Assembly (NCBI GenBank): GCA_965216755.1
Contig: CBDCGL010000011.1
Location: 2,496,001-2,560,000, forward strand
Source: Alphaproteobacteria bacterium
Lineage (GTDB): Bacteria; Pseudomonadota; Alphaproteobacteria; UBA7887
Direction of reading: 5' to 3'
Length of the DNA: 64,000 nt
In this document: positions 1-64,000 of the stretch, piece by piece
How the letters are laid out: each line of letters opens with the position of its first letter
How positions within the stretch are numbered: the stretch's first letter is position 1
Made by a program: the position numbers and the translations under genes
The notes under the pieces: model-generated
What the model saw: only the letters and a program-made list of their open reading frames with translations
Told to the model about the DNA's origin: nothing
Database searches by the model: none

Positions 1-151
1 TCTCCGCCCACGCGCTGTCGACAAAATACTCTGCTTGGAATCGCTTGCCCATCAAGCGGCCCTGCATATCCACCTGGGCGGCGATCACCGTATCAATCGT
101 GCCGTCGGCAATCGCCGCCTTCAATTGTTCGAATGTCAGTTTTCCGGCCAT
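1..151 (-). CDS. Glutamine synthetase-like gamma-glutamyl ligase, N-terminal part (runs off window)
   Basis: Manual translation from ATG at 151: MAGKLTFEQLKAAIADGTIDTVIAAQVDMQGRLMGKRFQAEYF, with the DMQGRLMGKR motif of GlnA-like glutamylases. Not in ORF track. Confidence 0.8.
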   Translation of the reverse strand, partial: MAGKLTFEQLKAAIADGTIDTVIAAQVDMQGRLMGKRFQAEYFVDSAWAE

Positions 152-226
152 TGAAATCGTCAAAAAACGTTACGTGGCGCGATCGCACCAAGATAAGGTC
201 AAAGGCAACGCAGCCGCGGTCCAATC

Positions 227-250
227 CCCGGGGGCGTGCCCGCCCCCGGG
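227..250 (-). terminator. GC-rich hairpin downstream of TRAP SBP gene (mRNA-stabilising or partial terminator)
   Basis: CCCGGGGGCG-tgcc-CGCCCCCGGG perfect stem just after dctP stop. Confidence 0.5.
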
Positions 251-263
251 AATGGGTCCTGGA

Positions 264-1313
264 TCAGCCGTAGCGATAGGGCGGCCCGGCCGCGCGCATG
301 GTCGCCGCATATTCCTTGAGAATATTGACCACCTTCGCACTGCGTTCGCTTTGCGCAGCGATTTCGTCCCAGAACTTCAGCGCTTCGTCTTCGACGATCT
401 TCCACTCTTCGTCGGGGATCGACGTCAACTCCAGTTTGGTGCCTTTGGTGCGCAAATGTGCTTCGCCACCCCAATACCAGTGCTGGCGATAGTAATGCGA
501 ACTGTCCATGCATAACCGGAACAGGGTTTGCAGATGTTCAGGCAGCGCCTCCCAGCGCTCCGTATTGGCGAAATACGACCCGCACCAGGCGCCCGAAATA
601 TTGTTGGTGAGGAAATAATTTGTGACGTCTGCCCAACCAACCGTGTAGTCTTCGGTTATGCCCGACCAGGCGATGCCATCAAGTTCGCCGGTCTGTACCG
701 CCACTTCGATGTCTTCCCACGGCAGCGTAACTGGCACAACACCAAAACGCTGCAGGAACTTGCCCGCGGTCGGGAACGTGAACACGCGCTTGCCCTTGAG
801 ATCTTCCAAGCTACGGATCGGATCAACCGTGTTGAAATGGCACGGATCCCAGGCGCCAGCACTGAGCCAGGTGACGTTTTCGACTTCGCCATAGGCTTCT
901 TCCCAGATCTCCTTCAGGCCATATTGGTGAAACAAGACCGGCACATCGAGAGAATAGCGCGTGCCAAAGGGAAAATAGCCGCCGAACACCGAAACATCGA
1001 CCGGCGCCGCGATCGAGTCGTCATCGCTTTGCACAGCATCGATCGTGCCTCGCTGCATGGCGCGGAACAGTTCGCCGGTCGGCACCAGTTGGTCGGCAAA
1101 ATAAAGCTCGATTTCCATTTCGCCGTTGGCAACTTTGTTGAACGCATCGATCGATGGCTTGATGACATGCTCCGCCAGGGCCGCGCCAGCATAGGTTTGC
1201 AGCCGCCATCTGATCGTGCTTTGAGCTTGGACATAAGGCGCGCTCAGGGCACTGGCCCCAACCGCGGCGCCGGCCACGCCCGCTTTTTTCAAGAAATCTC
1301 GTCTGTTTTTCAT
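264..1313 (-). CDS. dctP: TRAP transporter substrate-binding protein (Tat-exported)
   Basis: NRRDFLK Tat signal; DctP-like sequence; adjacent dctQM. Confidence 0.9.
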   Translation of the reverse strand: MKNRRDFLKKAGVAGAAVGASALSAPYVQAQSTIRWRLQTYAGAALAEHVIKPSIDAFNKVANGEMEIELYFADQLVPTGELFRAMQRGTIDAVQSDDDSIAAPVDVSVFGGYFPFGTRYSLDVPVLFHQYGLKEIWEEAYGEVENVTWLSAGAWDPCHFNTVDPIRSLEDLKGKRVFTFPTAGKFLQRFGVVPVTLPWEDIEVAVQTGELDGIAWSGITEDYTVGWADVTNYFLTNNISGAWCGSYFANTERWEALPEHLQTLFRLCMDSSHYYRQHWYWGGEAHLRTKGTKLELTSIPDEEWKIVEDEALKFWDEIAAQSERSAKVVNILKEYAATMRAAGPPYRYG

Positions 1314-1460
1314 TTGCTTTTTTCTCCCTCTATTTGGTCGTCGGTCAGCGACCTGTCATGGGCGCCAGATTATTCATCGCGCGTCGCTGCCCCTTTTCAT
1401 TGACGGTCATTTCGTCATTGCCCCGCGTCCCTGGTTCCCGGCGTAATTCTGATCAACGTG

Positions 1461-2786
1461 CTATCGCGCATAATGCGTTTCAGGCAACCACAGTGCGATC
1501 TGTGGGAATACCATCACCACGGCCAGACCAAAGGCCATGACCAAGACAAACGGAATGATCGAACGATAGATGTCGGCCAGCGTCACGCTGGACGGCGCCA
1601 TCGCGCGCATCAAAAACAGGTTGTAGCCAAATGGCGGCGTCATATAGGCGATCTGACACGTGATCGTATAGAGGACGCCGTACCAGATTAGATTGAAACC
1701 CAGCGCGCCGACCAATGGCACATAAAGCGGTGCCACGATCACCAACATGGCGGTGTCATCCAGAAACATCCCCATCAGAATGAACGACAGCTGCATCAAA
1801 ATCAAAACGCCCCACGGACCAAGCCCCAAATGATCAACAAAGAACGACTCGATCGCCTTGACCGCGCCCAACCCGTCAAACACCGCGCCAAAACACAGCG
1901 CCGCCAAAATAATCCACATGAACATGCACGAAATGCCCAAGGTCTTGCGGATCGTTTCTTCCATGACCTCTCGGGTTAGGCGCCGCTTGACCAAAGCCGC
2001 GATGGTCGCCGCGACCGCGCCGACGGCCGAACTTTCGACCAAGCTGGTCACACCCATGAGAAATAGGCCGGTCATCGAAAAGAATATGAGCAACGGCAGA
2101 ATGCCGGCCGATAGCAGGCGAAACTTTTCCCCCCAGCCAACCTGCTGCCGCTCGGCCTGCGGCAAGGCGGGGCCCAAACGCGGTTGCAGCTTGCACCGTA
2201 TGGCGATGTAGAGCACGAACAGGCCGGCCATCAAAAGCCCGGGAAAAACGCCCGCTAGCCACAATTGCCCAACCGGCTGGCGCGCGATCATGCCATACAA
2301 CACCAGCACCACGCTGGGCGGCACCAAGATCCCCAGTGAACTGCCGGCCTGAATCACGCCGGTGACCATGATCTTGTCATAGCCGCGCCTGAGCAATTCC
2401 GGCAGCGCGATGCTGGCACCGATCGCCATGCCGGCAACGCTCAAGCCGTTCATGGCCGAGATCACCACCATCAACCCGATCGTGCCGATCGCCAAGCCGC
2501 CGTTCAGCGGCCCCATCCAAACGTGGAACATGTGATAAAGGTCGTCGGCAATGCCCGATTCCGACAGCATGTAGCCCATATAGATAAACAACGGCAGGGT
2601 CAGCAGCGGATACCATTTCATCAACTTCATCGCAGCGCTGAACGCCATTTCCGAGCCGCCGTCGCCCCACAACAGCAGCGCCGCAGCGACGGCCACAAAG
2701 CCAATCGCGCCGAATACCCGCTGCCCGGTCATCAGCAACAGCATCATGGAAGAAAACATCAACAATGCGATGAGTTCGTAGCTCAT
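1461..2786 (-). CDS. dctM: TRAP transporter large permease
   Basis: Multi-TM; GILVPPS and TPPFG motifs. Confidence 0.93.
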   Translation of the reverse strand: MSYELIALLMFSSMMLLLMTGQRVFGAIGFVAVAAALLLWGDGGSEMAFSAAMKLMKWYPLLTLPLFIYMGYMLSESGIADDLYHMFHVWMGPLNGGLAIGTIGLMVVISAMNGLSVAGMAIGASIALPELLRRGYDKIMVTGVIQAGSSLGILVPPSVVLVLYGMIARQPVGQLWLAGVFPGLLMAGLFVLYIAIRCKLQPRLGPALPQAERQQVGWGEKFRLLSAGILPLLIFFSMTGLFLMGVTSLVESSAVGAVAATIAALVKRRLTREVMEETIRKTLGISCMFMWIILAALCFGAVFDGLGAVKAIESFFVDHLGLGPWGVLILMQLSFILMGMFLDDTAMLVIVAPLYVPLVGALGFNLIWYGVLYTITCQIAYMTPPFGYNLFLMRAMAPSSVTLADIYRSIIPFVLVMAFGLAVVMVFPQIALWLPETHYAR

Positions 2787-3292
2787 GACAGCGGTTCTCC
2801 GCGCGCGCTGGCCAGGTCCTTAAAAAAGGTCGCGATCGCCTGCAACAACATCAGCGCGACGCCGACAGTCATGATGATTTTGATCGGCGCCATTTGCGGC
2901 GCCCAGGAGGAGTAGCTTTGCTCGCCATACTGCAACGCATATGACGAACTCGAATAGCCGCCATAAAGTAGCCAAACCAAATAGAAAATCAGAAAAATGG
3001 CAGTGATCGCGTCGACCACGGCCTTGGTCTTGTCGGACCAACGACTGTAGAAAAGATCCATGCGAACATGCGAACCGAGCTGCATGGAATAGCCGCCGCC
3101 CAGCAGGTAATAGGCGACCATGGTGAATTGCGCCATCTCCAGCGTCCATAGCGCCGGCAGGAAGAACGCCTTGGAGATCGACGAGTAAAGCAATATGCCC
3201 ATCATCGCGAAAATCAGATACATGGCGACGCGGCCGACCGCCCGGCTGACCGCATCGACAATACGCACATAAACCCTGATGGCTTTGGGCAT
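2783..3292 (-). CDS. dctQ: TRAP transporter small permease
   Basis: 4 TM, HVRMD motif; overlaps dctM start; likely start MPKAIR at 3292. Confidence 0.88.
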   Translation of the reverse strand: MPKAIRVYVRIVDAVSRAVGRVAMYLIFAMMGILLYSSISKAFFLPALWTLEMAQFTMVAYYLLGGGYSMQLGSHVRMDLFYSRWSDKTKAVVDAITAIFLIFYLVWLLYGGYSSSSYALQYGEQSYSSWAPQMAPIKIIMTVGVALMLLQAIATFFKDLASARGEPLS

Positions 3293-3302
3293 CGTAGTCG
3301 CC

Positions 3303-4148
3303 TTACCCCACGTGGCGTGTTTCGGTTTCCCGAACACCCATGGCCGCGCACGCCGTTTCCAGCCAGCGCGACAATTGTCCCGCTATCGCCTGCTGGCTGG
3401 CTGTATCGGCGATTAAATCGTTGCGGATCTCGATCATGACATTGAACAGCTGCCGAGGCAGCGCGTGGGCGGCCAATGTGTGGGTCACGCCATCCGCTGG
3501 GCCATAGGGTTCGTTGCGGCGGATCGCCATTTCGCTTTGCGTACGTGCGATCGTCAAAAAAAGATCGGCGAAACGGGAATCGACGTCGTAGACAACCCCA
3601 ATTTCCACGTCACGACGGACACCATGATAGACAGGCGCAAAAGAGTGCACGGTCACGATCGTCGGCGGTTGACCACGTGCGATACGACGATCGACACAGC
3701 CATCGATGGCAACCTTAAACGGTGCGTATACCGCCACCTCGCGCGCCCGCCGCGCTGCCGGCGACAGGTTCGCATTGCCGGGTATGTGGGTGGTCTCGCT
3801 GGCCTCCGGCACGGCGCCAGAAGCATCTGGCGCGCGATTGCAGTCATAGATCAACCGCGAAATGCGCTGCGCGACCAGCGGCGCATCCAGGCGACGGGAC
3901 AGTTGTTGGGCGACCGCCAGGGCGCCCGGATCCCACGCGATATGGCTTTGTAAAGCCGCGTCACGCAGGCCCAGCTTGTCATATTGTGGCGGGACGAAGT
4001 TCGACGCGTGTTCGCAAATCAGCACGATGTCGGCCGCGCCTGACGGATTGATGACGTCGACGACGCCATCCGTCGAAGCGTAGAGACCCTCTTCGGCCGC
4101 GGCGACCATCACTGTCACAGGCGCTCCCCACCGTCGATGCTCGTTCAC
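3303..4148 (-). CDS. N-formylglutamate amidohydrolase family protein
   Basis: CEHASN, HIAWDPG, SRLIYDCNR, HSF, NEPY, IEIRND motifs. Confidence 0.9.
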   Translation of the reverse strand: MNEHRRWGAPVTVMVAAAEEGLYASTDGVVDVINPSGAADIVLICEHASNFVPPQYDKLGLRDAALQSHIAWDPGALAVAQQLSRRLDAPLVAQRISRLIYDCNRAPDASGAVPEASETTHIPGNANLSPAARRAREVAVYAPFKVAIDGCVDRRIARGQPPTIVTVHSFAPVYHGVRRDVEIGVVYDVDSRFADLFLTIARTQSEMAIRRNEPYGPADGVTHTLAAHALPRQLFNVMIEIRNDLIADTASQQAIAGQLSRWLETACAAMGVRETETRHVG

Positions 4149-4259
4149 CTTTTCAGAATTGTGGAGACAGTCAAGCGAATTTCTGAAAGATTCTATTCTG
4201 TGACGTTATGTATGGAGATTCTGTTTCAGAGTTAGTCGGGCCAGGGGCGGGCGGATCCG

Positions 4260-5153
4260 TTGGCAACACGAAAGAACACTGACACGGCACCGGATCTTAC
4301 CGTCGCCGAGCGGATACGCGGCAGCTTTGACAGCCTGACCCGCGCCGAGCGCCAATTGGCCAATGCCTTGCTCGCGCACTATCCGGTCTCTGGACTAGGC
4401 AGTATCACTGCCGTCGCCGAGGCCTCGGGCGTCTCTACGCCAACGGTCGTGCGCATGGCGAAAAAGCTCGGATTTGGCGGCTTCCCAGAGCTTCAGGCGA
4501 TGCTGCGGGCGGAAGTCGAAGCGACCATTTCCAATCCGATCGCCAAGCACGACCGGTGGGCGGAAAACGCCCCAGATACCCATATACTCAATCGGTTCGC
4601 CGATGCGGTGACCGAGAATATGCGCCAAACCCTGGGCCAGCTGAATCTGGAAGACTTCGATGCCGTCACGGCGCTGCTGGGCGATCACGACCGCGCCGTG
4701 CATGTGGTTGGCGGCCGCATAAGCCGATCGCTGGCGGACTATTTTTTCACCCATATGCAGGTGATCCGGGACCGTCTAACACTGATCGCGCCGAACGCCA
4801 ACACGTGGCCGCACTATGTGTTGAACATGCGCACCGGCGACGTGCTCGTGGTCTTTGACGTGCGGCGCTACGAACACGACATCTTGCGACTCGCGGAAAT
4901 GGCGACAAAAAAGGGCGTCACGCTGGTGTTGTTCACCGACCAGTGGGGCTCGCCGGCAGCAAAACATGCGACCCACAGTTTTCACGCCCGCATCGAAGCA
5001 CCGTCGGCGTGGGACTCTTCGGTGGTGACCCTGTTCATCGTCGAATCTGTCATCGCCGCCGTGCAAACAACCATGTGGGATGAAACCAAAGACCGCATGG
5101 CAAAGCTCGAGACGCTGTTTGACCAAACAAAGCTGTTTCGAAAATTCACATAG
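4260..5153 (+). CDS. MurR/RpiR family transcriptional regulator
   Basis: N-terminal HTH (VSTPTVVRMAKKLGFGGF) plus SIS domain; divergent from TRAP operon. Confidence 0.9.
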   Translation: MATRKNTDTAPDLTVAERIRGSFDSLTRAERQLANALLAHYPVSGLGSITAVAEASGVSTPTVVRMAKKLGFGGFPELQAMLRAEVEATISNPIAKHDRWAENAPDTHILNRFADAVTENMRQTLGQLNLEDFDAVTALLGDHDRAVHVVGGRISRSLADYFFTHMQVIRDRLTLIAPNANTWPHYVLNMRTGDVLVVFDVRRYEHDILRLAEMATKKGVTLVLFTDQWGSPAAKHATHSFHARIEAPSAWDSSVVTLFIVESVIAAVQTTMWDETKDRMAKLETLFDQTKLFRKFT

Positions 5154-5187
5154 AATCTTTGGCCGTGCTTGCCGCCGCCCGGCGGCG

Positions 5188-5745
5188 TCAATCGTCGCCG
5201 TATGCGATCTTCAGAACCTCCAGTTCTTCGATCCCGGTGGGCGCGCGCAAAGTCACGACATCGCCCTCACGCGCTTTGTGGAGCGCCCGCGCGACCGGCG
5301 ACACCCAACTGATTTCGCCATGATCGAGCCGTGCCTCGTCGACGCCAACAATGCGCACGGTGCGTTCTTGATCGCGGCTGTCGACATAGGTCACCGTGGC
5401 ACCAAAAAAAACCTGCTCCCGGTTCCGCTGTCGGCGTACATCGACGATCTCCGCGATTTCCAATCGCTTCAGCAAGAACCGAAGGCGCCGATCGATCTCG
5501 CGCAGGCGCTTTTTGCCATAGATGTAATCGCCATTCTCCGAGCGATCACCGTTACCGGCGGCCCATGAAACGACCTCGACGACCTTTGGCCGTTCAACGC
5601 TTTTCAAATGGCGCAGCTCGGTTTCGAGCCGCGCGTAGCCTTGGGGTGTCAGATAGTTCTTGGCAGCAAGCGGAAGCGAGTCGGCTTGATCCGGCAAATC
5701 TTCGTCATCGTCTTTGTCGGTTTCCTTGGTAAACGCTTTGCTCAT
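5188..5745 (-). CDS. greB: Transcription elongation factor GreB
   Basis: WAAGNGDRSENGDYIYGKKRLREIDRR; ISWVSPVARAL. Confidence 0.95.
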   Translation of the reverse strand: MSKAFTKETDKDDDEDLPDQADSLPLAAKNYLTPQGYARLETELRHLKSVERPKVVEVVSWAAGNGDRSENGDYIYGKKRLREIDRRLRFLLKRLEIAEIVDVRRQRNREQVFFGATVTYVDSRDQERTVRIVGVDEARLDHGEISWVSPVARALHKAREGDVVTLRAPTGIEELEVLKIAYGDD

Positions 5746-5843
5746 TTCGTCGATCGTTCAGAAATCTAGGCGTTGGACAGCGGCATCGAAAAGACGGCGG
5801 TCGCACGCGGATGGCGCCACCACCGCCAAGGTCAATCGGCTAA

Positions 5844-6839
5844 TTATGGCTGTAGATGCTCGACAAACCAATCGCGCGCCGCGCCGCCGGTCAACTCAAA
5901 GGCATCGACATACGCGGAAAAGTGATGGCCGGGCGCGATGATTAGTTTTTTTGGCTCCAGAGCCAATTCAAACGTCTCTAGGGCGTGTTGGGTCGGAATC
6001 AAAGTATCGTTCTCGGACACGATCATCAGCAGTGGCGTCGGCGCGATACGGTGCACAAACGACCAAGGCTCATATTGAAACGCCATGTCAAGCGATTGCA
6101 ACGTCACTTCATTGTGCCAAGACGGCGCGCGCAGTTTCGCGGTTTCCGTAAACCATTGCCAAGATTCCGCCTGTGGCAATGTCGACCCGCCGTTGGGGTC
6201 CTCTGAAACAACCGGAATCATACCCGGCGGTTCGCCGCCAAACCGTGCCTCGCGATCGGCGTCAAGAGCGGCCAACAAACCGGGCCAGAAATCCTCGCGA
6301 ACATTGCGCACGAAGGCGTCGTAAAGTTTTGTCGCGGGGACCTGGGCGACAACGGCCTTGACGCGTTTATCGATCGCCCCCACCACCAGCACATGGCCGC
6401 CACTGTAACTGGAGCCCCACACGCCGATACGATCGCGATCGACCTCAGGTAATGTGCGGACATAGGTGATGGCGTGACGATAATCACGCACCTGTGCCCA
6501 CGGGTCTATCTCGTAGCGCGGCTCGCCATCGCTGGCGCCGAAATTGCGATTGTCATAGACCAGCGCGGCCAGGCCCGCATTGGCGAACGCCTCGGCATAT
6601 TTGTCGAGCCACATTTCCTTGACCGCCGACCAACCGTGCGCCATGACGATCGCCGGCACGGGTCCATCGGCGGCGGACGGCGTATAGAACCAGCCGCGCA
6701 GTGTCGTACCGTCCGCGCTAAACTCAATATCGCGGCGTTCAAAATCCGCCGCCGCAGGCAGCGCCAGTGCGAGCGCAACGATCATGGTTGCCCAGGCGGA
6801 GACAAAATTCACAGCAAAGCCTTGCAATCGCGTTCTCAT
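5844..6839 (-). CDS. Secreted alpha/beta hydrolase (S15/AidA-like)
   Basis: Signal peptide; WGSSYSGG nucleophile elbow; RNFGASDGEPR. Confidence 0.8.
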   Translation of the reverse strand: MRTRLQGFAVNFVSAWATMIVALALALPAAADFERRDIEFSADGTTLRGWFYTPSAADGPVPAIVMAHGWSAVKEMWLDKYAEAFANAGLAALVYDNRNFGASDGEPRYEIDPWAQVRDYRHAITYVRTLPEVDRDRIGVWGSSYSGGHVLVVGAIDKRVKAVVAQVPATKLYDAFVRNVREDFWPGLLAALDADREARFGGEPPGMIPVVSEDPNGGSTLPQAESWQWFTETAKLRAPSWHNEVTLQSLDMAFQYEPWSFVHRIAPTPLLMIVSENDTLIPTQHALETFELALEPKKLIIAPGHHFSAYVDAFELTGGAARDWFVEHLQP

Positions 6840-7028
6840 GAAATCCTCCCTGTTCGGGGCGATCGGCGTCATCAGATGTGTGGCCCGCCCCGACACCAGG
6901 CTACGCCCGCGCCCCCGCGGGCGCAGCAGTTGTGCGTCAAACTATGGTAAACATGGCATATTGTGACCGGTCAACTGCGACGCCAAGCTGTCGCGCCGGC
7001 GATATCGAGTCTTTTCAAAGAGCGACCG

Positions 7029-8741
7029 ATGGAACTTTCCTCCGACAGCACCGCCGCGCTCGTCGCAACGTTCTTGCGTCGCCGCGGCGTCAAGCACATC
7101 TTTGGCTTGTGCGGCGGCCACATCATGCCGATTTGGATGCAGGCTCACGCCGCCGGCATTCGGATCATCGATGCCCGCGACGAGCGCGCCGCGGTACATA
7201 TGGCACATGCCCACGCCGAGGTGACCGGCACGCTTGGTGTCGCCATTGTTACCGCCGGGCCCGGTGTCACCAATGCCATGACCGCGATTGCCAACACCCA
7301 TGTGGCGCGAGCACCGGTTCTGGTGTTGGGGGGCACCGTCCCACAGCCTCAGGTAAACCGTGGCGCGCTCCAAGATATCGACCATGTCGGTTTGGTCACC
7401 GCGATCACCCGCTATGCGCGCACCGTGCGCGAACCCGGCTTGGCGTTACAGGAACTTGACGCGGCCGTCGCCCACGCGATGGGCGATGGCGGTGATCCGG
7501 GACCCGCCTATATCGAATTCCCGACGGATGTTTTGCGTCGCGACGTGCCGAGGGCCCTGCGGCGCGACGAGTTTTTTGCGCCTCCGTCGCAACCGATCAT
7601 GCATCCCGACCCGGTTGCCGTTGCGGCCGCCGTTGACTTGATCTGGAAAGCCAAACGCCCCCTGGTGATATCGGGCCGCGGCGCGCGCGGCGCCGAGGCT
7701 GAATTGGTCACGTTTCTCGATCGCCTCGGTGCCGCCTATCTTGACACTGGCGAAAGCCGCGGATTGGTGCCCGATGATCATCTTGCGGTGGTCGCAGCCA
7801 TGCGCGGCACGGCCATGAGCGAGGCCGATGTCGTGATAACCATTGGCCGTCGGCTCGATTTTCAGCTCGCCTATGGGTCGCCAGCCATATTCGGCAACGC
7901 GCAGTTTGTGCGGATCGCCGATACGCTGTCGGAGTTGCGCGATAATCGGCGTGGTGCGATCGAACTGTTGGCCACCCCAGCGACAGCGCTCAGCGCGCTT
8001 GTCGCCGCAGCCGGCAAGCGGACGTCGTCGGTCGATCCGGAATGGATCGGACAATTGCGCAGCGCCCATCGGGCGCGCGCCGAAAAGCTACGGCAAACCA
8101 TGATGAACGCGACGCCGGATAAAGACGGCCGCCTGCATCCCTATCGCGTGCTTGGGGCCATCCAAGAACGGCTGGACCGCAACGCCATTGTGGTCACCGA
8201 CGGCGGTGATTTCTTAAGCTTTGGTCGGGTCGCGTTGTCGTCGCGCACGATGCTCGACCCAGGGCCGTTTGGTTGTATCGGCGTTGGCGTGCCCTTTGGC
8301 ATTGCCGCCGCCCTGGCCTGTCCGAACCGTCGCGTCGTGGTCGCCACCGGCGACGGGGCGTTTGGCTTCAACGCCATCGAAATTGACACGGCGGTACGCC
8401 ATCAGGCACCGGTCGTCATCGTTGTGGCCAACAATGGTGCCTGGCAAATCGAAGTCCACGACCAAACCCAAAGCTATGGCGAGGTTGTCGGCACCAGGCT
8501 TCAGTTTTCCGACTATGCCGCGATGGCGCGCGGCTTTGGCATGCACGGCGAGCGGGTCGAAACCGAAACCGATCTGGCCGGCGCGATGGACCGTGCCTTT
8601 GCCAATGCGCCGGCTTTGGTCGATGTGATCGTGACCTCGGACGCCGTGTCGTCGGATGCCAAGAGCGGCTTGGCATGGGTGCCGGATCTGCAGCCCTTGG
8701 CAAGCTGGGATGACGCCGAACGCGCGTGGCGCGCGCGCTAA
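7029..8741 (+). CDS. ThDP-dependent enzyme, 2-hydroxyacyl-CoA lyase-like
   Basis: RDERAA, TAGPG, GDGAFG...NN ThDP motif; DGGDFLSF; C-terminal lid-like extension. Confidence 0.8.
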   Translation: MELSSDSTAALVATFLRRRGVKHIFGLCGGHIMPIWMQAHAAGIRIIDARDERAAVHMAHAHAEVTGTLGVAIVTAGPGVTNAMTAIANTHVARAPVLVLGGTVPQPQVNRGALQDIDHVGLVTAITRYARTVREPGLALQELDAAVAHAMGDGGDPGPAYIEFPTDVLRRDVPRALRRDEFFAPPSQPIMHPDPVAVAAAVDLIWKAKRPLVISGRGARGAEAELVTFLDRLGAAYLDTGESRGLVPDDHLAVVAAMRGTAMSEADVVITIGRRLDFQLAYGSPAIFGNAQFVRIADTLSELRDNRRGAIELLATPATALSALVAAAGKRTSSVDPEWIGQLRSAHRARAEKLRQTMMNATPDKDGRLHPYRVLGAIQERLDRNAIVVTDGGDFLSFGRVALSSRTMLDPGPFGCIGVGVPFGIAAALACPNRRVVVATGDGAFGFNAIEIDTAVRHQAPVVIVVANNGAWQIEVHDQTQSYGEVVGTRLQFSDYAAMARGFGMHGERVETETDLAGAMDRAFANAPALVDVIVTSDAVSSDAKSGLAWVPDLQPLASWDDAERAWRAR

Positions 8742-8751
8742 CCACCGGTTT

Positions 8752-9609
8752 TCACGTGCCAGCGAAGAAGTCCAACAATGCCGCGGCGAGTTCCTCGGGC
8801 TTTTCCTCGGGAATAAAATGCCCTGCGCCGTCCACAACACCACCGCGCACGTCGCTTGCGACCCGTTGCATGGATTCCAAAGTCAGTCTGCGCCGGCCAA
8901 AGCTTTCGCCGCCGCCCAATGCCAGCACGGGTATGGTCAACTTGCCGGCGGCGATCGATTTTTGGTTGTCAACAATGTCCTGCGGAATGGCGCGGTAATA
9001 GGCGAGCCCGGCGCGCATGGCGCCAGGCGCAGCATAGTTTCGGGCGAATTCGTCGATTGCCGAATCAGGGATGATTCCAGGATGCGCAGCGAAATTGTTT
9101 AGGAACCACGTGATGTAGATTCTCTCGCGACCCTGGATCAGGGCCTCGGGCAAATCAAGCGTCCGATGAAACCCATGATGCCAGCGCCCCTGAGAGGTCG
9201 AAAACTGATCCGAGCCATCGCCCGGGATCATGACGTCGAGGATGGCGAGTTTGCGCACCGCCCGCCGATGGGCGGCGGCAAGCGCATAGGCCACCGGCCC
9301 GCCCCAATCGTGACCCACCAGATAAAACGACGTATGACCAAGCGTGTCGGACATCAGCTCCCACACATCTTCGGCGATGCGCGCCTTGTGGTAGCCGGTC
9401 GCCGGGCGCGATGATTGGCCGAGGCCGCGCAAGTCTGGCGCAATGACATGATAGCGTGCCGCAAGCATTGGCATGATCAACCGCCATTCGTACCAAGTCT
9501 GCGGAAATCCATGCAAGAGCACGACCGGTTCGCCGGAGCCGGCGGTTACATAATGCATGGTCATTTCAGACAATTTGGCATAGTGGTGCGTGAAGCTTGT
9601 CATGCTCAT
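8752..9609 (-). CDS. Epoxide hydrolase-like alpha/beta hydrolase
   Basis: HGFP oxyanion motif, GHDWG nucleophile Asp, GHFIPEE. Confidence 0.88.
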   Translation of the reverse strand: MSMTSFTHHYAKLSEMTMHYVTAGSGEPVVLLHGFPQTWYEWRLIMPMLAARYHVIAPDLRGLGQSSRPATGYHKARIAEDVWELMSDTLGHTSFYLVGHDWGGPVAYALAAAHRRAVRKLAILDVMIPGDGSDQFSTSQGRWHHGFHRTLDLPEALIQGRERIYITWFLNNFAAHPGIIPDSAIDEFARNYAAPGAMRAGLAYYRAIPQDIVDNQKSIAAGKLTIPVLALGGGESFGRRRLTLESMQRVASDVRGGVVDGAGHFIPEEKPEELAAALLDFFAGT

Positions 9610-9658
9610 GGGCAGGTGGTCCTGTACTGATGCGAACGCGCAGAGGCGAACGATAGCT

Positions 9659-10453
9659 ATGAACAGAAGACTTGAAAACCGCGTCGCATTGGTTTTTGGG
9701 GCTGGCTCGGTTGGACCTGGCTGGGGCAACGGCAAAGCTTGTGCGGTAACCTATGCGCGCCACGGCGCCCGCATCGTGTGTGTTGACATCGACCGCGACG
9801 CCGCGAATGAAACCGTCGGCCTGATCCAGGCGGACGGCGGCAACGCGATCGCCGTAACCTGCGATATCACCAATGATGCGCATGTCGCCGCGGCTGTCGA
9901 CACCGCGATGGACGCCTACGGCACGATCGATGTCTTGCACAACAATGTCGGCCATGCCGCCATGGGTGGCCCGATAGAACTGAGCGAGGCGGAATGGCGG
10001 CGCGAACTTGACCTCAACGTGAACGGGGTTTTTCGCAGCTGTAAGCACGTGTTGCCGATCATGCTTGATCGTGGGCGCGGCGCCATCATCAACATCTCGT
10101 CGTCGGCCGCGCTTCGCTATATGGGCTACGACTATGCCAGCTACTACGCCGCCAAGGGTGCCGTTAATCAGCTCACCGTCGGGCTGGCGCTGCAATATGC
10201 GGCGCGCGGTATTCGCGTGAACGCGATCTGTCCCGGCCTGATCGACACACCGTTGATTCATCGCCAAATTAGCGGCGCGTATGACTCCACGGATGACATG
10301 CTGGCCCAGCGGCATGCGGCAAGCCCAACCGGCAAAATGGGCACGGCTTGGGACGTCGCCAACGCCGCCTTGTTTTTGGCCAGCGACGAGGCTCGGTACA
10401 TCAACGCGGTCTGTCTGCCAGTCGACGGCGGCCTGACGGCGCGCGCGGTCTAG
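9659..10453 (+). CDS. SDR family oxidoreductase
   Basis: GAGSVGPGWGNG, HNNVG, YYAAK motifs. Confidence 0.9.
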   Translation: MNRRLENRVALVFGAGSVGPGWGNGKACAVTYARHGARIVCVDIDRDAANETVGLIQADGGNAIAVTCDITNDAHVAAAVDTAMDAYGTIDVLHNNVGHAAMGGPIELSEAEWRRELDLNVNGVFRSCKHVLPIMLDRGRGAIINISSSAALRYMGYDYASYYAAKGAVNQLTVGLALQYAARGIRVNAICPGLIDTPLIHRQISGAYDSTDDMLAQRHAASPTGKMGTAWDVANAALFLASDEARYINAVCLPVDGGLTARAV

Positions 10454-10558
10454 CCGATATCGACCTCAAATCCGCCACAAGACCGACTACGTAAGTGCGA
10501 TGTGCGCGCCTTCAGCGGGTATGATATCTTGCGCTTACATCTGATGAAGAGGAACGAG

Positions 10559-10882
10559 ATGTTCGAAAGATCCCGTAACGGAATTGCAGCGGCCGTCGCG
10601 GCCATTTGCCTTGGATGGGGTGGACCGTCTGCGGCCGCAGAGATGATTGAGGCCGAAATCCTTAACTTCTCCGAGATGAACCGTTGGGTCCAGGTTACGG
10701 ACTTGATCTGCAAGACCGAACTCTACAAAGACACAATGGATGCGCAGGCGCGCCTGCCGGTCGAACTCTGTACCGGCGATGACGGCCTGGCCAAGGTCAT
10801 GCTTTATGTCCGCATTGGTTGCACCAAAAACCAGACCTTTATCAAGGAAGGTGTCGAGAACGGCGCCACGGTCAGTTTTTAG
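10559..10882 (+). CDS. Small secreted hypothetical protein
   Basis: RBS GAGGA, signal peptide ending SAAA, coding-like codon usage. Confidence 0.65.
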   Translation: MFERSRNGIAAAVAAICLGWGGPSAAAEMIEAEILNFSEMNRWVQVTDLICKTELYKDTMDAQARLPVELCTGDDGLAKVMLYVRIGCTKNQTFIKEGVENGATVSF

Positions 10883-10980
10883 GCACGTGCTGAATCCAAA
10901 TGGCCCCTTGAAGGTGCCGCGGCGAGCACGGCACTGCCCCTCGCAACGTAGATCCGGCTGTCCCCGGCAGAGGAAAGATT

Positions 10981-12180
10981 ATGAAACATCAATGGCATTT
11001 GGCGGCGGCGGCGTTGCTGACGTGGGCTTTTGCGCCGACCCTAGCGGCCGCAGAGATGTTGGCGATTTCGAACTACGAGACCAAGGCCGACGAGTCGCTT
11101 GAGGCGCTGCAACTGCAGAATGCGGACGAAAATCGCCGCGAAGGTATTGCGGTTTTCGAGGTCGATCCGGCGTCGCCGGACTATGGCAAGATCCTGATGG
11201 AAATTCCGGTATCACCGGACTTGGTGCTGCACCACATTTTCTACAACAACGCGCTCACTAAAGCCTATGTGACCGCGCTGGAGCAGGAAATCCTGCACGT
11301 CATCGATCTGACCAAATGGCCGTATCGCATGAAGCCGATCCCGACTCCAGGCTGCAAGGTGCAAGAGAACATTATTTTGTCGGATGATGACAAGACCTGG
11401 TATGTGACCTGCATGGGATCGGCAAATGTTGTAGTTGGAGATGCGGTCAAAGACGAAATGACCCACATCATCGAAATGCCCGGCACCTACCCTCATGGCA
11501 TCACTTTGCACAGTGGCATCGACCGCATTTTGGTGGCCAGTTGTGTCGCCCCTGACATGAGCGGCGCCGGTCATACCGTCGAGATCATCAAAGCGAGCAC
11601 GGGCGAGTATTTGGGTGGCCTGCCGGTGTCGGAGAAAAAGGGCACGGCACCGGTCGAGACGGTGTTTGTACCGAAAAGCGACCCGCCGATCGCCTATGTC
11701 ACCAACATGATGGAAAGCTCGCTCTGGGCCGTGATCTGGGACGCGCCGACGGAGACATTCAGTAGCCAAATGGTGTTCGATTTTGGCGAACACGGCGCCG
11801 ACATGCCGCTGGAGATCTATTTCAACCGGGCTGTCGACCGCTTGTATGTGACAACGGCGGATCCGGGCCATTTCCACATTTTCGATATCAGCAGCGGGCC
11901 GCTAGAGCCGAAACTGCTGAAGCAGTTGCCGACCGCCGGTGGTGCACATCATGTTGCCTTTACGCCAGACGAGAAGTTGGCCTACGTGCAAAACGCGCTA
12001 CTGAACTTGCCGGGTCTGAACGACGGCTCGATCACGGTTATCGACTTGACGACCGAGGAAGTGATCGACTCCATCGATGTGTTCAAGGAAGGCGGGTTTG
12101 CCGCCAATTCGATTACCATGCTACCTGAATGGTATCACCCGGCCGGCCATTTCAACAACGGTCCCGGTACCGTGCAGTAA
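10981..12180 (+). CDS. Secreted YncE/SBP56-like beta-propeller protein
   Basis: Signal peptide; repeated YVT/YVQ blades; HHIF, PHG, AHH motifs. Confidence 0.75.
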   Translation: MKHQWHLAAAALLTWAFAPTLAAAEMLAISNYETKADESLEALQLQNADENRREGIAVFEVDPASPDYGKILMEIPVSPDLVLHHIFYNNALTKAYVTALEQEILHVIDLTKWPYRMKPIPTPGCKVQENIILSDDDKTWYVTCMGSANVVVGDAVKDEMTHIIEMPGTYPHGITLHSGIDRILVASCVAPDMSGAGHTVEIIKASTGEYLGGLPVSEKKGTAPVETVFVPKSDPPIAYVTNMMESSLWAVIWDAPTETFSSQMVFDFGEHGADMPLEIYFNRAVDRLYVTTADPGHFHIFDISSGPLEPKLLKQLPTAGGAHHVAFTPDEKLAYVQNALLNLPGLNDGSITVIDLTTEEVIDSIDVFKEGGFAANSITMLPEWYHPAGHFNNGPGTVQ

Positions 12181-12190
12181 CAGACACACG

Positions 12191-12302
12191 AATTCCGGTG
12201 GAATTCCGGTGACAGTTTACTTAATTCACCCACGCTGTGGGCCTGGTAAACTCTCACCGCGGCTTGAATTAAGTAAACTGTCACCGGAATTCCACCGGAA
12301 TT
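12191..12302. repeat. REP/REPIN-like long inverted repeat, copy 1
   Basis: Perfect 38-bp arms (12191-12228 and 12265-12302), core GGTGACAGTTTACT; related copy at 63091. Confidence 0.85.
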
Positions 12303-12314
12303 GCCGCCGTGACC

Positions 12315-12363
12315 AAAAAAGAGAAGCGGACCCTCGCCGCAAGGCAAGGGTCCGCTTCCTTTT
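12315..12363. terminator. Bidirectional rho-independent terminator
   Basis: GAAGCGGACCCT...AGGGTCCGCTTC stem flanked by A-run and T-run, between convergent genes. Confidence 0.7.
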
Positions 12364-12378
12364 GGTCGTGTCGTCGGT

Positions 12379-13809
12379 TTACTTCGATACCCGCAGGTTC
12401 GACAGATCTTGGCCAATCGCCTCAAACACGTTTTGAAGCTCTGAATTTGATGGCGAGTCGAAGTAACGGTCCGAACCGCTGGCGCAAGTCTCGTAAAGAT
12501 CCTTCAAATCCTGCTCATCGCCGACTTGGAAGGTGATGGCATAGATGACGACTCCCGCTTCCTTCATCGCCATGCAGGTGTCGGTGAGCCGGGAATTCAA
12601 CTCCGCGCGCGACGAAGAGGTGGTCACCGGATCGACCAATTCGCCATCATCCGGATAGCCATAGGCGGTGTAATAGTCGTTGGAATAACCGGACCATTGA
12701 TTCCAACCGTCGGTCAGCAGGATGACGGCCTTGTCCATCAACGGTTCGTCGTACGGCAGGGGCAAATCGGCGGGCGTATCGCCGCCCCACAGGCCTTGCC
12801 AATCTGGTGACACAGTGCGCCAACCCCACGACATGCCGACATTACTCATAGTGCCGAAGCGGCGATAGGCCCCCATCGCGTCGATGGCATCCGTTACCGT
12901 CGATTTCTCCGCCGTCAACGGCAGGATCGGCGTCGGACAGGCCAGGTTGGGGCCGTTCGCATAGCTCGACGAGGTCTGGTAGGAATCGGTCTCGTTGTAG
13001 CTGCCCGGCGCCCACCAATTGTCGCCACCGGAAGCCCAGTGATAGGTCTCAAACAATCCGGCGCCTGACGGGACCGTGTCGTCCTGATCCATGCCAACGG
13101 CGCGCGCCTTCACGCAGCCTTTCCAACTCACCTGACTGGTGCTGTAGGAGCCTTCCTGCTCCCAGGTGTAATCGTCATAATCCGACAACCAGTCCTGGTA
13201 GTCATCGCCAACATTGACGACCGACGCGTAGGGCACCAAAGCGACCCAGAAATCGTCAACCGTTTCGCGTTCGCCGTACATGATATCCATCAGCAGGTGG
13301 GCGGCATCCCGCATGGCATCCATTTTGCCGCTCCATCGCATGGACCCGGTGTTGTCCATCACCAGGGCCAGCTCTAGCCCACGCATGCGCCGCGTGACCT
13401 CGGTCGACGCCGCAATCGTGATGTCTTCAAAACCCATCACCCGCATGAAGCTGGCGCCGACGGTGGCGTTGGCGGAAACGGTAATGACATCGCCGTCCCC
13501 GGAGAACGACACCTGCGGGGTCGACAACTCCGCGCCATACAATTCATCCGGAAAATTCGCGTTCATATACATCAGCACGTCTTGCTGCATTTCCGAGACC
13601 GTCGCGTTGACGCTCGCGCCGGCCGCCAGAGCGGCGGAATCAAGCGCCGTTGCCAGCCGGGAACGCACCAGATAGGCGCGTGCTGAATCCACCCCCAGGC
13701 CGACAAAGGCCACCAGGGGAATGATGGCAAAACCGATCATGATCAATGCGCCGCCGCGGCGATCACTGACGAGCCGCGACATTTCGCTTCGCAACCAGCT
13801 CAGTGCCAT
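12379..13809 (-). CDS. TadG-like pilus-associated vWA protein
   Basis: N-terminal DRRG-hydrophobic pseudopilin/Tad segment, ALDSAALA; MIDAS DNTGSM and ILLTDG. Confidence 0.85.
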   Translation of the reverse strand: MALSWLRSEMSRLVSDRRGGALIMIGFAIIPLVAFVGLGVDSARAYLVRSRLATALDSAALAAGASVNATVSEMQQDVLMYMNANFPDELYGAELSTPQVSFSGDGDVITVSANATVGASFMRVMGFEDITIAASTEVTRRMRGLELALVMDNTGSMRWSGKMDAMRDAAHLLMDIMYGERETVDDFWVALVPYASVVNVGDDYQDWLSDYDDYTWEQEGSYSTSQVSWKGCVKARAVGMDQDDTVPSGAGLFETYHWASGGDNWWAPGSYNETDSYQTSSSYANGPNLACPTPILPLTAEKSTVTDAIDAMGAYRRFGTMSNVGMSWGWRTVSPDWQGLWGGDTPADLPLPYDEPLMDKAVILLTDGWNQWSGYSNDYYTAYGYPDDGELVDPVTTSSSRAELNSRLTDTCMAMKEAGVVIYAITFQVGDEQDLKDLYETCASGSDRYFDSPSNSELQNVFEAIGQDLSNLRVSK

Positions 13810-14042
13810 GTGTCACTCCTTACAACATCAAGCGCCTGTTCATGGGCTCTCGTCACCGAGTCGCCCTTCCGCGTTTTTCGCGGCGGAGCGGTGGTTACCG
13901 TCAACCCTGGCCGAACCGCCAGGTCGATAGAGCCCATCGGCGCAAAATCGCACCGCTCGCTGTGACCAAATCTATTGTATTTTGCAAACTTCGTAGTGGT
14001 ACGTTGGCACTAAAAAGTAATATTTTTTTCCTGCACGCCCAC

Positions 14043-14119
14043 TTAGTAGAACATTAATACTATTTATCGAAAATAAATCTAAAATAAATAAGTTATTGTA
14101 TTTATATTTTCTTAACCAT
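14043..14119. promoter_or_regulatory. Putative CtrA-binding sites in AT-rich region upstream of TadG-like gene
   Basis: TTAG-N7-TTAA at 14043-14057 and TTAACCAT at 14112-14119. Confidence 0.45.
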
Positions 14120-14295
14120 TTTCCTTTCGGCGAGGGATTTTAGAGATAATTATTTCTATTATCCGAGACTTTCCTACCAATGTTATGCGAACGCGATGCT
14201 GGACAGTACGGATCTTAAATCAGCCTGGCTTTGGCGCCGGCTAATCGGCTCACAAAGTCATTGACAGCGCGTCGCGAGCCTGCGACCGATTGGCC

Positions 14296-15216
14296 ATGCG
14301 TTGGAGACGTGGGCGTCGAAGCCAAAACATTGAGGACCGGCGCGGCCAAGCACCGCGGGCCGGTATGCGGCTACCCGGCGGCCTCGGGCAGCGCGGCGGC
14401 ATTGGCCGCAAAGCGGGCCTGGGTGGCATCGGCCTGGTCATTGTGGTTGTCGCGTCGATGCTGTTTGGTGTCGACCCTAGTGTGTTGCTGCAAAACGTGC
14501 CGAGCGGCGCGGGCCCCCAGCCGGTTCCGTCCGACGGCGCAAGCCGCGCACCCAAGCGAGAAACGGCGGCCGAGCGCCAATTGGCCGAATTCACCTCGGT
14601 TGTCCTTGCGGATACCGAAGACACCTGGACGCCCCTGTTTGAAAGCGCTAATCGCACCTACCAGAAACCCAAATTGGTCCTGTTTTCCGACGCGGTGCAG
14701 TCTGCGTGCGGCTTTGCACAGGCGGCGTCAGGGCCATTTTACTGCCCTGGTGACCGCAAGGTATATATCGACCTGAGCTTTTACAGCGATCTAAAGAACC
14801 GCTTCAGGGCGCCCGGCGATTTTGCTCAAGCCTATGTGGTCGCACACGAAATCGGCCACCACGTGCAAACCTTGTTGGGGATTTCCGAGCAAGTCATGAA
14901 GCTGCGCCGGCGTGTCAGCAAGAACGAGGGCAACGCACTATCGGTCATGCAGGAGCTGCAGGCCGATTGTTTCGCCGGGATTTGGGCGCATCACGCGCAC
15001 CGCGCCCGCAACATTCTGGAAGAAGGCGACATCGAAGAAGGCCTAAACGCGGCCAGTGCCATTGGTGACGATCGTTTGCAGCGCCAGTCCCAAGGCTATG
15101 TGGTGCCCGAGTCGTTTACCCATGGCAGCTCGGAGCAGCGCGTCCGTTGGTTTCGAATCGGCCTAAAATCCGGCACCATGGACGCCTGCAATACCTTTGA
15201 GACCGACCGCCTATAG
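14296..15216 (+). CDS. Neutral zinc metallopeptidase, YpfJ family
   Basis: MRW..GRRS.NIEDRR, GPFYCPGD, AHEIGHHVQ, ELQADC, FTHGSS. Confidence 0.92.
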   Translation: MRWRRGRRSQNIEDRRGQAPRAGMRLPGGLGQRGGIGRKAGLGGIGLVIVVVASMLFGVDPSVLLQNVPSGAGPQPVPSDGASRAPKRETAAERQLAEFTSVVLADTEDTWTPLFESANRTYQKPKLVLFSDAVQSACGFAQAASGPFYCPGDRKVYIDLSFYSDLKNRFRAPGDFAQAYVVAHEIGHHVQTLLGISEQVMKLRRRVSKNEGNALSVMQELQADCFAGIWAHHAHRARNILEEGDIEEGLNAASAIGDDRLQRQSQGYVVPESFTHGSSEQRVRWFRIGLKSGTMDACNTFETDRL

Positions 15217-15242
15217 CGGCGGCCGGCCGATCGTGGCGCGCA

Positions 15243-16103
15243 CTATTCGTCGTTAAACAGGCCTTCCAACTGATCGCCAACCGCGCCGATACCGTCTTCA
15301 ACCGCGCTTCCGACACCGTCCGCGACACCGCCTGTTTCGCCAAGCTCGCCGTCCAAGGTCTGGCGCAATTCGCCCGCCGCCCCTTCAACCACGTCTTGAG
15401 CGCCGCCGACCAATTCATCCAAATTCACGGTCGCGATCGCCCGGTCGATATTGTCGGTGATTGCCGCCAAGACAATTTTCGCGATTTCCTCGGGCGTCGC
15501 ACCGCCGCTCTCGCGGCCGACGTCGGTCAAGTGCACCTCGGGCAGCACCAGGTCAAGCGTCTCGCCGCCAAGACCGGTCGCACTCACCGCCACTCGGCCG
15601 TCGCGGATTACCAAGTTTTCGATGACCACTTTGGGTCCCTTGTCCGCCGACTCGCCGCCGGAGCCAGTGGAATCATCGCCGCCGCTGGCGCCTCCGGCCC
15701 GCGCTTGTACGGTGTCACGGATCGTATCGATATTGGATCCACTATCCCCGATCTCGTAAGTCACCGCCGGACCGTCCACGGCCACTTCATTGATGACAAT
15801 AGGATCTTCGGTCACCGAGCCGATGTCGAGCTGCACGCGAACAGCGCCGATGGCAATCGCGTTCTCGGTCTCAAATCCCGGCGGGTTGCCAACGGTCAGC
15901 CCGGTCAAGCTGCCGGACCCGTTTTGAGGCGAAATATCCGCGTTCTGCAGACCTACCGCGGTTCCCGTAACCTGCGAGCCATAGGTCTCAATGGCGGACT
16001 GCGCAAGTTCGTTCAAATTGTCGAAAACGTAATAAGCCAGACCGCCAACAACGATGATGACGATCACGACAAGAATCCCAACGATTTTTAGGAGGCGTCC
16101 CAT
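15243..16103 (-). CDS. AsmA/DUF748-like membrane-anchored protein
   Basis: N-terminal TM, GLTVGNPPGF, beta-rich body; start at 16103. Confidence 0.7.
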   Translation of the reverse strand: MGRLLKIVGILVVIVIIVVGGLAYYVFDNLNELAQSAIETYGSQVTGTAVGLQNADISPQNGSGSLTGLTVGNPPGFETENAIAIGAVRVQLDIGSVTEDPIVINEVAVDGPAVTYEIGDSGSNIDTIRDTVQARAGGASGGDDSTGSGGESADKGPKVVIENLVIRDGRVAVSATGLGGETLDLVLPEVHLTDVGRESGGATPEEIAKIVLAAITDNIDRAIATVNLDELVGGAQDVVEGAAGELRQTLDGELGETGGVADGVGSAVEDGIGAVGDQLEGLFNDE

Positions 16104-16340
16104 AATCGAATCCTCATGCTCAGGTTTGGTACGACGTCGTGCCCGATTGCGTCCCGGCCAGCTGGCGCGGTTATGGAGGTAGTATGACAGCCCCGTATGG
16201 CGACACGGATGACAAGATGTGGCCATCGCAGATCGACCGCCGGCAAGCTCCGGACACCGACGTAAGTGGTTGCAAAGACGCGTTAACGCAGAGATGCTAG
16301 ACACTTAACGATAATGCCCTGGAGGAAAAGGACCCACAAA

Positions 16341-16922
16341 GTGAAGCACCAAATTCGCTTTCTGCTGCCCCTGGTCGGGGTGGCCTTCGCGATTGCAGCC
16401 GTGACGAGCCCGGTCAGCGCCGATGATATCACCGACGAGATCGAGGCGGCGCTGCTGTTCTACCAAGACGGCGACATTTCCCAAGCCAAAGAAGCGCTTG
16501 ATTTCGCGAGTCAGCTACTTGCGCAGAAAAAGGCTGAAAGCCTGGGCAGTTATTTGCCGGAACCTCTGGACGGCTGGTCGATCGTCGACACGGACACCAG
16601 CGCCGCCGGCGCTGCCATGTTTGGCGGTGGCGTCACCGCCACGCAGACCTATTCAAACGGCAGCACTGATTGCACCGTCACTTTGGTCGGCGATTCGCCG
16701 ATGCTTCAGATGATGGCCATGATGTTTAGCAACCCCAGCGCCGTCGGCGCCAGTGGCGGCCGTATGCAGCGCGTCGGCCGCCAAAAAGCGATCATCACAG
16801 CGGAAGGCGAGGTTCAATTGATGGTCAACAACTTCTTTATCACCATCAATGGCGGCGCTTCCGAGGAAGACAAGATCGCTTACGCCGGCGGAGTCGATTA
16901 TGCCGGCCTGGCCGATTTCTAA
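16341..16922 (+). CDS. Secreted hypothetical protein
   Basis: Signal peptide ending VSA-DD; LPEPLDGW; coding-like codon usage. Confidence 0.7.
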   Translation: MKHQIRFLLPLVGVAFAIAAVTSPVSADDITDEIEAALLFYQDGDISQAKEALDFASQLLAQKKAESLGSYLPEPLDGWSIVDTDTSAAGAAMFGGGVTATQTYSNGSTDCTVTLVGDSPMLQMMAMMFSNPSAVGASGGRMQRVGRQKAIITAEGEVQLMVNNFFITINGGASEEDKIAYAGGVDYAGLADF

Positions 16923-17061
16923 GTGGGCGGCACCGCCATCGCACCGGTGCATTCGGCATAAACACAAATTGAACGACCGTGACATGACGCCATAGCCGGT
17001 ATCGTCCAAGATCACTGCGCGAAAGAATCCGAACGCGGATCGCTTTCCATGTCATGACTTC

Positions 17062-17089
17062 AGCCCCTCTCGCAAGAGGGGCTTTTTTT
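17062..17089 (+). terminator. Rho-independent terminator
   Basis: AGCCCCTCT-cgca-AGAGGGGCT followed by T-run. Confidence 0.8.
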
Positions 17090-17200
17090 GCCACCGATCC
17101 GCCGAGGCCCAGACATAGTGCGTGTGCACCACGACCGCTGCTGGGTCACGTGCTAATTCATAGAAAATTGCTAAAATTTTATGAGATGGAACCGAATTGC

Positions 17201-17389
17201 ATGCCTACATTCATCGCTTATGTCCGCGATCGCTCAAGCACCACATCGATTGAATATGCTCTGGTCGCGTCGCTGGTTGCTGTCGCGGGCATGGCCGCGT
17301 TCTCGGGCTTGGGCGCACAAATCCGGACCCTATATGCCGACATCAACGAGGCGTTGCAAAGGGCACTGATCGCCGCCGAAAATGGATAG
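17201..17389 (+). CDS. Flp family type IVb/c pilin (atypical cleavage site)
   Basis: TTSIEYALVASLVAVA Flp motif; Ser instead of Gly at -1. Confidence 0.7.
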   Translation: MPTFIAYVRDRSSTTSIEYALVASLVAVAGMAAFSGLGAQIRTLYADINEALQRALIAAENG

Positions 17390-17518
17390 AGCGGGGCTGT
17401 GGCGCTTACCACAGGCCGGGATGGGTGGATCACATGCCATAGCGCTTGCCGCACCCCACTTGGCGCGCCAATTTGAGGTATAGCGACCGCCAGCGACAAA
17501 CTGCGTAAGGGACCAGAC

Positions 17519-17635
17519 ATGTCATCACAAACCTCCGACAGCCCGATGAAAGTGGCCCCAGGCCTGGTGCTGGGCGCAACAACCGCCGGATTTGTCTACC
17601 TGGTCATCGCGATTGCATTCGCCGTCGGCCATTAA
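17519..17635 (+). CDS. Putative 38-aa single-TM small protein
   Basis: AAGGGA RBS; MSSQTSDSPMKVAPGLVLGATTAGFVYLVIAIAFAVGH; not in ORF track. Confidence 0.4.
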   Translation: MSSQTSDSPMKVAPGLVLGATTAGFVYLVIAIAFAVGH

Positions 17636-17837
17636 ACGACCACGGTATCGGCGTATTTTCGCCGCGCCGATGCTGACAGGAACGCGCAATCTGTAGTGTT
17701 TGTCACTGCCAAAGAGCTGCCGTTCTGCCGATTATCCGTGCCTAGTCCGATCGGATCATGATCACAAACAGGATCCCAGGCATAAACGTGCCTCGTTCCC
17801 CGACGGACGAATGAAAGACTAGGTACGGAGCGTTCCC

Positions 17838-18011
17838 ATGACCAAAGTTCTCGCCTTCTTGAATGACGAATCTGGTGCCACTGCCATCGAATACGGCCTG
17901 ATTGCCGCGTTGGTCTCTGTGGCCGCCATCGGCGCCCTGACGACCATGGGCAGCAGCCTGTCGGCCGTGTTTGGTACGGTTTCTGACAAGTTGGACGCCG
18001 CTACGCAGTAG
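17838..18011 (+). CDS. flp: Flp family pilin (57 aa)
   Basis: MTKVLAFLNDESG/ATAIEYGLIAALVSVAAIG canonical Flp; GGAG RBS; not in ORF track. Confidence 0.93.
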   Translation: MTKVLAFLNDESGATAIEYGLIAALVSVAAIGALTTMGSSLSAVFGTVSDKLDAATQ

Positions 18012-18256
18012 CGGGTCGGCCGCAAGTCGCCTTCGGGCGAACACCTCTTGACGGACCGGGTGGCGCGCCAGCGTCACCCGGTTTTTCGTTGGCCGCATTC
18101 TGCGTCTCGAAACCAAACGAGATTGTGGGCCGAAGTTGACAGCGGCATGGACCCATCCGATATGTCAGCACACGATCTGAAACCATCAACCAGCGGCAAG
18201 GGGCCCCCATGCGACCCGTAGACGCCCGATTTGCGCGGGTCAAACATACGCGGCGG

Positions 18257-19177
18257 ATGGGACTCTCCGCCGCTGGCGCCAGCGGTTGGTGGCCGACAAA
18301 TTTGGCCGGATTTGTCGTGACAGCCGGCCCGATCCTGGGTCTCGCCGGCCTGGTTCTGACCATGCTGGCGGCGCCGGTTCGGGCCGATTTTTTGACCGGT
18401 GTCGAGGCCGCCAACGAAGGCGACTACGAGATCGCGCTCACTGCGTTCGAGGAAGCCGCGGAGAGCGGCGATTTGCTTGCCCAGTACAACATCGCCGCGA
18501 TGTACCACGCCGGTCTCGGCGTGCCGCAGGATTACCTGAAAGCGCTGCGCTGGTACATGCGTGCGGTGCGTGGCGGCCTGCCGCCTGAGCTTTATAAGCT
18601 CGATGACGGAATGTTGGTGGCCCAGAATGCTGATGGCCGCTGGATTCCCGAAAGCCCCCTCCGCCGCGCCAAGGTCGCATCAGCACCCCAATCAAATCCT
18701 GTCGTCGCGCCGCCGGCGCTTGCCCGCAAACGCGCGGCCGAACCCGGTCCCAGAAGCGTGCCCGATCCGGACGTCGATCTCGCCGGCGCCGCCCCGTCAT
18801 TGCCGGCGGACATGGCGCGGCAAACAGCCCCGAACGGCGCCTTATCGGCCAGCACTGCGGCGCCGCCCGCCGAGATCCCACTTGGTAATATTGGTACCGG
18901 GCTGACGCCCGATCTGGCGCGCGCGCTTGAGGATGTGCTGGCGACCCCGCCGACCGAAGACCAGATATTGGAGATTCAGCGTATTTTGACCGTGCTCGGC
19001 TATGACGCTGGCCCCGCCGATGGTGTGGTTGGCCCGCGCACCAAGCAAGCTATCCAAAAGTTTGAGACTGACCTCGGGCTACGACCTTCGCGTGACCTCA
19101 CCGCGCGCCAACTGCGCAAGCTCATCGCCATGTCCTACGCGGAACGAGACCGCCGCGTGCGCGACAACCAACGCTAA
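18257..19177 (+). CDS. Sel1-repeat protein with C-terminal peptidoglycan-binding domain
   Basis: AQYNIAAMYHAGLGVPQDYLKALRWY; Pro/Ala linker; GYDAGPADGVVGPRTKQAIQKF; start uncertain. Confidence 0.8.
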   Translation: MGLSAAGASGWWPTNLAGFVVTAGPILGLAGLVLTMLAAPVRADFLTGVEAANEGDYEIALTAFEEAAESGDLLAQYNIAAMYHAGLGVPQDYLKALRWYMRAVRGGLPPELYKLDDGMLVAQNADGRWIPESPLRRAKVASAPQSNPVVAPPALARKRAAEPGPRSVPDPDVDLAGAAPSLPADMARQTAPNGALSASTAAPPAEIPLGNIGTGLTPDLARALEDVLATPPTEDQILEIQRILTVLGYDAGPADGVVGPRTKQAIQKFETDLGLRPSRDLTARQLRKLIAMSYAERDRRVRDNQR

Positions 19178-19387
19178 ATCCGCGCCGGTCGTTTACAAAG
19201 CAAAAGGCCCAGAGACGCGTGAACGCCACTGGGCCTGTTACGTTGCATATGGTCCGGCGACTAGCCATAGACCCGACCACATGACCATTGGAAGTAATTG
19301 GAAATATAGGTCAACTCTCGACGAAAGCGAATTCACCGAGGAATTGACGAAATCTTGCGTCGAACCAGCGTATCGACGATCCGGGAC

Positions 19388-19642
19388 TTAACCAGATCTC
19401 GCCTTATTGCCCGAACACATGCAGCCAACCAAATGCACGACCCGCTTCCAAGCGACTTCGCGATCAATGTCTCCGGCTTGGCACGCGATTTGCGACCAAC
19501 GTCGCGCGATCAGCAGAGAATCCTTGCCATAACGGGCAAACAACGACCGCGCCAAACATGGCGGGTCCGGGCACAGCATCTCGCCCACTTCGTCGCGCTT
19601 CTCGGCGTCCGCAGGCACATTGTTCTTTTGGCGCGTGTTCAT
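19388..19642 (-). CDS. Small Cys-rich hypothetical protein
   Basis: AAGGAAG RBS-like; 84 aa; AT-rich upstream region. Confidence 0.45.
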   Translation of the reverse strand: MNTRQKNNVPADAEKRDEVGEMLCPDPPCLARSLFARYGKDSLLIARRWSQIACQAGDIDREVAWKRVVHLVGCMCSGNKARSG

Positions 19643-20003
19643 CCGGTCGGCGAACTTCCTTCGTCAACGGGCCGCCATGGTGCCATCGTTTCGAACCGAC
19701 CACTGTGAACAAGTTCACAGTCATGTAACCGAGGCGCTCATGAATCGATGTTCCGCCGGTAAATTATTTATTATCAATTACTTAATATCTTATCGCGGGT
19801 CGGGCGACGACTTCACGTGCTTAGTCCGTTCGGATCATGACCGACTGCACGCAGAGTCGTAAAAGTCTGATAACTCTGCTGGCGATCTTACCTCCCGACG
19901 CTTGCAGGGCCCGTCCAGAACTTGGGCCGCATGCCCACCTGCGGCCCAAGTTTCATTTTGGGCACGGCAGACGCTGGCCGACCGCCCGCAATCAGCGCCA
20001 AGA

Positions 20004-20423
20004 TCAATCACCAACGTCGTCCATATCGGCTTGACCAGAGATGCGGCGGCGGACATGCGACCATGAAACACCGATCGCCAGCACCGTCGCCAGCACAACC
20101 AAGGCCGCGTATGTAATCGCCGTTGGCTCGGTTAGGCTCAAAACCCCAATGTCGACCAACACCCATATCAGCGCGGCGAAGAAAGCGATCGCCAAGACCA
20201 GGCCGATCGGTCCGATCGAACGCCACGTGGCGCGCAGAAAAATGACATAGAGAATGAGCAAAGCGATGCCGGCAAGTGCCTTTAGCGGCAAATCGCCGGC
20301 ATCGGCATCGGTCACCCAATGGATAAAGGAATGGCCGGTCGGGTTAAATGTCGCGAACACCAGAACCAGAGCCACAACCCACCGCACCATGAACCCCGCC
20401 GACGAAAATCCCGTTCGTGTCAT
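20004..20423 (-). CDS. Small membrane protein (DUF6524-like)
   Basis: ATFNPTG, RATWRSIG, SWSHVRRRISGQ.D.DD; 4 TM. Confidence 0.75.
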   Translation of the reverse strand: MTRTGFSSAGFMVRWVVALVLVFATFNPTGHSFIHWVTDADAGDLPLKALAGIALLILYVIFLRATWRSIGPIGLVLAIAFFAALIWVLVDIGVLSLTEPTAITYAALVVLATVLAIGVSWSHVRRRISGQADMDDVGD

Positions 20424-20501
20424 TGTCGCTTCTGCGCCCCCCTTGTGAATTCCGTTGGCCGGCCACAATTCATCGCCGTTACGCCGGCATGGGCGGGGCA
20501 A

Positions 20502-21038
20502 TTACCACTGGCGGACGGGCCCCACGTCAATATGAACGAAATTCGATTTTGGGTAGAAACCGACGCCTCCACCCCGCAATGCCAAAGCGGTGTCGCGCAG
20601 ATCGACAAGCGCGCGCCCGGGCAAACGCACATCAACCGCTTGGCCGCGCAGATGATAGCTATCCTTCGCCACACCACTTGTCGTTCGGCGCAGCGCTTCG
20701 TTGGTTTGCACCGACCGATAGCCAGAGATCAGTTCAAATGGGTCTTGAGTTTCCAAGTCTTGCCGAAGAACATAAAGCAAATCCAATAGATTAGGGTCTA
20801 TCGTTTGCGCCTCGCCCGTACGATGGTCGCGCAACACCCAATCGACCACGTCCAAACCCGCCCGCAAATAGCGACCGCCGGCCCAATACACGATGTCCAC
20901 GCGGTCACCTGTGTGCACATTCAAGAACGCGATCGCACGCGACCCCTCGGTGTTGGCCTGGGCCGGCCGCGCCAAAGCCCCGGCCATGCCGAACAAACCA
21001 ACGCCAACAAAAACCCTCCGGTCGAGACCGTGGCCCAT
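20502..21038 (-). CDS. YcbK/MepK (DUF882, peptidase M15) murein endopeptidase
   Basis: Tat-like RR signal; LRDHRT, ISGYRS, SYH..GQAVD, FVHIDVG. Confidence 0.92.
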   Translation of the reverse strand: MGHGLDRRVFVGVGLFGMAGALARPAQANTEGSRAIAFLNVHTGDRVDIVYWAGGRYLRAGLDVVDWVLRDHRTGEAQTIDPNLLDLLYVLRQDLETQDPFELISGYRSVQTNEALRRTTSGVAKDSYHLRGQAVDVRLPGRALVDLRDTALALRGGGVGFYPKSNFVHIDVGPVRQW

Positions 21039-21392
21039 GGCACCCTCCCCATCACATTGTGTGACCGCGTTGTGCCGGTCACTGCCCTGTTTGTTGCGCG
21101 CCGCGTCGCCTTATGATGGCAATTTGGCGCCCGCGGCACCATATCGCCGTCACATGAATGTCGGCAAGAGGGCTCACCTGACGTGGCGCTGATTTTGTGA
21201 TCGCGACTTGGGACATTTCGAAACGGCGGCGCGGTGCCAGCCGCCATGTTTTCGAGAGGCAGGGGCTTGTTCGCGCGATGGCGCAACAGCACTAATAATG
21301 AGTTCGGCATATGGGGCGTTCATACTGTATGATTCGTCCGTGATGTTCGCGAAATCGAAACGATCGAAGCACCACGGCTCAGGGGGCGAAGC

Positions 21393-22343
21393 TTGGCAGG
21401 TCTGCTTGAAATGGTGACACGCGGCGTGTGCTGGGAGTCATTCGCGAATCGCGGCGCGGCGCGATGGTTGGCCGTACCGGTTTTGCTCTTGGGCACGCTG
21501 CCCGCGGTCGCGGCAGGCGCCGATGCCAATGACCTGATCGGCACCATGACGCTATACATCACATCGCAGGAGGAGACCCTGCTGGAGGTGGCTGAGGACA
21601 ACAACCTGGGCTTTCTTGAGCTTGTCGCCGCCAATCAAGGCATAGATCCTTGGCTTCCCGGCGATGGCACGATCGTTTTGCTGCCGACCGCGCATTTGCT
21701 GCCGAGCGATGTTCGCGATGGCATCGTCATCAATCTGGCGGATATGCGGCTCTATTATTTTCCAGAGGGCGCAGCGCCGCGTAGCTATCCCATTGGGATC
21801 GGTCGCGACGGCTGGGACACACCCGTTGGCATCACGGAGATCGTTGCAAAAAGGGAAAATCCAACCTGGGTGCCGACCGCAACGATGCGCGCGGCGCGGC
21901 CCGATCTACCGGACTCGGTGGGACCGGGACCAGACAATCCGCTCGGCCTGCACGCCATGAACATGGGTTGGCCCCACTATGTGATCCACGGCACCAACAA
22001 GCCGCGCGGCATTGGCCGCCGGGTCAGCTCCGGTTGCATACGGCTTTATCCTCAGGATATTGCCGAACTATTCGCCGCGGTCCCGATTGGCACGCCTGTA
22101 ACGGTCGTCAACGAACAAGCAAAGGTCGGCCGTGTGGGCGATGCCCTGTTCCTGGAAGTGCATCCCAATCTGGAACAAGCCGACCGTCTCGAGGAATCCG
22201 GACGGTTCGAGCTTGAGAGTGTGCCCGGCTTGCATAGCCACATAGCCAGCGCCGCCGATGGCATCGCCGCGGCGATCGATTGGCGGCTCGTTCAACGGGC
22301 TATCGACGAACGACGCGGCATTCCCATTCGTATTACCAGATAG
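21393..22343 (+). CDS. L,D-transpeptidase, ErfK/YcfS type with LysM-like N-domain
   Basis: AANQGIDPWLP, INLADMRLYYF, PGPDNPLG, IHGTN..GIGRRVSSGCIRL; start uncertain. Confidence 0.92.
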   Translation: MAGLLEMVTRGVCWESFANRGAARWLAVPVLLLGTLPAVAAGADANDLIGTMTLYITSQEETLLEVAEDNNLGFLELVAANQGIDPWLPGDGTIVLLPTAHLLPSDVRDGIVINLADMRLYYFPEGAAPRSYPIGIGRDGWDTPVGITEIVAKRENPTWVPTATMRAARPDLPDSVGPGPDNPLGLHAMNMGWPHYVIHGTNKPRGIGRRVSSGCIRLYPQDIAELFAAVPIGTPVTVVNEQAKVGRVGDALFLEVHPNLEQADRLEESGRFELESVPGLHSHIASAADGIAAAIDWRLVQRAIDERRGIPIRITR

Positions 22344-22428
22344 GACCCGCGCGAACCGATGGTGCCGCATCTCAAACGCGGCCCGCCGGCCCTTCGATAT
22401 CGATCATCCGATGTCTGTGGGCAAAGCC

Positions 22429-22527
22429 CGCAGCGCGATGTGCGTGTCCTGACGAAACCGAAGTTCGTAAGGTGCCTGGGGTCAGACGTGACGAACTTCG
22501 GTTTCGGGACACGCGCGTCGCGCTGCG
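22429..22527. repeat. Long imperfect palindrome
   Basis: CGAAACCGAAGTTCGT / ACGAACTTCGGTTTCG perfect 16-bp core extended by GTGTCC/GGACAC and CGCAGCGCGA/TCGCGCTGCG. Confidence 0.75.
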
Positions 22528-22598
22528 CTACCCTTCGTGTGGACCGCCGCGCCGGATCGCAAACAGAATTGATCCAATATTACCGGACACGGCTCTAG
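22516..22598. repeat. Degenerate half copy of the 170-bp CTAG-ended MITE-like element
   Basis: Aligns by eye with the right half of 31315-31484 (…ACAGAATTGATCCAATATTACCGGACACGGCTCTAG). Confidence 0.8.
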
Positions 22599-22939
22599 TT
22601 CTTGCGCAAACCTTCACGATAAATGCGATCGGCGCGTTGGGCTGCGGCCCGGGCTTCCTCCGCGGATGCATCGGCCGCGGCCTGCGCGGCCTGCGCGGCA
22701 GACGACGCGCTGCGCGCTTCGGCAGCGGCGGAGTCGGCCGAAGATTGGGCCGCTTGGGCCGCCTGCAACGCTCGATTGGCCGTGTCGGTATTGCTGTTCA
22801 CCTGACTACGCAAGGCTTCGATTTCGCCGCGCAGGGTCTGTTCCATCGTGTCCATACGCTCAGTGCTGGCGCAACCGGCCACAGCCAAGAGCGGAATCGC
22901 GGTGGCCAAAATCAAAATACGTTTGTTGTGCGCGTACAT
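22595..22939 (-). CDS. Lpp/OprI-like alanine-zipper lipoprotein
   Basis: Lipobox VAGC; coiled-coil plus Ala zipper; C-terminus ADRIYREGLRKN. Confidence 0.85.
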   Translation of the reverse strand: MYAHNKRILILATAIPLLAVAGCASTERMDTMEQTLRGEIEALRSQVNSNTDTANRALQAAQAAQSSADSAAAEARSASSAAQAAQAAADASAEEARAAAQRADRIYREGLRKN

Positions 22940-23127
22940 TGTGTCTCCCTAATACTTCGCCAATGTTGACGATGTTCACTGCGAACAAAACCTAGCGCCG
23001 GCGAATCCAAATCGCAATCATGCGGGAGTCGCGAACAAGGCGCAAACAACAACCAAGACCTTATCACACTGTCAACTATGAAACGCAACCGATAGGATCG
23101 ACATGGCTGCCCCCCCACCGGCCATTT

Positions 23128-23658
23128 TTAAGGCAACAGCTCTATCGGCGTGCCATCGTCGATCATCTGCCAAATCAAATCCATTTCTTCATTCGTGACG
23201 GCAATGCACCCATTGGTCCAGTCGCGGGCAACATGCACGGCGCCCAATGTCTCAAGACCATTCGGCAGCCCGTGAATCATGATTGCCTCGCCGGGGTCGC
23301 GCCCGGCCAACGCCGCGTGACGGGCATCGGCCCGGTTGGGATAGGACACATGTATCGACCGGTAGAAGTCGCTGTCTTCCTTGCGCCAGTCCAGCACATA
23401 ACGTCCTTCGGGCGTTCGTCCATCGCCGCGATACCGCTTGTGCCCCATCGGGTTCGGCCCCAGCGCCACCTGGAACGTCTTCAACGGAAACCCGGCACGA
23501 AACAAGACCATTTCTCGCAAGCTCTTATAAACGACGACCCGATCCGCCTTCGGCAGGCTGCCAAGCCGGGACACCAAAATGTCGTCCGCCAGTGCTGTCG
23601 ACAAGACCACAAACGGGCCAAAAACAAGCAAAAAAAGTGACAGGCTCCGGATCTTCAT
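23128..23658 (-). CDS. YkuD-family protein, YafK/DpaA-like
   Basis: GHKRYRGDGRTPEG, SYPN, IMIHG, DWTNGCIAV. Confidence 0.88.
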   Translation of the reverse strand: MKIRSLSLFLLVFGPFVVLSTALADDILVSRLGSLPKADRVVVYKSLREMVLFRAGFPLKTFQVALGPNPMGHKRYRGDGRTPEGRYVLDWRKEDSDFYRSIHVSYPNRADARHAALAGRDPGEAIMIHGLPNGLETLGAVHVARDWTNGCIAVTNEEMDLIWQMIDDGTPIELLP

Positions 23659-23784
23659 ACCGCACGTCGCCCCGAATCACGTTTCCAGACAATCCGATTA
23701 GCACGTACAGGGTACCTAAGGGCAATCGCGCACAAAAACAATCCGGTTCCGACACATATTCGCCACATCAGCGCGGTCGCCGGT

Positions 23785-24615
23785 TCAACCGGTGACCAGC
23801 AATGAACTTTGATCTTGGTTCAAGATCTCGGCGACCGCCGCGGCGTGATCGGTGTCACGCAACCATTGTTTGCAAACCGCCAAAACACCGCCGGGGGCCG
23901 CATGAAGGGCGTCGGCAACCGCCGCCCAATCGTCGGCGATCGCGCGCAGCTCGATTTCGACGCCAGTTCGTTCGGTATGTGTCGTGGCGGCGCGCCGCGC
24001 CGCCGTCAACAAATCCTCACCACCGGAAACCAACACCGTCACCGCACCATCCACCGCGCGTGCAAACCGCACCGCCACATCCAAAAGCCGATCGCTTTCC
24101 GGCGTATCGGTGAAAAGCGTAAAAATCCGCCGCCGCTGGATCCCGCCACGCGCCAGGCACAGCAAAGCGGACGGCGCCTGTCCAACCAGGCGTGGCGCAT
24201 CCCGCCCCAAAGCCGCGCGGTCAACGACAATAAGATCAGCGTCCCCCGCATGCGCAACCACATCACGACCCAGGCGGCCACGCACGACCCGGGTCGACGC
24301 GGGGACCGCGGATGCGGAGGCCACGGCGACCAACGATCGTTCCAAGTCGGCGATGGCGCGGCGCCAGGCCCGGGCAATCATCTGTTCGTCGATAGCGCGA
24401 CTGATCGGCCCGCATCCGGTGACCTTCGTAAACGGCAACGCCGCCATGTTCATCACATCGATGTCCTCAAGAATCACCGCTTCCAGCTCGGCTGCGAGCT
24501 GCGCGGCCAGACGCGAGGCCCGTTGCACCGCCGCGCGGTCCCGCGCCGCGGCATCGACGGCCAACACGACGCGCTGGAACTGCCGCGTGGCCAAGCGCTC
24601 AACAGGGCCGGTCAT
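23785..24615 (-). CDS. Universal stress protein-like (tandem USP domains)
   Basis: VVLAVD start, LEAVILED...LPF; translationally coupled to Lon-like gene. Confidence 0.7.
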   Translation of the reverse strand: MTGPVERLATRQFQRVVLAVDAAARDRAAVQRASRLAAQLAAELEAVILEDIDVMNMAALPFTKVTGCGPISRAIDEQMIARAWRRAIADLERSLVAVASASAVPASTRVVRGRLGRDVVAHAGDADLIVVDRAALGRDAPRLVGQAPSALLCLARGGIQRRRIFTLFTDTPESDRLLDVAVRFARAVDGAVTVLVSGGEDLLTAARRAATTHTERTGVEIELRAIADDWAAVADALHAAPGGVLAVCKQWLRDTDHAAAVAEILNQDQSSLLVTG

Positions 24616-27083
24616 GCGGTCTTCTCGTCGTTGGACTCGACATTTGCCATACGGCCGTAGCGCAACCGCTGTTCAAAAAAGCCGTGCAGGCGGTCGGCGA
24701 CCCGTCGATTGACCGAGCCGTCGGGATAGTGGCCATTCGCGTCGGCCTCACCCGCGGGCGCCCCTGTCAGCACGGCAATACCTTGGTCGATGGTCCGAAT
24801 CGGGAAAACGTGAAACTGCCCGGCCGCCGCCGCGTCCACGACATCCCGGCGCAGCATCAAATGCTTGACGTTGGCCTCAGGTATCAAGACCCCGTGGCTG
24901 CCATCCAGACCGCGGACGCGGCAAAGGTCATAGAATCCTTCGATCTTTTCATTGACACCACCGATAGCTTGCACTTCACCGCGCTGATTGACCGACCCGG
25001 TCACCGCAAGTGATTGCTGAATCGGCAACCCGGACAGCGCCGACAACAGCGCATAGAGCTCAGCCGACGAGGCGCTATCACCGTCGACACCGCCATAGGA
25101 CTGCTCAAAAACCAAGCTTGCTGCGAGTGATAGGGGCTGATCGCTGGCATAGCGCGCGGCCAGAAAGTTGGACAGAATCAAAACGCCCTTCGAATGGAGT
25201 GGCCCGCCCAGTTCGACCTCGCGTTCGATATCGACGACTTGGCCGCGCCCCATGCGCACGCGCGCTGTAATACGGCTCGGCCGACCGAAGGCGAATCCAC
25301 CCATTTGCAAGACCGATAGGCCGTTGATCTGGCCAATCTTGGCACCATCGGTGTCAATCATGATGGTACCGCGCTCGGTTTGTTCCTGCATGCGCTCACG
25401 AATGCGATCAGAACGGTGAATCGCGGCGTCAATCGCACCCTGAATGTCTGCGGTCTCGATCAATTTACTGCCGCGCTGCTCCGCGCCATGGTCGGCTTCC
25501 GCCAACAAATCAACCACCGCGCGCATGCGCGTCGAAAGCTTTTCCGCGTCGCCCGCAAGACGCGCGCTTTCTTCGATGACCAAGCCGACCGCGCCAGCAT
25601 TCAGCGGTCGCAAGCCGGCAGCGCGCGCCTGACTTGCGATTTGACGCGCATACAATTGCGTCGATTCAGCCGACCGCGCCATTTGATCGTCAAAATCAAC
25701 TGCGACTTTAAACAATGTACTAAATTCTGGGTCATACTGCGCCAACAGATAGTACAGCATCGGGTCGCCCAAAAGTATGACCTTGACCCGCAGCGGCACA
25801 TAGGTCGGTTCCAGACTGACCGTGCTGACAACGCTGAATATCTGGCCGAGCGATTCGATACGGATCTCGCTTGATACCAATGCCTGCTTCAAACCTTCCC
25901 AAGCATAGGCTTGGGTGAGGATTTTGCGCGCGTCCAACAGCAGGTAGCCACCGTTGGCCTTGTGCAAGGCGCCTGGTCTAATCAGATTGAAATCCGTCGA
26001 AAGCGCGCCCATCTGCGCCATGTGCTCGATGCGGCCGACCAGGTTTTGGTAGCTCGGGTTGGGTTCGTAAACGACCGGCGCGCCGTTTTCCGGATCGTGC
26101 CCAACCAACAGATTGACCCGGTAGCGTCGCAAGATGCCGTTACTGGCCTGATCGGCACCTTGCGGCCCACTTGCCTGTTGTATAGACGCCCCGTCTTGCG
26201 GCGCCGCCTGCGCATCGTCCGACATGCGAAACGCCATCGCATTGTCGATGATATCGGCTTGTAGCTGGTCCAAATAGGTCGCGACTTCCGCGATGTCACC
26301 GTGGTGCCCGCGCAATTCGTCGATCAAGTGGCCGACCGCAGCGCCCGTGACCTCCCGGTTCAAAGCGCGCATTTTTTCGCGGCCTTCGCGTTGCCATTGG
26401 GGAAATTTCGCGGCCACCGCCTGCAGATCATCCTGAAGTTCGGCGATTTCCTTGGCCACTCGTTCGCGTTCGGACTCAGGCAACTGGGCAAAATCCTTCG
26501 GACCGACCACCTCGCCATCCTTGACCGGTGCAAACCCCATCCCAAGGGGCATGCGGACCAATGCGATGTTGCGTTCTTGCGCGCGTTGCTCAATGTCGCG
26601 CAACGCCGTGTCGTGCCGCTCTTTGACCTCTTCCTCTATGACCTGAGCGCGGGCGCGATATTCATCAGTCTGAAAGGCGGTGCGAATGGCGGCTTTGATT
26701 TCGTCGACCAGCCGTTCCATATCCGCCTGCAGCCGCGTTCCGCGACCGGCCGGTAACGCGATCGCGCGTGGCCGCCGCGGATCCGCAAAGTTATGGACAT
26801 AGACCCAATCGTCCGGCGCCGATTCTTTGGCGGCGCGGGCGTCCAACGTCCGCCGCACCACGTCGCGCATACCGGTCTCCTGTGGCCCAAGCGCAAAGAG
26901 ATTGAAACCCTCATGCTTGATGCTGATCCCGAATCCCAAGGCCTCGACCGCACGGTCTTGCCCGATGACGCTTTCGATCGGTTGCAATTCGTCGGTGGTC
27001 GCAAAGTCGAGCAATGCAGGATCAGGCGCCGTGCGCAATTGCGCGGCGGACAAGGCTGTCGAGATTTCAGGCGCGACGGGCAA
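24612..27083 (-). CDS. Lon-like ATP-dependent protease (AAA_32/LonB-type, S16)
   Basis: IGQDRA, PGALHKANGGYL, FEQSYGGVDGDSAS, GGVNEKIEG; likely TTG start at 27083 after GGAGG. Confidence 0.9.
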   Translation of the reverse strand: MPVAPEISTALSAAQLRTAPDPALLDFATTDELQPIESVIGQDRAVEALGFGISIKHEGFNLFALGPQETGMRDVVRRTLDARAAKESAPDDWVYVHNFADPRRPRAIALPAGRGTRLQADMERLVDEIKAAIRTAFQTDEYRARAQVIEEEVKERHDTALRDIEQRAQERNIALVRMPLGMGFAPVKDGEVVGPKDFAQLPESERERVAKEIAELQDDLQAVAAKFPQWQREGREKMRALNREVTGAAVGHLIDELRGHHGDIAEVATYLDQLQADIIDNAMAFRMSDDAQAAPQDGASIQQASGPQGADQASNGILRRYRVNLLVGHDPENGAPVVYEPNPSYQNLVGRIEHMAQMGALSTDFNLIRPGALHKANGGYLLLDARKILTQAYAWEGLKQALVSSEIRIESLGQIFSVVSTVSLEPTYVPLRVKVILLGDPMLYYLLAQYDPEFSTLFKVAVDFDDQMARSAESTQLYARQIASQARAAGLRPLNAGAVGLVIEESARLAGDAEKLSTRMRAVVDLLAEADHGAEQRGSKLIETADIQGAIDAAIHRSDRIRERMQEQTERGTIMIDTDGAKIGQINGLSVLQMGGFAFGRPSRITARVRMGRGQVVDIEREVELGGPLHSKGVLILSNFLAARYASDQPLSLAASLVFEQSYGGVDGDSASSAELYALLSALSGLPIQQSLAVTGSVNQRGEVQAIGGVNEKIEGFYDLCRVRGLDGSHGVLIPEANVKHLMLRRDVVDAAAAGQFHVFPIRTIDQGIAVLTGAPAGEADANGHYPDGSVNRRVADRLHGFFEQRLRYGRMANVESNDEKTA

Positions 27084-27160
27084 AGCTATGGCCTCCCATG
27101 AGCAAGCCTGCCATAGAAGACGGCGCGGGGTCGCGGTGTCAACCTCAACGCCAAGGTGCG

Positions 27161-27330
27161 CTAGAGCAGTGTCCGACAATATTGAATCAATTCTGTTCGC
27201 GGCCCGGCTTGGCGATCCACGCGAAGGGCGGCGCAGCGCGATGCTGGCGCATCGGGCAAGCCGCCCGACAAAGTGGACACCCGCCGGGCCGCGAACAGAA
27301 TTGATTCAATATTGTCGGACACTGCTCTAG
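27161..27330. mobile_element. 170-bp MITE-like palindromic element, copy A
   Basis: Perfect 48-bp terminal inverted repeats beginning and ending CTAG; no coding capacity; second copy at 31315. Confidence 0.85.
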
Positions 27331-28162
27331 GGCTTGTTGAGATTCATCGAGAATTGATGACCGCGGCGCATGCGTGAATCATGGAACAAAAGTTACGATC
27401 TGTCTTTTCGCAACGCATGGCGACCGCTTTGAATTCCTTGAGCTTCGCAAAGAAGTTTTCGATCAGGTGGCGCCACTTGTAGATCTCCAGATCAATCTTG
27501 AGAGGGGCCAACCTCTGGGGGCGTTGCGAAATGACGATCTGCGCCCCGCGTTCATTCATCTCTTCGATGATCCAGTTGGAATCGAATGCTTTATCGGCCA
27601 GCACTGCGTCGAATTCGATGTCTTCGATTAGCGGCGCAACACCGACCGTATCGTAACGGTTTCCCGCCAGCAGGACAAAGCGTACGAGATTTCCCAAGCC
27701 ATCCGTCAGCGCAAGGATTTTGGTGGTCCAGCCTCCCTTCGACTTGCCGATGGCTTGATTTTGAGTCCCCCTTTTGCGCCGTGTCCGTGGCGGTGGACCG
27801 GAACAATGGTGGCGTCGATCATGGCATATTCCATATCAGGGTCATCCGAGACCGCGGCAAAGAGGCGTTCGAAAACGCCCGCCTTCGACCAATCGTCAAA
27901 CCGCTTGAATACCGTGTTCCACTTGCCGAATTCTTCAGGAAGATCGCGCCAAGGACTGCCCGTCCGCGCCTTCCACAAAACCCCTTCGACAAACAACCGG
28001 TTGTTATCACCACTGCGGCCCGGATCAGTCCGCTTGCCTAAGCAATGCGGCTCCATCTTGGCCCATTGATCGTCTGAAAGTACTGTACGCGTCATCAAAG
28101 CCCCCAAAAGGAAGCTTGAATCACAAATACAACACCATGGGAATCCTAATTCTCAACAAGCC
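27331..28162 (-). mobile_element. IS5-family insertion sequence (IS427-like, two ORFs)
   Basis: TIRs GGCTTGTTGAGA / TCTCAACAAGCC; CTAG (or TA) direct repeat on both sides. Confidence 0.92.
27344..28095 (-). CDS. IS5 transposase, OrfA/OrfB joined by probable -1 frameshift
   Basis: OrfA LSDDQW, TGSPWRDLP; slippery AAAAGGGGG near 27767-27775; OrfB GGWTTKI, LADKAFD, RHLIENFF. Confidence 0.88.
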
Positions 28163-28978
28163 CTAGTGCGACATTACGATCGGCACGGTCATGTGGCGCA
28201 GCAGATCGCGCGTGACACCGCCCAGCACCAACTCGCGGACTCGCGAATGGCCATAGGCGCCCATGACGATGAGATCCGCGCCCGCATCACTGACCGCATT
28301 GAGCAATTCATCGGCGACGTCAATCTCTGGCGTCAGACTGCGCCGCACGTCGACCTTCAAGCCGTGATGGGCCAAGTGGGTCGCAATATCGGCGCCGGCG
28401 ATATGGTCTTCGTCGGGTGGATTGACCGACTGCACGATCACGGTATCCGCCTTCTGCAAAATGGGTAATGCGTCGTGAACCGCGCGTGTCGCTTCGCGGC
28501 TGCTGTTCCACGCAACCATGACCGTTTTGCCCATGGTCGCTTGCGGCGCGATGCGTGGCACGACCAGTACCGGCCGTCCACACGCCATAACCAGTTCGTC
28601 GGGCAGAGCCCCTTCCCCGGCCTCGACATCTTCATCGGGCTGAGAAACAACGACCAAGTCGGCATACTGGCCGTGCGTCGCCAGAAGTCCAATCGGTTCA
28701 CCTTCGACCCGGCGCCATTCCGCGGTGACACCATGGCGCGCCACGGTCTCGTTGAAAGCGCTCTCAACGTCGCGCGCGCGTTCATAAAATTGGGCACGCG
28801 TTTGGGCGATCAAGTCGCCGCCGATCTGCGCCGCAACGAAACCGGGCAGCTCCGGGTAATGCAACGCATACAAGGCCGTCAACCGGGCCTCGTGGCGTTG
28901 CGCGAGCCCAATGGCGACATCAAGTCGTTGCGCGTTGTGACTGTCTTCACTCGCGTGCACCAAAATATCTTTGATCAC
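28163..28978 (-). CDS. Universal stress protein (UspA family)
   Basis: IKDILVH, AWNSSREATRA, DLIVMGAYGHSR.RE..LGGVT; GTG start after GGAGG. Confidence 0.92.
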   Translation of the reverse strand: MIKDILVHASEDSHNAQRLDVAIGLAQRHEARLTALYALHYPELPGFVAAQIGGDLIAQTRAQFYERARDVESAFNETVARHGVTAEWRRVEGEPIGLLATHGQYADLVVVSQPDEDVEAGEGALPDELVMACGRPVLVVPRIAPQATMGKTVMVAWNSSREATRAVHDALPILQKADTVIVQSVNPPDEDHIAGADIATHLAHHGLKVDVRRSLTPEIDVADELLNAVSDAGADLIVMGAYGHSRVRELVLGGVTRDLLRHMTVPIVMSH

Positions 28979-29029
28979 TTCGTCGCCTCCTTGCCGTTGC
29001 ACCCCGCGGCACCAGCAGTCGTTTTGTTT

Positions 29030-29072
29030 ATAGTAAGGTTCTGAGAGGCCTGAAAACCTTCACCTGGATCAA
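29030..29072 (-). promoter_or_regulatory. Putative FNR/FixK class II promoter of usp
   Basis: TTGAT-ccag-GTGAA at 29072-29059 and -10 TACTAT at 29035-29030. Confidence 0.5.
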
Positions 29073-29194
29073 GCGCACGTGTCCGCGGCGCCGGGCTGAA
29101 CGCGCTGGACCTCATTGGATAACGTGATCCGACGTACCATGGGCTGCGAAAGCGCGTATGATGGCGCACCGATTGTCATCGCCGGATTACCGCC

Positions 29195-30025
29195 ATGACC
29201 GACTCACCCACGCCACCGGAATTCCACATCGATTTTGCCGACGACATGAGCTATGGCGACTATTTGCGCCTGGATTCGCTTCTAGCTTGCCAAAGTCCGA
29301 TATCTGACAGTCACGACGAAACACTGTTCATCATCATTCACCAGGCCACCGAACTGTGGTTGAAATTGGTGTTGCACGAACTGACTGCGGCCATGGCCCA
29401 TATCCGCCAGGACGACTTGGGGCCGGCGTTGAAAATGCTGGCCAGAGTCAGCCGCATTCAAGAGCAGTTGGTCCAGTCTTGGTCGGTGTTGTCGACCATG
29501 ACGCCAACCGACTATCTGCGCTTCCGCGACCGGCTCGGTCATGCCTCAGGTTTTCAGTCGCATCAATTCCGCAGCCTGGAGTTCTTGCTCGGCAATCGCG
29601 ATGTCGCCTTGCTGGCGCCGTTCCGTCACAGCCCGCAAATACACGGCGCGCTCGACACGATTCTTTCCGCGCCCAGCCTTTATGACGAATGTCTAAAACT
29701 GCTGGATAGACGTGGTTTTGCGCTCGCACCCCAGGCCGTCGAACGCGATTGGCGGCAGAGCTATACTGTGCAACCGAGCGTGGCGACCGCCTGGTTGGCG
29801 ATCTATCAAGACACCGACCAACATTGGGACCTCTATGAATTGGCCGAAGAATTGGTCGATCTGGAGGATGCATTTCAAACATGGCGGTTCCGCCATTTGA
29901 ACACGGTGGCGCGGATCATCGGTCACAAACGCGGCACGGGCGGCACCACGGGCGTTGACTATTTGCGCCGCGCGCTGGACATTCGAATATTCCCGGAACT
30001 CTGGGACGTGCGTACCGCCCTATGA
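29195..30025 (+). CDS. kynA: Tryptophan 2,3-dioxygenase
   Basis: YGDYL, HDETLFIIIHQATELW, SGFQS, WRFRH, GTGGT.G. Confidence 0.95.
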   Translation: MTDSPTPPEFHIDFADDMSYGDYLRLDSLLACQSPISDSHDETLFIIIHQATELWLKLVLHELTAAMAHIRQDDLGPALKMLARVSRIQEQLVQSWSVLSTMTPTDYLRFRDRLGHASGFQSHQFRSLEFLLGNRDVALLAPFRHSPQIHGALDTILSAPSLYDECLKLLDRRGFALAPQAVERDWRQSYTVQPSVATAWLAIYQDTDQHWDLYELAEELVDLEDAFQTWRFRHLNTVARIIGHKRGTGGTTGVDYLRRALDIRIFPELWDVRTAL

Positions 30026-30038
30026 ATGCCATCGGGCG

Positions 30039-31289
30039 TTAGGGCACCCGCGCCCGCGCTTGGAATTCGGGTCGCCGCCACGCGCCGCTACGCATCACGC
30101 GAGCCAGGCGATCGACCGCATCCCAGACATCGACATAGCGGACATAGAGCGGCGCAAAACCAAAACGCATCAGATCGGGCGGGCGCATATCGCCGATTAC
30201 GCCTTCGCCAATTAGCGCCTGCATGATCGCGTAGGCCGACTCGTGGCGCAGCGAGACATGGCTGCCGCGACTGCCGGTGGGAACTTCGACAATTTCAAAC
30301 CCATCGTCCGCGCAGTTGGCGGCAATCAATTCTTCAAACAATGTGCACAAGGCCACAGACTTGGCCCGGATGTCGGCCATGTCCGCGCGCAATACGACGT
30401 CCAACGCCGTATCCAATGCGGCCATGGCAAGAACCGGCGGCGTGCCGCAGAGCAGCCGGTTGATATCGGCGGCCGGGCGATAGTTCGGCGCGAAGTCGAA
30501 CGGCGCGATATGGCCCATCCAACCGGTGATGGGCGGCTCCAGGGTCGCCTGGTGCCGTTCGGCGACAAACGCAAAGGCTGGCGCGCCCGGTCCGCCGTTG
30601 AGGTATTTGTAGCCGCAGCCGACCGCGAAATCAGCGCGGCTGCCATTGAGATCGACCGGGACCGCGCCGGCACTATGAGAAAGGTCCCACAAAATGAGTG
30701 CGCCGTCGCCATGGGCGGCGGTGGTCACCTGGTCCATGTCGTACATGCGGCCGGACCGGTAGTCGACATGAGTCAAGGTCACCACCGCGATGGTGTCATC
30801 GATCGCGCGCGCAATTTCGTCGCGTGGCGCATAGACCACATCACAGGCGGTGCGCGAGAAGTGATTGATGTATGAGATCAGCCCTTCGGCGATATAGCCG
30901 TCGGTCGGAAATCCATGGGCTTCGGTCAAGATGCGGAAACGGTCGCGTTGCATGCGCAATGCGGCCGCCAGCAACTTAAACAGGTTGACCGACGTCGAAT
31001 CACACACCACGACTTCGCCCGCGCGCGCGCCGATCAGTTTGGCGATTTTATCGCCGGCATGACGCGGCAGGTCGACCCAGCCATTGATGTTCCAACTGCG
31101 GATCAGGTCCTCGCCCCATTGACGGTGCAACACAGCGTTCATGCGCGCGACCACCGATTGCGGCAACGGCCCCAGCGAGTTGCCATCCAAATAAACCAAC
31201 CCGTCGGGCAACAGAAACGCGCCGCGCAAGGGCGCCAAGGGATCCGTATTGTCGCGAGCGGCCAGCGCATCGCGGGTGGGGACGGTCAT
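30039..31289 (-). CDS. kynU: Kynureninase
   Basis: YLDGNSLG, DSTSVNL, WDLSHSAG, GCGYKYLNGGPG. Confidence 0.95.
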   Translation of the reverse strand: MTVPTRDALAARDNTDPLAPLRGAFLLPDGLVYLDGNSLGPLPQSVVARMNAVLHRQWGEDLIRSWNINGWVDLPRHAGDKIAKLIGARAGEVVVCDSTSVNLFKLLAAALRMQRDRFRILTEAHGFPTDGYIAEGLISYINHFSRTACDVVYAPRDEIARAIDDTIAVVTLTHVDYRSGRMYDMDQVTTAAHGDGALILWDLSHSAGAVPVDLNGSRADFAVGCGYKYLNGGPGAPAFAFVAERHQATLEPPITGWMGHIAPFDFAPNYRPAADINRLLCGTPPVLAMAALDTALDVVLRADMADIRAKSVALCTLFEELIAANCADDGFEIVEVPTGSRGSHVSLRHESAYAIMQALIGEGVIGDMRPPDLMRFGFAPLYVRYVDVWDAVDRLARVMRSGAWRRPEFQARARVP

Positions 31290-31314
31290 TTGCGATCTGC
31301 CGTTTGGTGTTAGT

Positions 31315-31484
31315 CTAGAGCCGTGTCCGACAATATTGAATCAATTCTGTTCGCGGTCCGGCGCGCGTCCACTTTGTCGGGCGGCTTGCACGATGCGCCA
31401 ACATCGCGCTCCGCCGCCCTTCGCGTGGATCGCCACGCCGGACCGCGAACAGAATTGATTCAATATTGTCGGACACGGCTCTAG
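31315..31484. mobile_element. 170-bp MITE-like palindromic element, copy B (inverted relative to copy A)
   Basis: CTAGAGCCGTGTCCGACAATATTGAATCAATTC... long TIRs; interior is the reverse complement of copy A with few differences. Confidence 0.85.
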
Positions 31485-31574
31485 GCACAGCGGCACGAAG
31501 CGGTCACGGTCGACAGTATATCGCTCGGCGCCATGTCGCGTTGTCCGGAATTGCCATGACACGGGAAGCATCAG

Positions 31575-32372
31575 ATGTCTGAACGCGAGGTCTTTGAGGT
31601 TCATGCGGTTCGCTACGCCGCGCTGACGCGCGGCGCGGCCGAAAATTTCATCGATCCCGGCCCGCACAACGGGCCGATGGACATGGACTTTTATGTATGG
31701 GCGGCGATCGGGCCGCGACACACTTACATTATCGACACCGGATATGGCGAAGCAGCGGCAAAGCGACGTGGACGCACTTTTTTGCAGCATCCGGTCGACG
31801 GCTTGCGCGCGATCGGCATCGACGCCGGCGCGATGACCGAGGTGATCGTGACCCATTTGCACTATGACCATATCGGCAACTACGACGCGTTTCCCAATGC
31901 GCGTTATCACCTTCATGACAAGGAGATGATGTTCGCCACCGGGCGCTATATGACCCATGAGGCGTTTCGACGCGCTTATGAAGTCGACGAAGTCGTCGGC
32001 ATGGTGCGCGCGGTGTTCGACGGACGCGTCGTTTTTTACGATCGCGACACCACTTTGACCCCGGGACTCAGCGTGCATCACATCGGCGGCCATACAATGG
32101 GATTGCAAGCGGTGCGCGTGTGGACGCGGCGCGGTTGGGTGGTGTTGGCGTCGGACGCGACACATTTCTACGCCAATATGGACGAAACACGACCATTCCC
32201 GATCGTCTATCACGTTGGCGAAATGATCGATGGCTATCGCAAATTGCACGCCTTGGCCGACTCGCCGGGACATATCATTCCTGGCCATGACCCATTGGTC
32301 TTGAAACGCTATCCGCCGGCCCGTTCCGAGCTGGAAGGTTTTGCCGCGCGACTCGATTTGGATCCGGCGTAA
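31575..32372 (+). CDS. N-acyl-homoserine lactonase family metallo-beta-lactamase-fold hydrolase
   Basis: THLHYDH, GGHT.G.Q, SDA.H, IPGHD. Confidence 0.88.
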   Translation: MSEREVFEVHAVRYAALTRGAAENFIDPGPHNGPMDMDFYVWAAIGPRHTYIIDTGYGEAAAKRRGRTFLQHPVDGLRAIGIDAGAMTEVIVTHLHYDHIGNYDAFPNARYHLHDKEMMFATGRYMTHEAFRRAYEVDEVVGMVRAVFDGRVVFYDRDTTLTPGLSVHHIGGHTMGLQAVRVWTRRGWVVLASDATHFYANMDETRPFPIVYHVGEMIDGYRKLHALADSPGHIIPGHDPLVLKRYPPARSELEGFAARLDLDPA

Positions 32373-32478
32373 CAAACGCGATCTGCGGCGCAGCCGTTGT
32401 CACAATGGCCCGTCGCCCATAATCTAGGCGGTCCGCTCTGCCGCCCTGGCACCGGAGGATTTCGAAAGGTCATCCACA

Positions 32479-34098
32479 ATGCCAACTCCGCTCATATACC
32501 CGTTCCGATCGGTCGGACACAGCCTGCGTGCAGTGGGCTTGGCGCTCCTGTGCACCATGGCCTTGATCGCCGCCCATGCGCCGGCGCACGCGGAGACGGT
32601 GCTGCGGATCGTGCCACACGCGGATCTCAAGAACATCGATCCGATCTGGACCACCGCCTATATCACCCGCAATCACGGCTACATGGTCTATGACACGCTG
32701 TTTGCCATGGACGCCAACCTTGAAGTGCAACCACAAATGGTTGGCGACTACAGCATCAGCGACGATGGCCTGACCTACGAATTTGTCTTGCGCGACGGAT
32801 TGACGTGGCATGACGGCGCGCCGGTTACCGCCGCGGACTGTGTCGCCTCGATCCGGCGATGGGGCGCGCGTGACGGCATGGGCCAAAAATTGATGGATTT
32901 CATCGCCAGCCTAGAGGCGGCGGATGATAAGACCATTCGCATGGTCCTGTCCGAACCCTATGGCCTGGTGCTGGCGTCACTCGGCAAGATCAGTTCCAAC
33001 GTGCCGTTCATGATGCCGAAACGACTGGCGGAAACAGACCCGTTTGAACAAGTTCCAGAGATCATCGGCTCAGGACCATTCAAATTTGTTGTCGACGAAT
33101 GGGTACCCGGCAGCAAGGTCATTTATGTCAAGAACACCGACTATCTGCCGCGCGACGAACCACCCAGCGCGCTTGCGGGCGGCAAAGTGGTCCATGTCGA
33201 CCGGGTCGAATGGCTCTATATCCCCGACGCGGCAACAGCGATGAATGCGCTGTTGAACGGTGAAATCGATTTCTACGAACTGCCGCCGATCGATCTGATT
33301 CCGATCATGGAGCAGGCACCGGGTGTCGAGGTCAAAGTGCTGAACCAGTTGGGCGAACAAGGCTGGGTGCGCTTGAACCATCTGCATCCGCCGTTCGACA
33401 ATCCCAAGGCGCGTGAGGCGATGCTGTGGTTGGTTGATCAATCGAGCTATTTGCAGGCGCTCGTCGGCAATCCGGACTATTACCAAACCTGCCCGGCCTA
33501 TTTCGGTTGTGGCGCGACCTATGAAAGCGATGCCGGTGCCGAGGCTTTGATGGGGCAGGATCTTGAGAAAGCCAAGCAATTGTTCGCCGAGGCCGGATAT
33601 GACGGTGAACCGATTGTCATTCTTCAGGCAACCGACATCCAGATCAACAATGGGGCCTCGCTGGTCACCGCGCAGCTGTTGCGCGAGGCCGGTCTAAATG
33701 TCGAATTGCAGGCGATGGATTGGAGCACGCTCACCTCTCGTCGCGCCGTATCGGACCCACCCGATCAAGGTGGTTGGAACGTGTTCATCACGTGGTGGAT
33801 CGGCGCGGATATCCTGAACCCGATTGTCAATATTGGCGTGTCCGGCGGCTGCCGCGATCGCGCGTGGTTCGGTTGGCCGTGCGACGAAGAACTGGAAGGC
33901 CTGCGTGATTCGTTTGCCCGCGCAACCGACCCCGCCGAACAGGCACGAATGGCAGAAGCGGTGCAACAACGCGCCTACAGTGTTGTCCCCTATGTCCCCT
34001 TCGGACAATGGTTCGCGCCGGTCGCATATCGCGACAATTTGCACGGCGTGATCGACGCGCCGGTGTTTCCGCTCAGTTGGAATATTGAAAAACGATAA
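32479..34098 (+). CDS. ABC transporter substrate-binding protein, family 5 (peptide/nickel type)
   Basis: DPIWTTAYITRNH, LRDGLTWHDG, IGSGPF. Confidence 0.92.
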   Translation: MPTPLIYPFRSVGHSLRAVGLALLCTMALIAAHAPAHAETVLRIVPHADLKNIDPIWTTAYITRNHGYMVYDTLFAMDANLEVQPQMVGDYSISDDGLTYEFVLRDGLTWHDGAPVTAADCVASIRRWGARDGMGQKLMDFIASLEAADDKTIRMVLSEPYGLVLASLGKISSNVPFMMPKRLAETDPFEQVPEIIGSGPFKFVVDEWVPGSKVIYVKNTDYLPRDEPPSALAGGKVVHVDRVEWLYIPDAATAMNALLNGEIDFYELPPIDLIPIMEQAPGVEVKVLNQLGEQGWVRLNHLHPPFDNPKAREAMLWLVDQSSYLQALVGNPDYYQTCPAYFGCGATYESDAGAEALMGQDLEKAKQLFAEAGYDGEPIVILQATDIQINNGASLVTAQLLREAGLNVELQAMDWSTLTSRRAVSDPPDQGGWNVFITWWIGADILNPIVNIGVSGGCRDRAWFGWPCDEELEGLRDSFARATDPAEQARMAEAVQQRAYSVVPYVPFGQWFAPVAYRDNLHGVIDAPVFPLSWNIEKR

Positions 34099-34134
34099 CG
34101 ACGCGCCTTAGCCGATAGCCTGAGCAGCATACCC

Positions 34135-35076
34135 ATGGTGGCGTTCATCGCGCGACGGGTACTGGCGACGATCCCGGTCATGGCGGTCGTCGCTATCTTT
34201 GTGTTTTTGCTGTTGCATTTAAGCCCTGGCGATCCTGCCACGGTGATCGCCGGCGACTATGCGAGCCCGGAAGACGTCGCCCGCATCCGCAGCCAGCTGG
34301 GGCTCGACCGGCCGCTTTACATTCAATTTGGAACATGGGTGTGGCGCTTGATGCAGGGCGACCTGGGCATTTCGATTTTCTCAAATTTGCCCGTCGCCAC
34401 CTTGATCGGCCAGCGCCTGGAGCCGACCGTGGCGCTTGCGTTGTGCACGTTGATTATTGCCGTGGTTATCGCGGTGCCGTTGGGGGCGATCGCCGCGTGG
34501 CGCGCGGGCACCTGGCTCGACCGTTTTGTGATGATGTTCGCCGTTGTCGGTTTCTCGGTACCGGTGTTTGTGCTCGGCTATATTCTGATTTACGTCTTCT
34601 CGCTCAAACTGCAAATGTTCCCGGTCCAAGGGTACGCCAATTTCACGGACGGCATCGGACCGTTTTTTCATCGGCTCGTGCTGCCCAGCCTGACCTTGAG
34701 CGTTATTTTCATCGCATTGATCGCCCGTGTGACCCGTGCCAGCGTGCTTGAGATCCTCGGCGAGGATTACATCCGCACCGCGCGCGCCAAGGGACTGTCG
34801 GAGCGCCTGGTGTTATTGCGGCACGCGCTCGGCAACGCGGCCGTTCCGATTGTCACGGTGATCGGGATCGGATTTGCGCTGTTGATCGGTGGCGTTGTCG
34901 TTACCGAGAGCGTGTTCAACATTCCGGGCCTCGGCCGACTCACCGTGGATGCGATACTGCGCCGCGATTATCCGGTGATCCAAGGGATTATCTTGGTGTT
35001 TTCCGCGACCTACGTGGTCGTCAATCTGATCATCGATATCTTGTACACCTTGTTTGATCCGAGGATCCGCTATTGA
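34135..35076 (+). CDS. ABC transporter permease (DppB-like)
   Basis: PGDPA, DYIRTARAKGL EAA loop, RDYPVIQG. Confidence 0.93.
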   Translation: MVAFIARRVLATIPVMAVVAIFVFLLLHLSPGDPATVIAGDYASPEDVARIRSQLGLDRPLYIQFGTWVWRLMQGDLGISIFSNLPVATLIGQRLEPTVALALCTLIIAVVIAVPLGAIAAWRAGTWLDRFVMMFAVVGFSVPVFVLGYILIYVFSLKLQMFPVQGYANFTDGIGPFFHRLVLPSLTLSVIFIALIARVTRASVLEILGEDYIRTARAKGLSERLVLLRHALGNAAVPIVTVIGIGFALLIGGVVVTESVFNIPGLGRLTVDAILRRDYPVIQGIILVFSATYVVVNLIIDILYTLFDPRIRY

Positions 35077-35936
35077 CCGCCGCCGACATCAGCGCACCCA
35101 AGACGACCAGTTTGTGGCGCCTCGCCCGACAGCATCTATCCGTGCGTGTCGGCGGAGTCATGTTGCTTGTTATGGCATTGGTCGCTTTGGCGGCGCCATG
35201 GCTGTTTACCGTCGACCCGGTGGCCTTGAACCCGATCGCGCGCCTCACGCCCCCCGACGCCGTTGCCTGGTTCGGCACCGATATGTTTGGTCGGGACATT
35301 TACAGTCGCACTGTCTTTGGTGCGCGCATTTCATTGGTGGTTGGCCTGTGCGCAGCCGTGATCAGCATCGCGGTCGGCCTAACCATTGGCCTATTGGCCG
35401 GCTATGTCCGCCTGCTTGACGCCATCATCATGCGCATCATGGACGGAATCATGGCAATCCCCGGCATCTTGCTGGCCATTGCCATGATTGCGCTAGCCGG
35501 CGCCAGTCTGACGACCGTCGTCGTCGCCATCACCACACCCGAGATTCCGCGCGTGGTCCGTTTGGTGCGGGCCGTGGTGCTGACCATCCGCGAAGAGCCC
35601 TATGTCGAAGCCGCGATCTCGGTCGGAACTCCGCTCGCAACCTTGCTGGTCCGCCATGTTCTGCCCAACACCTTTGCGCCCTTGATCGTACAAGGCACTT
35701 ATGTCTGCGCGTCGGCGATCATTACCGAAGCTATTCTGAGCTTTCTTGGCGCCGGCATCCCGCCTGAAATACCAAGTTGGGGCAATATCATGGCGGAAGG
35801 GCGAACCTATTTTCAGATCGCGCCGTGGATCATTTTTTTCCCCGGCATCGCGTTGGCGCTGACCGTTCTGGCCGTCAACATTTTGGGTGACGGGCTGCGC
35901 GACACGCTCGACCCACGCATCGCCAAGCGGCTGTGA
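35073..35936 (+). CDS. ABC transporter permease (DppC-like)
   Basis: FGTDMFGRD, YVEAA, LSFLG, GDGLRD.LDP. Confidence 0.93.
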   Translation: MTAADISAPKTTSLWRLARQHLSVRVGGVMLLVMALVALAAPWLFTVDPVALNPIARLTPPDAVAWFGTDMFGRDIYSRTVFGARISLVVGLCAAVISIAVGLTIGLLAGYVRLLDAIIMRIMDGIMAIPGILLAIAMIALAGASLTTVVVAITTPEIPRVVRLVRAVVLTIREEPYVEAAISVGTPLATLLVRHVLPNTFAPLIVQGTYVCASAIITEAILSFLGAGIPPEIPSWGNIMAEGRTYFQIAPWIIFFPGIALALTVLAVNILGDGLRDTLDPRIAKRL

Positions 35937-37579
35937 TGACGGCGACACGGGACTCCGCTTTGGTCGTCGATGTCCGCGGATTGACCGTTCGTCTGCCGGC
36001 CGACGCCGATCGCGCGCACGCGGTCGAGGACATTACATTTGCGGTCGCCGCCGGTGAAATACTATGCATCGTCGGTGAGTCGGGTTCCGGCAAATCGGTC
36101 ACGGCACAAGCGATCATGGGTCTTTTGCCGCGGCGCCAATTGGAGCCGGTTGACGGCCAAATTCTGTTTGACGGCCGTGACCTGCTAACCGCGCCGGTGG
36201 CCCACATGCAATCGTTGCGCGGCCACCGCATGGGCATGATCTTTCAAGAACCGATGACGGCGCTGAATCCGGTTATGACGGTCGGCCGCCAAATTGAAGA
36301 AGTGCTGGCGATCCACACCGATCTCAGCCGCGCGGCGCGGGCCGAGCGCGTGCTGGAAATCATGACGGCGGTCAATTTACCCGATACCGCGCAACTGGTG
36401 CACAGCTACCCGCACCAGCTTTCCGGCGGACAACGTCAGCGTGTCATGATTGCCATGGCATTGGTCCTTGGACCGGCGCTGTTGATCGCCGACGAACCCA
36501 CGACCGCGCTGGACGTCACCACTCAGGCGCAAATCTTGCAATTGATTCGCGACATTCAGAAAACGCACGGCATGGGCGTGTTGTTCATCACCCACGATTT
36601 TGGCGTGGTCGCGGAAATCGCCGATCGCGTGGCCGTCATGCAGGCCGGTCACATTGTCGAGACCGGCGCCGCGCGGAAGGTTCTCACGGCGCCCCAGCAC
36701 GACTACACGCGGATGTTGATCGGGGCGGTTCCCAGTTTGGTGCCGCCGAACCGACCGAGCATCGGTGACTCGCCGGCGATCTTATCAACCAGCGGTCTAT
36801 CCAAGACATACGGTGCCACAGGCACGTTGCGGCGCACGCGCGAAGTTGTCGCCGCGAAGGATGTGAATATCGCGGTCAGGCGGGGTGAGACCCTGGGCAT
36901 TGTTGGCGAATCAGGGTCGGGCAAGACCACGGTCGCGCGCTGCCTCGTGCGTCTGGTCGCCCCGACGGGCGGCACCATCACGATCGACGGCGATGACATC
37001 GCGCCATTGACGGTCACCAAATTGCGCCCCTATCGGCGCCGCATTCAAATCGTGTTTCAGGATCCTTATCGGTCGCTTAATCCGCGCCGGGCCGTTGGCC
37101 GCTCGATCATCGAGGGGCCGGTCAATTACGGCGTGTCGGTGCCCGACGCTGTTGCCCGCGCCCACGATCTGCTGGCGCTGGTGGGTCTGGAGCGCAGCGC
37201 CTTCGACCGCTATCCACACCAGTTCTCCGGCGGCCAAAGGCAGCGAATTTGCATTGCCCGCGCGCTGGCCATGGAGCCGGAAGTGCTGATTGCGGACGAG
37301 GCCGTCTCTGCCCTCGACGTCTCGGTCCAAGCGCAGGTTCTTGACTTGCTGGATGACGTCCGCCAGCGTTTTAATTTGGCCATGGTCTTCATCACCCATG
37401 ACCTCCGTGTCGCCGCGCAGATTTGTGATCGGATCGCCGTTATGTATGGCGGCGTGGTGGTCGAAAGTGGGCAGACCGGCACCGTTTTCAGCGCACCAAC
37501 ACATCCGTACACCAAACGCCTGTTTGATGCCGCACCGGGGCGATCCTGGGACTTTGCCGTACACCACGCCGCATCGTAA
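35933..37579 (+). CDS. ABC transporter ATP-binding protein (fused DppD/F)
   Basis: Two GESGSGK Walker A motifs; SGGQRQR signatures. Confidence 0.94.
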   Translation: MMTATRDSALVVDVRGLTVRLPADADRAHAVEDITFAVAAGEILCIVGESGSGKSVTAQAIMGLLPRRQLEPVDGQILFDGRDLLTAPVAHMQSLRGHRMGMIFQEPMTALNPVMTVGRQIEEVLAIHTDLSRAARAERVLEIMTAVNLPDTAQLVHSYPHQLSGGQRQRVMIAMALVLGPALLIADEPTTALDVTTQAQILQLIRDIQKTHGMGVLFITHDFGVVAEIADRVAVMQAGHIVETGAARKVLTAPQHDYTRMLIGAVPSLVPPNRPSIGDSPAILSTSGLSKTYGATGTLRRTREVVAAKDVNIAVRRGETLGIVGESGSGKTTVARCLVRLVAPTGGTITIDGDDIAPLTVTKLRPYRRRIQIVFQDPYRSLNPRRAVGRSIIEGPVNYGVSVPDAVARAHDLLALVGLERSAFDRYPHQFSGGQRQRICIARALAMEPEVLIADEAVSALDVSVQAQVLDLLDDVRQRFNLAMVFITHDLRVAAQICDRIAVMYGGVVVESGQTGTVFSAPTHPYTKRLFDAAPGRSWDFAVHHAAS

Positions 37580-37749
37580 CAACCGGCGGGCGTAAAGAAT
37601 TGCGACCGGCATGACTTGATCCCGCCGTCGGTTGGCCACTACCATGCGTGGCACGTGTTCGTGGATCGGTGGAGATGATGACAAAGTCGCCCGGACGATC
37701 GCTGCGCAACCCGCTGACAAGCAATGACGACGAGGTGAAGATCCGGCCG

Positions 37750-38412
37750 ATGAACCTTGACCTTCCATCGATTCGACGCGTCTACGCCCGATATGCGCCG
37801 ATTTACGACGTGACTTTCGGGCCGGTATTCAGGCGCGGGCGTGCTGCCGCGGTTGGCGCGGCCAATCAAGTTGGCGGTCGCGTTTTGGAAGTCGGCGTCG
37901 GCACGGGGCTCTCGTTGGCCGATTACGACCGTGATACCGAATTGCACGGAATAGATATTTCTGAGGGCATGCTCGACAGGGCCCGGGCACGGGTGGCGCG
38001 ACACGGACTCTCCCACGTTGTGTCGCTTCAAGGTATGGATGCAGCCGCGTTGGCATTTCCGGATGAGTGGTTCGACGCAGTGGTGGCGATGTTTGTGATG
38101 ACCGTGGTTCCGGATCCGCGTCGAGTCCTGGAGGAAATGACCCGTGTTTGCCGCCCCGGCGGCAAGCTGGTCATGGTCAACCATTTCGCGGCCCAACGCC
38201 GGCGCTACCAAGGTATCGAAAAGGTGCTGGCGCCATTCGCGCGACAGATTGGCTGGCATGCCGACATGCGCATGGAAGCACTTCTGGCGCATCTGCCTGG
38301 CCTGCCTCTAAAACTGGTCAACACGCAACCAACGTCGTCGCTTGGTCTGTTCACGTTGGTGGAGCTACAAAAATACGACCAGACCGCGGCCGCCGCGCAA
38401 GCGGCTGAATAG
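37750..38412 (+). CDS. pmtA: Phosphatidylethanolamine N-methyltransferase (Rhodobacter-type)
   Basis: YARYAPIYD, VLEVGVGTG, VVPDP, VNHF; start uncertain. Confidence 0.75.
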   Translation: MNLDLPSIRRVYARYAPIYDVTFGPVFRRGRAAAVGAANQVGGRVLEVGVGTGLSLADYDRDTELHGIDISEGMLDRARARVARHGLSHVVSLQGMDAAALAFPDEWFDAVVAMFVMTVVPDPRRVLEEMTRVCRPGGKLVMVNHFAAQRRRYQGIEKVLAPFARQIGWHADMRMEALLAHLPGLPLKLVNTQPTSSLGLFTLVELQKYDQTAAAAQAAE

Positions 38413-38494
38413 GGCTCACCAAACATAGCTGCCAAGATGAAGGCGCTTTTCAAACTTTTCCGAAGAGCACCGTGATCGCCCACGGAGAGTCGCA

Positions 38495-41164
38495 GTGACA
38501 GACGATCCGACGAGACGGGAAACGCCTCCTCAAGTCGTTCGGCGCGCTGACTACGCGCCACCACGTCACTATGTGGAGACCGTCGACCTCGATTTCACGC
38601 TCGACGAATTGCGGACCCGCGTGCGCGCGCAGATGCGCATACGGCGTGGCCCCACCGCCGACGTCAATGCGCAACCCATGCATTTGGACGGGCAGGCGCT
38701 CGAGCTGGTGTCGGTCGCCATTGACGGCCGCCCGCTAGGCGCAGAACGCTTTGTGCAAGACGAGGCCGGTCTGACCATTTTTAATGTGCCGCCGGCCTTC
38801 ACGCTTGATATCGAAACGATCATCAACCCCTGCGACAACACCAAGCTAGAGGGCCTTTACCTTTCGAACGGCACATTCTGTACACAATGTGAAGCCGAGG
38901 GTTTCCGCCATATTACCTATTTTCCGGACCGGCCCGACGTTATGGCCGTCTACACCACGACAATTCGCGCCGACCGGGCGCGCGTTCCCGTGCTTCTGTC
39001 CAACGGAAATCTTGTCGCCAACGGTGACGATGCGGACGGCGCCCATTTCGCCATGTGGCACGATCCGTTTCCGAAGCCGTCCTATCTGTTCGCCCTGGTG
39101 GCCGGCGATCTAGCGGTTGCCGAGGACGCCTTTGTGACCCAGTCGGGGCGGCGCGTGGACCTGCGCCTGTTCGTCGAGCATGGCAATCAAGGCCGTTGCG
39201 CCTTTGCGCTCGACGCGCTCAAGAAGGCGATGCGTTGGGATGAGCAGCGTTATGGCCGGGAATACGACCTCGACGTCTTCAATATCGTCGCGGTGAGCGC
39301 CTTCAACATGGGCGCGATGGAAAACAAGAGCCTCAACATTTTCAACGACAAATACATACTGGCCGATCCGGAGACCGCGACAGACACGGACTACGCTCAC
39401 ATCGAAAGCGTTGTCGCCCACGAGTATTTCCACAACTGGACCGGTAATCGGGTCACTTGTCGCGACTGGTTTCAGCTGAGCCTGAAAGAGGGCTTGACGG
39501 TTTTCCGGGACCAACAGTTTTCATCCGATATACGCTCGGCCGCGGCTCAGCGCATATCGGATGTGCGCGTCCTACGCGCGCGCCAATTTCCCGAGGATGC
39601 CGGTCCGCTGGCCCATCCGGTGCGGCCGGATAGCTATATCGAGATCAACAATTTCTACACAGCAACCGTTTATGACAAGGGCGCCGAAGTCATCCGCATG
39701 ATGCACACGATGCTGGGCGAATCAGGATTTCGGCGCGGCATGGACCTTTATTTCGAGCGCCATGACGGCGACGCGGTCACCTGCGACGATTTTGTCGCCG
39801 CCATGGAGGCCGCCAATGACGTTGACTTGACGCAATTCCGCCTTTGGTATGCACAGGCTGGCACGCCAACGGTTCATGTCGATTGCGCCTACGACAGCGA
39901 TTCGAAATGCGCGACACTCACACTCGATCAATCATGTTCGCCGACGCCTGGCCAACCTGACAAAGCACCAATGGTGATTCCGTTGGCGCTCGGCCTTCTC
40001 GACCAAGACGGCGCACCGATCCCATTGTGTCTGGAGGGCCAGTCGGGGCCGTCTGGAACAACGGGCATCCTACCGCTGACCGAGCGGAGCCATGTCTATC
40101 GCTTTGTCGCCGTCGAGTCGGAACCCGTATTGTCAATAAATCGCGGCTTCGCCGCGCCGATCCGCACCGTGACCAGCCGCAGTCGCGCCGACGCAGCACT
40201 GTTGATGGCCCACGACACGGATCCCTTCAACCGCTGGGAAGCCGGCCAGACCTTGGCGACCGAACTGCTGATCGAGGGCGCCGAGTCCATCCAAGCAGGC
40301 CGCGCGCCGACCAGCGACCGTCGCTTTGTCGCGGCCTTAGGTTTGACCCTGCAAGACGAGCGCATCGAAAAAGCCTTACTCGCGCAAACAATGGTTCTGC
40401 CGACCGAATCCTATATTGCCGAGCAGATGGATGTCGCCGATCCGGACGCCATCCATCGCGCACGTCAGCATCTACGCCGCGCGATCGCGGATGCGTTGCG
40501 TGACCGGCTGGTGTCTGTATATCGCGAGAACCACGGTAACGCGCCCTATCAACCTGACGCCGCCAGCGCTGGACGGCGCGCCTTGAAGAACGCGGCCTTG
40601 TCTTATTTGGCGTTGCTCGACGAAGATCAAGACATGCAGGCAATTGTGACGGCGCAATATCGAAACGCCAACAACATGACCGATCGCATGGCCGCCTTGC
40701 ACGCGCTTGCCGACATGACCAGCGATGCCCGCGACCAGGCGCTAGCCGATTTTTACGCGCGCTATCGTGACAATCCGTTGGTGATCGACAAGTGGTTCAC
40801 AGTCCAGGCGCTGTCATCGCGTAGCGATACGCTTGATGCCGTCAAGGGCCTGGTCGGTCATGAAGCGTTCGCGATCACCAACCCAAACCGGGTGCGCGCC
40901 CTGATCGGCGCCTTCGTGACCGGCAATCCGGGGCGGTTTCATGCCGCCGACGGCGCCGGCTATGACTTTTTTGCCGAACAGTTGCTGGTGCTTGATCCCA
41001 TCAACGCGCAAGTCGCCGCACGGCTGCTGACCGCTTTAAGCCGCTGGCAAAAACTCGACCCCGCCCGGCAAGAAAAGGCCAAAGGCGCCTTGGCGCGGAT
41101 CTTGGCCCGACCCGGTTTGTCGCGGGACGTGTTCGAGATCGCCTCGAAGTCTCTCGCCAATTAG
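38495..41164 (+). CDS. pepN: Aminopeptidase N
   Basis: TQCEAEGFR, GAMEN, HEYFHNW...KEG, NPNRVRAL. Confidence 0.96.
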   Translation: MTDDPTRRETPPQVVRRADYAPPRHYVETVDLDFTLDELRTRVRAQMRIRRGPTADVNAQPMHLDGQALELVSVAIDGRPLGAERFVQDEAGLTIFNVPPAFTLDIETIINPCDNTKLEGLYLSNGTFCTQCEAEGFRHITYFPDRPDVMAVYTTTIRADRARVPVLLSNGNLVANGDDADGAHFAMWHDPFPKPSYLFALVAGDLAVAEDAFVTQSGRRVDLRLFVEHGNQGRCAFALDALKKAMRWDEQRYGREYDLDVFNIVAVSAFNMGAMENKSLNIFNDKYILADPETATDTDYAHIESVVAHEYFHNWTGNRVTCRDWFQLSLKEGLTVFRDQQFSSDIRSAAAQRISDVRVLRARQFPEDAGPLAHPVRPDSYIEINNFYTATVYDKGAEVIRMMHTMLGESGFRRGMDLYFERHDGDAVTCDDFVAAMEAANDVDLTQFRLWYAQAGTPTVHVDCAYDSDSKCATLTLDQSCSPTPGQPDKAPMVIPLALGLLDQDGAPIPLCLEGQSGPSGTTGILPLTERSHVYRFVAVESEPVLSINRGFAAPIRTVTSRSRADAALLMAHDTDPFNRWEAGQTLATELLIEGAESIQAGRAPTSDRRFVAALGLTLQDERIEKALLAQTMVLPTESYIAEQMDVADPDAIHRARQHLRRAIADALRDRLVSVYRENHGNAPYQPDAASAGRRALKNAALSYLALLDEDQDMQAIVTAQYRNANNMTDRMAALHALADMTSDARDQALADFYARYRDNPLVIDKWFTVQALSSRSDTLDAVKGLVGHEAFAITNPNRVRALIGAFVTGNPGRFHAADGAGYDFFAEQLLVLDPINAQVAARLLTALSRWQKLDPARQEKAKGALARILARPGLSRDVFEIASKSLAN

Positions 41165-41286
41165 CGCAGTTCCGACCCTATCGCGCTGGCGCCTTCGCAC
41201 CATGGCGGCGTTTGCCATGGGTGTTGGTCATGCGGAATAGCATTCATCCGCCGCGCTTTAAACGCCCCGGCGCCGCTCCGCGTAGA

Positions 41287-42891
41287 TTACTGATCCTCCG
41301 GTGCGCCTTGCCAAAACGGTCGATGGCGAACAAAGGCCTGCCAGGCGGACGACAAGTTGGCGTCAAAACTTGTGGCGTCGCGCGTCAACCATCCGATGAC
41401 CATGCCCGCCGCGATCCGCAATCGCGTCGCATCAGACCGCGGGCCCGCTTCGGCGACCACGGCCATAACCAATTTCTCTGCCACCGCCACATCATTCATG
41501 TGACCAAGATCGTCCTGCAGTCCCCGCACGCGCTGGATGAATGCCGACGCCGCCTTTTTGCGGTAAAGCGAGCGGAAGAATTCAGCCGCGTAACGGAGCT
41601 TCTTCAAAGCAATCCGAACTCTATGTCGATCATCCGCAGCCAGCTCATCGAAATCGCGACCCAAGGCCAATGCCGCGGCATGGCGTTTGGTTAATAGTTT
41701 GTGTGCCAAGCTTTCGACGGGCCGGTCCAACCATTTGCGCGTCTTGTCGTCGGCGCCCGTGCGCCAGCCGGCGGTTTCCAACCACGCACCGAATTGAAGC
41801 GCGAAGGTTGTATAGCGGGTCGCGAAAACCGTCGCTTCCACCCGTGCATAGGCATCTTCGCGCGCGTCGGTCGCCGCGCGCCGCAAAGCCGCCAGATTCT
41901 TGTCGCCCGGGCGGGCTGCTTCGACCAGCGGCAGCAGATCCCCCAGGAAAACGTCCAGGTCGCGCGCCAAACCCAATTCGCCAAGCAACCACCGTGATTC
42001 GCTGCCCAGCCAGGCAACTTGTTCCGCCGGAATGACTTTCTTGAACAACGCCAAGGCTGAACGACAGCGGCGCACGCCAACCCGCATTTGATGAACGCCT
42101 TCGGGATCGGTTCCGTCCAACGCCGCCGCTTGGTTGCCCAGCCACTGGGCGCCGCAATTTGCAAATACTTGGTCGATGGCGCGATCGACCGTTGTGCGGC
42201 GCAGATGCAGGGTTCGCGCCTTATACCAGGCGGGCGCGCCACCATCCGCCAAGCGATAGCCGCGCGCCGCCTTGCTTTCCAACGCGACCGTCAGTGGCGC
42301 GGCCTCAACCAAAGCCAGCGCCAAACGATAGACGTCTTCGGGCCGGCCGTTCTTGAGTTCCAATTCAACTTCGGCCAAGGGCACGCGCACGTCGCCGCTG
42401 ACGATTTCGCCGCGATCCACCGCGATTTCGACGGCGCCCGGTTCCGTTGGCGCCGCGTCTGATGTTGGGGCGGCGGTTGTCGTCGCGCGGCTGATTTGAC
42501 GCGACACACGTGTTTCGAAGACCGCGACCAACTCGTCCGGTGCCACCGCCCCCAACAACGCGCGGGCGCGGGTATCGTCTATCACACCCAGATCGACCGC
42601 CATGGTCGGCACCGTCGCCTCCCACTCGAAGCGCCGCTGCAGGCTGCCGCCACCGCTGTTCGCCCCCTTCACCGATTGGACGAATCGGTTGCCAATTTGG
42701 CGCACACGCAGTGCCACACCCCTTTTTCTGAGCCGCAAATCGGGCGTGTCGTAGTAGATACTGCGCAAGGTCTCTGTCGCTTCAGGCGTCACCACGGCGC
42801 CGTCGATGCGTTGGACCGTGGCAAGATCTTGCAAAAGATCCGGGTCCGGGGCCGTGAGCTTGAGCTCAATTTCTTGAGGCGGCGCGGTCAT
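41287..42891 (-). CDS. CYTH and CHAD domain protein
   Basis: EIELKL, YYDTPD, ELELK; VHQMRV..RR, RDLDV, RIALKKLRY, LQDDLG..ND. Confidence 0.92.
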   Translation of the reverse strand: MTAPPQEIELKLTAPDPDLLQDLATVQRIDGAVVTPEATETLRSIYYDTPDLRLRKRGVALRVRQIGNRFVQSVKGANSGGGSLQRRFEWEATVPTMAVDLGVIDDTRARALLGAVAPDELVAVFETRVSRQISRATTTAAPTSDAAPTEPGAVEIAVDRGEIVSGDVRVPLAEVELELKNGRPEDVYRLALALVEAAPLTVALESKAARGYRLADGGAPAWYKARTLHLRRTTVDRAIDQVFANCGAQWLGNQAAALDGTDPEGVHQMRVGVRRCRSALALFKKVIPAEQVAWLGSESRWLLGELGLARDLDVFLGDLLPLVEAARPGDKNLAALRRAATDAREDAYARVEATVFATRYTTFALQFGAWLETAGWRTGADDKTRKWLDRPVESLAHKLLTKRHAAALALGRDFDELAADDRHRVRIALKKLRYAAEFFRSLYRKKAASAFIQRVRGLQDDLGHMNDVAVAEKLVMAVVAEAGPRSDATRLRIAAGMVIGWLTRDATSFDANLSSAWQAFVRHRPFWQGAPEDQ

Positions 42892-43084
42892 CGCTAAAGA
42901 ATTCAGCCGTTCTTCGTTAATTCGTCGCACAGCTCACCGAACGCAAACGCCGGATAGCAATCTGTGCCACGCCGCCGCCGGCACTGGCCGTTCACAGCAC
43001 CACGTCACCACCATCGTACTGGCACATTGTGCGAAAAATGCAAGAAAAAGCTTCCCATTACCGCCATACGATTGCGCCGCGATA

Positions 43085-44137
43085 CTAGGGCAGAATGCGC
43101 GCCGCGCGATAACGCGCGAACTGGGCGAAGATCATTTCCGTCGAATCGATAGATTTATCAAAGCCATGGCGGCGCGCCTTGTTCATATCCGAGATGACAT
43201 CGTAGTCCTGTCTAAACATAAAGTCGGCATAGGCCCAGACCGCAACCTGGCTCAATGGCATCGGCCGCAATCCGCGCTGGCGGACAATACCGTCCCATTC
43301 CGAGTCGGCGTCGCGCATAACCTCGGCCACCGACATTGGCCGCACATCGCCGGGAACGGTGCCGAAATACGTGGCGATCCTTGGCCACAAATGGCGCCAT
43401 CGGAACAAATCGCCATTGGTGACGTTGAAGGCGTTGTTGGCACAGTCGGGCGCGCTCGCTATCCATGCCATCGCTTCAGCCATCAAATGTTCATCCGTTG
43501 CCTCGGTCAACGTCGTGAACGCGGCCTCTGGCCCCGGGAAATCCATCGCCACGCCGCGGGCCGCGCAGATCGCGGCATAGGCGCCGATCGTACTGGCTGG
43601 GCTGCGCGGGCGTCCGGGTGAAACCGCCCAGATCAAATTGGGCCGCGACGCCGACCAGGTCCAACTCCGGCCGCGTTGCCGTTCGATCAATAGATCCTCT
43701 TGGCCATAGTAGAAATTCGGCGGCTCAACACGCGGGTCGTCTTCGCGCGCGGGCGTCTTGTAGGGGCCCAAATGGACGCCGTAATATTTGCCGCCCTCGA
43801 CCAAGTGCACGTGGATCAGCCCGCGCAACGTGGCGAGCGCGGCATCGAGCACCGTGTCGAATAGCGCAACATTGGCGCCAATATCCTCCTGACCGGATTC
43901 ATCGTGCGGCGCGCGCGCGGCATAGAACACATGGGTCGCGTCAGCGTGGCGGCCAAAGGCGACACGACATGATCGGGCGTCGGAGAAATCGGCTTGTTCA
44001 TGGACACAAACTTGTTCATCGGGCGGCGACCGTGACAAGCCGACAACGTCCCAATCTTTGTGCTGAGACAAATAAACCGCGAGTGGTCGCCCGACAGTTC
44101 CGGTCACGCCCGCGATGATCGCCTTCGATCTTGCCAT
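43085..44137 (-). CDS. PRISE/progesterone 5-beta-reductase-like SDR
   Basis: GVTGTVG, GGKYYG, PNFYY.QED, FNVTNGD.FRW. Confidence 0.85.
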   Translation of the reverse strand: MARSKAIIAGVTGTVGRPLAVYLSQHKDWDVVGLSRSPPDEQVCVHEQADFSDARSCRVAFGRHADATHVFYAARAPHDESGQEDIGANVALFDTVLDAALATLRGLIHVHLVEGGKYYGVHLGPYKTPAREDDPRVEPPNFYYGQEDLLIERQRGRSWTWSASRPNLIWAVSPGRPRSPASTIGAYAAICAARGVAMDFPGPEAAFTTLTEATDEHLMAEAMAWIASAPDCANNAFNVTNGDLFRWRHLWPRIATYFGTVPGDVRPMSVAEVMRDADSEWDGIVRQRGLRPMPLSQVAVWAYADFMFRQDYDVISDMNKARRHGFDKSIDSTEMIFAQFARYRAARILP

Positions 44138-44261
44138 GTCGCCACCACACCCGTTGCAGGGAGCCAAGCTAAAATGCGCGTTCTGACGGAGTCAATTGGC
44201 GTTGCTGCCGGGCGGCCGACTTCTCTAATGTCACCGTCTTTGGTATGGGATATGACCGAGT

Positions 44262-45110
44262 ATGTCTGCGAACGCACAAAACTACATCGCCAATACCTAC
44301 GGCTTCACGCTAACCCACTCCGCGCATGCGTGCCTGGATGCGGTCGCCGCCCTTGGTTTTCGCGAGGTCGAATTGATGATGCATCCGGGCCATGCTTGGC
44401 CCGACGAGATGAGTCCGAAGGCGCGCCGCGATTTCGCCACCAAAATTGAAACGCTGGGTTTGAGGATTCGGTCTTTGAATATGCCCAATGTCGACCTGAA
44501 TATCGCCGCCGCCGCGGAACGGATGCGCGCCTATTCCATCGACTTTCTTTCCGACGTCCTGGCCTTGGCCGGAGATTTGGGTGTTCCCGATATGGTTTTG
44601 GGGCCGGGCAAGCCGAACCCGCTGTTGCCGGCGCCCAAACAGGATCTCATGGATCGCTTTTTCGCCGCCTTGGACATTCTGGTACCGCGCGCCAACGAAG
44701 CCGGCGTCCGCTTGATCGTCGAAAATATGCCGTTCGGCTTCCTGCCGACGGCAGATGATCTGATCGCGGCGCTCGACGCCTATGGCGATGATCGGATCGC
44801 CGTCGTCTACGATATTGCCAACGCCGTCTTCGCGCGCGAGGACCCGAACGAAGGCTTGGCCCGGGTCGGCGATCGGCTGGCGTTGGTTCATCTGTCCGAT
44901 ACGGGTTTGGACGCCTATGCCCACGCGCCCGTCGGTGCCGGCGTCGTGCCCTTTGCCGACGTCGCACAATACTTGGCGGCGTTAGACTATCGGCGTGGCC
45001 TGGTGCTTGAGATCATCTCCGATGAGCCGGAAGTTGACTTGGCAAACAGTGCCACGGCATTGGACGAAATGGGTTGGCGCACGCTGGCCCGGCGTCAAGA
45101 TCTGCAATAA
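44262..45110 (+). CDS. Sugar phosphate isomerase/epimerase (AP endonuclease 2 TIM barrel)
   Basis: IVENMP, YDIAN, HLSD, LEII. Confidence 0.85.
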   Translation: MSANAQNYIANTYGFTLTHSAHACLDAVAALGFREVELMMHPGHAWPDEMSPKARRDFATKIETLGLRIRSLNMPNVDLNIAAAAERMRAYSIDFLSDVLALAGDLGVPDMVLGPGKPNPLLPAPKQDLMDRFFAALDILVPRANEAGVRLIVENMPFGFLPTADDLIAALDAYGDDRIAVVYDIANAVFAREDPNEGLARVGDRLALVHLSDTGLDAYAHAPVGAGVVPFADVAQYLAALDYRRGLVLEIISDEPEVDLANSATALDEMGWRTLARRQDLQ

Positions 45111-45115
45111 GTCGA

Positions 45116-46606
45116 ATGACTGAGTTCACGTCGGATGTGATCGTCGTCGGCGCCGGCAATGCAGCATTTTGTGCGGCCTTGGCGGCGCGTGAACATGGCG
45201 CGTCGGTGACCATGTTGGAATGCGCACCGGAGGATGAATCCGGTGGCAATACGCGCTTTACCGCCGGTGCTATTCGATGCGTCTATGACGGCGTCGACGA
45301 CTTGCGCATCCTGATGCCCGACCTGACCGATGACGAGGTCGCCAATACGGATTTTGGCAGCTACACCGAGGATCAGTTCTTCGATGATATGGGACGGGTC
45401 ACGGAATATCGCACCGACCCCGACATGGTCGAATTGTTGGTCCGGCGCAGCCGGCCAACCATGCGATGGATGCGCGAAAGAGGCGTTCGTTTTGCGCCGA
45501 TCTATGGCCGCCAGGCATTCAAGGTCGACGGCCGCTTCAAGTTCTGGGGCGGTCTGACAGTAGAAGCCTGGGGCGGCGGTCCCGGACTACTGGATGCGTT
45601 AACGGCGGCCGCAGCCAAAAGCGATATTGACGTCCGTTATCAAACACGGGCCATCTCTTTGTTGCACAATGACGATGGCGTGTACGGCGTACGCACACGC
45701 CATGACGGGCGCAGTAGCGATTTGCACGCACGTGCGGTGATCTTGGCGGCCGGCGGGTTCGAGGCCAATTCGGAATGGCGCACCCGCTATTTGGGCCCTG
45801 GCTGGGATCTTGCCAAGGTCCGTGGCAGCCGCTTCAACACCGGCGAAGGCATCCGCATGGCGCTGGATATCGGCGCCATGCCCTTCGGCAACTGGTCGGG
45901 TTGTCACGCGGTCGGTTGGGATCGCAATGCGCCGGAGTTTGGCGATCTGGCGGTTGGCGATGCGTTCCAAAAACACAGTTACCCATTCAGTGTCATGATC
46001 AATGCCGACGGCAACCGTTTTGTTGACGAAGGCGCCGATTTCCGGAATTACACTTATGCCAAGTATGGTCGGGTGATCTTGCAGCAACCGGGGCAATTCG
46101 CCTGGCAAATATTTGACAGCAAGGTGCTGCATTTGTTGCGTGACGAATACCGGATCCGCCAAGTCACCAAATTGCGCGCCGACACATTGGAAGACCTGGT
46201 CGACAAATTGGACGATGTCGACCCCGCGCACGCTTTGGCGACACTCACCGCATACAACGACTCGGTGAACACCGATGTGCCGTTCGACCCAAACGTCAAA
46301 GATGGCCGCGGCACCGAAGGCCTTGCCATTCCAAAATCCAACTGGGCCAACCGCATCGACACGCCGCCCTTCGAAGCTTACGCCGTCACTTGTGGTGTCA
46401 CGTTCACGTTCGGTGGCTTGCGCGTCGATACCAGCGCGCGGGTGCTCGACCGCGACCTGGCGCCCATCCACGGTCTTTACGCCGCCGGCGAATTGCTTGG
46501 CGGCCTGTTCTATTTCAACTATCCCGGCGGTACCGGGCTGATGGCCGGCGCCGTGTTTGGCAAGATCGCCGGCGATGCTGCGGGCGGCGCCGTCGCGGCA
46601 AGATGA
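45116..46606 (+). CDS. tcuA: FAD-dependent tricarballylate dehydrogenase TcuA/CobZ family
   Basis: GAGNAAFCAA, GGNTRFT, YPGGTGL..GAVFG. Confidence 0.8.
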   Translation: MTEFTSDVIVVGAGNAAFCAALAAREHGASVTMLECAPEDESGGNTRFTAGAIRCVYDGVDDLRILMPDLTDDEVANTDFGSYTEDQFFDDMGRVTEYRTDPDMVELLVRRSRPTMRWMRERGVRFAPIYGRQAFKVDGRFKFWGGLTVEAWGGGPGLLDALTAAAAKSDIDVRYQTRAISLLHNDDGVYGVRTRHDGRSSDLHARAVILAAGGFEANSEWRTRYLGPGWDLAKVRGSRFNTGEGIRMALDIGAMPFGNWSGCHAVGWDRNAPEFGDLAVGDAFQKHSYPFSVMINADGNRFVDEGADFRNYTYAKYGRVILQQPGQFAWQIFDSKVLHLLRDEYRIRQVTKLRADTLEDLVDKLDDVDPAHALATLTAYNDSVNTDVPFDPNVKDGRGTEGLAIPKSNWANRIDTPPFEAYAVTCGVTFTFGGLRVDTSARVLDRDLAPIHGLYAAGELLGGLFYFNYPGGTGLMAGAVFGKIAGDAAGGAVAAR

Positions 46607-48126
46607 CCAGCACCGAAACGTTCGATGTGATTGTCGTCGGCGGCGGTGGTTCGGGGCTCGCGGCGGCCATTGAAGCGGCAAGCATTGGCCGCTCGGTGTG
46701 TCTGTTGGAAAAGAACCCGGCGCTGGGCGGCACCACGGCCTGGTCGGTGGGATCGGTGACCGCGACCAACACACCCCATCAGATCCGGGCCGGCGTTCGG
46801 GATCGGCCACAAGATCATTTCGCCGACATGCCCGGCTTCACCGCCCAATATCCCGACCGTGATAACGAAACACTGCGGCGCGTACTCACCAACAACATGC
46901 CGGAGACGTTTCGGTGGCTGCGATCCCTGGGCCTGGTGTTCTTTGGCCCCATGCCGGAACCACCCCACCGCAAGCCGCGCATGCACAACGTGCTGCCAAA
47001 TTCGCGCGCTTATATCCATCACCTATCGCGCCGCGCCCACCGTCTGGGCGTGCGCGTGCAACTGAACGCCCCGGTGCGGGATTTGGTGACCGACGACGGC
47101 CGCGTGACTGGTGTTGATGTCACGAACGGCGGCGCGCCACGACGGTTTATCAGCCGCGGTGGCATCGTGATTGCCAGCGGTGATTTCAGCGGCAGTGCCG
47201 ACTTGAAACGCAGGTTTGTGTCGGACGCCTACGCCAATATCGAGCCGATTGTTGAGACCAGCACGGGCGATGGCCAGCGCATGGCGGAAAAGGTCGGCGC
47301 GCGCATCGTCAATGGCGATATCGTCACGGGCCCCGAAATCCGGTTTGGACCGCCAACGCACATGACGCTGGTGCGCGCCCTGCCGCCTTGGACTTGGCTG
47401 GCCCATTTCGTCGCCTGGTCGATCAAATATATGCCACAGCCCCTGCTGCGCCCCTTCGTCATGGGGTTTCTGACCACGGCATTGGCGCCATCTCCCAATC
47501 TGTTTCACGAAGGTGCCATATTGGTCAATCGCTTCGGTGCGCGTTTCACCGACGAACGCGACCAACCGGCGAAGGCGCTGCCCGACCAGCCCGATCGGGT
47601 CGGCTATATCATTCTTGACAAAAAATTAGCGGACAAATTTTCGGCATGGCCACACTTTATTTCAACGGCGCCTGGCATCGCCTATGCCTATCTGGCGGAC
47701 TATCGGCGCAGCCGTAAAGACGTCTTCCACAGTGCGCCGACCATCGAAGGTTTGGCGGCGTCGATCGGCGTGCCCGCCGACACATTGGCCAAAACGCTCG
47801 CCGATCACAATGGCAATGTCGATCGCGATGGCGCAACGGCCGGCAACATGCCGCCGCGTCCGGCGCTTGATCAACCGCCCTATGTCGCCTTGGGCCCCAT
47901 GAAAAGCTTCATCGTGTTTACCGAAGGCGGCCTGGCCGTGAATGAAAACCTGCAAGTGCTGGGCGCGGATGACGCACCCATTCCCGGCCTGTATGCCGCC
48001 GGCTCGGCGGGCCAAGGTGGTCTGTTGCTGGAAGGCCACGGCCATCATCTCGGCTGGGGCTTCACATCGGGCCGCATCGCCGGCCGCAACGCCGCCTATG
48101 AAGTGACCAGCGAAGATCTAGAATAG
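46603..48126 (+). CDS. FAD-dependent oxidoreductase (fumarate reductase/KstD-like flavoprotein)
   Basis: GGGGSG, GGTTAWS, TEGGL.V, IPGLYAAG; ATGA overlap with tcuA. Confidence 0.85.
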   Translation: MTSTETFDVIVVGGGGSGLAAAIEAASIGRSVCLLEKNPALGGTTAWSVGSVTATNTPHQIRAGVRDRPQDHFADMPGFTAQYPDRDNETLRRVLTNNMPETFRWLRSLGLVFFGPMPEPPHRKPRMHNVLPNSRAYIHHLSRRAHRLGVRVQLNAPVRDLVTDDGRVTGVDVTNGGAPRRFISRGGIVIASGDFSGSADLKRRFVSDAYANIEPIVETSTGDGQRMAEKVGARIVNGDIVTGPEIRFGPPTHMTLVRALPPWTWLAHFVAWSIKYMPQPLLRPFVMGFLTTALAPSPNLFHEGAILVNRFGARFTDERDQPAKALPDQPDRVGYIILDKKLADKFSAWPHFISTAPGIAYAYLADYRRSRKDVFHSAPTIEGLAASIGVPADTLAKTLADHNGNVDRDGATAGNMPPRPALDQPPYVALGPMKSFIVFTEGGLAVNENLQVLGADDAPIPGLYAAGSAGQGGLLLEGHGHHLGWGFTSGRIAGRNAAYEVTSEDLE

Positions 48127-48137
48127 ACTTTCCCACT

Positions 48138-48157
48138 TGTCACCCGAGCGGGTGACA
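48138..48157 (+). terminator. Hairpin after flavoprotein operon
   Basis: TGTCACCC-gagc-GGGTGACA. Confidence 0.4.
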
Positions 48158-48397
48158 GACATCTTTGTATCTTACAACTTACAAGAATTTAGCACTTTAG
48201 CCGGCTCCCCCACTATTTATCAAACAACCGGGAAGCCGTAACCAAAAAAACACGCATTGAGGATAGTTCGTCAAATTCAATTGACGCAATGAGAATAGTT
48301 GTCATTAAATATTCTACTTTTGCGAGATTTTTCTCATAAGCACTCGCCACACGCGTTAAACACCTGATGCCTCCAATTCATGCTGAGGAGCTATGCA

Positions 48398-50254
48398 ATG
48401 AGATATCGTAAGTTTGGCTCGCGCATCATGCCTATCGTGGGCCTTGTCAGTTTGGGGTTTCAATCAGCCGAAGCGCAATCACCAGAAGATTTTCCGGTGT
48501 TCGATGTTCCGGAGCAAGCGGCCCCAGCGCAACCCGAGTACATCCCGGGGCGCATTGTGGTCAAATATCGTGACACCAATGGCATCGAGGCTTTGAGCGC
48601 TCAGGATGCTAGCGCGCTGGGACTGGATGCGACACCCATCCGGCAAACGTCGGGTGGCGAGACGATCTATCAACTTGATCAGCGTACGCATGCGGAATTG
48701 CAAGCTTTGTCGAGCGAGGCTTTGCGATCGCGAGTTGTCGAAATCATTGCCACGCTCAACGAGCGCGACGATGTCGAATATGCCGTTCGTGATGTTGTCG
48801 GGCGACACTACGCGCCACCTGCCGATCCATTCTTCGATTTGCAGTGGCATTTTGGACCAGCAGATCCGGCCACGGGCGGCATCGATATGGAGGCGGCCTG
48901 GGATCGAACAACGGGAAACAAAAAAATTACAATCGCCGTTCTAGACACAGGCCTCGTCGCGGAACACCCCGATATCTCCGTTCCCACCGGCGGCATAGTT
49001 GGCAGGGATTTCATTAGCGACCCGACGCGAGCCAACGACGGTGACGGTCGCGACGACGACCCTACTGACCCAGGCGATGCCTGCAATACGACAGACAAAA
49101 ATTCTTGGCATGGCACTCATGTGGCCGGAACGGTTGGTGTCGGTATCAGCGACAACGATCTTGGGCTAGCAGGCATTAATTGGCTGTCAAACGTCATCTC
49201 TGTCCGTGTCCTCGGCCGATGCGGGGGCGCTTTTTCGGATATCAACGATGCCATCCGGTGGGCCGCGGGAATCGAGGTCGACGATCACGTCAATCCGAAT
49301 CCAGCACAGGTCATAAACATGAGCCTCGGCGCGGCGGTCCGCTGTTCAGATCGGCCAGACATGCAGGAAGCCATAAACAACGCCGTCGACGCCGGTGCTC
49401 TGGTTGTCGTTGCCGCGGGAAATGAAAGCAGCAATGTGGCGCATTTCAGCCCGGCTGGTTGTGAAAATGTCCTGACCGTCGCGGCGAGTGACTTTCGTGG
49501 CCATCTGGTGGAACGTTATTCAAACTTCGGTGACGGGGTTGATATTTTGGCACCGGGCGGTGACGTGACGCGTGACGACAACAGCGACAATTTTGCCGAC
49601 GGCGTCCTGAGTTACGGCAATCCAGCCGACAGTGAAAGCGGCGCATACGTGTTCAAGAATGGGACATCAATGGCCGCGCCGCACGTCGCCGGCGTCGCAG
49701 CATTATTGCTTTCCCAGAACCCGGGTCTTACTGCCCAACAGGTCGAAGCTCTGCTGATTGCAAATGCACGACCACGCACACCAGTGCAATGTCCACAACC
49801 GTGCGGCGCAGGCCTGCTGAACGCAGACATTGACGTGAACGCGGCACCCAGTTCGCCAGGTTCGGATGCCCTGCCAGCCATCGCACAAGCTGAGGACACG
49901 GTGGACTTTGGAGATGTCCGCGAATTCACGAATGACCCCCAGATCGCGACCACGACGAACCAAGGGGCCGTCACACCTAGCGCCTTGTCGGGCCGGGGAT
50001 TCACATACCGACATGATTGGGGGGATAAAAATGGGCAGTGGAAGCTGACCCTGAATTGGCCCCAAATACAGGCAAGCTCACGTGTATTCGCCGCTGCAGG
50101 GGAATGTCGGGCCGGCGGTGGGAATCTCATGGGGGCCGCCCGTTACACGGTCCACAATGTAGTGCCAAAGCGCAATGGCATCGGTGTTTGGCTAAATATC
50201 GAATGGCGCGAACCCATTCGTGTTTGCGTCGACTATTTCGTTGTCAACCCATAG
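48398..50254 (+). CDS. Secreted S8 (subtilisin-like) serine protease with unusual C-terminal domain
   Basis: Signal plus propeptide; triad AVLDTG, HGTHVAG, GTSMAAPHVAG; AAGN. Confidence 0.92.
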   Translation: MRYRKFGSRIMPIVGLVSLGFQSAEAQSPEDFPVFDVPEQAAPAQPEYIPGRIVVKYRDTNGIEALSAQDASALGLDATPIRQTSGGETIYQLDQRTHAELQALSSEALRSRVVEIIATLNERDDVEYAVRDVVGRHYAPPADPFFDLQWHFGPADPATGGIDMEAAWDRTTGNKKITIAVLDTGLVAEHPDISVPTGGIVGRDFISDPTRANDGDGRDDDPTDPGDACNTTDKNSWHGTHVAGTVGVGISDNDLGLAGINWLSNVISVRVLGRCGGAFSDINDAIRWAAGIEVDDHVNPNPAQVINMSLGAAVRCSDRPDMQEAINNAVDAGALVVVAAGNESSNVAHFSPAGCENVLTVAASDFRGHLVERYSNFGDGVDILAPGGDVTRDDNSDNFADGVLSYGNPADSESGAYVFKNGTSMAAPHVAGVAALLLSQNPGLTAQQVEALLIANARPRTPVQCPQPCGAGLLNADIDVNAAPSSPGSDALPAIAQAEDTVDFGDVREFTNDPQIATTTNQGAVTPSALSGRGFTYRHDWGDKNGQWKLTLNWPQIQASSRVFAAAGECRAGGGNLMGAARYTVHNVVPKRNGIGVWLNIEWREPIRVCVDYFVVNP

Positions 50255-50384
50255 CCCACAAACTAAGAAAAAGGTGCCGTGCCCGACACGTCGTGTATGC
50301 ACCCTGAACGACAGGGCACGGTATCTTCGGTTTCGCGAGTACTACAACAGCGAGCGATTGCAACTCCAAAGGGAAGAGACAAAC

Positions 50385-50897
50385 ATGAACGCGAGATCTG
50401 GTCTACAAGGAGCTCTCTTGGCGGTTCTGTGCGGCGGATGTACCGCAGACCTGATGGTCTATGACAACGCCGGCGCATTAGCCAAGGGTGTTCCCTTTCG
50501 CACGGCCGAAGTCTATGTTGCGGAGGGCTACTTAACAGCGCATTCGACAGGCGGCACATGCAATGAGAAAACTCGGTACCAAAAATTCGTCTCACTTCCG
50601 TTAGGTGACCAATATTTCGCGCATATCGAAACTGGTGAATGGACCGGATCCGAATTCTCAATCAGTTACAACGACAACGGTGGGCTGAAAGAGGTATCCT
50701 TAAACTCTGAGCCAAAGTTTGCCGATAACCTCGGAGCAATCACGGATTTCGTAAGCAAGGCGGTACCAGCCCTGGTGCCAACTCCAGCCGCAGGCACAGC
50801 CGAAACAGCCTTGCGTGACGATCGAGCGTGCGACCGTGGCGAAAGCTTGCAAATACTAACCAAGTTAAGTGAATGGACAACATGGCCCCCAGACTAG
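50385..50897 (+). CDS. Putative lipoprotein
   Basis: ATG after GGGAAG; hydrophobic stretch ending LCGGC. Confidence 0.6.
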   Translation: MNARSGLQGALLAVLCGGCTADLMVYDNAGALAKGVPFRTAEVYVAEGYLTAHSTGGTCNEKTRYQKFVSLPLGDQYFAHIETGEWTGSEFSISYNDNGGLKEVSLNSEPKFADNLGAITDFVSKAVPALVPTPAAGTAETALRDDRACDRGESLQILTKLSEWTTWPPD

Positions 50898-51040
50898 TGT
50901 TTTTCACCAGCGAGATTGATTGGTTGCGAGGGGGCGAGCTTTTTGATTCTCTGCGTCCGGATCGGATGCGGGGGTATCATTATGGCGAACATCAAATACG
51001 TGGTTGACGGCAACATCGTTGGAAAATGTGACAGACCTAG
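50894..51040 (+). mobile_element. Possible internally deleted IS630-like remnant
   Basis: CTAG at both ends, imperfect end repeats, truncated MANIKYVVD ORF. Confidence 0.3.
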
Positions 51041-51852
51041 CCTGACTTTGTCGCCAAAAAGGTGATCTCTTGGAGCGGTAGCTGCACGGGCGCGGGACCG
51101 AACGTGTCCTCCAGCGCCATCGCCACACCGGCGATCAATGCCACCGGATCGGCGCGTTCGCGGATTTCCAGGATGCTCGGATTGCCTTCGACAAAACCAC
51201 GCGCGACATGGTGGGGATCCGGCCGGACCACCGTTTCCGAAACAATGTGAATATCGATGTGGCGAAATCCCGCGCCCTGCAAATCGTCGCGGATCGGATC
51301 GATTTGGTAATAGCCAAATGGGGTTTCGAGAAAACGCGGCGGGTCGGTTTCGAAAAAACCGCCGATCGTGTTGTGCACCAGCGCCACCACCGGATTGTTG
51401 GCGAACGAGTCCCAAACGTTGAACGCCGCCAACCCACCGGGTTTCAACACCCGCGCCATTTCGCTGTAGCCCCTCGCCTTGTCGGGATAGAACATCACGC
51501 CGAATTGGCAAACAACCGCGTCGAAGCTGTTGTCTTCAAACGGCAAGTCGGTACCGTCGGCGGTGCCGAAGCTAACCCCCGCCAAGCCGCCATGTTTGGC
51601 CTTGGCGAAATCGATCATGGCGTCTTGCAAATCGGTGGCCATAATCGTGGTCGCCGCAGGTAATGCCCGGCGCAAATGTGCGGTGGACAAGCCGGTGCCG
51701 CAGGCGATCTCCAGAACACGCGCGCCCGGGCTCAGCCCGGCCGCGACCCGCTCCGCCAAATCGGCACCGGAGAAATCGAACAAGACCGGCCCCAAATGGG
51801 CGTCATAGATTTCGGGAATCGAGCCGACAAACTGCGCGTGCGTGCTGGACAT
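51037..51852 (-). CDS. Class I SAM-dependent methyltransferase
   Basis: VLEIACGTG, LPFEDNSFDAVVCQFG, RVLKPGG. Confidence 0.9.
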   Translation of the reverse strand: MSSTHAQFVGSIPEIYDAHLGPVLFDFSGADLAERVAAGLSPGARVLEIACGTGLSTAHLRRALPAATTIMATDLQDAMIDFAKAKHGGLAGVSFGTADGTDLPFEDNSFDAVVCQFGVMFYPDKARGYSEMARVLKPGGLAAFNVWDSFANNPVVALVHNTIGGFFETDPPRFLETPFGYYQIDPIRDDLQGAGFRHIDIHIVSETVVRPDPHHVARGFVEGNPSILEIRERADPVALIAGVAMALEDTFGPAPVQLPLQEITFLATKSG

Positions 51853-51925
51853 GATCTGTGCTCCCAAAGGTCGGATCCCAGTCTACACTGAGATCGGATT
51901 CCGATGCATCGAAGGAGAACACCAC

Positions 51926-52222
51926 ATGGCCGCATTGATCGTCGTCCTGCTACGCGTTACCGACCGCGACCGGTTCGCGCAATATGGCGCCCAGGTTGGC
52001 GCGACCTTGAAACCGTTTAACGGTCAGCTGGTCGCGGCGGAAGACCCGGCGGAGGTGTTGGAAGGCGAACCGCCCTATCCGCGTGTGGTCGTGCTGCGCT
52101 TTCGGTCGAAAGACGACGCCCGTGCTTGGATGGCGAGCCCCGCGTACAAAAAGGCGGAAATCGACCGGCAGGCGGGGTCGGAAAGCGTGTTTTATTTGCT
52201 CGACGAGAGGCCGCCAGGCTGA
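51926..52222 (+). CDS. DUF1330 family protein
   Basis: EVLEG, VVLRF.S...A.AW..SP.Y; AAGGAG RBS. Confidence 0.85.
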   Translation: MAALIVVLLRVTDRDRFAQYGAQVGATLKPFNGQLVAAEDPAEVLEGEPPYPRVVVLRFRSKDDARAWMASPAYKKAEIDRQAGSESVFYLLDERPPG

Positions 52223-52268
52223 GCGGCGCCAATAGCGCCGCTCCCGCGTCCGCAATCTGTGACCAAAC

Positions 52269-52478
52269 TTACGACTTCGATGCGACCTCAAAAGTAATCT
52301 TGCAGGTCACCCGATATCGGTCGATCTGGCCGTTTTTCACGGTCGCGCTCTGATCCTGAACCCATACCGACTTGATATTCTTGACGGTCGCGGCGGCTTC
52401 CTCCACCGCTGCTTCGGTCGCGGCCTCCCAGCTTTTTTTCGATTGCCCCATGATTTCGATGATTTTCAAGACCGACAT
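52269..52478 (-). CDS. Dodecin family protein
   Basis: KIIEI.G.S..SWE.A...AV..A..TV; YRVTCKITF; AGGAGG RBS. Confidence 0.88.
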   Translation of the reverse strand: MSVLKIIEIMGQSKKSWEAATEAAVEEAAATVKNIKSVWVQDQSATVKNGQIDRYRVTCKITFEVASKS

Positions 52479-52629
52479 AGCATCCTCCTGAGTGTTTTGC
52501 GGCCAAACGCGACCCGCCGCCGCGCGCGGCTTATTGGACCGTGATTATCGCCCCCCGCGCCGACCGTTTGAATGTCCTTTTTTGCGCCGCACCACATGTG
52601 ACAGCCGTTTGCCCGCCTCCTGAGCTTTT

Positions 52630-53118
52630 TCAGCGTCCCGACAGCGCCTTTTTGAACACCACCACCGCGCCGCGCAGAGATTGGCTGGTGCCGATCGGGG
52701 TCCAGCCGCGGCGGCGAAGCAAGCCTTCGGCCGTGTCGGTCGAGACATAGAGTGCGGGGAAGCCGAGCTGGCGCGCCTCGGCCTCGATCGCGGCGATCAG
52801 CGCCGTGCCGACCCCTTGGCCGCGAAACTGTGCGCCAACCAGCAAGGCCGCAAGCCACGGGCCGGGAGCCAGATCACTGCCGACTGAGTCTGCTTTGAGG
52901 GCCGCCGTGCCCATGACCCCGCGCCCGCCATTCAGCGCCACCAAACATAACGGCAGACGATCGCGGTGCGCGCACGCGTCGAGATCGGCCCGCGCGTCGC
53001 CGGGGCCTGTCGTACCGTAATGCGGTTCCCATTGGTCAACAAACCATTGCGCCAGTACCGGTTTGGCATCTGGAACATCGATCAAATGAACGATTCGTGT
53101 GTTGGGCGGCAGACTCAA
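52630..53118 (-). CDS. GNAT family N-acetyltransferase
   Basis: PWLAAL.V...RGQGVGTALI. Confidence 0.85.
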   Translation of the reverse strand: MSLPPNTRIVHLIDVPDAKPVLAQWFVDQWEPHYGTTGPGDARADLDACAHRDRLPLCLVALNGGRGVMGTAALKADSVGSDLAPGPWLAALLVGAQFRGQGVGTALIAAIEAEARQLGFPALYVSTDTAEGLLRRRGWTPIGTSQSLRGAVVVFKKALSGR

Positions 53119-53945
53119 CGGCGAGTCGCGATCATCACAGTCGGCACAATCGCGCCATTCTCCAAATTTGCCAGCATATTCTTGGCTTTTCGCCCGGCAT
53201 TGGCGCCCATCATCAAATGGGTGCCAAGCGGCGGCGGGCCGCCGGACGCCGCGGCGATGCGCTCGCGAAACACGGCGATGGCGAATTCCGTCCGGTCTTC
53301 CACCACGGTGACGGCAAAACCGGCCTCGGCCAACAGACCGCGCATTTGATCAGGCGTGGTCAAATGACTGGTCGCCGCCGTCTCCGCCCACGGCACCGGA
53401 TAGCGGACGTCGCCGGCGGGCCCACGCATGGCGTCATAGATGCAAAAACACGCCCCCGGCTTCAGCACCCGCGCGGCCTCGGCATAGAGCCCAGCGCGAT
53501 CGCGAATATTCATCGCCACATGCAGGGTGATGGCGGCGTCAAACATCGAGTCGGAAAACGGCATGTCAAGCGCGCTGGCGACATGATAGGCCGTGCGAGC
53601 GGCCAAGCCGGTCCGCATCGCCAATTCGCGCGCGACACCGACATATTCGGGCGTTAGGTCGACCCCGCTGACCTGGCAGCCGATCGTGGACGCGATATAC
53701 CGCGCCGCGCCACCCAGGCCGCAACCGATATCGAGCACATGGTCGCCGTCGCGCAACCGCATTTTCGAGACAGCAAACTTGGTCGCCGCGCGGCCGCCGA
53801 TGTGGAACTCGTCGACCGGCGCCAGATCCTCCGGCTGCAAGCGATCGGGGTCGCCGCCGGCCGCCACCACGCCGTCAAGTATGCGTGCCAGCAACCCGGC
53901 CACGCCATAGTGGTCAGCGACGGCACGTTCAAGTTCAGCGGTCAT
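53115..53945 (-). CDS. Class I SAM-dependent methyltransferase
   Basis: DEFHIGG, VLDIGCGLGG, HVAMNI, RVLKPG. Confidence 0.88.
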   Translation of the reverse strand: MTAELERAVADHYGVAGLLARILDGVVAAGGDPDRLQPEDLAPVDEFHIGGRAATKFAVSKMRLRDGDHVLDIGCGLGGAARYIASTIGCQVSGVDLTPEYVGVARELAMRTGLAARTAYHVASALDMPFSDSMFDAAITLHVAMNIRDRAGLYAEAARVLKPGACFCIYDAMRGPAGDVRYPVPWAETAATSHLTTPDQMRGLLAEAGFAVTVVEDRTEFAIAVFRERIAAASGGPPPLGTHLMMGANAGRKAKNMLANLENGAIVPTVMIATRR

Positions 53946-53951
53946 CGCGGG

Positions 53952-54320
53952 TCATTCATCGGTTGGCGGCGAGGTGATGACCAAAAACGTCAAATCCCTG
54001 AGCCCCGTATTGTAGAGCGCATGATCCAATCCCGGTGGAATGAAGATGGTATCATTGCGCCGAACGACGCGTCGTTCGCTGCCGAGTTCCATCAGCCCTT
54101 CGCCGGCGAGTACGAAATAGATCTGCTCTTGGCGGGTGTGATGGTGGGTGGCGACATAACCCTTCGGCTGATACACCGAAATGCGGAAGTCAAAATGTTT
54201 GGTTTGGTCGGTGTCGGGTGTCACCAGCAACTTCGAATGGGCGCCTTCATAGTGGCCGGGCGCCGTATCCCATAAGACCTCGGCGATGTTGCGGATGGTG
54301 GCGTCGTCGAATTTTTCCAT
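53952..54320 (-). CDS. Cupin domain protein
   Basis: HHH...EQIYFVLAGEG; IPPGLDH. Confidence 0.88.
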   Translation of the reverse strand: MEKFDDATIRNIAEVLWDTAPGHYEGAHSKLLVTPDTDQTKHFDFRISVYQPKGYVATHHHTRQEQIYFVLAGEGLMELGSERRVVRRNDTIFIPPGLDHALYNTGLRDLTFLVITSPPTDE

Positions 54321-54345
54321 GGCGCGGCCTCGGCTTTCCTCTGGC

Positions 54346-56136
54346 TTAAGTAATCAAGCCGGCATCGGCGGCCCCCACCGGCGCGCCAAACGCCGGCTCC
54401 CTGTGCAGCGTCGGCGGCAAGGCCCAAGTGCCCGTCGCGGGCGGACGAATGTCGGCATCGACATGCGCTTCGATCAGGCAGGGTTTGCCCAGCGTCAAAG
54501 CGTGATCCAATGCGCCTTTGAAATCGGCCGAGGTCTTGGCGGTCAATCCTTCGACACCGTGGGCACGGGCCAAGGCGGCGAAATCAGGGTTGTAGGGCTC
54601 ACGATTTTCACCCTTGTAAAAAGCCGTGCCGATTTCGCGGCCATCATACAAGCCATATTGAATATCGCGAATCGCCGCCCAGGCGAAATTGTTCCAGACC
54701 ACCCAAATCGCCGGGATGTCATATTCGACCGCCGTGCACAGCACATGCGGCGTCATGACAAAGCCGCCATCGCCGCAAATTGAAACGCAGGGGCGGTGCG
54801 GCGCGGCCAGCTTGGCGCCCAGAATGCCACTGACGCCAAAGCCCATCGCCGAGAACCCCCATGCGTTGAGCATGGCCTGTGGCTGACGCGCTTCCCAAAA
54901 TTGCATGAACCAATTGTGATGGATGCCCGAATCAAGCGAAATGATCGCGTCATCGGGCAGCACGGCGCGCATGTCGGCGACAACCCGTTCAGGCTGCATG
55001 GGGGTGCGGTCGATCTCAAATTTGGGCGCGACAAATGCGTGCCACTCCCGTCGCCAGTTGGCGATCTTGGCCAGCCATTCGGCGCGGTCCGGAGTGGCGA
55101 TATCTGCCGCCGCCGCCAACATTTGCCCCAAGAAAGTCCTGGCATCGGCGACAATACCCAAATCGGCTGGATAATTGCGGCCAATCTCACTCACATCGAC
55201 GTCGACATGAATCAGCTTGGTGTGAGGAAAGTTCCACGAATAGCCCGGCAACCACGAGCTGGCTGAACGATCGTCAAAGCGCGCGCCAATGGTCAAAACC
55301 AGATCAGCATGGCGGCCGACTTGGTTGGCGGGGTAGGCGCCGTTGCGGCCAATAAAACCTAAGGACAAGTCATGGCCCATGGGGATACAGCCCATGCCGT
55401 TCGGCGAGCTGATCACCGGTATTTGCAGCTGTTCGGCCAAGGCAACCAATGGCGCGCCGGCTTCGGACAGCGTGACACCGTGGCCGATAAACAACGCCGG
55501 GCGCTTGGCCGCCATCAGCATTCGCAGTGCCTCGATCACGTCCGCCGGCGCGGCGCCTGAGCGCTTGGGACGATGCATGGCATGGGCCGGCTCCAATTCG
55601 ACATCGGCCTGTTCCTGAAACAGATTGAACGGGACATCGACCTGCACCGGCCCCGGGCGGCCGTTCACCATCAAATCGTAAGCTTGTCGCAGGGCCAACG
55701 GCAGCATCTCCACCCGGGTCGGCTGAAAGCTGCGCTTCACCACGGGGCGGACGACGGCGGGAAAATCCGCCTGACCATGCCGATGGATTTCCTGAAATGG
55801 TCCGCGATTGAACTGCTGGGTGGGCACGTCGGCGGTCAGCGCCAAAAAGGTCGACGAATCCGACAGCGCATTGGCCAAGGCCATGACCAAATTGGCCGAA
55901 CCCGGCCCGCAGCTGGTCAACGTGGCGGCCGGCTGGTGCCTGATGCGAAAATAGGCGTCCGCCATGTGGCCGGCGGTCTGTTCGTGACGCGGCGAAATCA
56001 CCTTCACTTGGTCGCGAACGTCATAGAGCGCGTCAAGCAGTCCGACATTGCCATGCCCGCACAAGGCAAACACATAGGGAATTTTTGCTTGAACCAAAAA
56101 ATCGGCGATCAGTTCGCCGCCCTTCCGCATGGCCAT
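54346..56136 (-). CDS. ThDP-binding protein (acetolactate synthase-like)
   Basis: CGHGN, RHEQ, GPG, GDGGF...WNN; start ATG at 56136 after GGGAGG. Confidence 0.88.
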   Translation of the reverse strand: MAMRKGGELIADFLVQAKIPYVFALCGHGNVGLLDALYDVRDQVKVISPRHEQTAGHMADAYFRIRHQPAATLTSCGPGSANLVMALANALSDSSTFLALTADVPTQQFNRGPFQEIHRHGQADFPAVVRPVVKRSFQPTRVEMLPLALRQAYDLMVNGRPGPVQVDVPFNLFQEQADVELEPAHAMHRPKRSGAAPADVIEALRMLMAAKRPALFIGHGVTLSEAGAPLVALAEQLQIPVISSPNGMGCIPMGHDLSLGFIGRNGAYPANQVGRHADLVLTIGARFDDRSASSWLPGYSWNFPHTKLIHVDVDVSEIGRNYPADLGIVADARTFLGQMLAAAADIATPDRAEWLAKIANWRREWHAFVAPKFEIDRTPMQPERVVADMRAVLPDDAIISLDSGIHHNWFMQFWEARQPQAMLNAWGFSAMGFGVSGILGAKLAAPHRPCVSICGDGGFVMTPHVLCTAVEYDIPAIWVVWNNFAWAAIRDIQYGLYDGREIGTAFYKGENREPYNPDFAALARAHGVEGLTAKTSADFKGALDHALTLGKPCLIEAHVDADIRPPATGTWALPPTLHREPAFGAPVGAADAGLIT

Positions 56137-56153
56137 GCCGGGCCTCCCTTTGA

Positions 56154-56861
56154 TCAATGCGGCGAAACGCTAGCGGGAAAGTCGAACAACGGCAACAAAG
56201 GCGCGCCGGCACGCGCGACCGCCGCGTGATCTTCGGGATCGAGCCGCGGCACGCACAGCACCCGCGTGCCGCGCGCAAAACGCGAAATCGTGTCGACCGT
56301 GTCGCGCAATGGCACCGGGCTTTCCGGCGATTCGCTGACAACAACGCCGGCGATCGGAATTCGCCGCCGCTGCAAGACCTCCAGCGCCGTCAACGTATGG
56401 CTGATCGTACCCAAGTAAGAACCCGCCACCAGCACCGCCGGCACGCTCAAATCGGCAATCCAGTCGACCACCAAAACATCGTCGCCCAAAGGCACCATGG
56501 CGCCGCCGACGCCTTCGATGATGACCCCGTCATGGTAGGTCTCGATCGCTTCGCCGCAATGCGCTAACAACGCCGCATAATCGATGCGACGCCCTTCGCG
56601 GGCGGCAGCCATGTCGGGCGACAATGGGGCGCCAAACCGCCATGGCGAGATTCGATCGATCGTCGCGCTGTTCGCCGGCAAATCTTGGGCGGCCAGTAAC
56701 AACGCGGTGTCGGTGGCGTCGGCCGGAGTCGCGTCGAAACCACTGATGACCGGCTTCACGGCGGCGACTTGTCGGCCCGCCGCGCGCAAGGCCCGCACCA
56801 GCGCGCAGCTCACCAGGGTCTTGCCGACCTCAGTGCCGCTGGCGGTGACAAAAAGCGACAT
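56154..56861 (-). CDS. bioD: Dethiobiotin synthase
   Basis: TEVGKT, KPVISG, IEGVGG, LGTISHT. Confidence 0.93.
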   Translation of the reverse strand: MSLFVTASGTEVGKTLVSCALVRALRAAGRQVAAVKPVISGFDATPADATDTALLLAAQDLPANSATIDRISPWRFGAPLSPDMAAAREGRRIDYAALLAHCGEAIETYHDGVIIEGVGGAMVPLGDDVLVVDWIADLSVPAVLVAGSYLGTISHTLTALEVLQRRRIPIAGVVVSESPESPVPLRDTVDTISRFARGTRVLCVPRLDPEDHAAVARAGAPLLPLFDFPASVSPH

Positions 56862-56865
56862 CCGG

Positions 56866-57990
56866 CTACAACACGTGATCGCGAATCAGCGTCGCCAACC
56901 GCACCACGTCGTCGTCGCGATGATCGGCGCTGAACGTCACGCGCAGGCGCGCGGTGCCGTCGGGTACGGTTGGCGGCCGAATGGCGGTGACCAAAAAGCC
57001 GTGCGCCGCCAACAAGGACGACGCGGTCAACGCGGGTTCGGCGTCGCCAACAATCACCGGCACGATCGGGCTTTGCGGCGCGGGCAGTCCGACGATCTCG
57101 CAAAAAATGGCCGCCTTGGCGACCGGTCGCGCGCAAAATTTCGGGTCGCTCTCGATGATATCCAACGCCGCGTACGCCGCCGCCGCGACCGCCGGTGGCA
57201 GGCCGGTCGAATAGACCAGGGTGCGCGCCCGCGCCACCAGCAGATCGATCACCGGTTGGGCGGCGCACAAATAGCCGCCATAGCCGCCGATCGCCTTCGA
57301 CAAGGTGCCCATTTGCAACGGCGCCGCGTTGTTTTTCGTCGCCGGCACGACGCCCAATCCGTGCGCATCGTCGGTCATCAACCATGCGTCATAAGCCGCA
57401 GCGACATCGGCCAGATCGTCGAGCGGCGCCAAGTCGCCGTCCATGCTGAACACCGTGTCGGTCAATACCAGGCAATGGCGATGATCGGCACGCGACGCGT
57501 TCAGCTGGGCGCGTAGATCATCGATATCGTTGTGTCGAAAGACGCGCACGGCCGCACCCGACAAGCGGCTGCCACCATGAAGACAGGCATGTGCCAACTC
57601 GTCGATGAAAACAACATCCGGGACGCCAACCAAAGCCGGCACGATACCAAGATTGGCCAAATAGCCGGATCCAAAAACCAGCGCGGCATCGGTGCCCTTA
57701 TAGCGCGCCAAACGCTTTTCAAGCGCTACCAGCGGTGGATGATTGCCGGTGACCAGGCGCGAGGCCCCGGCCCCCAACCCGTACCGATCGATCGCGTCCG
57801 CCGCCGCACGCTTGACCGTTGGATGCTGGCTGAGGTTCAAATAGTCGTTGCAACTGAACGACACCATGGTTCGCCCGGCGTGCTCAGCGCCGGCATGTGG
57901 GCGACGCCAGGTTTCGGTCAGCGACCGGCGCAATGCGCGTCGCTCCAACCCCGCAAGCTTGTCGCGCGCAAATTCGTTCAAACTGTTCAT
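56866..57990 (-). CDS. bioF: 8-amino-7-oxononanoate synthase
   Basis: SCNDYL, GAGASRL, FSMDGD, DDAHG, GTLSKA, IRPPTVP. Confidence 0.94.
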   Translation of the reverse strand: MNSLNEFARDKLAGLERRALRRSLTETWRRPHAGAEHAGRTMVSFSCNDYLNLSQHPTVKRAAADAIDRYGLGAGASRLVTGNHPPLVALEKRLARYKGTDAALVFGSGYLANLGIVPALVGVPDVVFIDELAHACLHGGSRLSGAAVRVFRHNDIDDLRAQLNASRADHRHCLVLTDTVFSMDGDLAPLDDLADVAAAYDAWLMTDDAHGLGVVPATKNNAAPLQMGTLSKAIGGYGGYLCAAQPVIDLLVARARTLVYSTGLPPAVAAAAYAALDIIESDPKFCARPVAKAAIFCEIVGLPAPQSPIVPVIVGDAEPALTASSLLAAHGFLVTAIRPPTVPDGTARLRVTFSADHRDDDVVRLATLIRDHVL

Positions 57991-58070
57991 CGCGCCGAAA
58001 CTTCGTGATTCCCGGGAACCGCTTGAGTTGGCGCATGTTCCGGCGCTAAGTCAAGGCCATACGCGACGCC

Positions 58071-59411
58071 ATGCCCGACAAGGAGGCCGCGCCCATGACA
58101 ACATCGCCGCCGGATTGGCTGACCGCCGGCTTGGATCACGTCTGGATGCCCTACACCCAGATGAAAACGGCCCCGATGCCAATCGCGGTCGCGCGGACCG
58201 AAGGCGCCCATATCACCCTCGCCGACGGCCGGGTCTTGGTCGATGGCTGCGCCAGCTGGTGGACGGCGTGCCACGGCTATAATCACCCACATATTCGGAC
58301 GGCGGTCGCCGCGCAGCTTGAGACCATGCCGCACATCATGATGGGCGGCCTCGCCAACGAACAGGCGTTTCGGCTCGCGGCCCGTTTGGCCACGCTGTTG
58401 CCGGGGGACTTGGACCGCGTATTCCTGGCGGAGTCCGGTTCCGTCGCGGTCGAAGTGGCGATGAAAATGGCGATCCAATACTGGATCAATAGGGGCGCTG
58501 TGGGCCCGGCGACGCCCCACAAACAATTCATCCATTTCGACCATGGCTATCACGGTGACACATTCGCAACCATGTCGGTGTGCGATGTCGATCGCGGCAT
58601 GCATCATGTATTCAAAGGCGCCTTGCCCGAACAATTGCGGCGCCCCCTGCCGACGGACAAAGCGGAACAAGAACGGTTCGAATCTTTCCTCGCCGCGCAT
58701 CGCGGCCGCGTCGCGGGCGTCATCGTCGAACCCTTGGTGCAAGGTGCCGGCGGCTTGAAGTTTCACGATCCGGGAACACTGCAATTCTTGCGTGCAGCGA
58801 CCCTGCGAAATGATGCCTTGCTCATTTTTGATGAGATCATGACCGGCTTCGGTCGCACCGGCAGCTTGTTTGCGTGCCAAGCGGCCGATGTCGTGCCGGA
58901 TATCATCACGCTGGGCAAAGCATTGACCGGCGGGACGAGTCCATTGTCTGTCGCGGTATGCAGCCGCGGCGTCGCCGCGCCATTCATGTCCGACACTCCT
59001 GACGCAGCATTGATGCATGGACCGACCTATATGGGGCACGCCATGGGCTGCGCGGCGGCCAACGCCTCGTTGGATCTGTTCGAGCGCGAGCCGCGTCTCG
59101 ACCAGGTCGCCGCCATCGAACGCCACTTGCTTCAGGATTTGGCGCCGGCCCGCCAAATTAAAGGTGTGGTCGACGTGCGCGTACGCGGCGCCATCGGCGC
59201 CATCCAAGTGGCCGAAATGCGTGAGATTGAATGGTTGCGCCGGCGCTTTGTCGAGGCCGGCGTATTTATTCGGCCGATGGCCGACGTTATTTATGTCGCC
59301 CCACCATTTGTCGTCGACAATGGCGATTTGCGGACCCTGACCGCCGCGATGCTGACCGTGACCGAAGAATGGAGCCGACGGTTCGGCGTAGCGTTCCGGT
59401 CCGGTACTTGA
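58071..59411 (+). CDS. bioA: Adenosylmethionine-8-amino-7-oxononanoate aminotransferase
   Basis: WMPYTQ, SWW, SGSVAVEVAMK, YHGDT, DEIMTGFGRTG, LGKALTGG. Confidence 0.95.
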   Translation: MPDKEAAPMTTSPPDWLTAGLDHVWMPYTQMKTAPMPIAVARTEGAHITLADGRVLVDGCASWWTACHGYNHPHIRTAVAAQLETMPHIMMGGLANEQAFRLAARLATLLPGDLDRVFLAESGSVAVEVAMKMAIQYWINRGAVGPATPHKQFIHFDHGYHGDTFATMSVCDVDRGMHHVFKGALPEQLRRPLPTDKAEQERFESFLAAHRGRVAGVIVEPLVQGAGGLKFHDPGTLQFLRAATLRNDALLIFDEIMTGFGRTGSLFACQAADVVPDIITLGKALTGGTSPLSVAVCSRGVAAPFMSDTPDAALMHGPTYMGHAMGCAAANASLDLFEREPRLDQVAAIERHLLQDLAPARQIKGVVDVRVRGAIGAIQVAEMREIEWLRRRFVEAGVFIRPMADVIYVAPPFVVDNGDLRTLTAAMLTVTEEWSRRFGVAFRSGT

Positions 59412-59756
59412 CAACCGCTGAGCCAAGGCGCATTACCTTAGGCGTTGGTATATTGCGATCATCGGTCCCGTTGTGGCGTATGCGGCGGACCGGACTGTGA
59501 CTATGCATAGCACGTCGTCGACGTATGTTTCGCGCCCAATGACTCCGCAGCTAACGGTGCGACCAGCCAACTGGCGTCGCCACAAGCCATCGGGCGTCGA
59601 CGAACGTTCTCGATTGCACAAATATCGCCATGCCAACAAAATCTTTTTTCGGCAAGACCATTCGCTCGGCAAAGGTTACGTGCGGTGCGCCCAGCGGCGG
59701 ATTTGCCCGAGACCGCGCCACACGGATTGCGCGGGGCACTTGATGGGAGAGGATCA

Positions 59757-59963
59757 ATGGCAACCGGTATTGTGAAATGGTTCAACACCCAAAAGGGCTT
59801 CGGCTTTATCGAACCGGATGAAGGCGGCAAGGACGTGTTTGTCCATATCAGCGCCATCGAAAAATCCGGCATGGAAGTTCCGGCCGAGGGCGCCAAGCTC
59901 AGCTACGATTTGGAACAAGACCGCAAAGGTCGTGTCTCTGCGGCCAACTTGCGCACCATTTAG
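59757..59963 (+). CDS. Cold-shock protein
   Basis: [21 protein letters not shown]. Confidence 0.95.
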
Positions 59964-60055
59964 GGACTTACGTCAATCGTTGGCGCCCCGCGACCGGATG
60001 CGAGGTTGTGCGGGCGCGTTTTCTTGCCATGCGGCGCCGTGATCAAACGACGGCC

Positions 60056-61090
60056 TCAGGCAAAATCTAGTTGCACTTTCATCGCGCGCCGGCGATCCGC
60101 GGCCAGGGCGAATGCGTGGTTTGCCTGGGCCATTGGCACGACTTCGGTAATCAACGGCGCCACATCAATGCGGCCGCTGCCGATCAATTTTGCCGACCAG
60201 GCAAATTCTTCGTGGAAGCGAAATGTGCCGCGCACATCGATCTCTTTCGCGACAATGGTGTTCATCGGCATGGTGACATCGCCGCCAAGCCCAATTTGCA
60301 CGACAATGCCGCGTGGCCGCACGACGTTAAGCGCCGCCGACAACGCCTGCGCATTGCCCGATGCCTCAAAGACAATGTCGCATTGGCCTTTTCCGTCTGC
60401 CAATGGCGCAAGTGCCCGCGGATCCTCGGCTACGTTGATGACCCGGTCCGCGCCCATCATCTGACCAATCGCCAAGGCTTCGGCGACGATGTCGGTGGCG
60501 ATGATCTCGGCCGCGCCGGCGTGGCGTGCAGCCGCGACAGCCAACACCCCTATCGGACCCTGCCCGGAGACCAGAACACATTTGCCGACCAAGCTACCGG
60601 CCCGTTGCACGGCGTGCAGACCGACGGCCAGCGGTTCGGCGCACGCCGCGTGGGTCAGGGGTAACGTAGCCGGCACCGGCACACACTGGGCTTCGTCGGC
60701 GACAACGGCCTGACAAAAGGCGCCCTGCACATGGGGCATGCGCATGGCACTGCCATAGAAACGCACGTCCGCGCAGTGATTATGAAGGCCCTGTTGACAA
60801 TATGCGCAGGTTCTGCACGGCCGGCTCGGGTTGACCGCAACGTGGTCGCCCACGGCAACACTGCGTACTTCAGCGCCGATTGCATCAATCACGCCTGCGA
60901 CTTCGTGGCCCAGGACCATCGGCTGTTTCAGACGCACGGTACCGAAACCACCATGGTAGAAATAGTGCAAGTCCGATCCACAGATGCCGCCCGCCGCGAT
61001 TCGCACCCGCGCCGCGCGCGGCCCCGGTGCTGCAACGTCGCGGGTCTCGATCCGCAAATCCTCGGGGGCATGCAACACGGCCGCTTTCAT
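60056..61090 (-). CDS. idnD: L-idonate 5-dehydrogenase (Zn-dependent)
   Basis: GICGSDLHY, GHE, 4-Cys Zn site, PHVQGAF, GTFRF; start 61090 after GAGGAGG. Confidence 0.88.
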   Translation of the reverse strand: MKAAVLHAPEDLRIETRDVAAPGPRAARVRIAAGGICGSDLHYFYHGGFGTVRLKQPMVLGHEVAGVIDAIGAEVRSVAVGDHVAVNPSRPCRTCAYCQQGLHNHCADVRFYGSAMRMPHVQGAFCQAVVADEAQCVPVPATLPLTHAACAEPLAVGLHAVQRAGSLVGKCVLVSGQGPIGVLAVAAARHAGAAEIIATDIVAEALAIGQMMGADRVINVAEDPRALAPLADGKGQCDIVFEASGNAQALSAALNVVRPRGIVVQIGLGGDVTMPMNTIVAKEIDVRGTFRFHEEFAWSAKLIGSGRIDVAPLITEVVPMAQANHAFALAADRRRAMKVQLDFA

Positions 61091-61190
61091 GTCATCCTCC
61101 TCAACTCGGCGCGCGAAAACGCCCCAGCGCTCGCGGCTATCTTGACCGAATTTCCGGGCGGCGCCCAGCTCGTCGAAAAGGATCTCGTCC

Positions 61191-61958
61191 ATGTCCACCG
61201 CTCTTTTTGATCTAACCGGCAGACGTGCGCTCGTCACCGGCGCCAGTCGCGGTATCGGACTGGCCTTGGCCACGGGCCTGTCGGCCGCCGGCGCCGAAGT
61301 CATTTTGAATGCGCGCCACGCCGACGCGCTCGAGGCGGCCGTCGCCACGCTTCGCGCTGCGGACGGGATCGCGCATGCGCGGCCGTTTGATGTGACCGAT
61401 CGTGCCGCGGTCGGCACCGTGGTCGACGCCATCGAGTCCGAAATCGGCGCCATCGATATTCTGGTCAACAATGCCGGCTTGCAACGACGTAAGGCGCTGG
61501 AAGATTTCGCGGAAGAGGATTGGCACCAAATCGTCCAGACCAATCTGAGCAGCGTGTTTTTCGTGAGCCAGGCCGTGGCTCGCCATATGATTGGCCGGCG
61601 CCGCGGCAAAATCATCAACATCTGCTCGGTCCAAAGCGAACTCGGCCGGCCGACCATCGCGCCGTACGCCGCCACCAAAGGTGGCGTGAAGATGCTGACC
61701 AAGGGCATGTGCGCGGATTGGGCGCCGCACAATATTCAGGTCAACGGCCTGGGGCCGGGTTATTTCGCAACAGCGTTGAATCAGGCCTTGGTCGATGATA
61801 CGGCGTTTTCGGCCTGGCTCGCCAAGCGCACCCCGGCCGGGCGCTGGGGCCGGGTTGAGGAGTTGATCGGCGCGGCGATTTTTCTGGCCTCGCCCGCGTC
61901 CGATTTTGTCAACGGCCACATCCTTTATGTCGACGGCGGCATCACCAGCGCCCTGTGA
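61191..61958 (-). other. Antisense shadow of idnO (no separate gene supported on this strand)
   Basis: The long minus-strand ORFs here lie opposite a well-conserved SDR gene. Confidence 0.3.
61191..61958 (+). CDS. idnO: Gluconate 5-dehydrogenase (SDR)
   Basis: TGASRGIG, NNAG, CSVQSELGR.TIAPYAATKG; divergent from idnD. Confidence 0.88.
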   Translation: MSTALFDLTGRRALVTGASRGIGLALATGLSAAGAEVILNARHADALEAAVATLRAADGIAHARPFDVTDRAAVGTVVDAIESEIGAIDILVNNAGLQRRKALEDFAEEDWHQIVQTNLSSVFFVSQAVARHMIGRRRGKIINICSVQSELGRPTIAPYAATKGGVKMLTKGMCADWAPHNIQVNGLGPGYFATALNQALVDDTAFSAWLAKRTPAGRWGRVEELIGAAIFLASPASDFVNGHILYVDGGITSAL

Positions 61959-62077
61959 CGAGCGCCTTTGCGAAATCGTGACTTGTCGGATCCTGGCCTT
62001 AGACGAATGCTGGGCCCAGTGTAGCACGACTTACAATGCGACATGACCGTGACGACAGCCCCGTGGGAGTGAATGCG

Positions 62078-63088
62078 ATGCAAAACGCCGTCAACCACCA
62101 AATTAGACTGGCCGCCCGCCCGACGGGTTTGCCGAAAGACAGCGATTGGCAGTTGACGGAGGAACCCGTCGCCGATCCGGGCCCCGGCCAGGTGCTGACC
62201 AAGATCCACTATATTTCGGTCGATCCGGCCATGCGTGGCTGGGTCAACGAAGGGCCGTCCTATGTGCCGGCGGTCGAGATCGGCGCGGTCATGCGTGCGC
62301 TAACGGTCGGTGAAGTGGTCGCCTCCAACAATTCCAACTTCGCGGTCGGCGACTATGTCGCGGGTCTCGATGGCGTCCAGGAATTCGCGTTATCCGACGG
62401 CAGCAGCTTGACCAAGGTCGACGTGCAGTTGGCACCGCTGCAAACCTATTTGAGCACTTTGGGTATCGCAGGGCTGACCGCCTATTGCGGTTTGATTGAA
62501 GTCGGTTTGCCGCAGGCCGGCAACACCGTATTGGTCTCAGGCGGCGCCGGATCGGTGGGCGCACATGTCGGCCAGATCGCCAAAATCAAGGGATGCCGCG
62601 CGGTCGGTATCGCCGGCGGCACAGATAAATGTCGCTATATAACCGACGAGTTGGGTTTCGACGCGGCGATTGACTATAAGGCCGAACAGCTATCGGACGG
62701 CCTCAAACGGACCTGTCCCGACGGCATCGACGTGTTTTTTGACAATGTCGGCGGGCCGACCTTGGACGCCGCGCTGGCCCGCATCAATTTCGGCGCCCGC
62801 ATCGTGATTTGCGGTGCCATATCGACCTATAACGCCACCGAACCGCCGGCCGGGGTCAAGAATTACCGCGCCTTGTTGGTTCGCAGCGCCCGCATGGAAG
62901 GTTTCATCTATTTCAATTACCGCAAGAAATGGCCGGAAATGATCAAGCAATTGGCCGCCTGGCGTGCCGAGGGCAAGATCAAGTGCCGGGAAGATATCGA
63001 TGAGGGCGGTGTCGCGGCGTTTCCGCGCGTTCTGTTGCGTTTGTTCGACGGCAGCAATTTCGGCAAGCAGATGATCAAGGTCGCTTGA
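62078..63088 (+). CDS. NADP-dependent oxidoreductase (CurA/prostaglandin reductase-like)
   Basis: LAARP.G, SVDPAMRG, GLTAY, FDNVGG, CGAIS.YN, NFGK. Confidence 0.9.
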   Translation: MQNAVNHQIRLAARPTGLPKDSDWQLTEEPVADPGPGQVLTKIHYISVDPAMRGWVNEGPSYVPAVEIGAVMRALTVGEVVASNNSNFAVGDYVAGLDGVQEFALSDGSSLTKVDVQLAPLQTYLSTLGIAGLTAYCGLIEVGLPQAGNTVLVSGGAGSVGAHVGQIAKIKGCRAVGIAGGTDKCRYITDELGFDAAIDYKAEQLSDGLKRTCPDGIDVFFDNVGGPTLDAALARINFGARIVICGAISTYNATEPPAGVKNYRALLVRSARMEGFIYFNYRKKWPEMIKQLAAWRAEGKIKCREDIDEGGVAAFPRVLLRLFDGSNFGKQMIKVA

Positions 63089-63090
63089 CC

Positions 63091-63227
63091 ATTCCGGTGT
63101 TCCGGTGGATTCTGGTGACAGTTTACTAAATACACTATATATCGTATATCTACCTTCTACAGTCATATATATAGTGTATTTAGTAAACTGTCACCAGAAT
63201 CCACCGGAACACCGGAATCACCGGAAT
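63091..63227. repeat. REP/REPIN-like long inverted repeat, copy 2
   Basis: Perfect 52-bp arms (63091-63142 and 63167-63218), core GGTGACAGTTTACT, extra CACCGGAAT unit to 63227. Confidence 0.85.
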
Positions 63228-63228
63228 G

Positions 63229-63966
63229 CTAAGTCGCGGGACCGATCCTCAGTAGATCGAGGGTAGGATAGCGGTCGACCAACCGCCGTGCCACGTAAGT
63301 GTTCAAACCACGATGCGCCCATTGGGCATTGGCTGCGAGCAGAATGAACCGGTCTTCGACCATGCGATCGATCGCCCTGCGGTCGTCTTCGGCGTGGTAT
63401 TCAACATAGATCAGGTCCAGGCCATCGGGGAGCGGCGCGAGGTCGTTCAATATGGCCATTTCAGCCCCTTCGGTATCGATCTTCACGACCGCAGACTCTG
63501 CCTGACGCAGAAACGATAGCACCTGACCAGCGCGCTCTAGATTCACTGATTCGATGGTGTCACCGGTCTCGGCGCTCTTAAATAAAGAGTTCTGCATCGT
63601 ATGGCTGGAGCCGCCGTGCAGGCATCCGTGGCCATTGCGATCCGCCAATCCGATGGGATGGCATTCGACATTTTCCAAGCCGGCCACATTGCGCAGCAAG
63701 AGATCGAAATTCGCTGCCGAAGGCTCGTATGCGACGACTCGAGACTTCGGATAGGCCATGGCGAAGAACACGCTGGCGGCGCCAATATTGGCGCCGATGT
63801 CGACGATCACCTCCGGCGAGTAGCCGACCAGACGCAGTGGCGGGTATTCGCGGCCCTGAAATATTGCCGCCAAATGATCGGTGATGTTGCCGCCGGGCGG
63901 ATAGACGAATGGCCGCCCGACACCATTTTGTTTCAGCCGCAGGCTGGCAAGGCGCCGCGCGCCCAT
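63229..63966 (-). CDS. FkbM family methyltransferase
   Basis: IVDIGANIG, AYEP, KIDTEGAE, VEYH. Confidence 0.9.
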   Translation of the reverse strand: MGARRLASLRLKQNGVGRPFVYPPGGNITDHLAAIFQGREYPPLRLVGYSPEVIVDIGANIGAASVFFAMAYPKSRVVAYEPSAANFDLLLRNVAGLENVECHPIGLADRNGHGCLHGGSSHTMQNSLFKSAETGDTIESVNLERAGQVLSFLRQAESAVVKIDTEGAEMAILNDLAPLPDGLDLIYVEYHAEDDRRAIDRMVEDRFILLAANAQWAHRGLNTYVARRLVDRYPTLDLLRIGPAT

Positions 63967-64000
63967 GACACCTAATTCCTTGTCGTTTGAATGGCGTGGA

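Follow-up and report, generated by a model that had tools for sequence, protein, structure and literature searches.

[quoted passage not shown] The four open reading frames listed by the initial annotation were all confirmed in their places: mepK, an L,D-transpeptidase (LDT) gene, a lipoprotein gene, and a gene for a small YkuD protein resembling DpaA. The same annotation had taken the DNA to be probably alphaproteobacterial, and the taxonomy check bears this out: the host is not a gammaproteobacterium but an alphaproteobacterium of the Rhodospirillales/Kiloniellales type.

The candidate tether is encoded at 22595..22939 (minus strand, 114 aa), with an AGGGAG Shine-Dalgarno sequence 7 nt upstream. 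It has a signal peptide (residues 1-22) and a lipobox, LAVAG-C23, whose Cys is invariant in the family alignments; the residue at +2 is Ala24, permissive for the outer membrane by the E. coli sorting rule, and the combination is that of an Lpp/OprI-type tether. Counted from C23, the mature protein has 92 residues, matching the length first estimated; the prediction of a long tether also holds, since a single heptad register continues unbroken from M29 to I106. A heptad scan found hydrophobic residues at 20 of 26 a/d positions in this register, conserved Ala columns recur at a spacing of 3-4 in the family alignment, and such a coiled coil, whose a/d positions are small or hydrophobic, is likewise a tether feature. 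Profile matches assign the protein to the OprI-type alanine-zipper family: it scores 27.3 bits against Pfam PF11839 (Alanine_zipper; gathering threshold 23.1), a model that also picks up 34 of the 37 aligned relatives (E <= 0.01). The description of the lipoprotein as Lpp-type thus stands in its OprI-like sense but not in the strict one: the protein has no match at E <= 0.01 to PF04728 (LPP, Braun lipoprotein proper), which is matched by 1 of the 37 relatives, and it reaches 37.6 bits against NCBIfam NF040598 (Lpp/OprI alanine zipper), under the curated cutoff of 43, although all 37 relatives match that model at E <= 0.01 (a bound other than the 43-bit cutoff; best 2e-15). Alignment to E. coli Lpp by hhalign gave a probability of 92%, mainly over the signal peptide and first heptads.

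Comparison with the 80 loci that hold the closest LDT relatives (46-57% identity) in a genome-contig search showed which genes stay together: a small Lys-terminal lipoprotein is encoded within 1.5 kb of LDT in 61 loci; a DpaA-like gene adjoins LDT in 25; and MepK adjoins it in only 4. These counts indicate a conserved core of LDT and lipoprotein, often with the DpaA-like gene. The co-occurrence expected across genomes was therefore found for these partners but not for mepK, and the proposal of a complete four-gene module does not survive as a conserved unit: MepK is loosely associated and outside the core. In eight different gene arrangements, LDT has the lipoprotein gene, the DpaA-like gene or mepK as a neighbour. 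The carriers include a cultured organism, Virgifigura deserti (L005). Sixteen of the 80 loci lacked a partner gene in the automated screen, and in one of these (L060) a short lipoprotein was later found by hand; hand inspection also added a lipoprotein in L001 and a frameshifted copy in L014. The clustering of Lys-terminal lipoproteins near LDT exceeds chance: 62 of 100 candidate lipobox ORFs within 1.5 kb of LDT end in Lys, versus 0 of 85 farther away (725 kb; Fisher p = 6e-23). The lipoproteins near LDT come in at least two designs: an alanine zipper of 58-92 mature residues, and a peptide of 35-53 residues with no coiled coil and no Pfam family.

The C-terminal tail is the best-conserved part of the lipoproteins. 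All 61 LDT-neighbouring lipoproteins end in Lys, as do 16 of 21 database relatives and all 40 profile matches with E <= 1e-6; 35 of the 61 end in Arg-Lys, as Lpp and OprI are described to do (PMC10434034). Upstream of this end, Ala at −10 (50/61), Arg at −8 (49/61) and Phe at −6 (49/61) are retained. Both classes share the tail (D/E)R(I/V)F-x4-(R)K, and the variant (D/E)R(I/V)(F/Y)-x4-(R)K fits the window protein. Across two structurally unrelated lipoprotein classes, nothing is conserved better than the terminal Lys and the tail motif, a pattern hard to account for without recognition of the tail. The basic, Lys-containing C-terminus noted in the initial annotation is present, with the qualification that Lys113 is penultimate: the window protein ends DRIYREGLRK113-N114, so that its very last residue is not the Lys expected of a tether and found in all 61 neighbouring relatives. 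Only one other relative, P0006, has a Lys-Asn end, and the sole precedent for a tether through a non-terminal Lys, as presented in PMC8263019 and PMC12729407, is Coxiella LimB.

The LDT gene lies at 21393..22343 (plus strand, 316 aa); in the database it is predicted from 21411 (310 aa), which is the probable start. The protein has a Sec signal, matches Pfam YkuD PF03734 (94 bits, 1e-26) and carries the YkuD motif H...S-x-G-C-h-R, which reads HGTNKPRGIGRRVSSGCIR; within the catalytic-site motif ...RRVSSGCIRLY, Cys215 lies in SSGCIR, with the transpeptidase-type Arg at Cys+2. The form S/T-x-G-C-h-R occurs in LDTs of at least 75 of the 80 related loci. LDT shares 37-40% identity with E. coli LdtA/B/C/E over ~280 aa and is about equally close to LdtC, LdtB, LdtA and LdtE, by blastp slightly nearer LdtC and LdtB than LdtE; its best PDB matches are 9tyw_A (4e-65) and 4lzh. 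These similarities place it in the ErfK/LdtA-E lineage of L,D-transpeptidases. It gave a full-length match, C-terminal domain included, to the NCBIfam LdtE/LdtB/LdtA-type models, of which LdtE was the best (184 bits, below cutoff), but missed every equivalog cutoff and is therefore not the equivalog of any single E. coli enzyme. In a phylogenetic tree, 81 alphaproteobacterial-type LDTs are split from LdtA/B/C/E by a branch with 100/100 support, making them co-orthologues of all four. Anchoring and cross-linking LDTs are described as indistinguishable by sequence (PMC10434034).

Divergent from LDT, mepK (20502..21038, minus strand, 178 aa) encodes a protein that shares 43.8% identity with E. 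coli MepK across 176 aa (full length), passes the NCBIfam equivalog NF053624 (199.4 bits, cutoff 185), matches Pfam Peptidase_M15_2 (176 bits, 5e-52), and contains the M15 metal-ligand motifs SYHLRGQAVD (H-x6-D) and FVHID after a Tat-like RR signal (DRRVFVG); by these matches it is an M15 peptidoglycan L,D-endopeptidase orthologous to E. coli MepK. A gene for a DUF6524 membrane protein (20004..20501, minus strand; Pfam DUF6524, 7e-54) follows directly downstream on the same strand and is a possible member of the module; none of the 80 related loci has such a gene next to LDT. The divergent intergenic region between mepK and LDT (21039..21392) spans 354 bp, or 372 bp counted to the ATG at 21411, and holds a single weak sigma-70-like match at 21304-21333 (plus strand); such matches are no commoner than in shuffled sequence. 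The convergent region between LDT and the lipoprotein gene (22344..22594, 251 bp) has a folding energy of −129.5 kcal/mol (z = −7.2), with a long hairpin at ~22450-22525 and, at 22564-22588, a copy of a 25-nt repeated element (5 matches in the window versus 0 expected); hairpin and repeat are probably a bidirectional terminator or a REP-like element.

The small YkuD protein (23128..23658, minus strand, 176 aa) has a Sec signal and a Pfam YkuD match (67.6 bits, 2e-18), and its motif TNGCIA places Ala, not Arg, two residues after Cys151. DpaA is its best E. coli match (29% identity over 110 aa), and the best PDB match of the family profile is 8ikr (4.8e-15), reported as the structure of E. coli DpaA (PMC10653827). 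The sequence features of DpaA-type enzymes set out in PMC8263019, PMC10434034 and PMC10653827 (S/T-x-G-C-h-A, Lys83, and Met instead of Trp at the D-Ala pocket) are all found in the window protein. By DpaA numbering, it keeps K83, M133, C143 and A145; across the family, K83, C143 and A145 are invariant (24 of 24 members) and M133 occurs in 21 of 24, and T-x-G-C-h-A occurs in 24 of 25 LDT-neighbouring DpaA-like proteins. Compared with DpaA, the window protein is ~70 residues shorter, has a 14-residue insertion and misses the C-terminal tail; it scores 39.3 bits against NCBIfam DpaA NF040599, far under the equivalog cutoff of 365, yet in 24 of 24 family members NF040599 outscores every other NCBIfam model. 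We consider it likely, from these resemblances, to be a periplasmic DpaA-like hydrolase with a role in releasing the tether.

In the pathway that we propose, the 114-aa precursor would be exported, lipidated at Cys23 and sorted to the inner leaflet of the outer membrane, because Ala, not Asp, stands at +2. The mature 92 residues would form a parallel alanine-zipper coiled coil, a trimer by analogy with Lpp, in which ~78 residues in one heptad register would make a rod of ~115 Å versus ~85 Å for Lpp. Cys215 of LDT (SxGChR) would form an acyl-enzyme with the L-centre of meso-DAP in a tetrapeptide stem, and LDT would then move the stem onto Lys113 of the conserved tail, at its epsilon-amine. A DpaA-like cut of the DAP-Lys bond by the small YkuD protein (SxGChA, with Met for the D-Ala-pocket Trp) may make tethering reversible; and MepK would cleave the 3-3 DAP-DAP cross-links that LDT chemistry also yields.

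The step in this pathway assigned to the small YkuD protein has a less likely competitor, in which it acts as an L,D-carboxypeptidase of the Csd6, Pgp2 and Bd1075 kind and not as a tether-releasing amidase, and controls the supply of donors for LDT by trimming tetrapeptides to tripeptides. Its low score against the DpaA model would fit this, as would the matches of the family profile to Bd1075 (5e-8), Pgp2 (2e-7) and Csd6 (1.6e-5) and the proposal in PMC8263019 that DpaA-like proteins in organisms without Lpp are carboxypeptidases; yet DpaA leads these PDB matches by seven orders of magnitude, and 21 of 24 members have Met at the position of the D-Ala-pocket Trp (a distinction from PMC10653827), where the carboxypeptidase Pgp2 has WIHG. 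Moreover, the automated screen links 21 of the 25 DpaA-like genes to a lipoprotein gene, and the hand-found L001 lipoprotein and the frameshifted L014 copy can be added to these.

Two further explanations concern LDT itself. It is unlikely, in our estimate, that LDT is mainly a 3-3 cross-linker like E. coli LdtE, with a lipoprotein that is no substrate, is free or non-covalently bound, and owes its position to inherited adjacency. The E. coli lpp gene is convergent with ldtE, whose product is reported to be a cross-linker that does not anchor Lpp (PMC8263019), so that adjacency is no proof of an enzyme–substrate relation; in addition, LdtE is the best-scoring NCBIfam model for LDT, the 3-3 endopeptidase gene mepK is divergent from LDT here and lies beside ldtD in E. 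coli, and the window lipoprotein has no terminal Lys. Against this stand the conservation of terminal Lys and tail in two unrelated lipoprotein classes, a co-occurring hydrolase gene that is DpaA-like and not carboxypeptidase-like, and the slightly greater blastp proximity of LDT to LdtC and LdtB. Still less probable is an LDT that attaches beta-barrel outer-membrane proteins by their N-termini, as happens in Brucella, Agrobacterium and Coxiella, alongside a lipoprotein with another role: studied Alphaproteobacteria are indeed described as tethering such proteins by LDTs and as being without Lpp (PMC11527210, PMC8263019, 10.1101/2021.05.31.446380), but no conserved beta-barrel gene lies beside LDT in the 80 loci, where the conserved neighbour is instead the Lys-terminal lipoprotein; the studied cases are Hyphomicrobiales, and just one of those 80 loci is labelled Rhizobium. 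Anchoring of beta-barrels and of a lipoprotein are, besides, not mutually exclusive.

Among known systems, the window locus is closest to OprI/LdtPae2/LdtPae3 of Pseudomonas. Both lipoproteins belong to PF11839, OprI shares its Arg-Lys end with many relatives of the window protein, and both systems combine an LDT of the ErfK/YbiS/YcfS/YnhG lineage with SxGChR and a YafK-like SxGChA paralogue; in P. aeruginosa, LdtPae2, of the same lineage as the window LDT, is reported to anchor OprI, and release is putatively assigned to the YafK-like LdtPae3 (PMC10434034). The window locus differs in its alphaproteobacterial host, in a lipoprotein that is longer than OprI and ends in Lys-Asn, and in the distinct tail motif DRIFxxxLRK; its genes are all clustered. 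Its proposed logic is that of the E. coli Lpp system, where a lipidated coiled coil bearing a C-terminal Lys is served by an LDT that anchors it, an amidase that frees it and a 3-3 endopeptidase; the lipoprotein and LDT genes are convergent in both (251 bp apart here, 63 bp for lpp–ldtE), whereas in E. coli the lpp, ldt, dpaA and mepK genes are scattered and Lpp belongs to PF04728. Brucella Omp25/Omp2b and Agrobacterium AopA/AopB come from the same class and are covalently attached to meso-DAP by LDTs (PMC11527210, PMC8263019), but these are beta-barrels joined by N-terminal residues, whereas the conserved partner here is a small lipoprotein whose Lys is C-terminal. The outer-membrane lipoprotein LimB of Coxiella burnetii is bonded to meso-DAP by a Lys other than the last residue, as the window protein would be; unlike the window protein, it is attached through Lys21 near its N-terminus and is described as Coxiella-specific (PMC8263019, PMC12729407).

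Surveys describe Lpp as confined to four gammaproteobacterial orders and Alphaproteobacteria as tethering via beta-barrels, with PF04728 given as the sole search model (10.1101/2021.05.31.446380, PMC8263019, PMC11527210), and we found no published description in the literature of an Lpp/OprI-type tether locus for Alphaproteobacteria. The recurrent lipoprotein–LDT pair suggests that tethers may exist in a group thought to be without them. More tentatively, the pair formed by an ErfK-type LDT and a small Lys-terminal lipoprotein could be an old and widespread covalent link between outer membrane and wall, present in many Alphaproteobacteria and some Myxococcota-labelled MAGs, built in at least two designs with a shared recognition tail, whose length, possibly tuned by the DpaA-like release enzyme, would set periplasm width by lineage. 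The lineages named in this connection are Rhodospirillales, Kiloniellales, Geminicoccaceae and Micavibrio-like bacteria; the gene order is common with E. coli ldtE-lpp.

If these pairs do act as tethers, a Braun/OprI-type link would be in use in much of the Alphaproteobacteria, and the history of envelope tethering would need revision; if the link is as widespread as proposed, Braun-type tethering would be no recent invention of a few gammaproteobacterial orders. The natural series of lengths, from 35 to 92 mature residues, would offer a direct route to the relation between tether length and periplasm width, and the conserved tail would provide a concrete recognition motif for lipoprotein-anchoring LDTs, so far inseparable by sequence from cross-linkers.

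Our re-reading of the window places five genes within 20004–23658. A mepK gene (20502–21038, minus strand) is divergent from the gene for an ErfK/LdtA-E-type L,D-transpeptidase (LDT; 21393–22343, plus strand, probable start 21411), which is convergent, across a gap of 251 bp, with the gene for a 114-aa alanine-zipper lipoprotein (22595–22939, minus strand); upstream of the lipoprotein gene, at a distance of 188 bp, is the gene for a DpaA-like, small YkuD protein of 176 aa (23128–23658, minus strand); and a gene for a DUF6524 membrane protein (20004–20501, minus strand) lies immediately 3′ of mepK on the same strand, and the two may be co-transcribed. The coordinates, the VSSGC motif, the lipobox, the …REGLRKN terminus and the 92-aa mature length in the initial annotation were all correct. 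The mepK product shares 44% identity with E. coli MepK, scores 199.4 bits against the NCBIfam MepK equivalog (cutoff 185) and carries an RR-type signal.

The locus is preceded by genes for a TadE/G-like protein (12379–13809), Flp pilins (17838–18011, plus the end of the ORF at 17054–17389) and a Sel1-repeat protein with a PG_binding_1 domain (18209–19177); it is followed by genes for a Usp-like protein (23785–24615), a LonC-type AAA protease (24612–27179) whose gene overlaps the former, and a second Usp protein (28163–29002). Tryptophan 2,3-dioxygenase and kynureninase genes also lie downstream, within 23785–31289. We found no tRNA, rRNA or Rfam feature in the window, and promoter and terminator scans gave matches no better than those in shuffles; the LDT–lipoprotein intergenic region has a folding z of −7.2. 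A 25-nt core is repeated at gene ends as one lone copy (22564–22588) and two inverted pairs about 125 bp apart (27171–27195/27296–27320 and 31325–31349/31450–31474), giving five matches where none is expected, and resembles an intergenic element of the REP/MITE type.

The window lipoprotein has a signal peptide and a lipobox (LAVAG-C23) with Ala at position +2, followed by a heptad register that is unbroken from M29 to I106; the a/d positions are hydrophobic in 20 of 26 cases and, from residue 54 onward, are nearly all Ala. It passes the Pfam Alanine_zipper (OprI family) threshold (27.3 vs. 23.1 bits), misses the NCBIfam Lpp/OprI cutoff (37.6 vs. 43 bits) and gives no match to the Lpp family PF04728. 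Protein searches returned few matches (three besides itself in one, 18 in another), and close relatives are rare: at E ≤ 1e-3, a collection of 1.84 billion yielded 19 representatives, one of them the window lipoprotein, and the closest database matches are unnamed or called “hypothetical protein”. Among 21 aligned proteins, 16 end in Lys with a tail of the form …DR(I/M/V)(F/Y)RxSLxK; the window lipoprotein and one database relative (P0006) end in Lys-Asn. Legionella Lpg1810 was weighed as an earlier example of a penultimate Lys and set aside, as the text available from the review gives both “Lys-Thr” and “Thr-Lys-meso-DAP”, leaving the order ambiguous (PMC12729407); Rhodospirillum PapS, described in the accessible part of its source as an OmpA-domain lipoprotein, is unrelated (PMC11369160). 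PDB searches with single lipoprotein sequences gave nothing useful, and the family profile gave marginal coiled-coil matches, with Lpp variants at the top (E = 7e-4).

The window LDT and at least 75 of 80 relatives carry the transpeptidase motif S-x-G-C-h-R. The identity of the window LDT to the E. coli enzymes is 40% for LdtC, 39% for LdtB, 38% for LdtA and 37% for LdtE; in a maximum-likelihood tree, a branch with 100/100 support splits these four E. coli enzymes from all 81 other rows, among which the window LDT has no resolved position. E. coli K-12 offers a counterpart to both adjacencies of the window: its lpp and ldtE genes converge across 63 bp, and its mepK gene comes directly after ldtD. 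The enzyme encoded beside lpp, LdtE, is described as a cross-linker and not as the Lpp-anchoring enzyme (PMC8263019), and this is the chief warning against equating gene adjacency with an enzyme–substrate relation. Among solved structures, the window LDT is closest to PDB 9tyw_A (322 aa, E = 4e-65). A neighbouring accession, 9tz4_A, is a 59-aa “Major outer membrane lipoprotein” whose alignment with the lipoprotein family profile extends as far as the C-terminus; the two entries may represent a solved LDT–lipoprotein pair, and none of the papers searched cites the codes 9TYW or 9TZ4.

Among E. coli proteins, the small YkuD protein comes closest to DpaA (29% identity over 110 aa, E = 3e-12), and the top PDB match of its family profile is 8ikr (4.8e-15), identified in the accessible text of its report as E. 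coli DpaA (PMC10653827); three carboxypeptidases, Bd1075, Pgp2 and Csd6, rank behind it. The motif T-x-G-C-h-A is present in 24 of 25 LDT-adjacent small YkuD proteins; the DpaA residues K83, C143 and A145 are kept in 24/24 and M133 in 21/24. The same text places a D-Ala-pocket Trp of carboxypeptidases at the M133 position (PMC10653827), where Pgp2 carries WIHG. The small YkuD protein is shorter than DpaA, with no counterpart of its C-terminal tail, and carries 14 extra residues ahead of the Cys; its score is far below the DpaA equivalog cutoff.

The initial annotation had proposed a four-gene, Lpp-type tethering module. We scanned genomes, one per species, with the LDT alignment, since the lipoprotein alignments held no stretch conserved enough for such a scan, and examined the best 80 of 563 relatives (L-numbered loci; 46–57% identity). 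The window's own genome is not in this set, and lipoprotein diversity was sampled only beside these LDT relatives. The lipoprotein-family profile matched an ORF beside the LDT gene, Lys-terminal in 40/40 matches with E ≤ 1e-6. A family-independent screen (signal peptide, lipobox, mature length of 40–135 residues) found 100 lipobox candidates within 1.5 kb of the LDT gene (231 kb in total), 62 of them Lys-terminal, in 61/80 loci; beyond 1.5 kb (725 kb), none of 85 candidates was Lys-terminal (Fisher p = 6e-23). Hand inspection of the remaining loci added a lipoprotein in L001 and in L060, plus a frameshifted one in L014; in L007 and L008, less than 800 bp of sequence lies downstream of the LDT gene. 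In L014, the lipoprotein gene (9036–9503, minus strand) stands between the LDT and MepK genes and appears frameshifted, with its signal peptide and its C-terminal …DRAMAQGLRK in different frames, owing either to an assembly error or to a pseudogene. Position −10 of the tail is Ala in 50 of the 61 neighbours, position −8 is Arg in 49 and position −6 is Phe in 49; 35 end in Arg-Lys. The proposed module holds in this sample for the lipoprotein and, in part, for the small YkuD gene (adjoining LDT in 25/80 loci), and not for MepK (4/80); DUF6524, Usp-like and LonC-like genes adjoin LDT in 0/80. The partner genes are kept beside LDT in eight arrangements: the order of the window (LDT gene facing the lipoprotein and small YkuD genes) recurs in two Kiloniellaceae MAGs; two loci hold all four genes in another order (small YkuD reversed, LDT forward, lipoprotein and mepK reversed); and two further loci lack only the lipoprotein call of the automated screen.

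The neighbouring lipoproteins fall into two classes. The alanine-zipper class accounts for 43/61, with mature lengths of 58–92 residues (median 71). The second class (18/61) is short, with 41–53 mature residues, or 35–53 over its full list of loci, the hand-inspected L060 included (L015, L018, L030, L039–L041, L046, L047, L055, L059–L061, L067, L071–L074, L078 and L079); it has no coiled coil, belongs to no Pfam family (0/18) and shares a conserved PYAxERTA; its tail, AERVFxxxQxK, is of the same kind as that of the zipper class. Short-class genes lie 200–900 bp downstream of the LDT gene on the opposite strand, and 17 of the 18 paired LDTs form part of one Micavibrio-like clade (100/99 support). 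An hhalign comparison of the two classes aligned the signal peptides alone.

Named relatives of the window LDT are mostly Alphaproteobacteria (Kiloniellales, Rhodospirillales, Geminicoccaceae, Tistrella and Inquilinus), with one labelled Planctomycetota and a top non-self identity of 61%; aminopeptidase N (38495–41164) reaches no more than 63% identity with proteins named Rhodospirillales, Ferrovibrio, Rhodospirillaceae and Telmatospirillum. These names and identities indicate that the host is an alphaproteobacterium, as first supposed, and exclude a gammaproteobacterium; judged from the same sequences, it has no close sequenced relative in the collections searched. The 80 loci likewise come mostly from alphaproteobacterial MAGs; L005 belongs to an organism in culture, Virgifigura deserti SYSU D60014. 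Seven (L028, L043, L048, L052, L065, L069 and L077) are from MAGs labelled Myxococcota or delta proteobacterium, taking labels as given, and have the order lipoprotein, small YkuD, LDT on one strand; except for L065, their LDTs form one clade. The module may reach beyond Alphaproteobacteria, or these labels may be wrong.

As far as their accessible text goes, published surveys of Lpp searched with PF04728 only (10.1101/2021.05.31.446380, PMC8263019, PMC11527210; review PMC12729407), and the same sources describe Lpp as limited to some Gammaproteobacteria and Alphaproteobacteria as using beta-barrels. Our literature search found no account of such a lipoprotein–LDT pair in Alphaproteobacteria; existing Pfam and NCBIfam family models already reach these proteins. 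The closest described system is OprI/LdtPae2/LdtPae3 of P. aeruginosa (PMC10434034). We infer that the locus most likely encodes an Lpp/OprI-type covalent tether that can be reversed: the LDT would couple Lys113 of the outer-membrane lipoprotein to meso-DAP, its release would fall to the DpaA-like enzyme, and MepK would act on 3-3 cross-links arising from the same chemistry.
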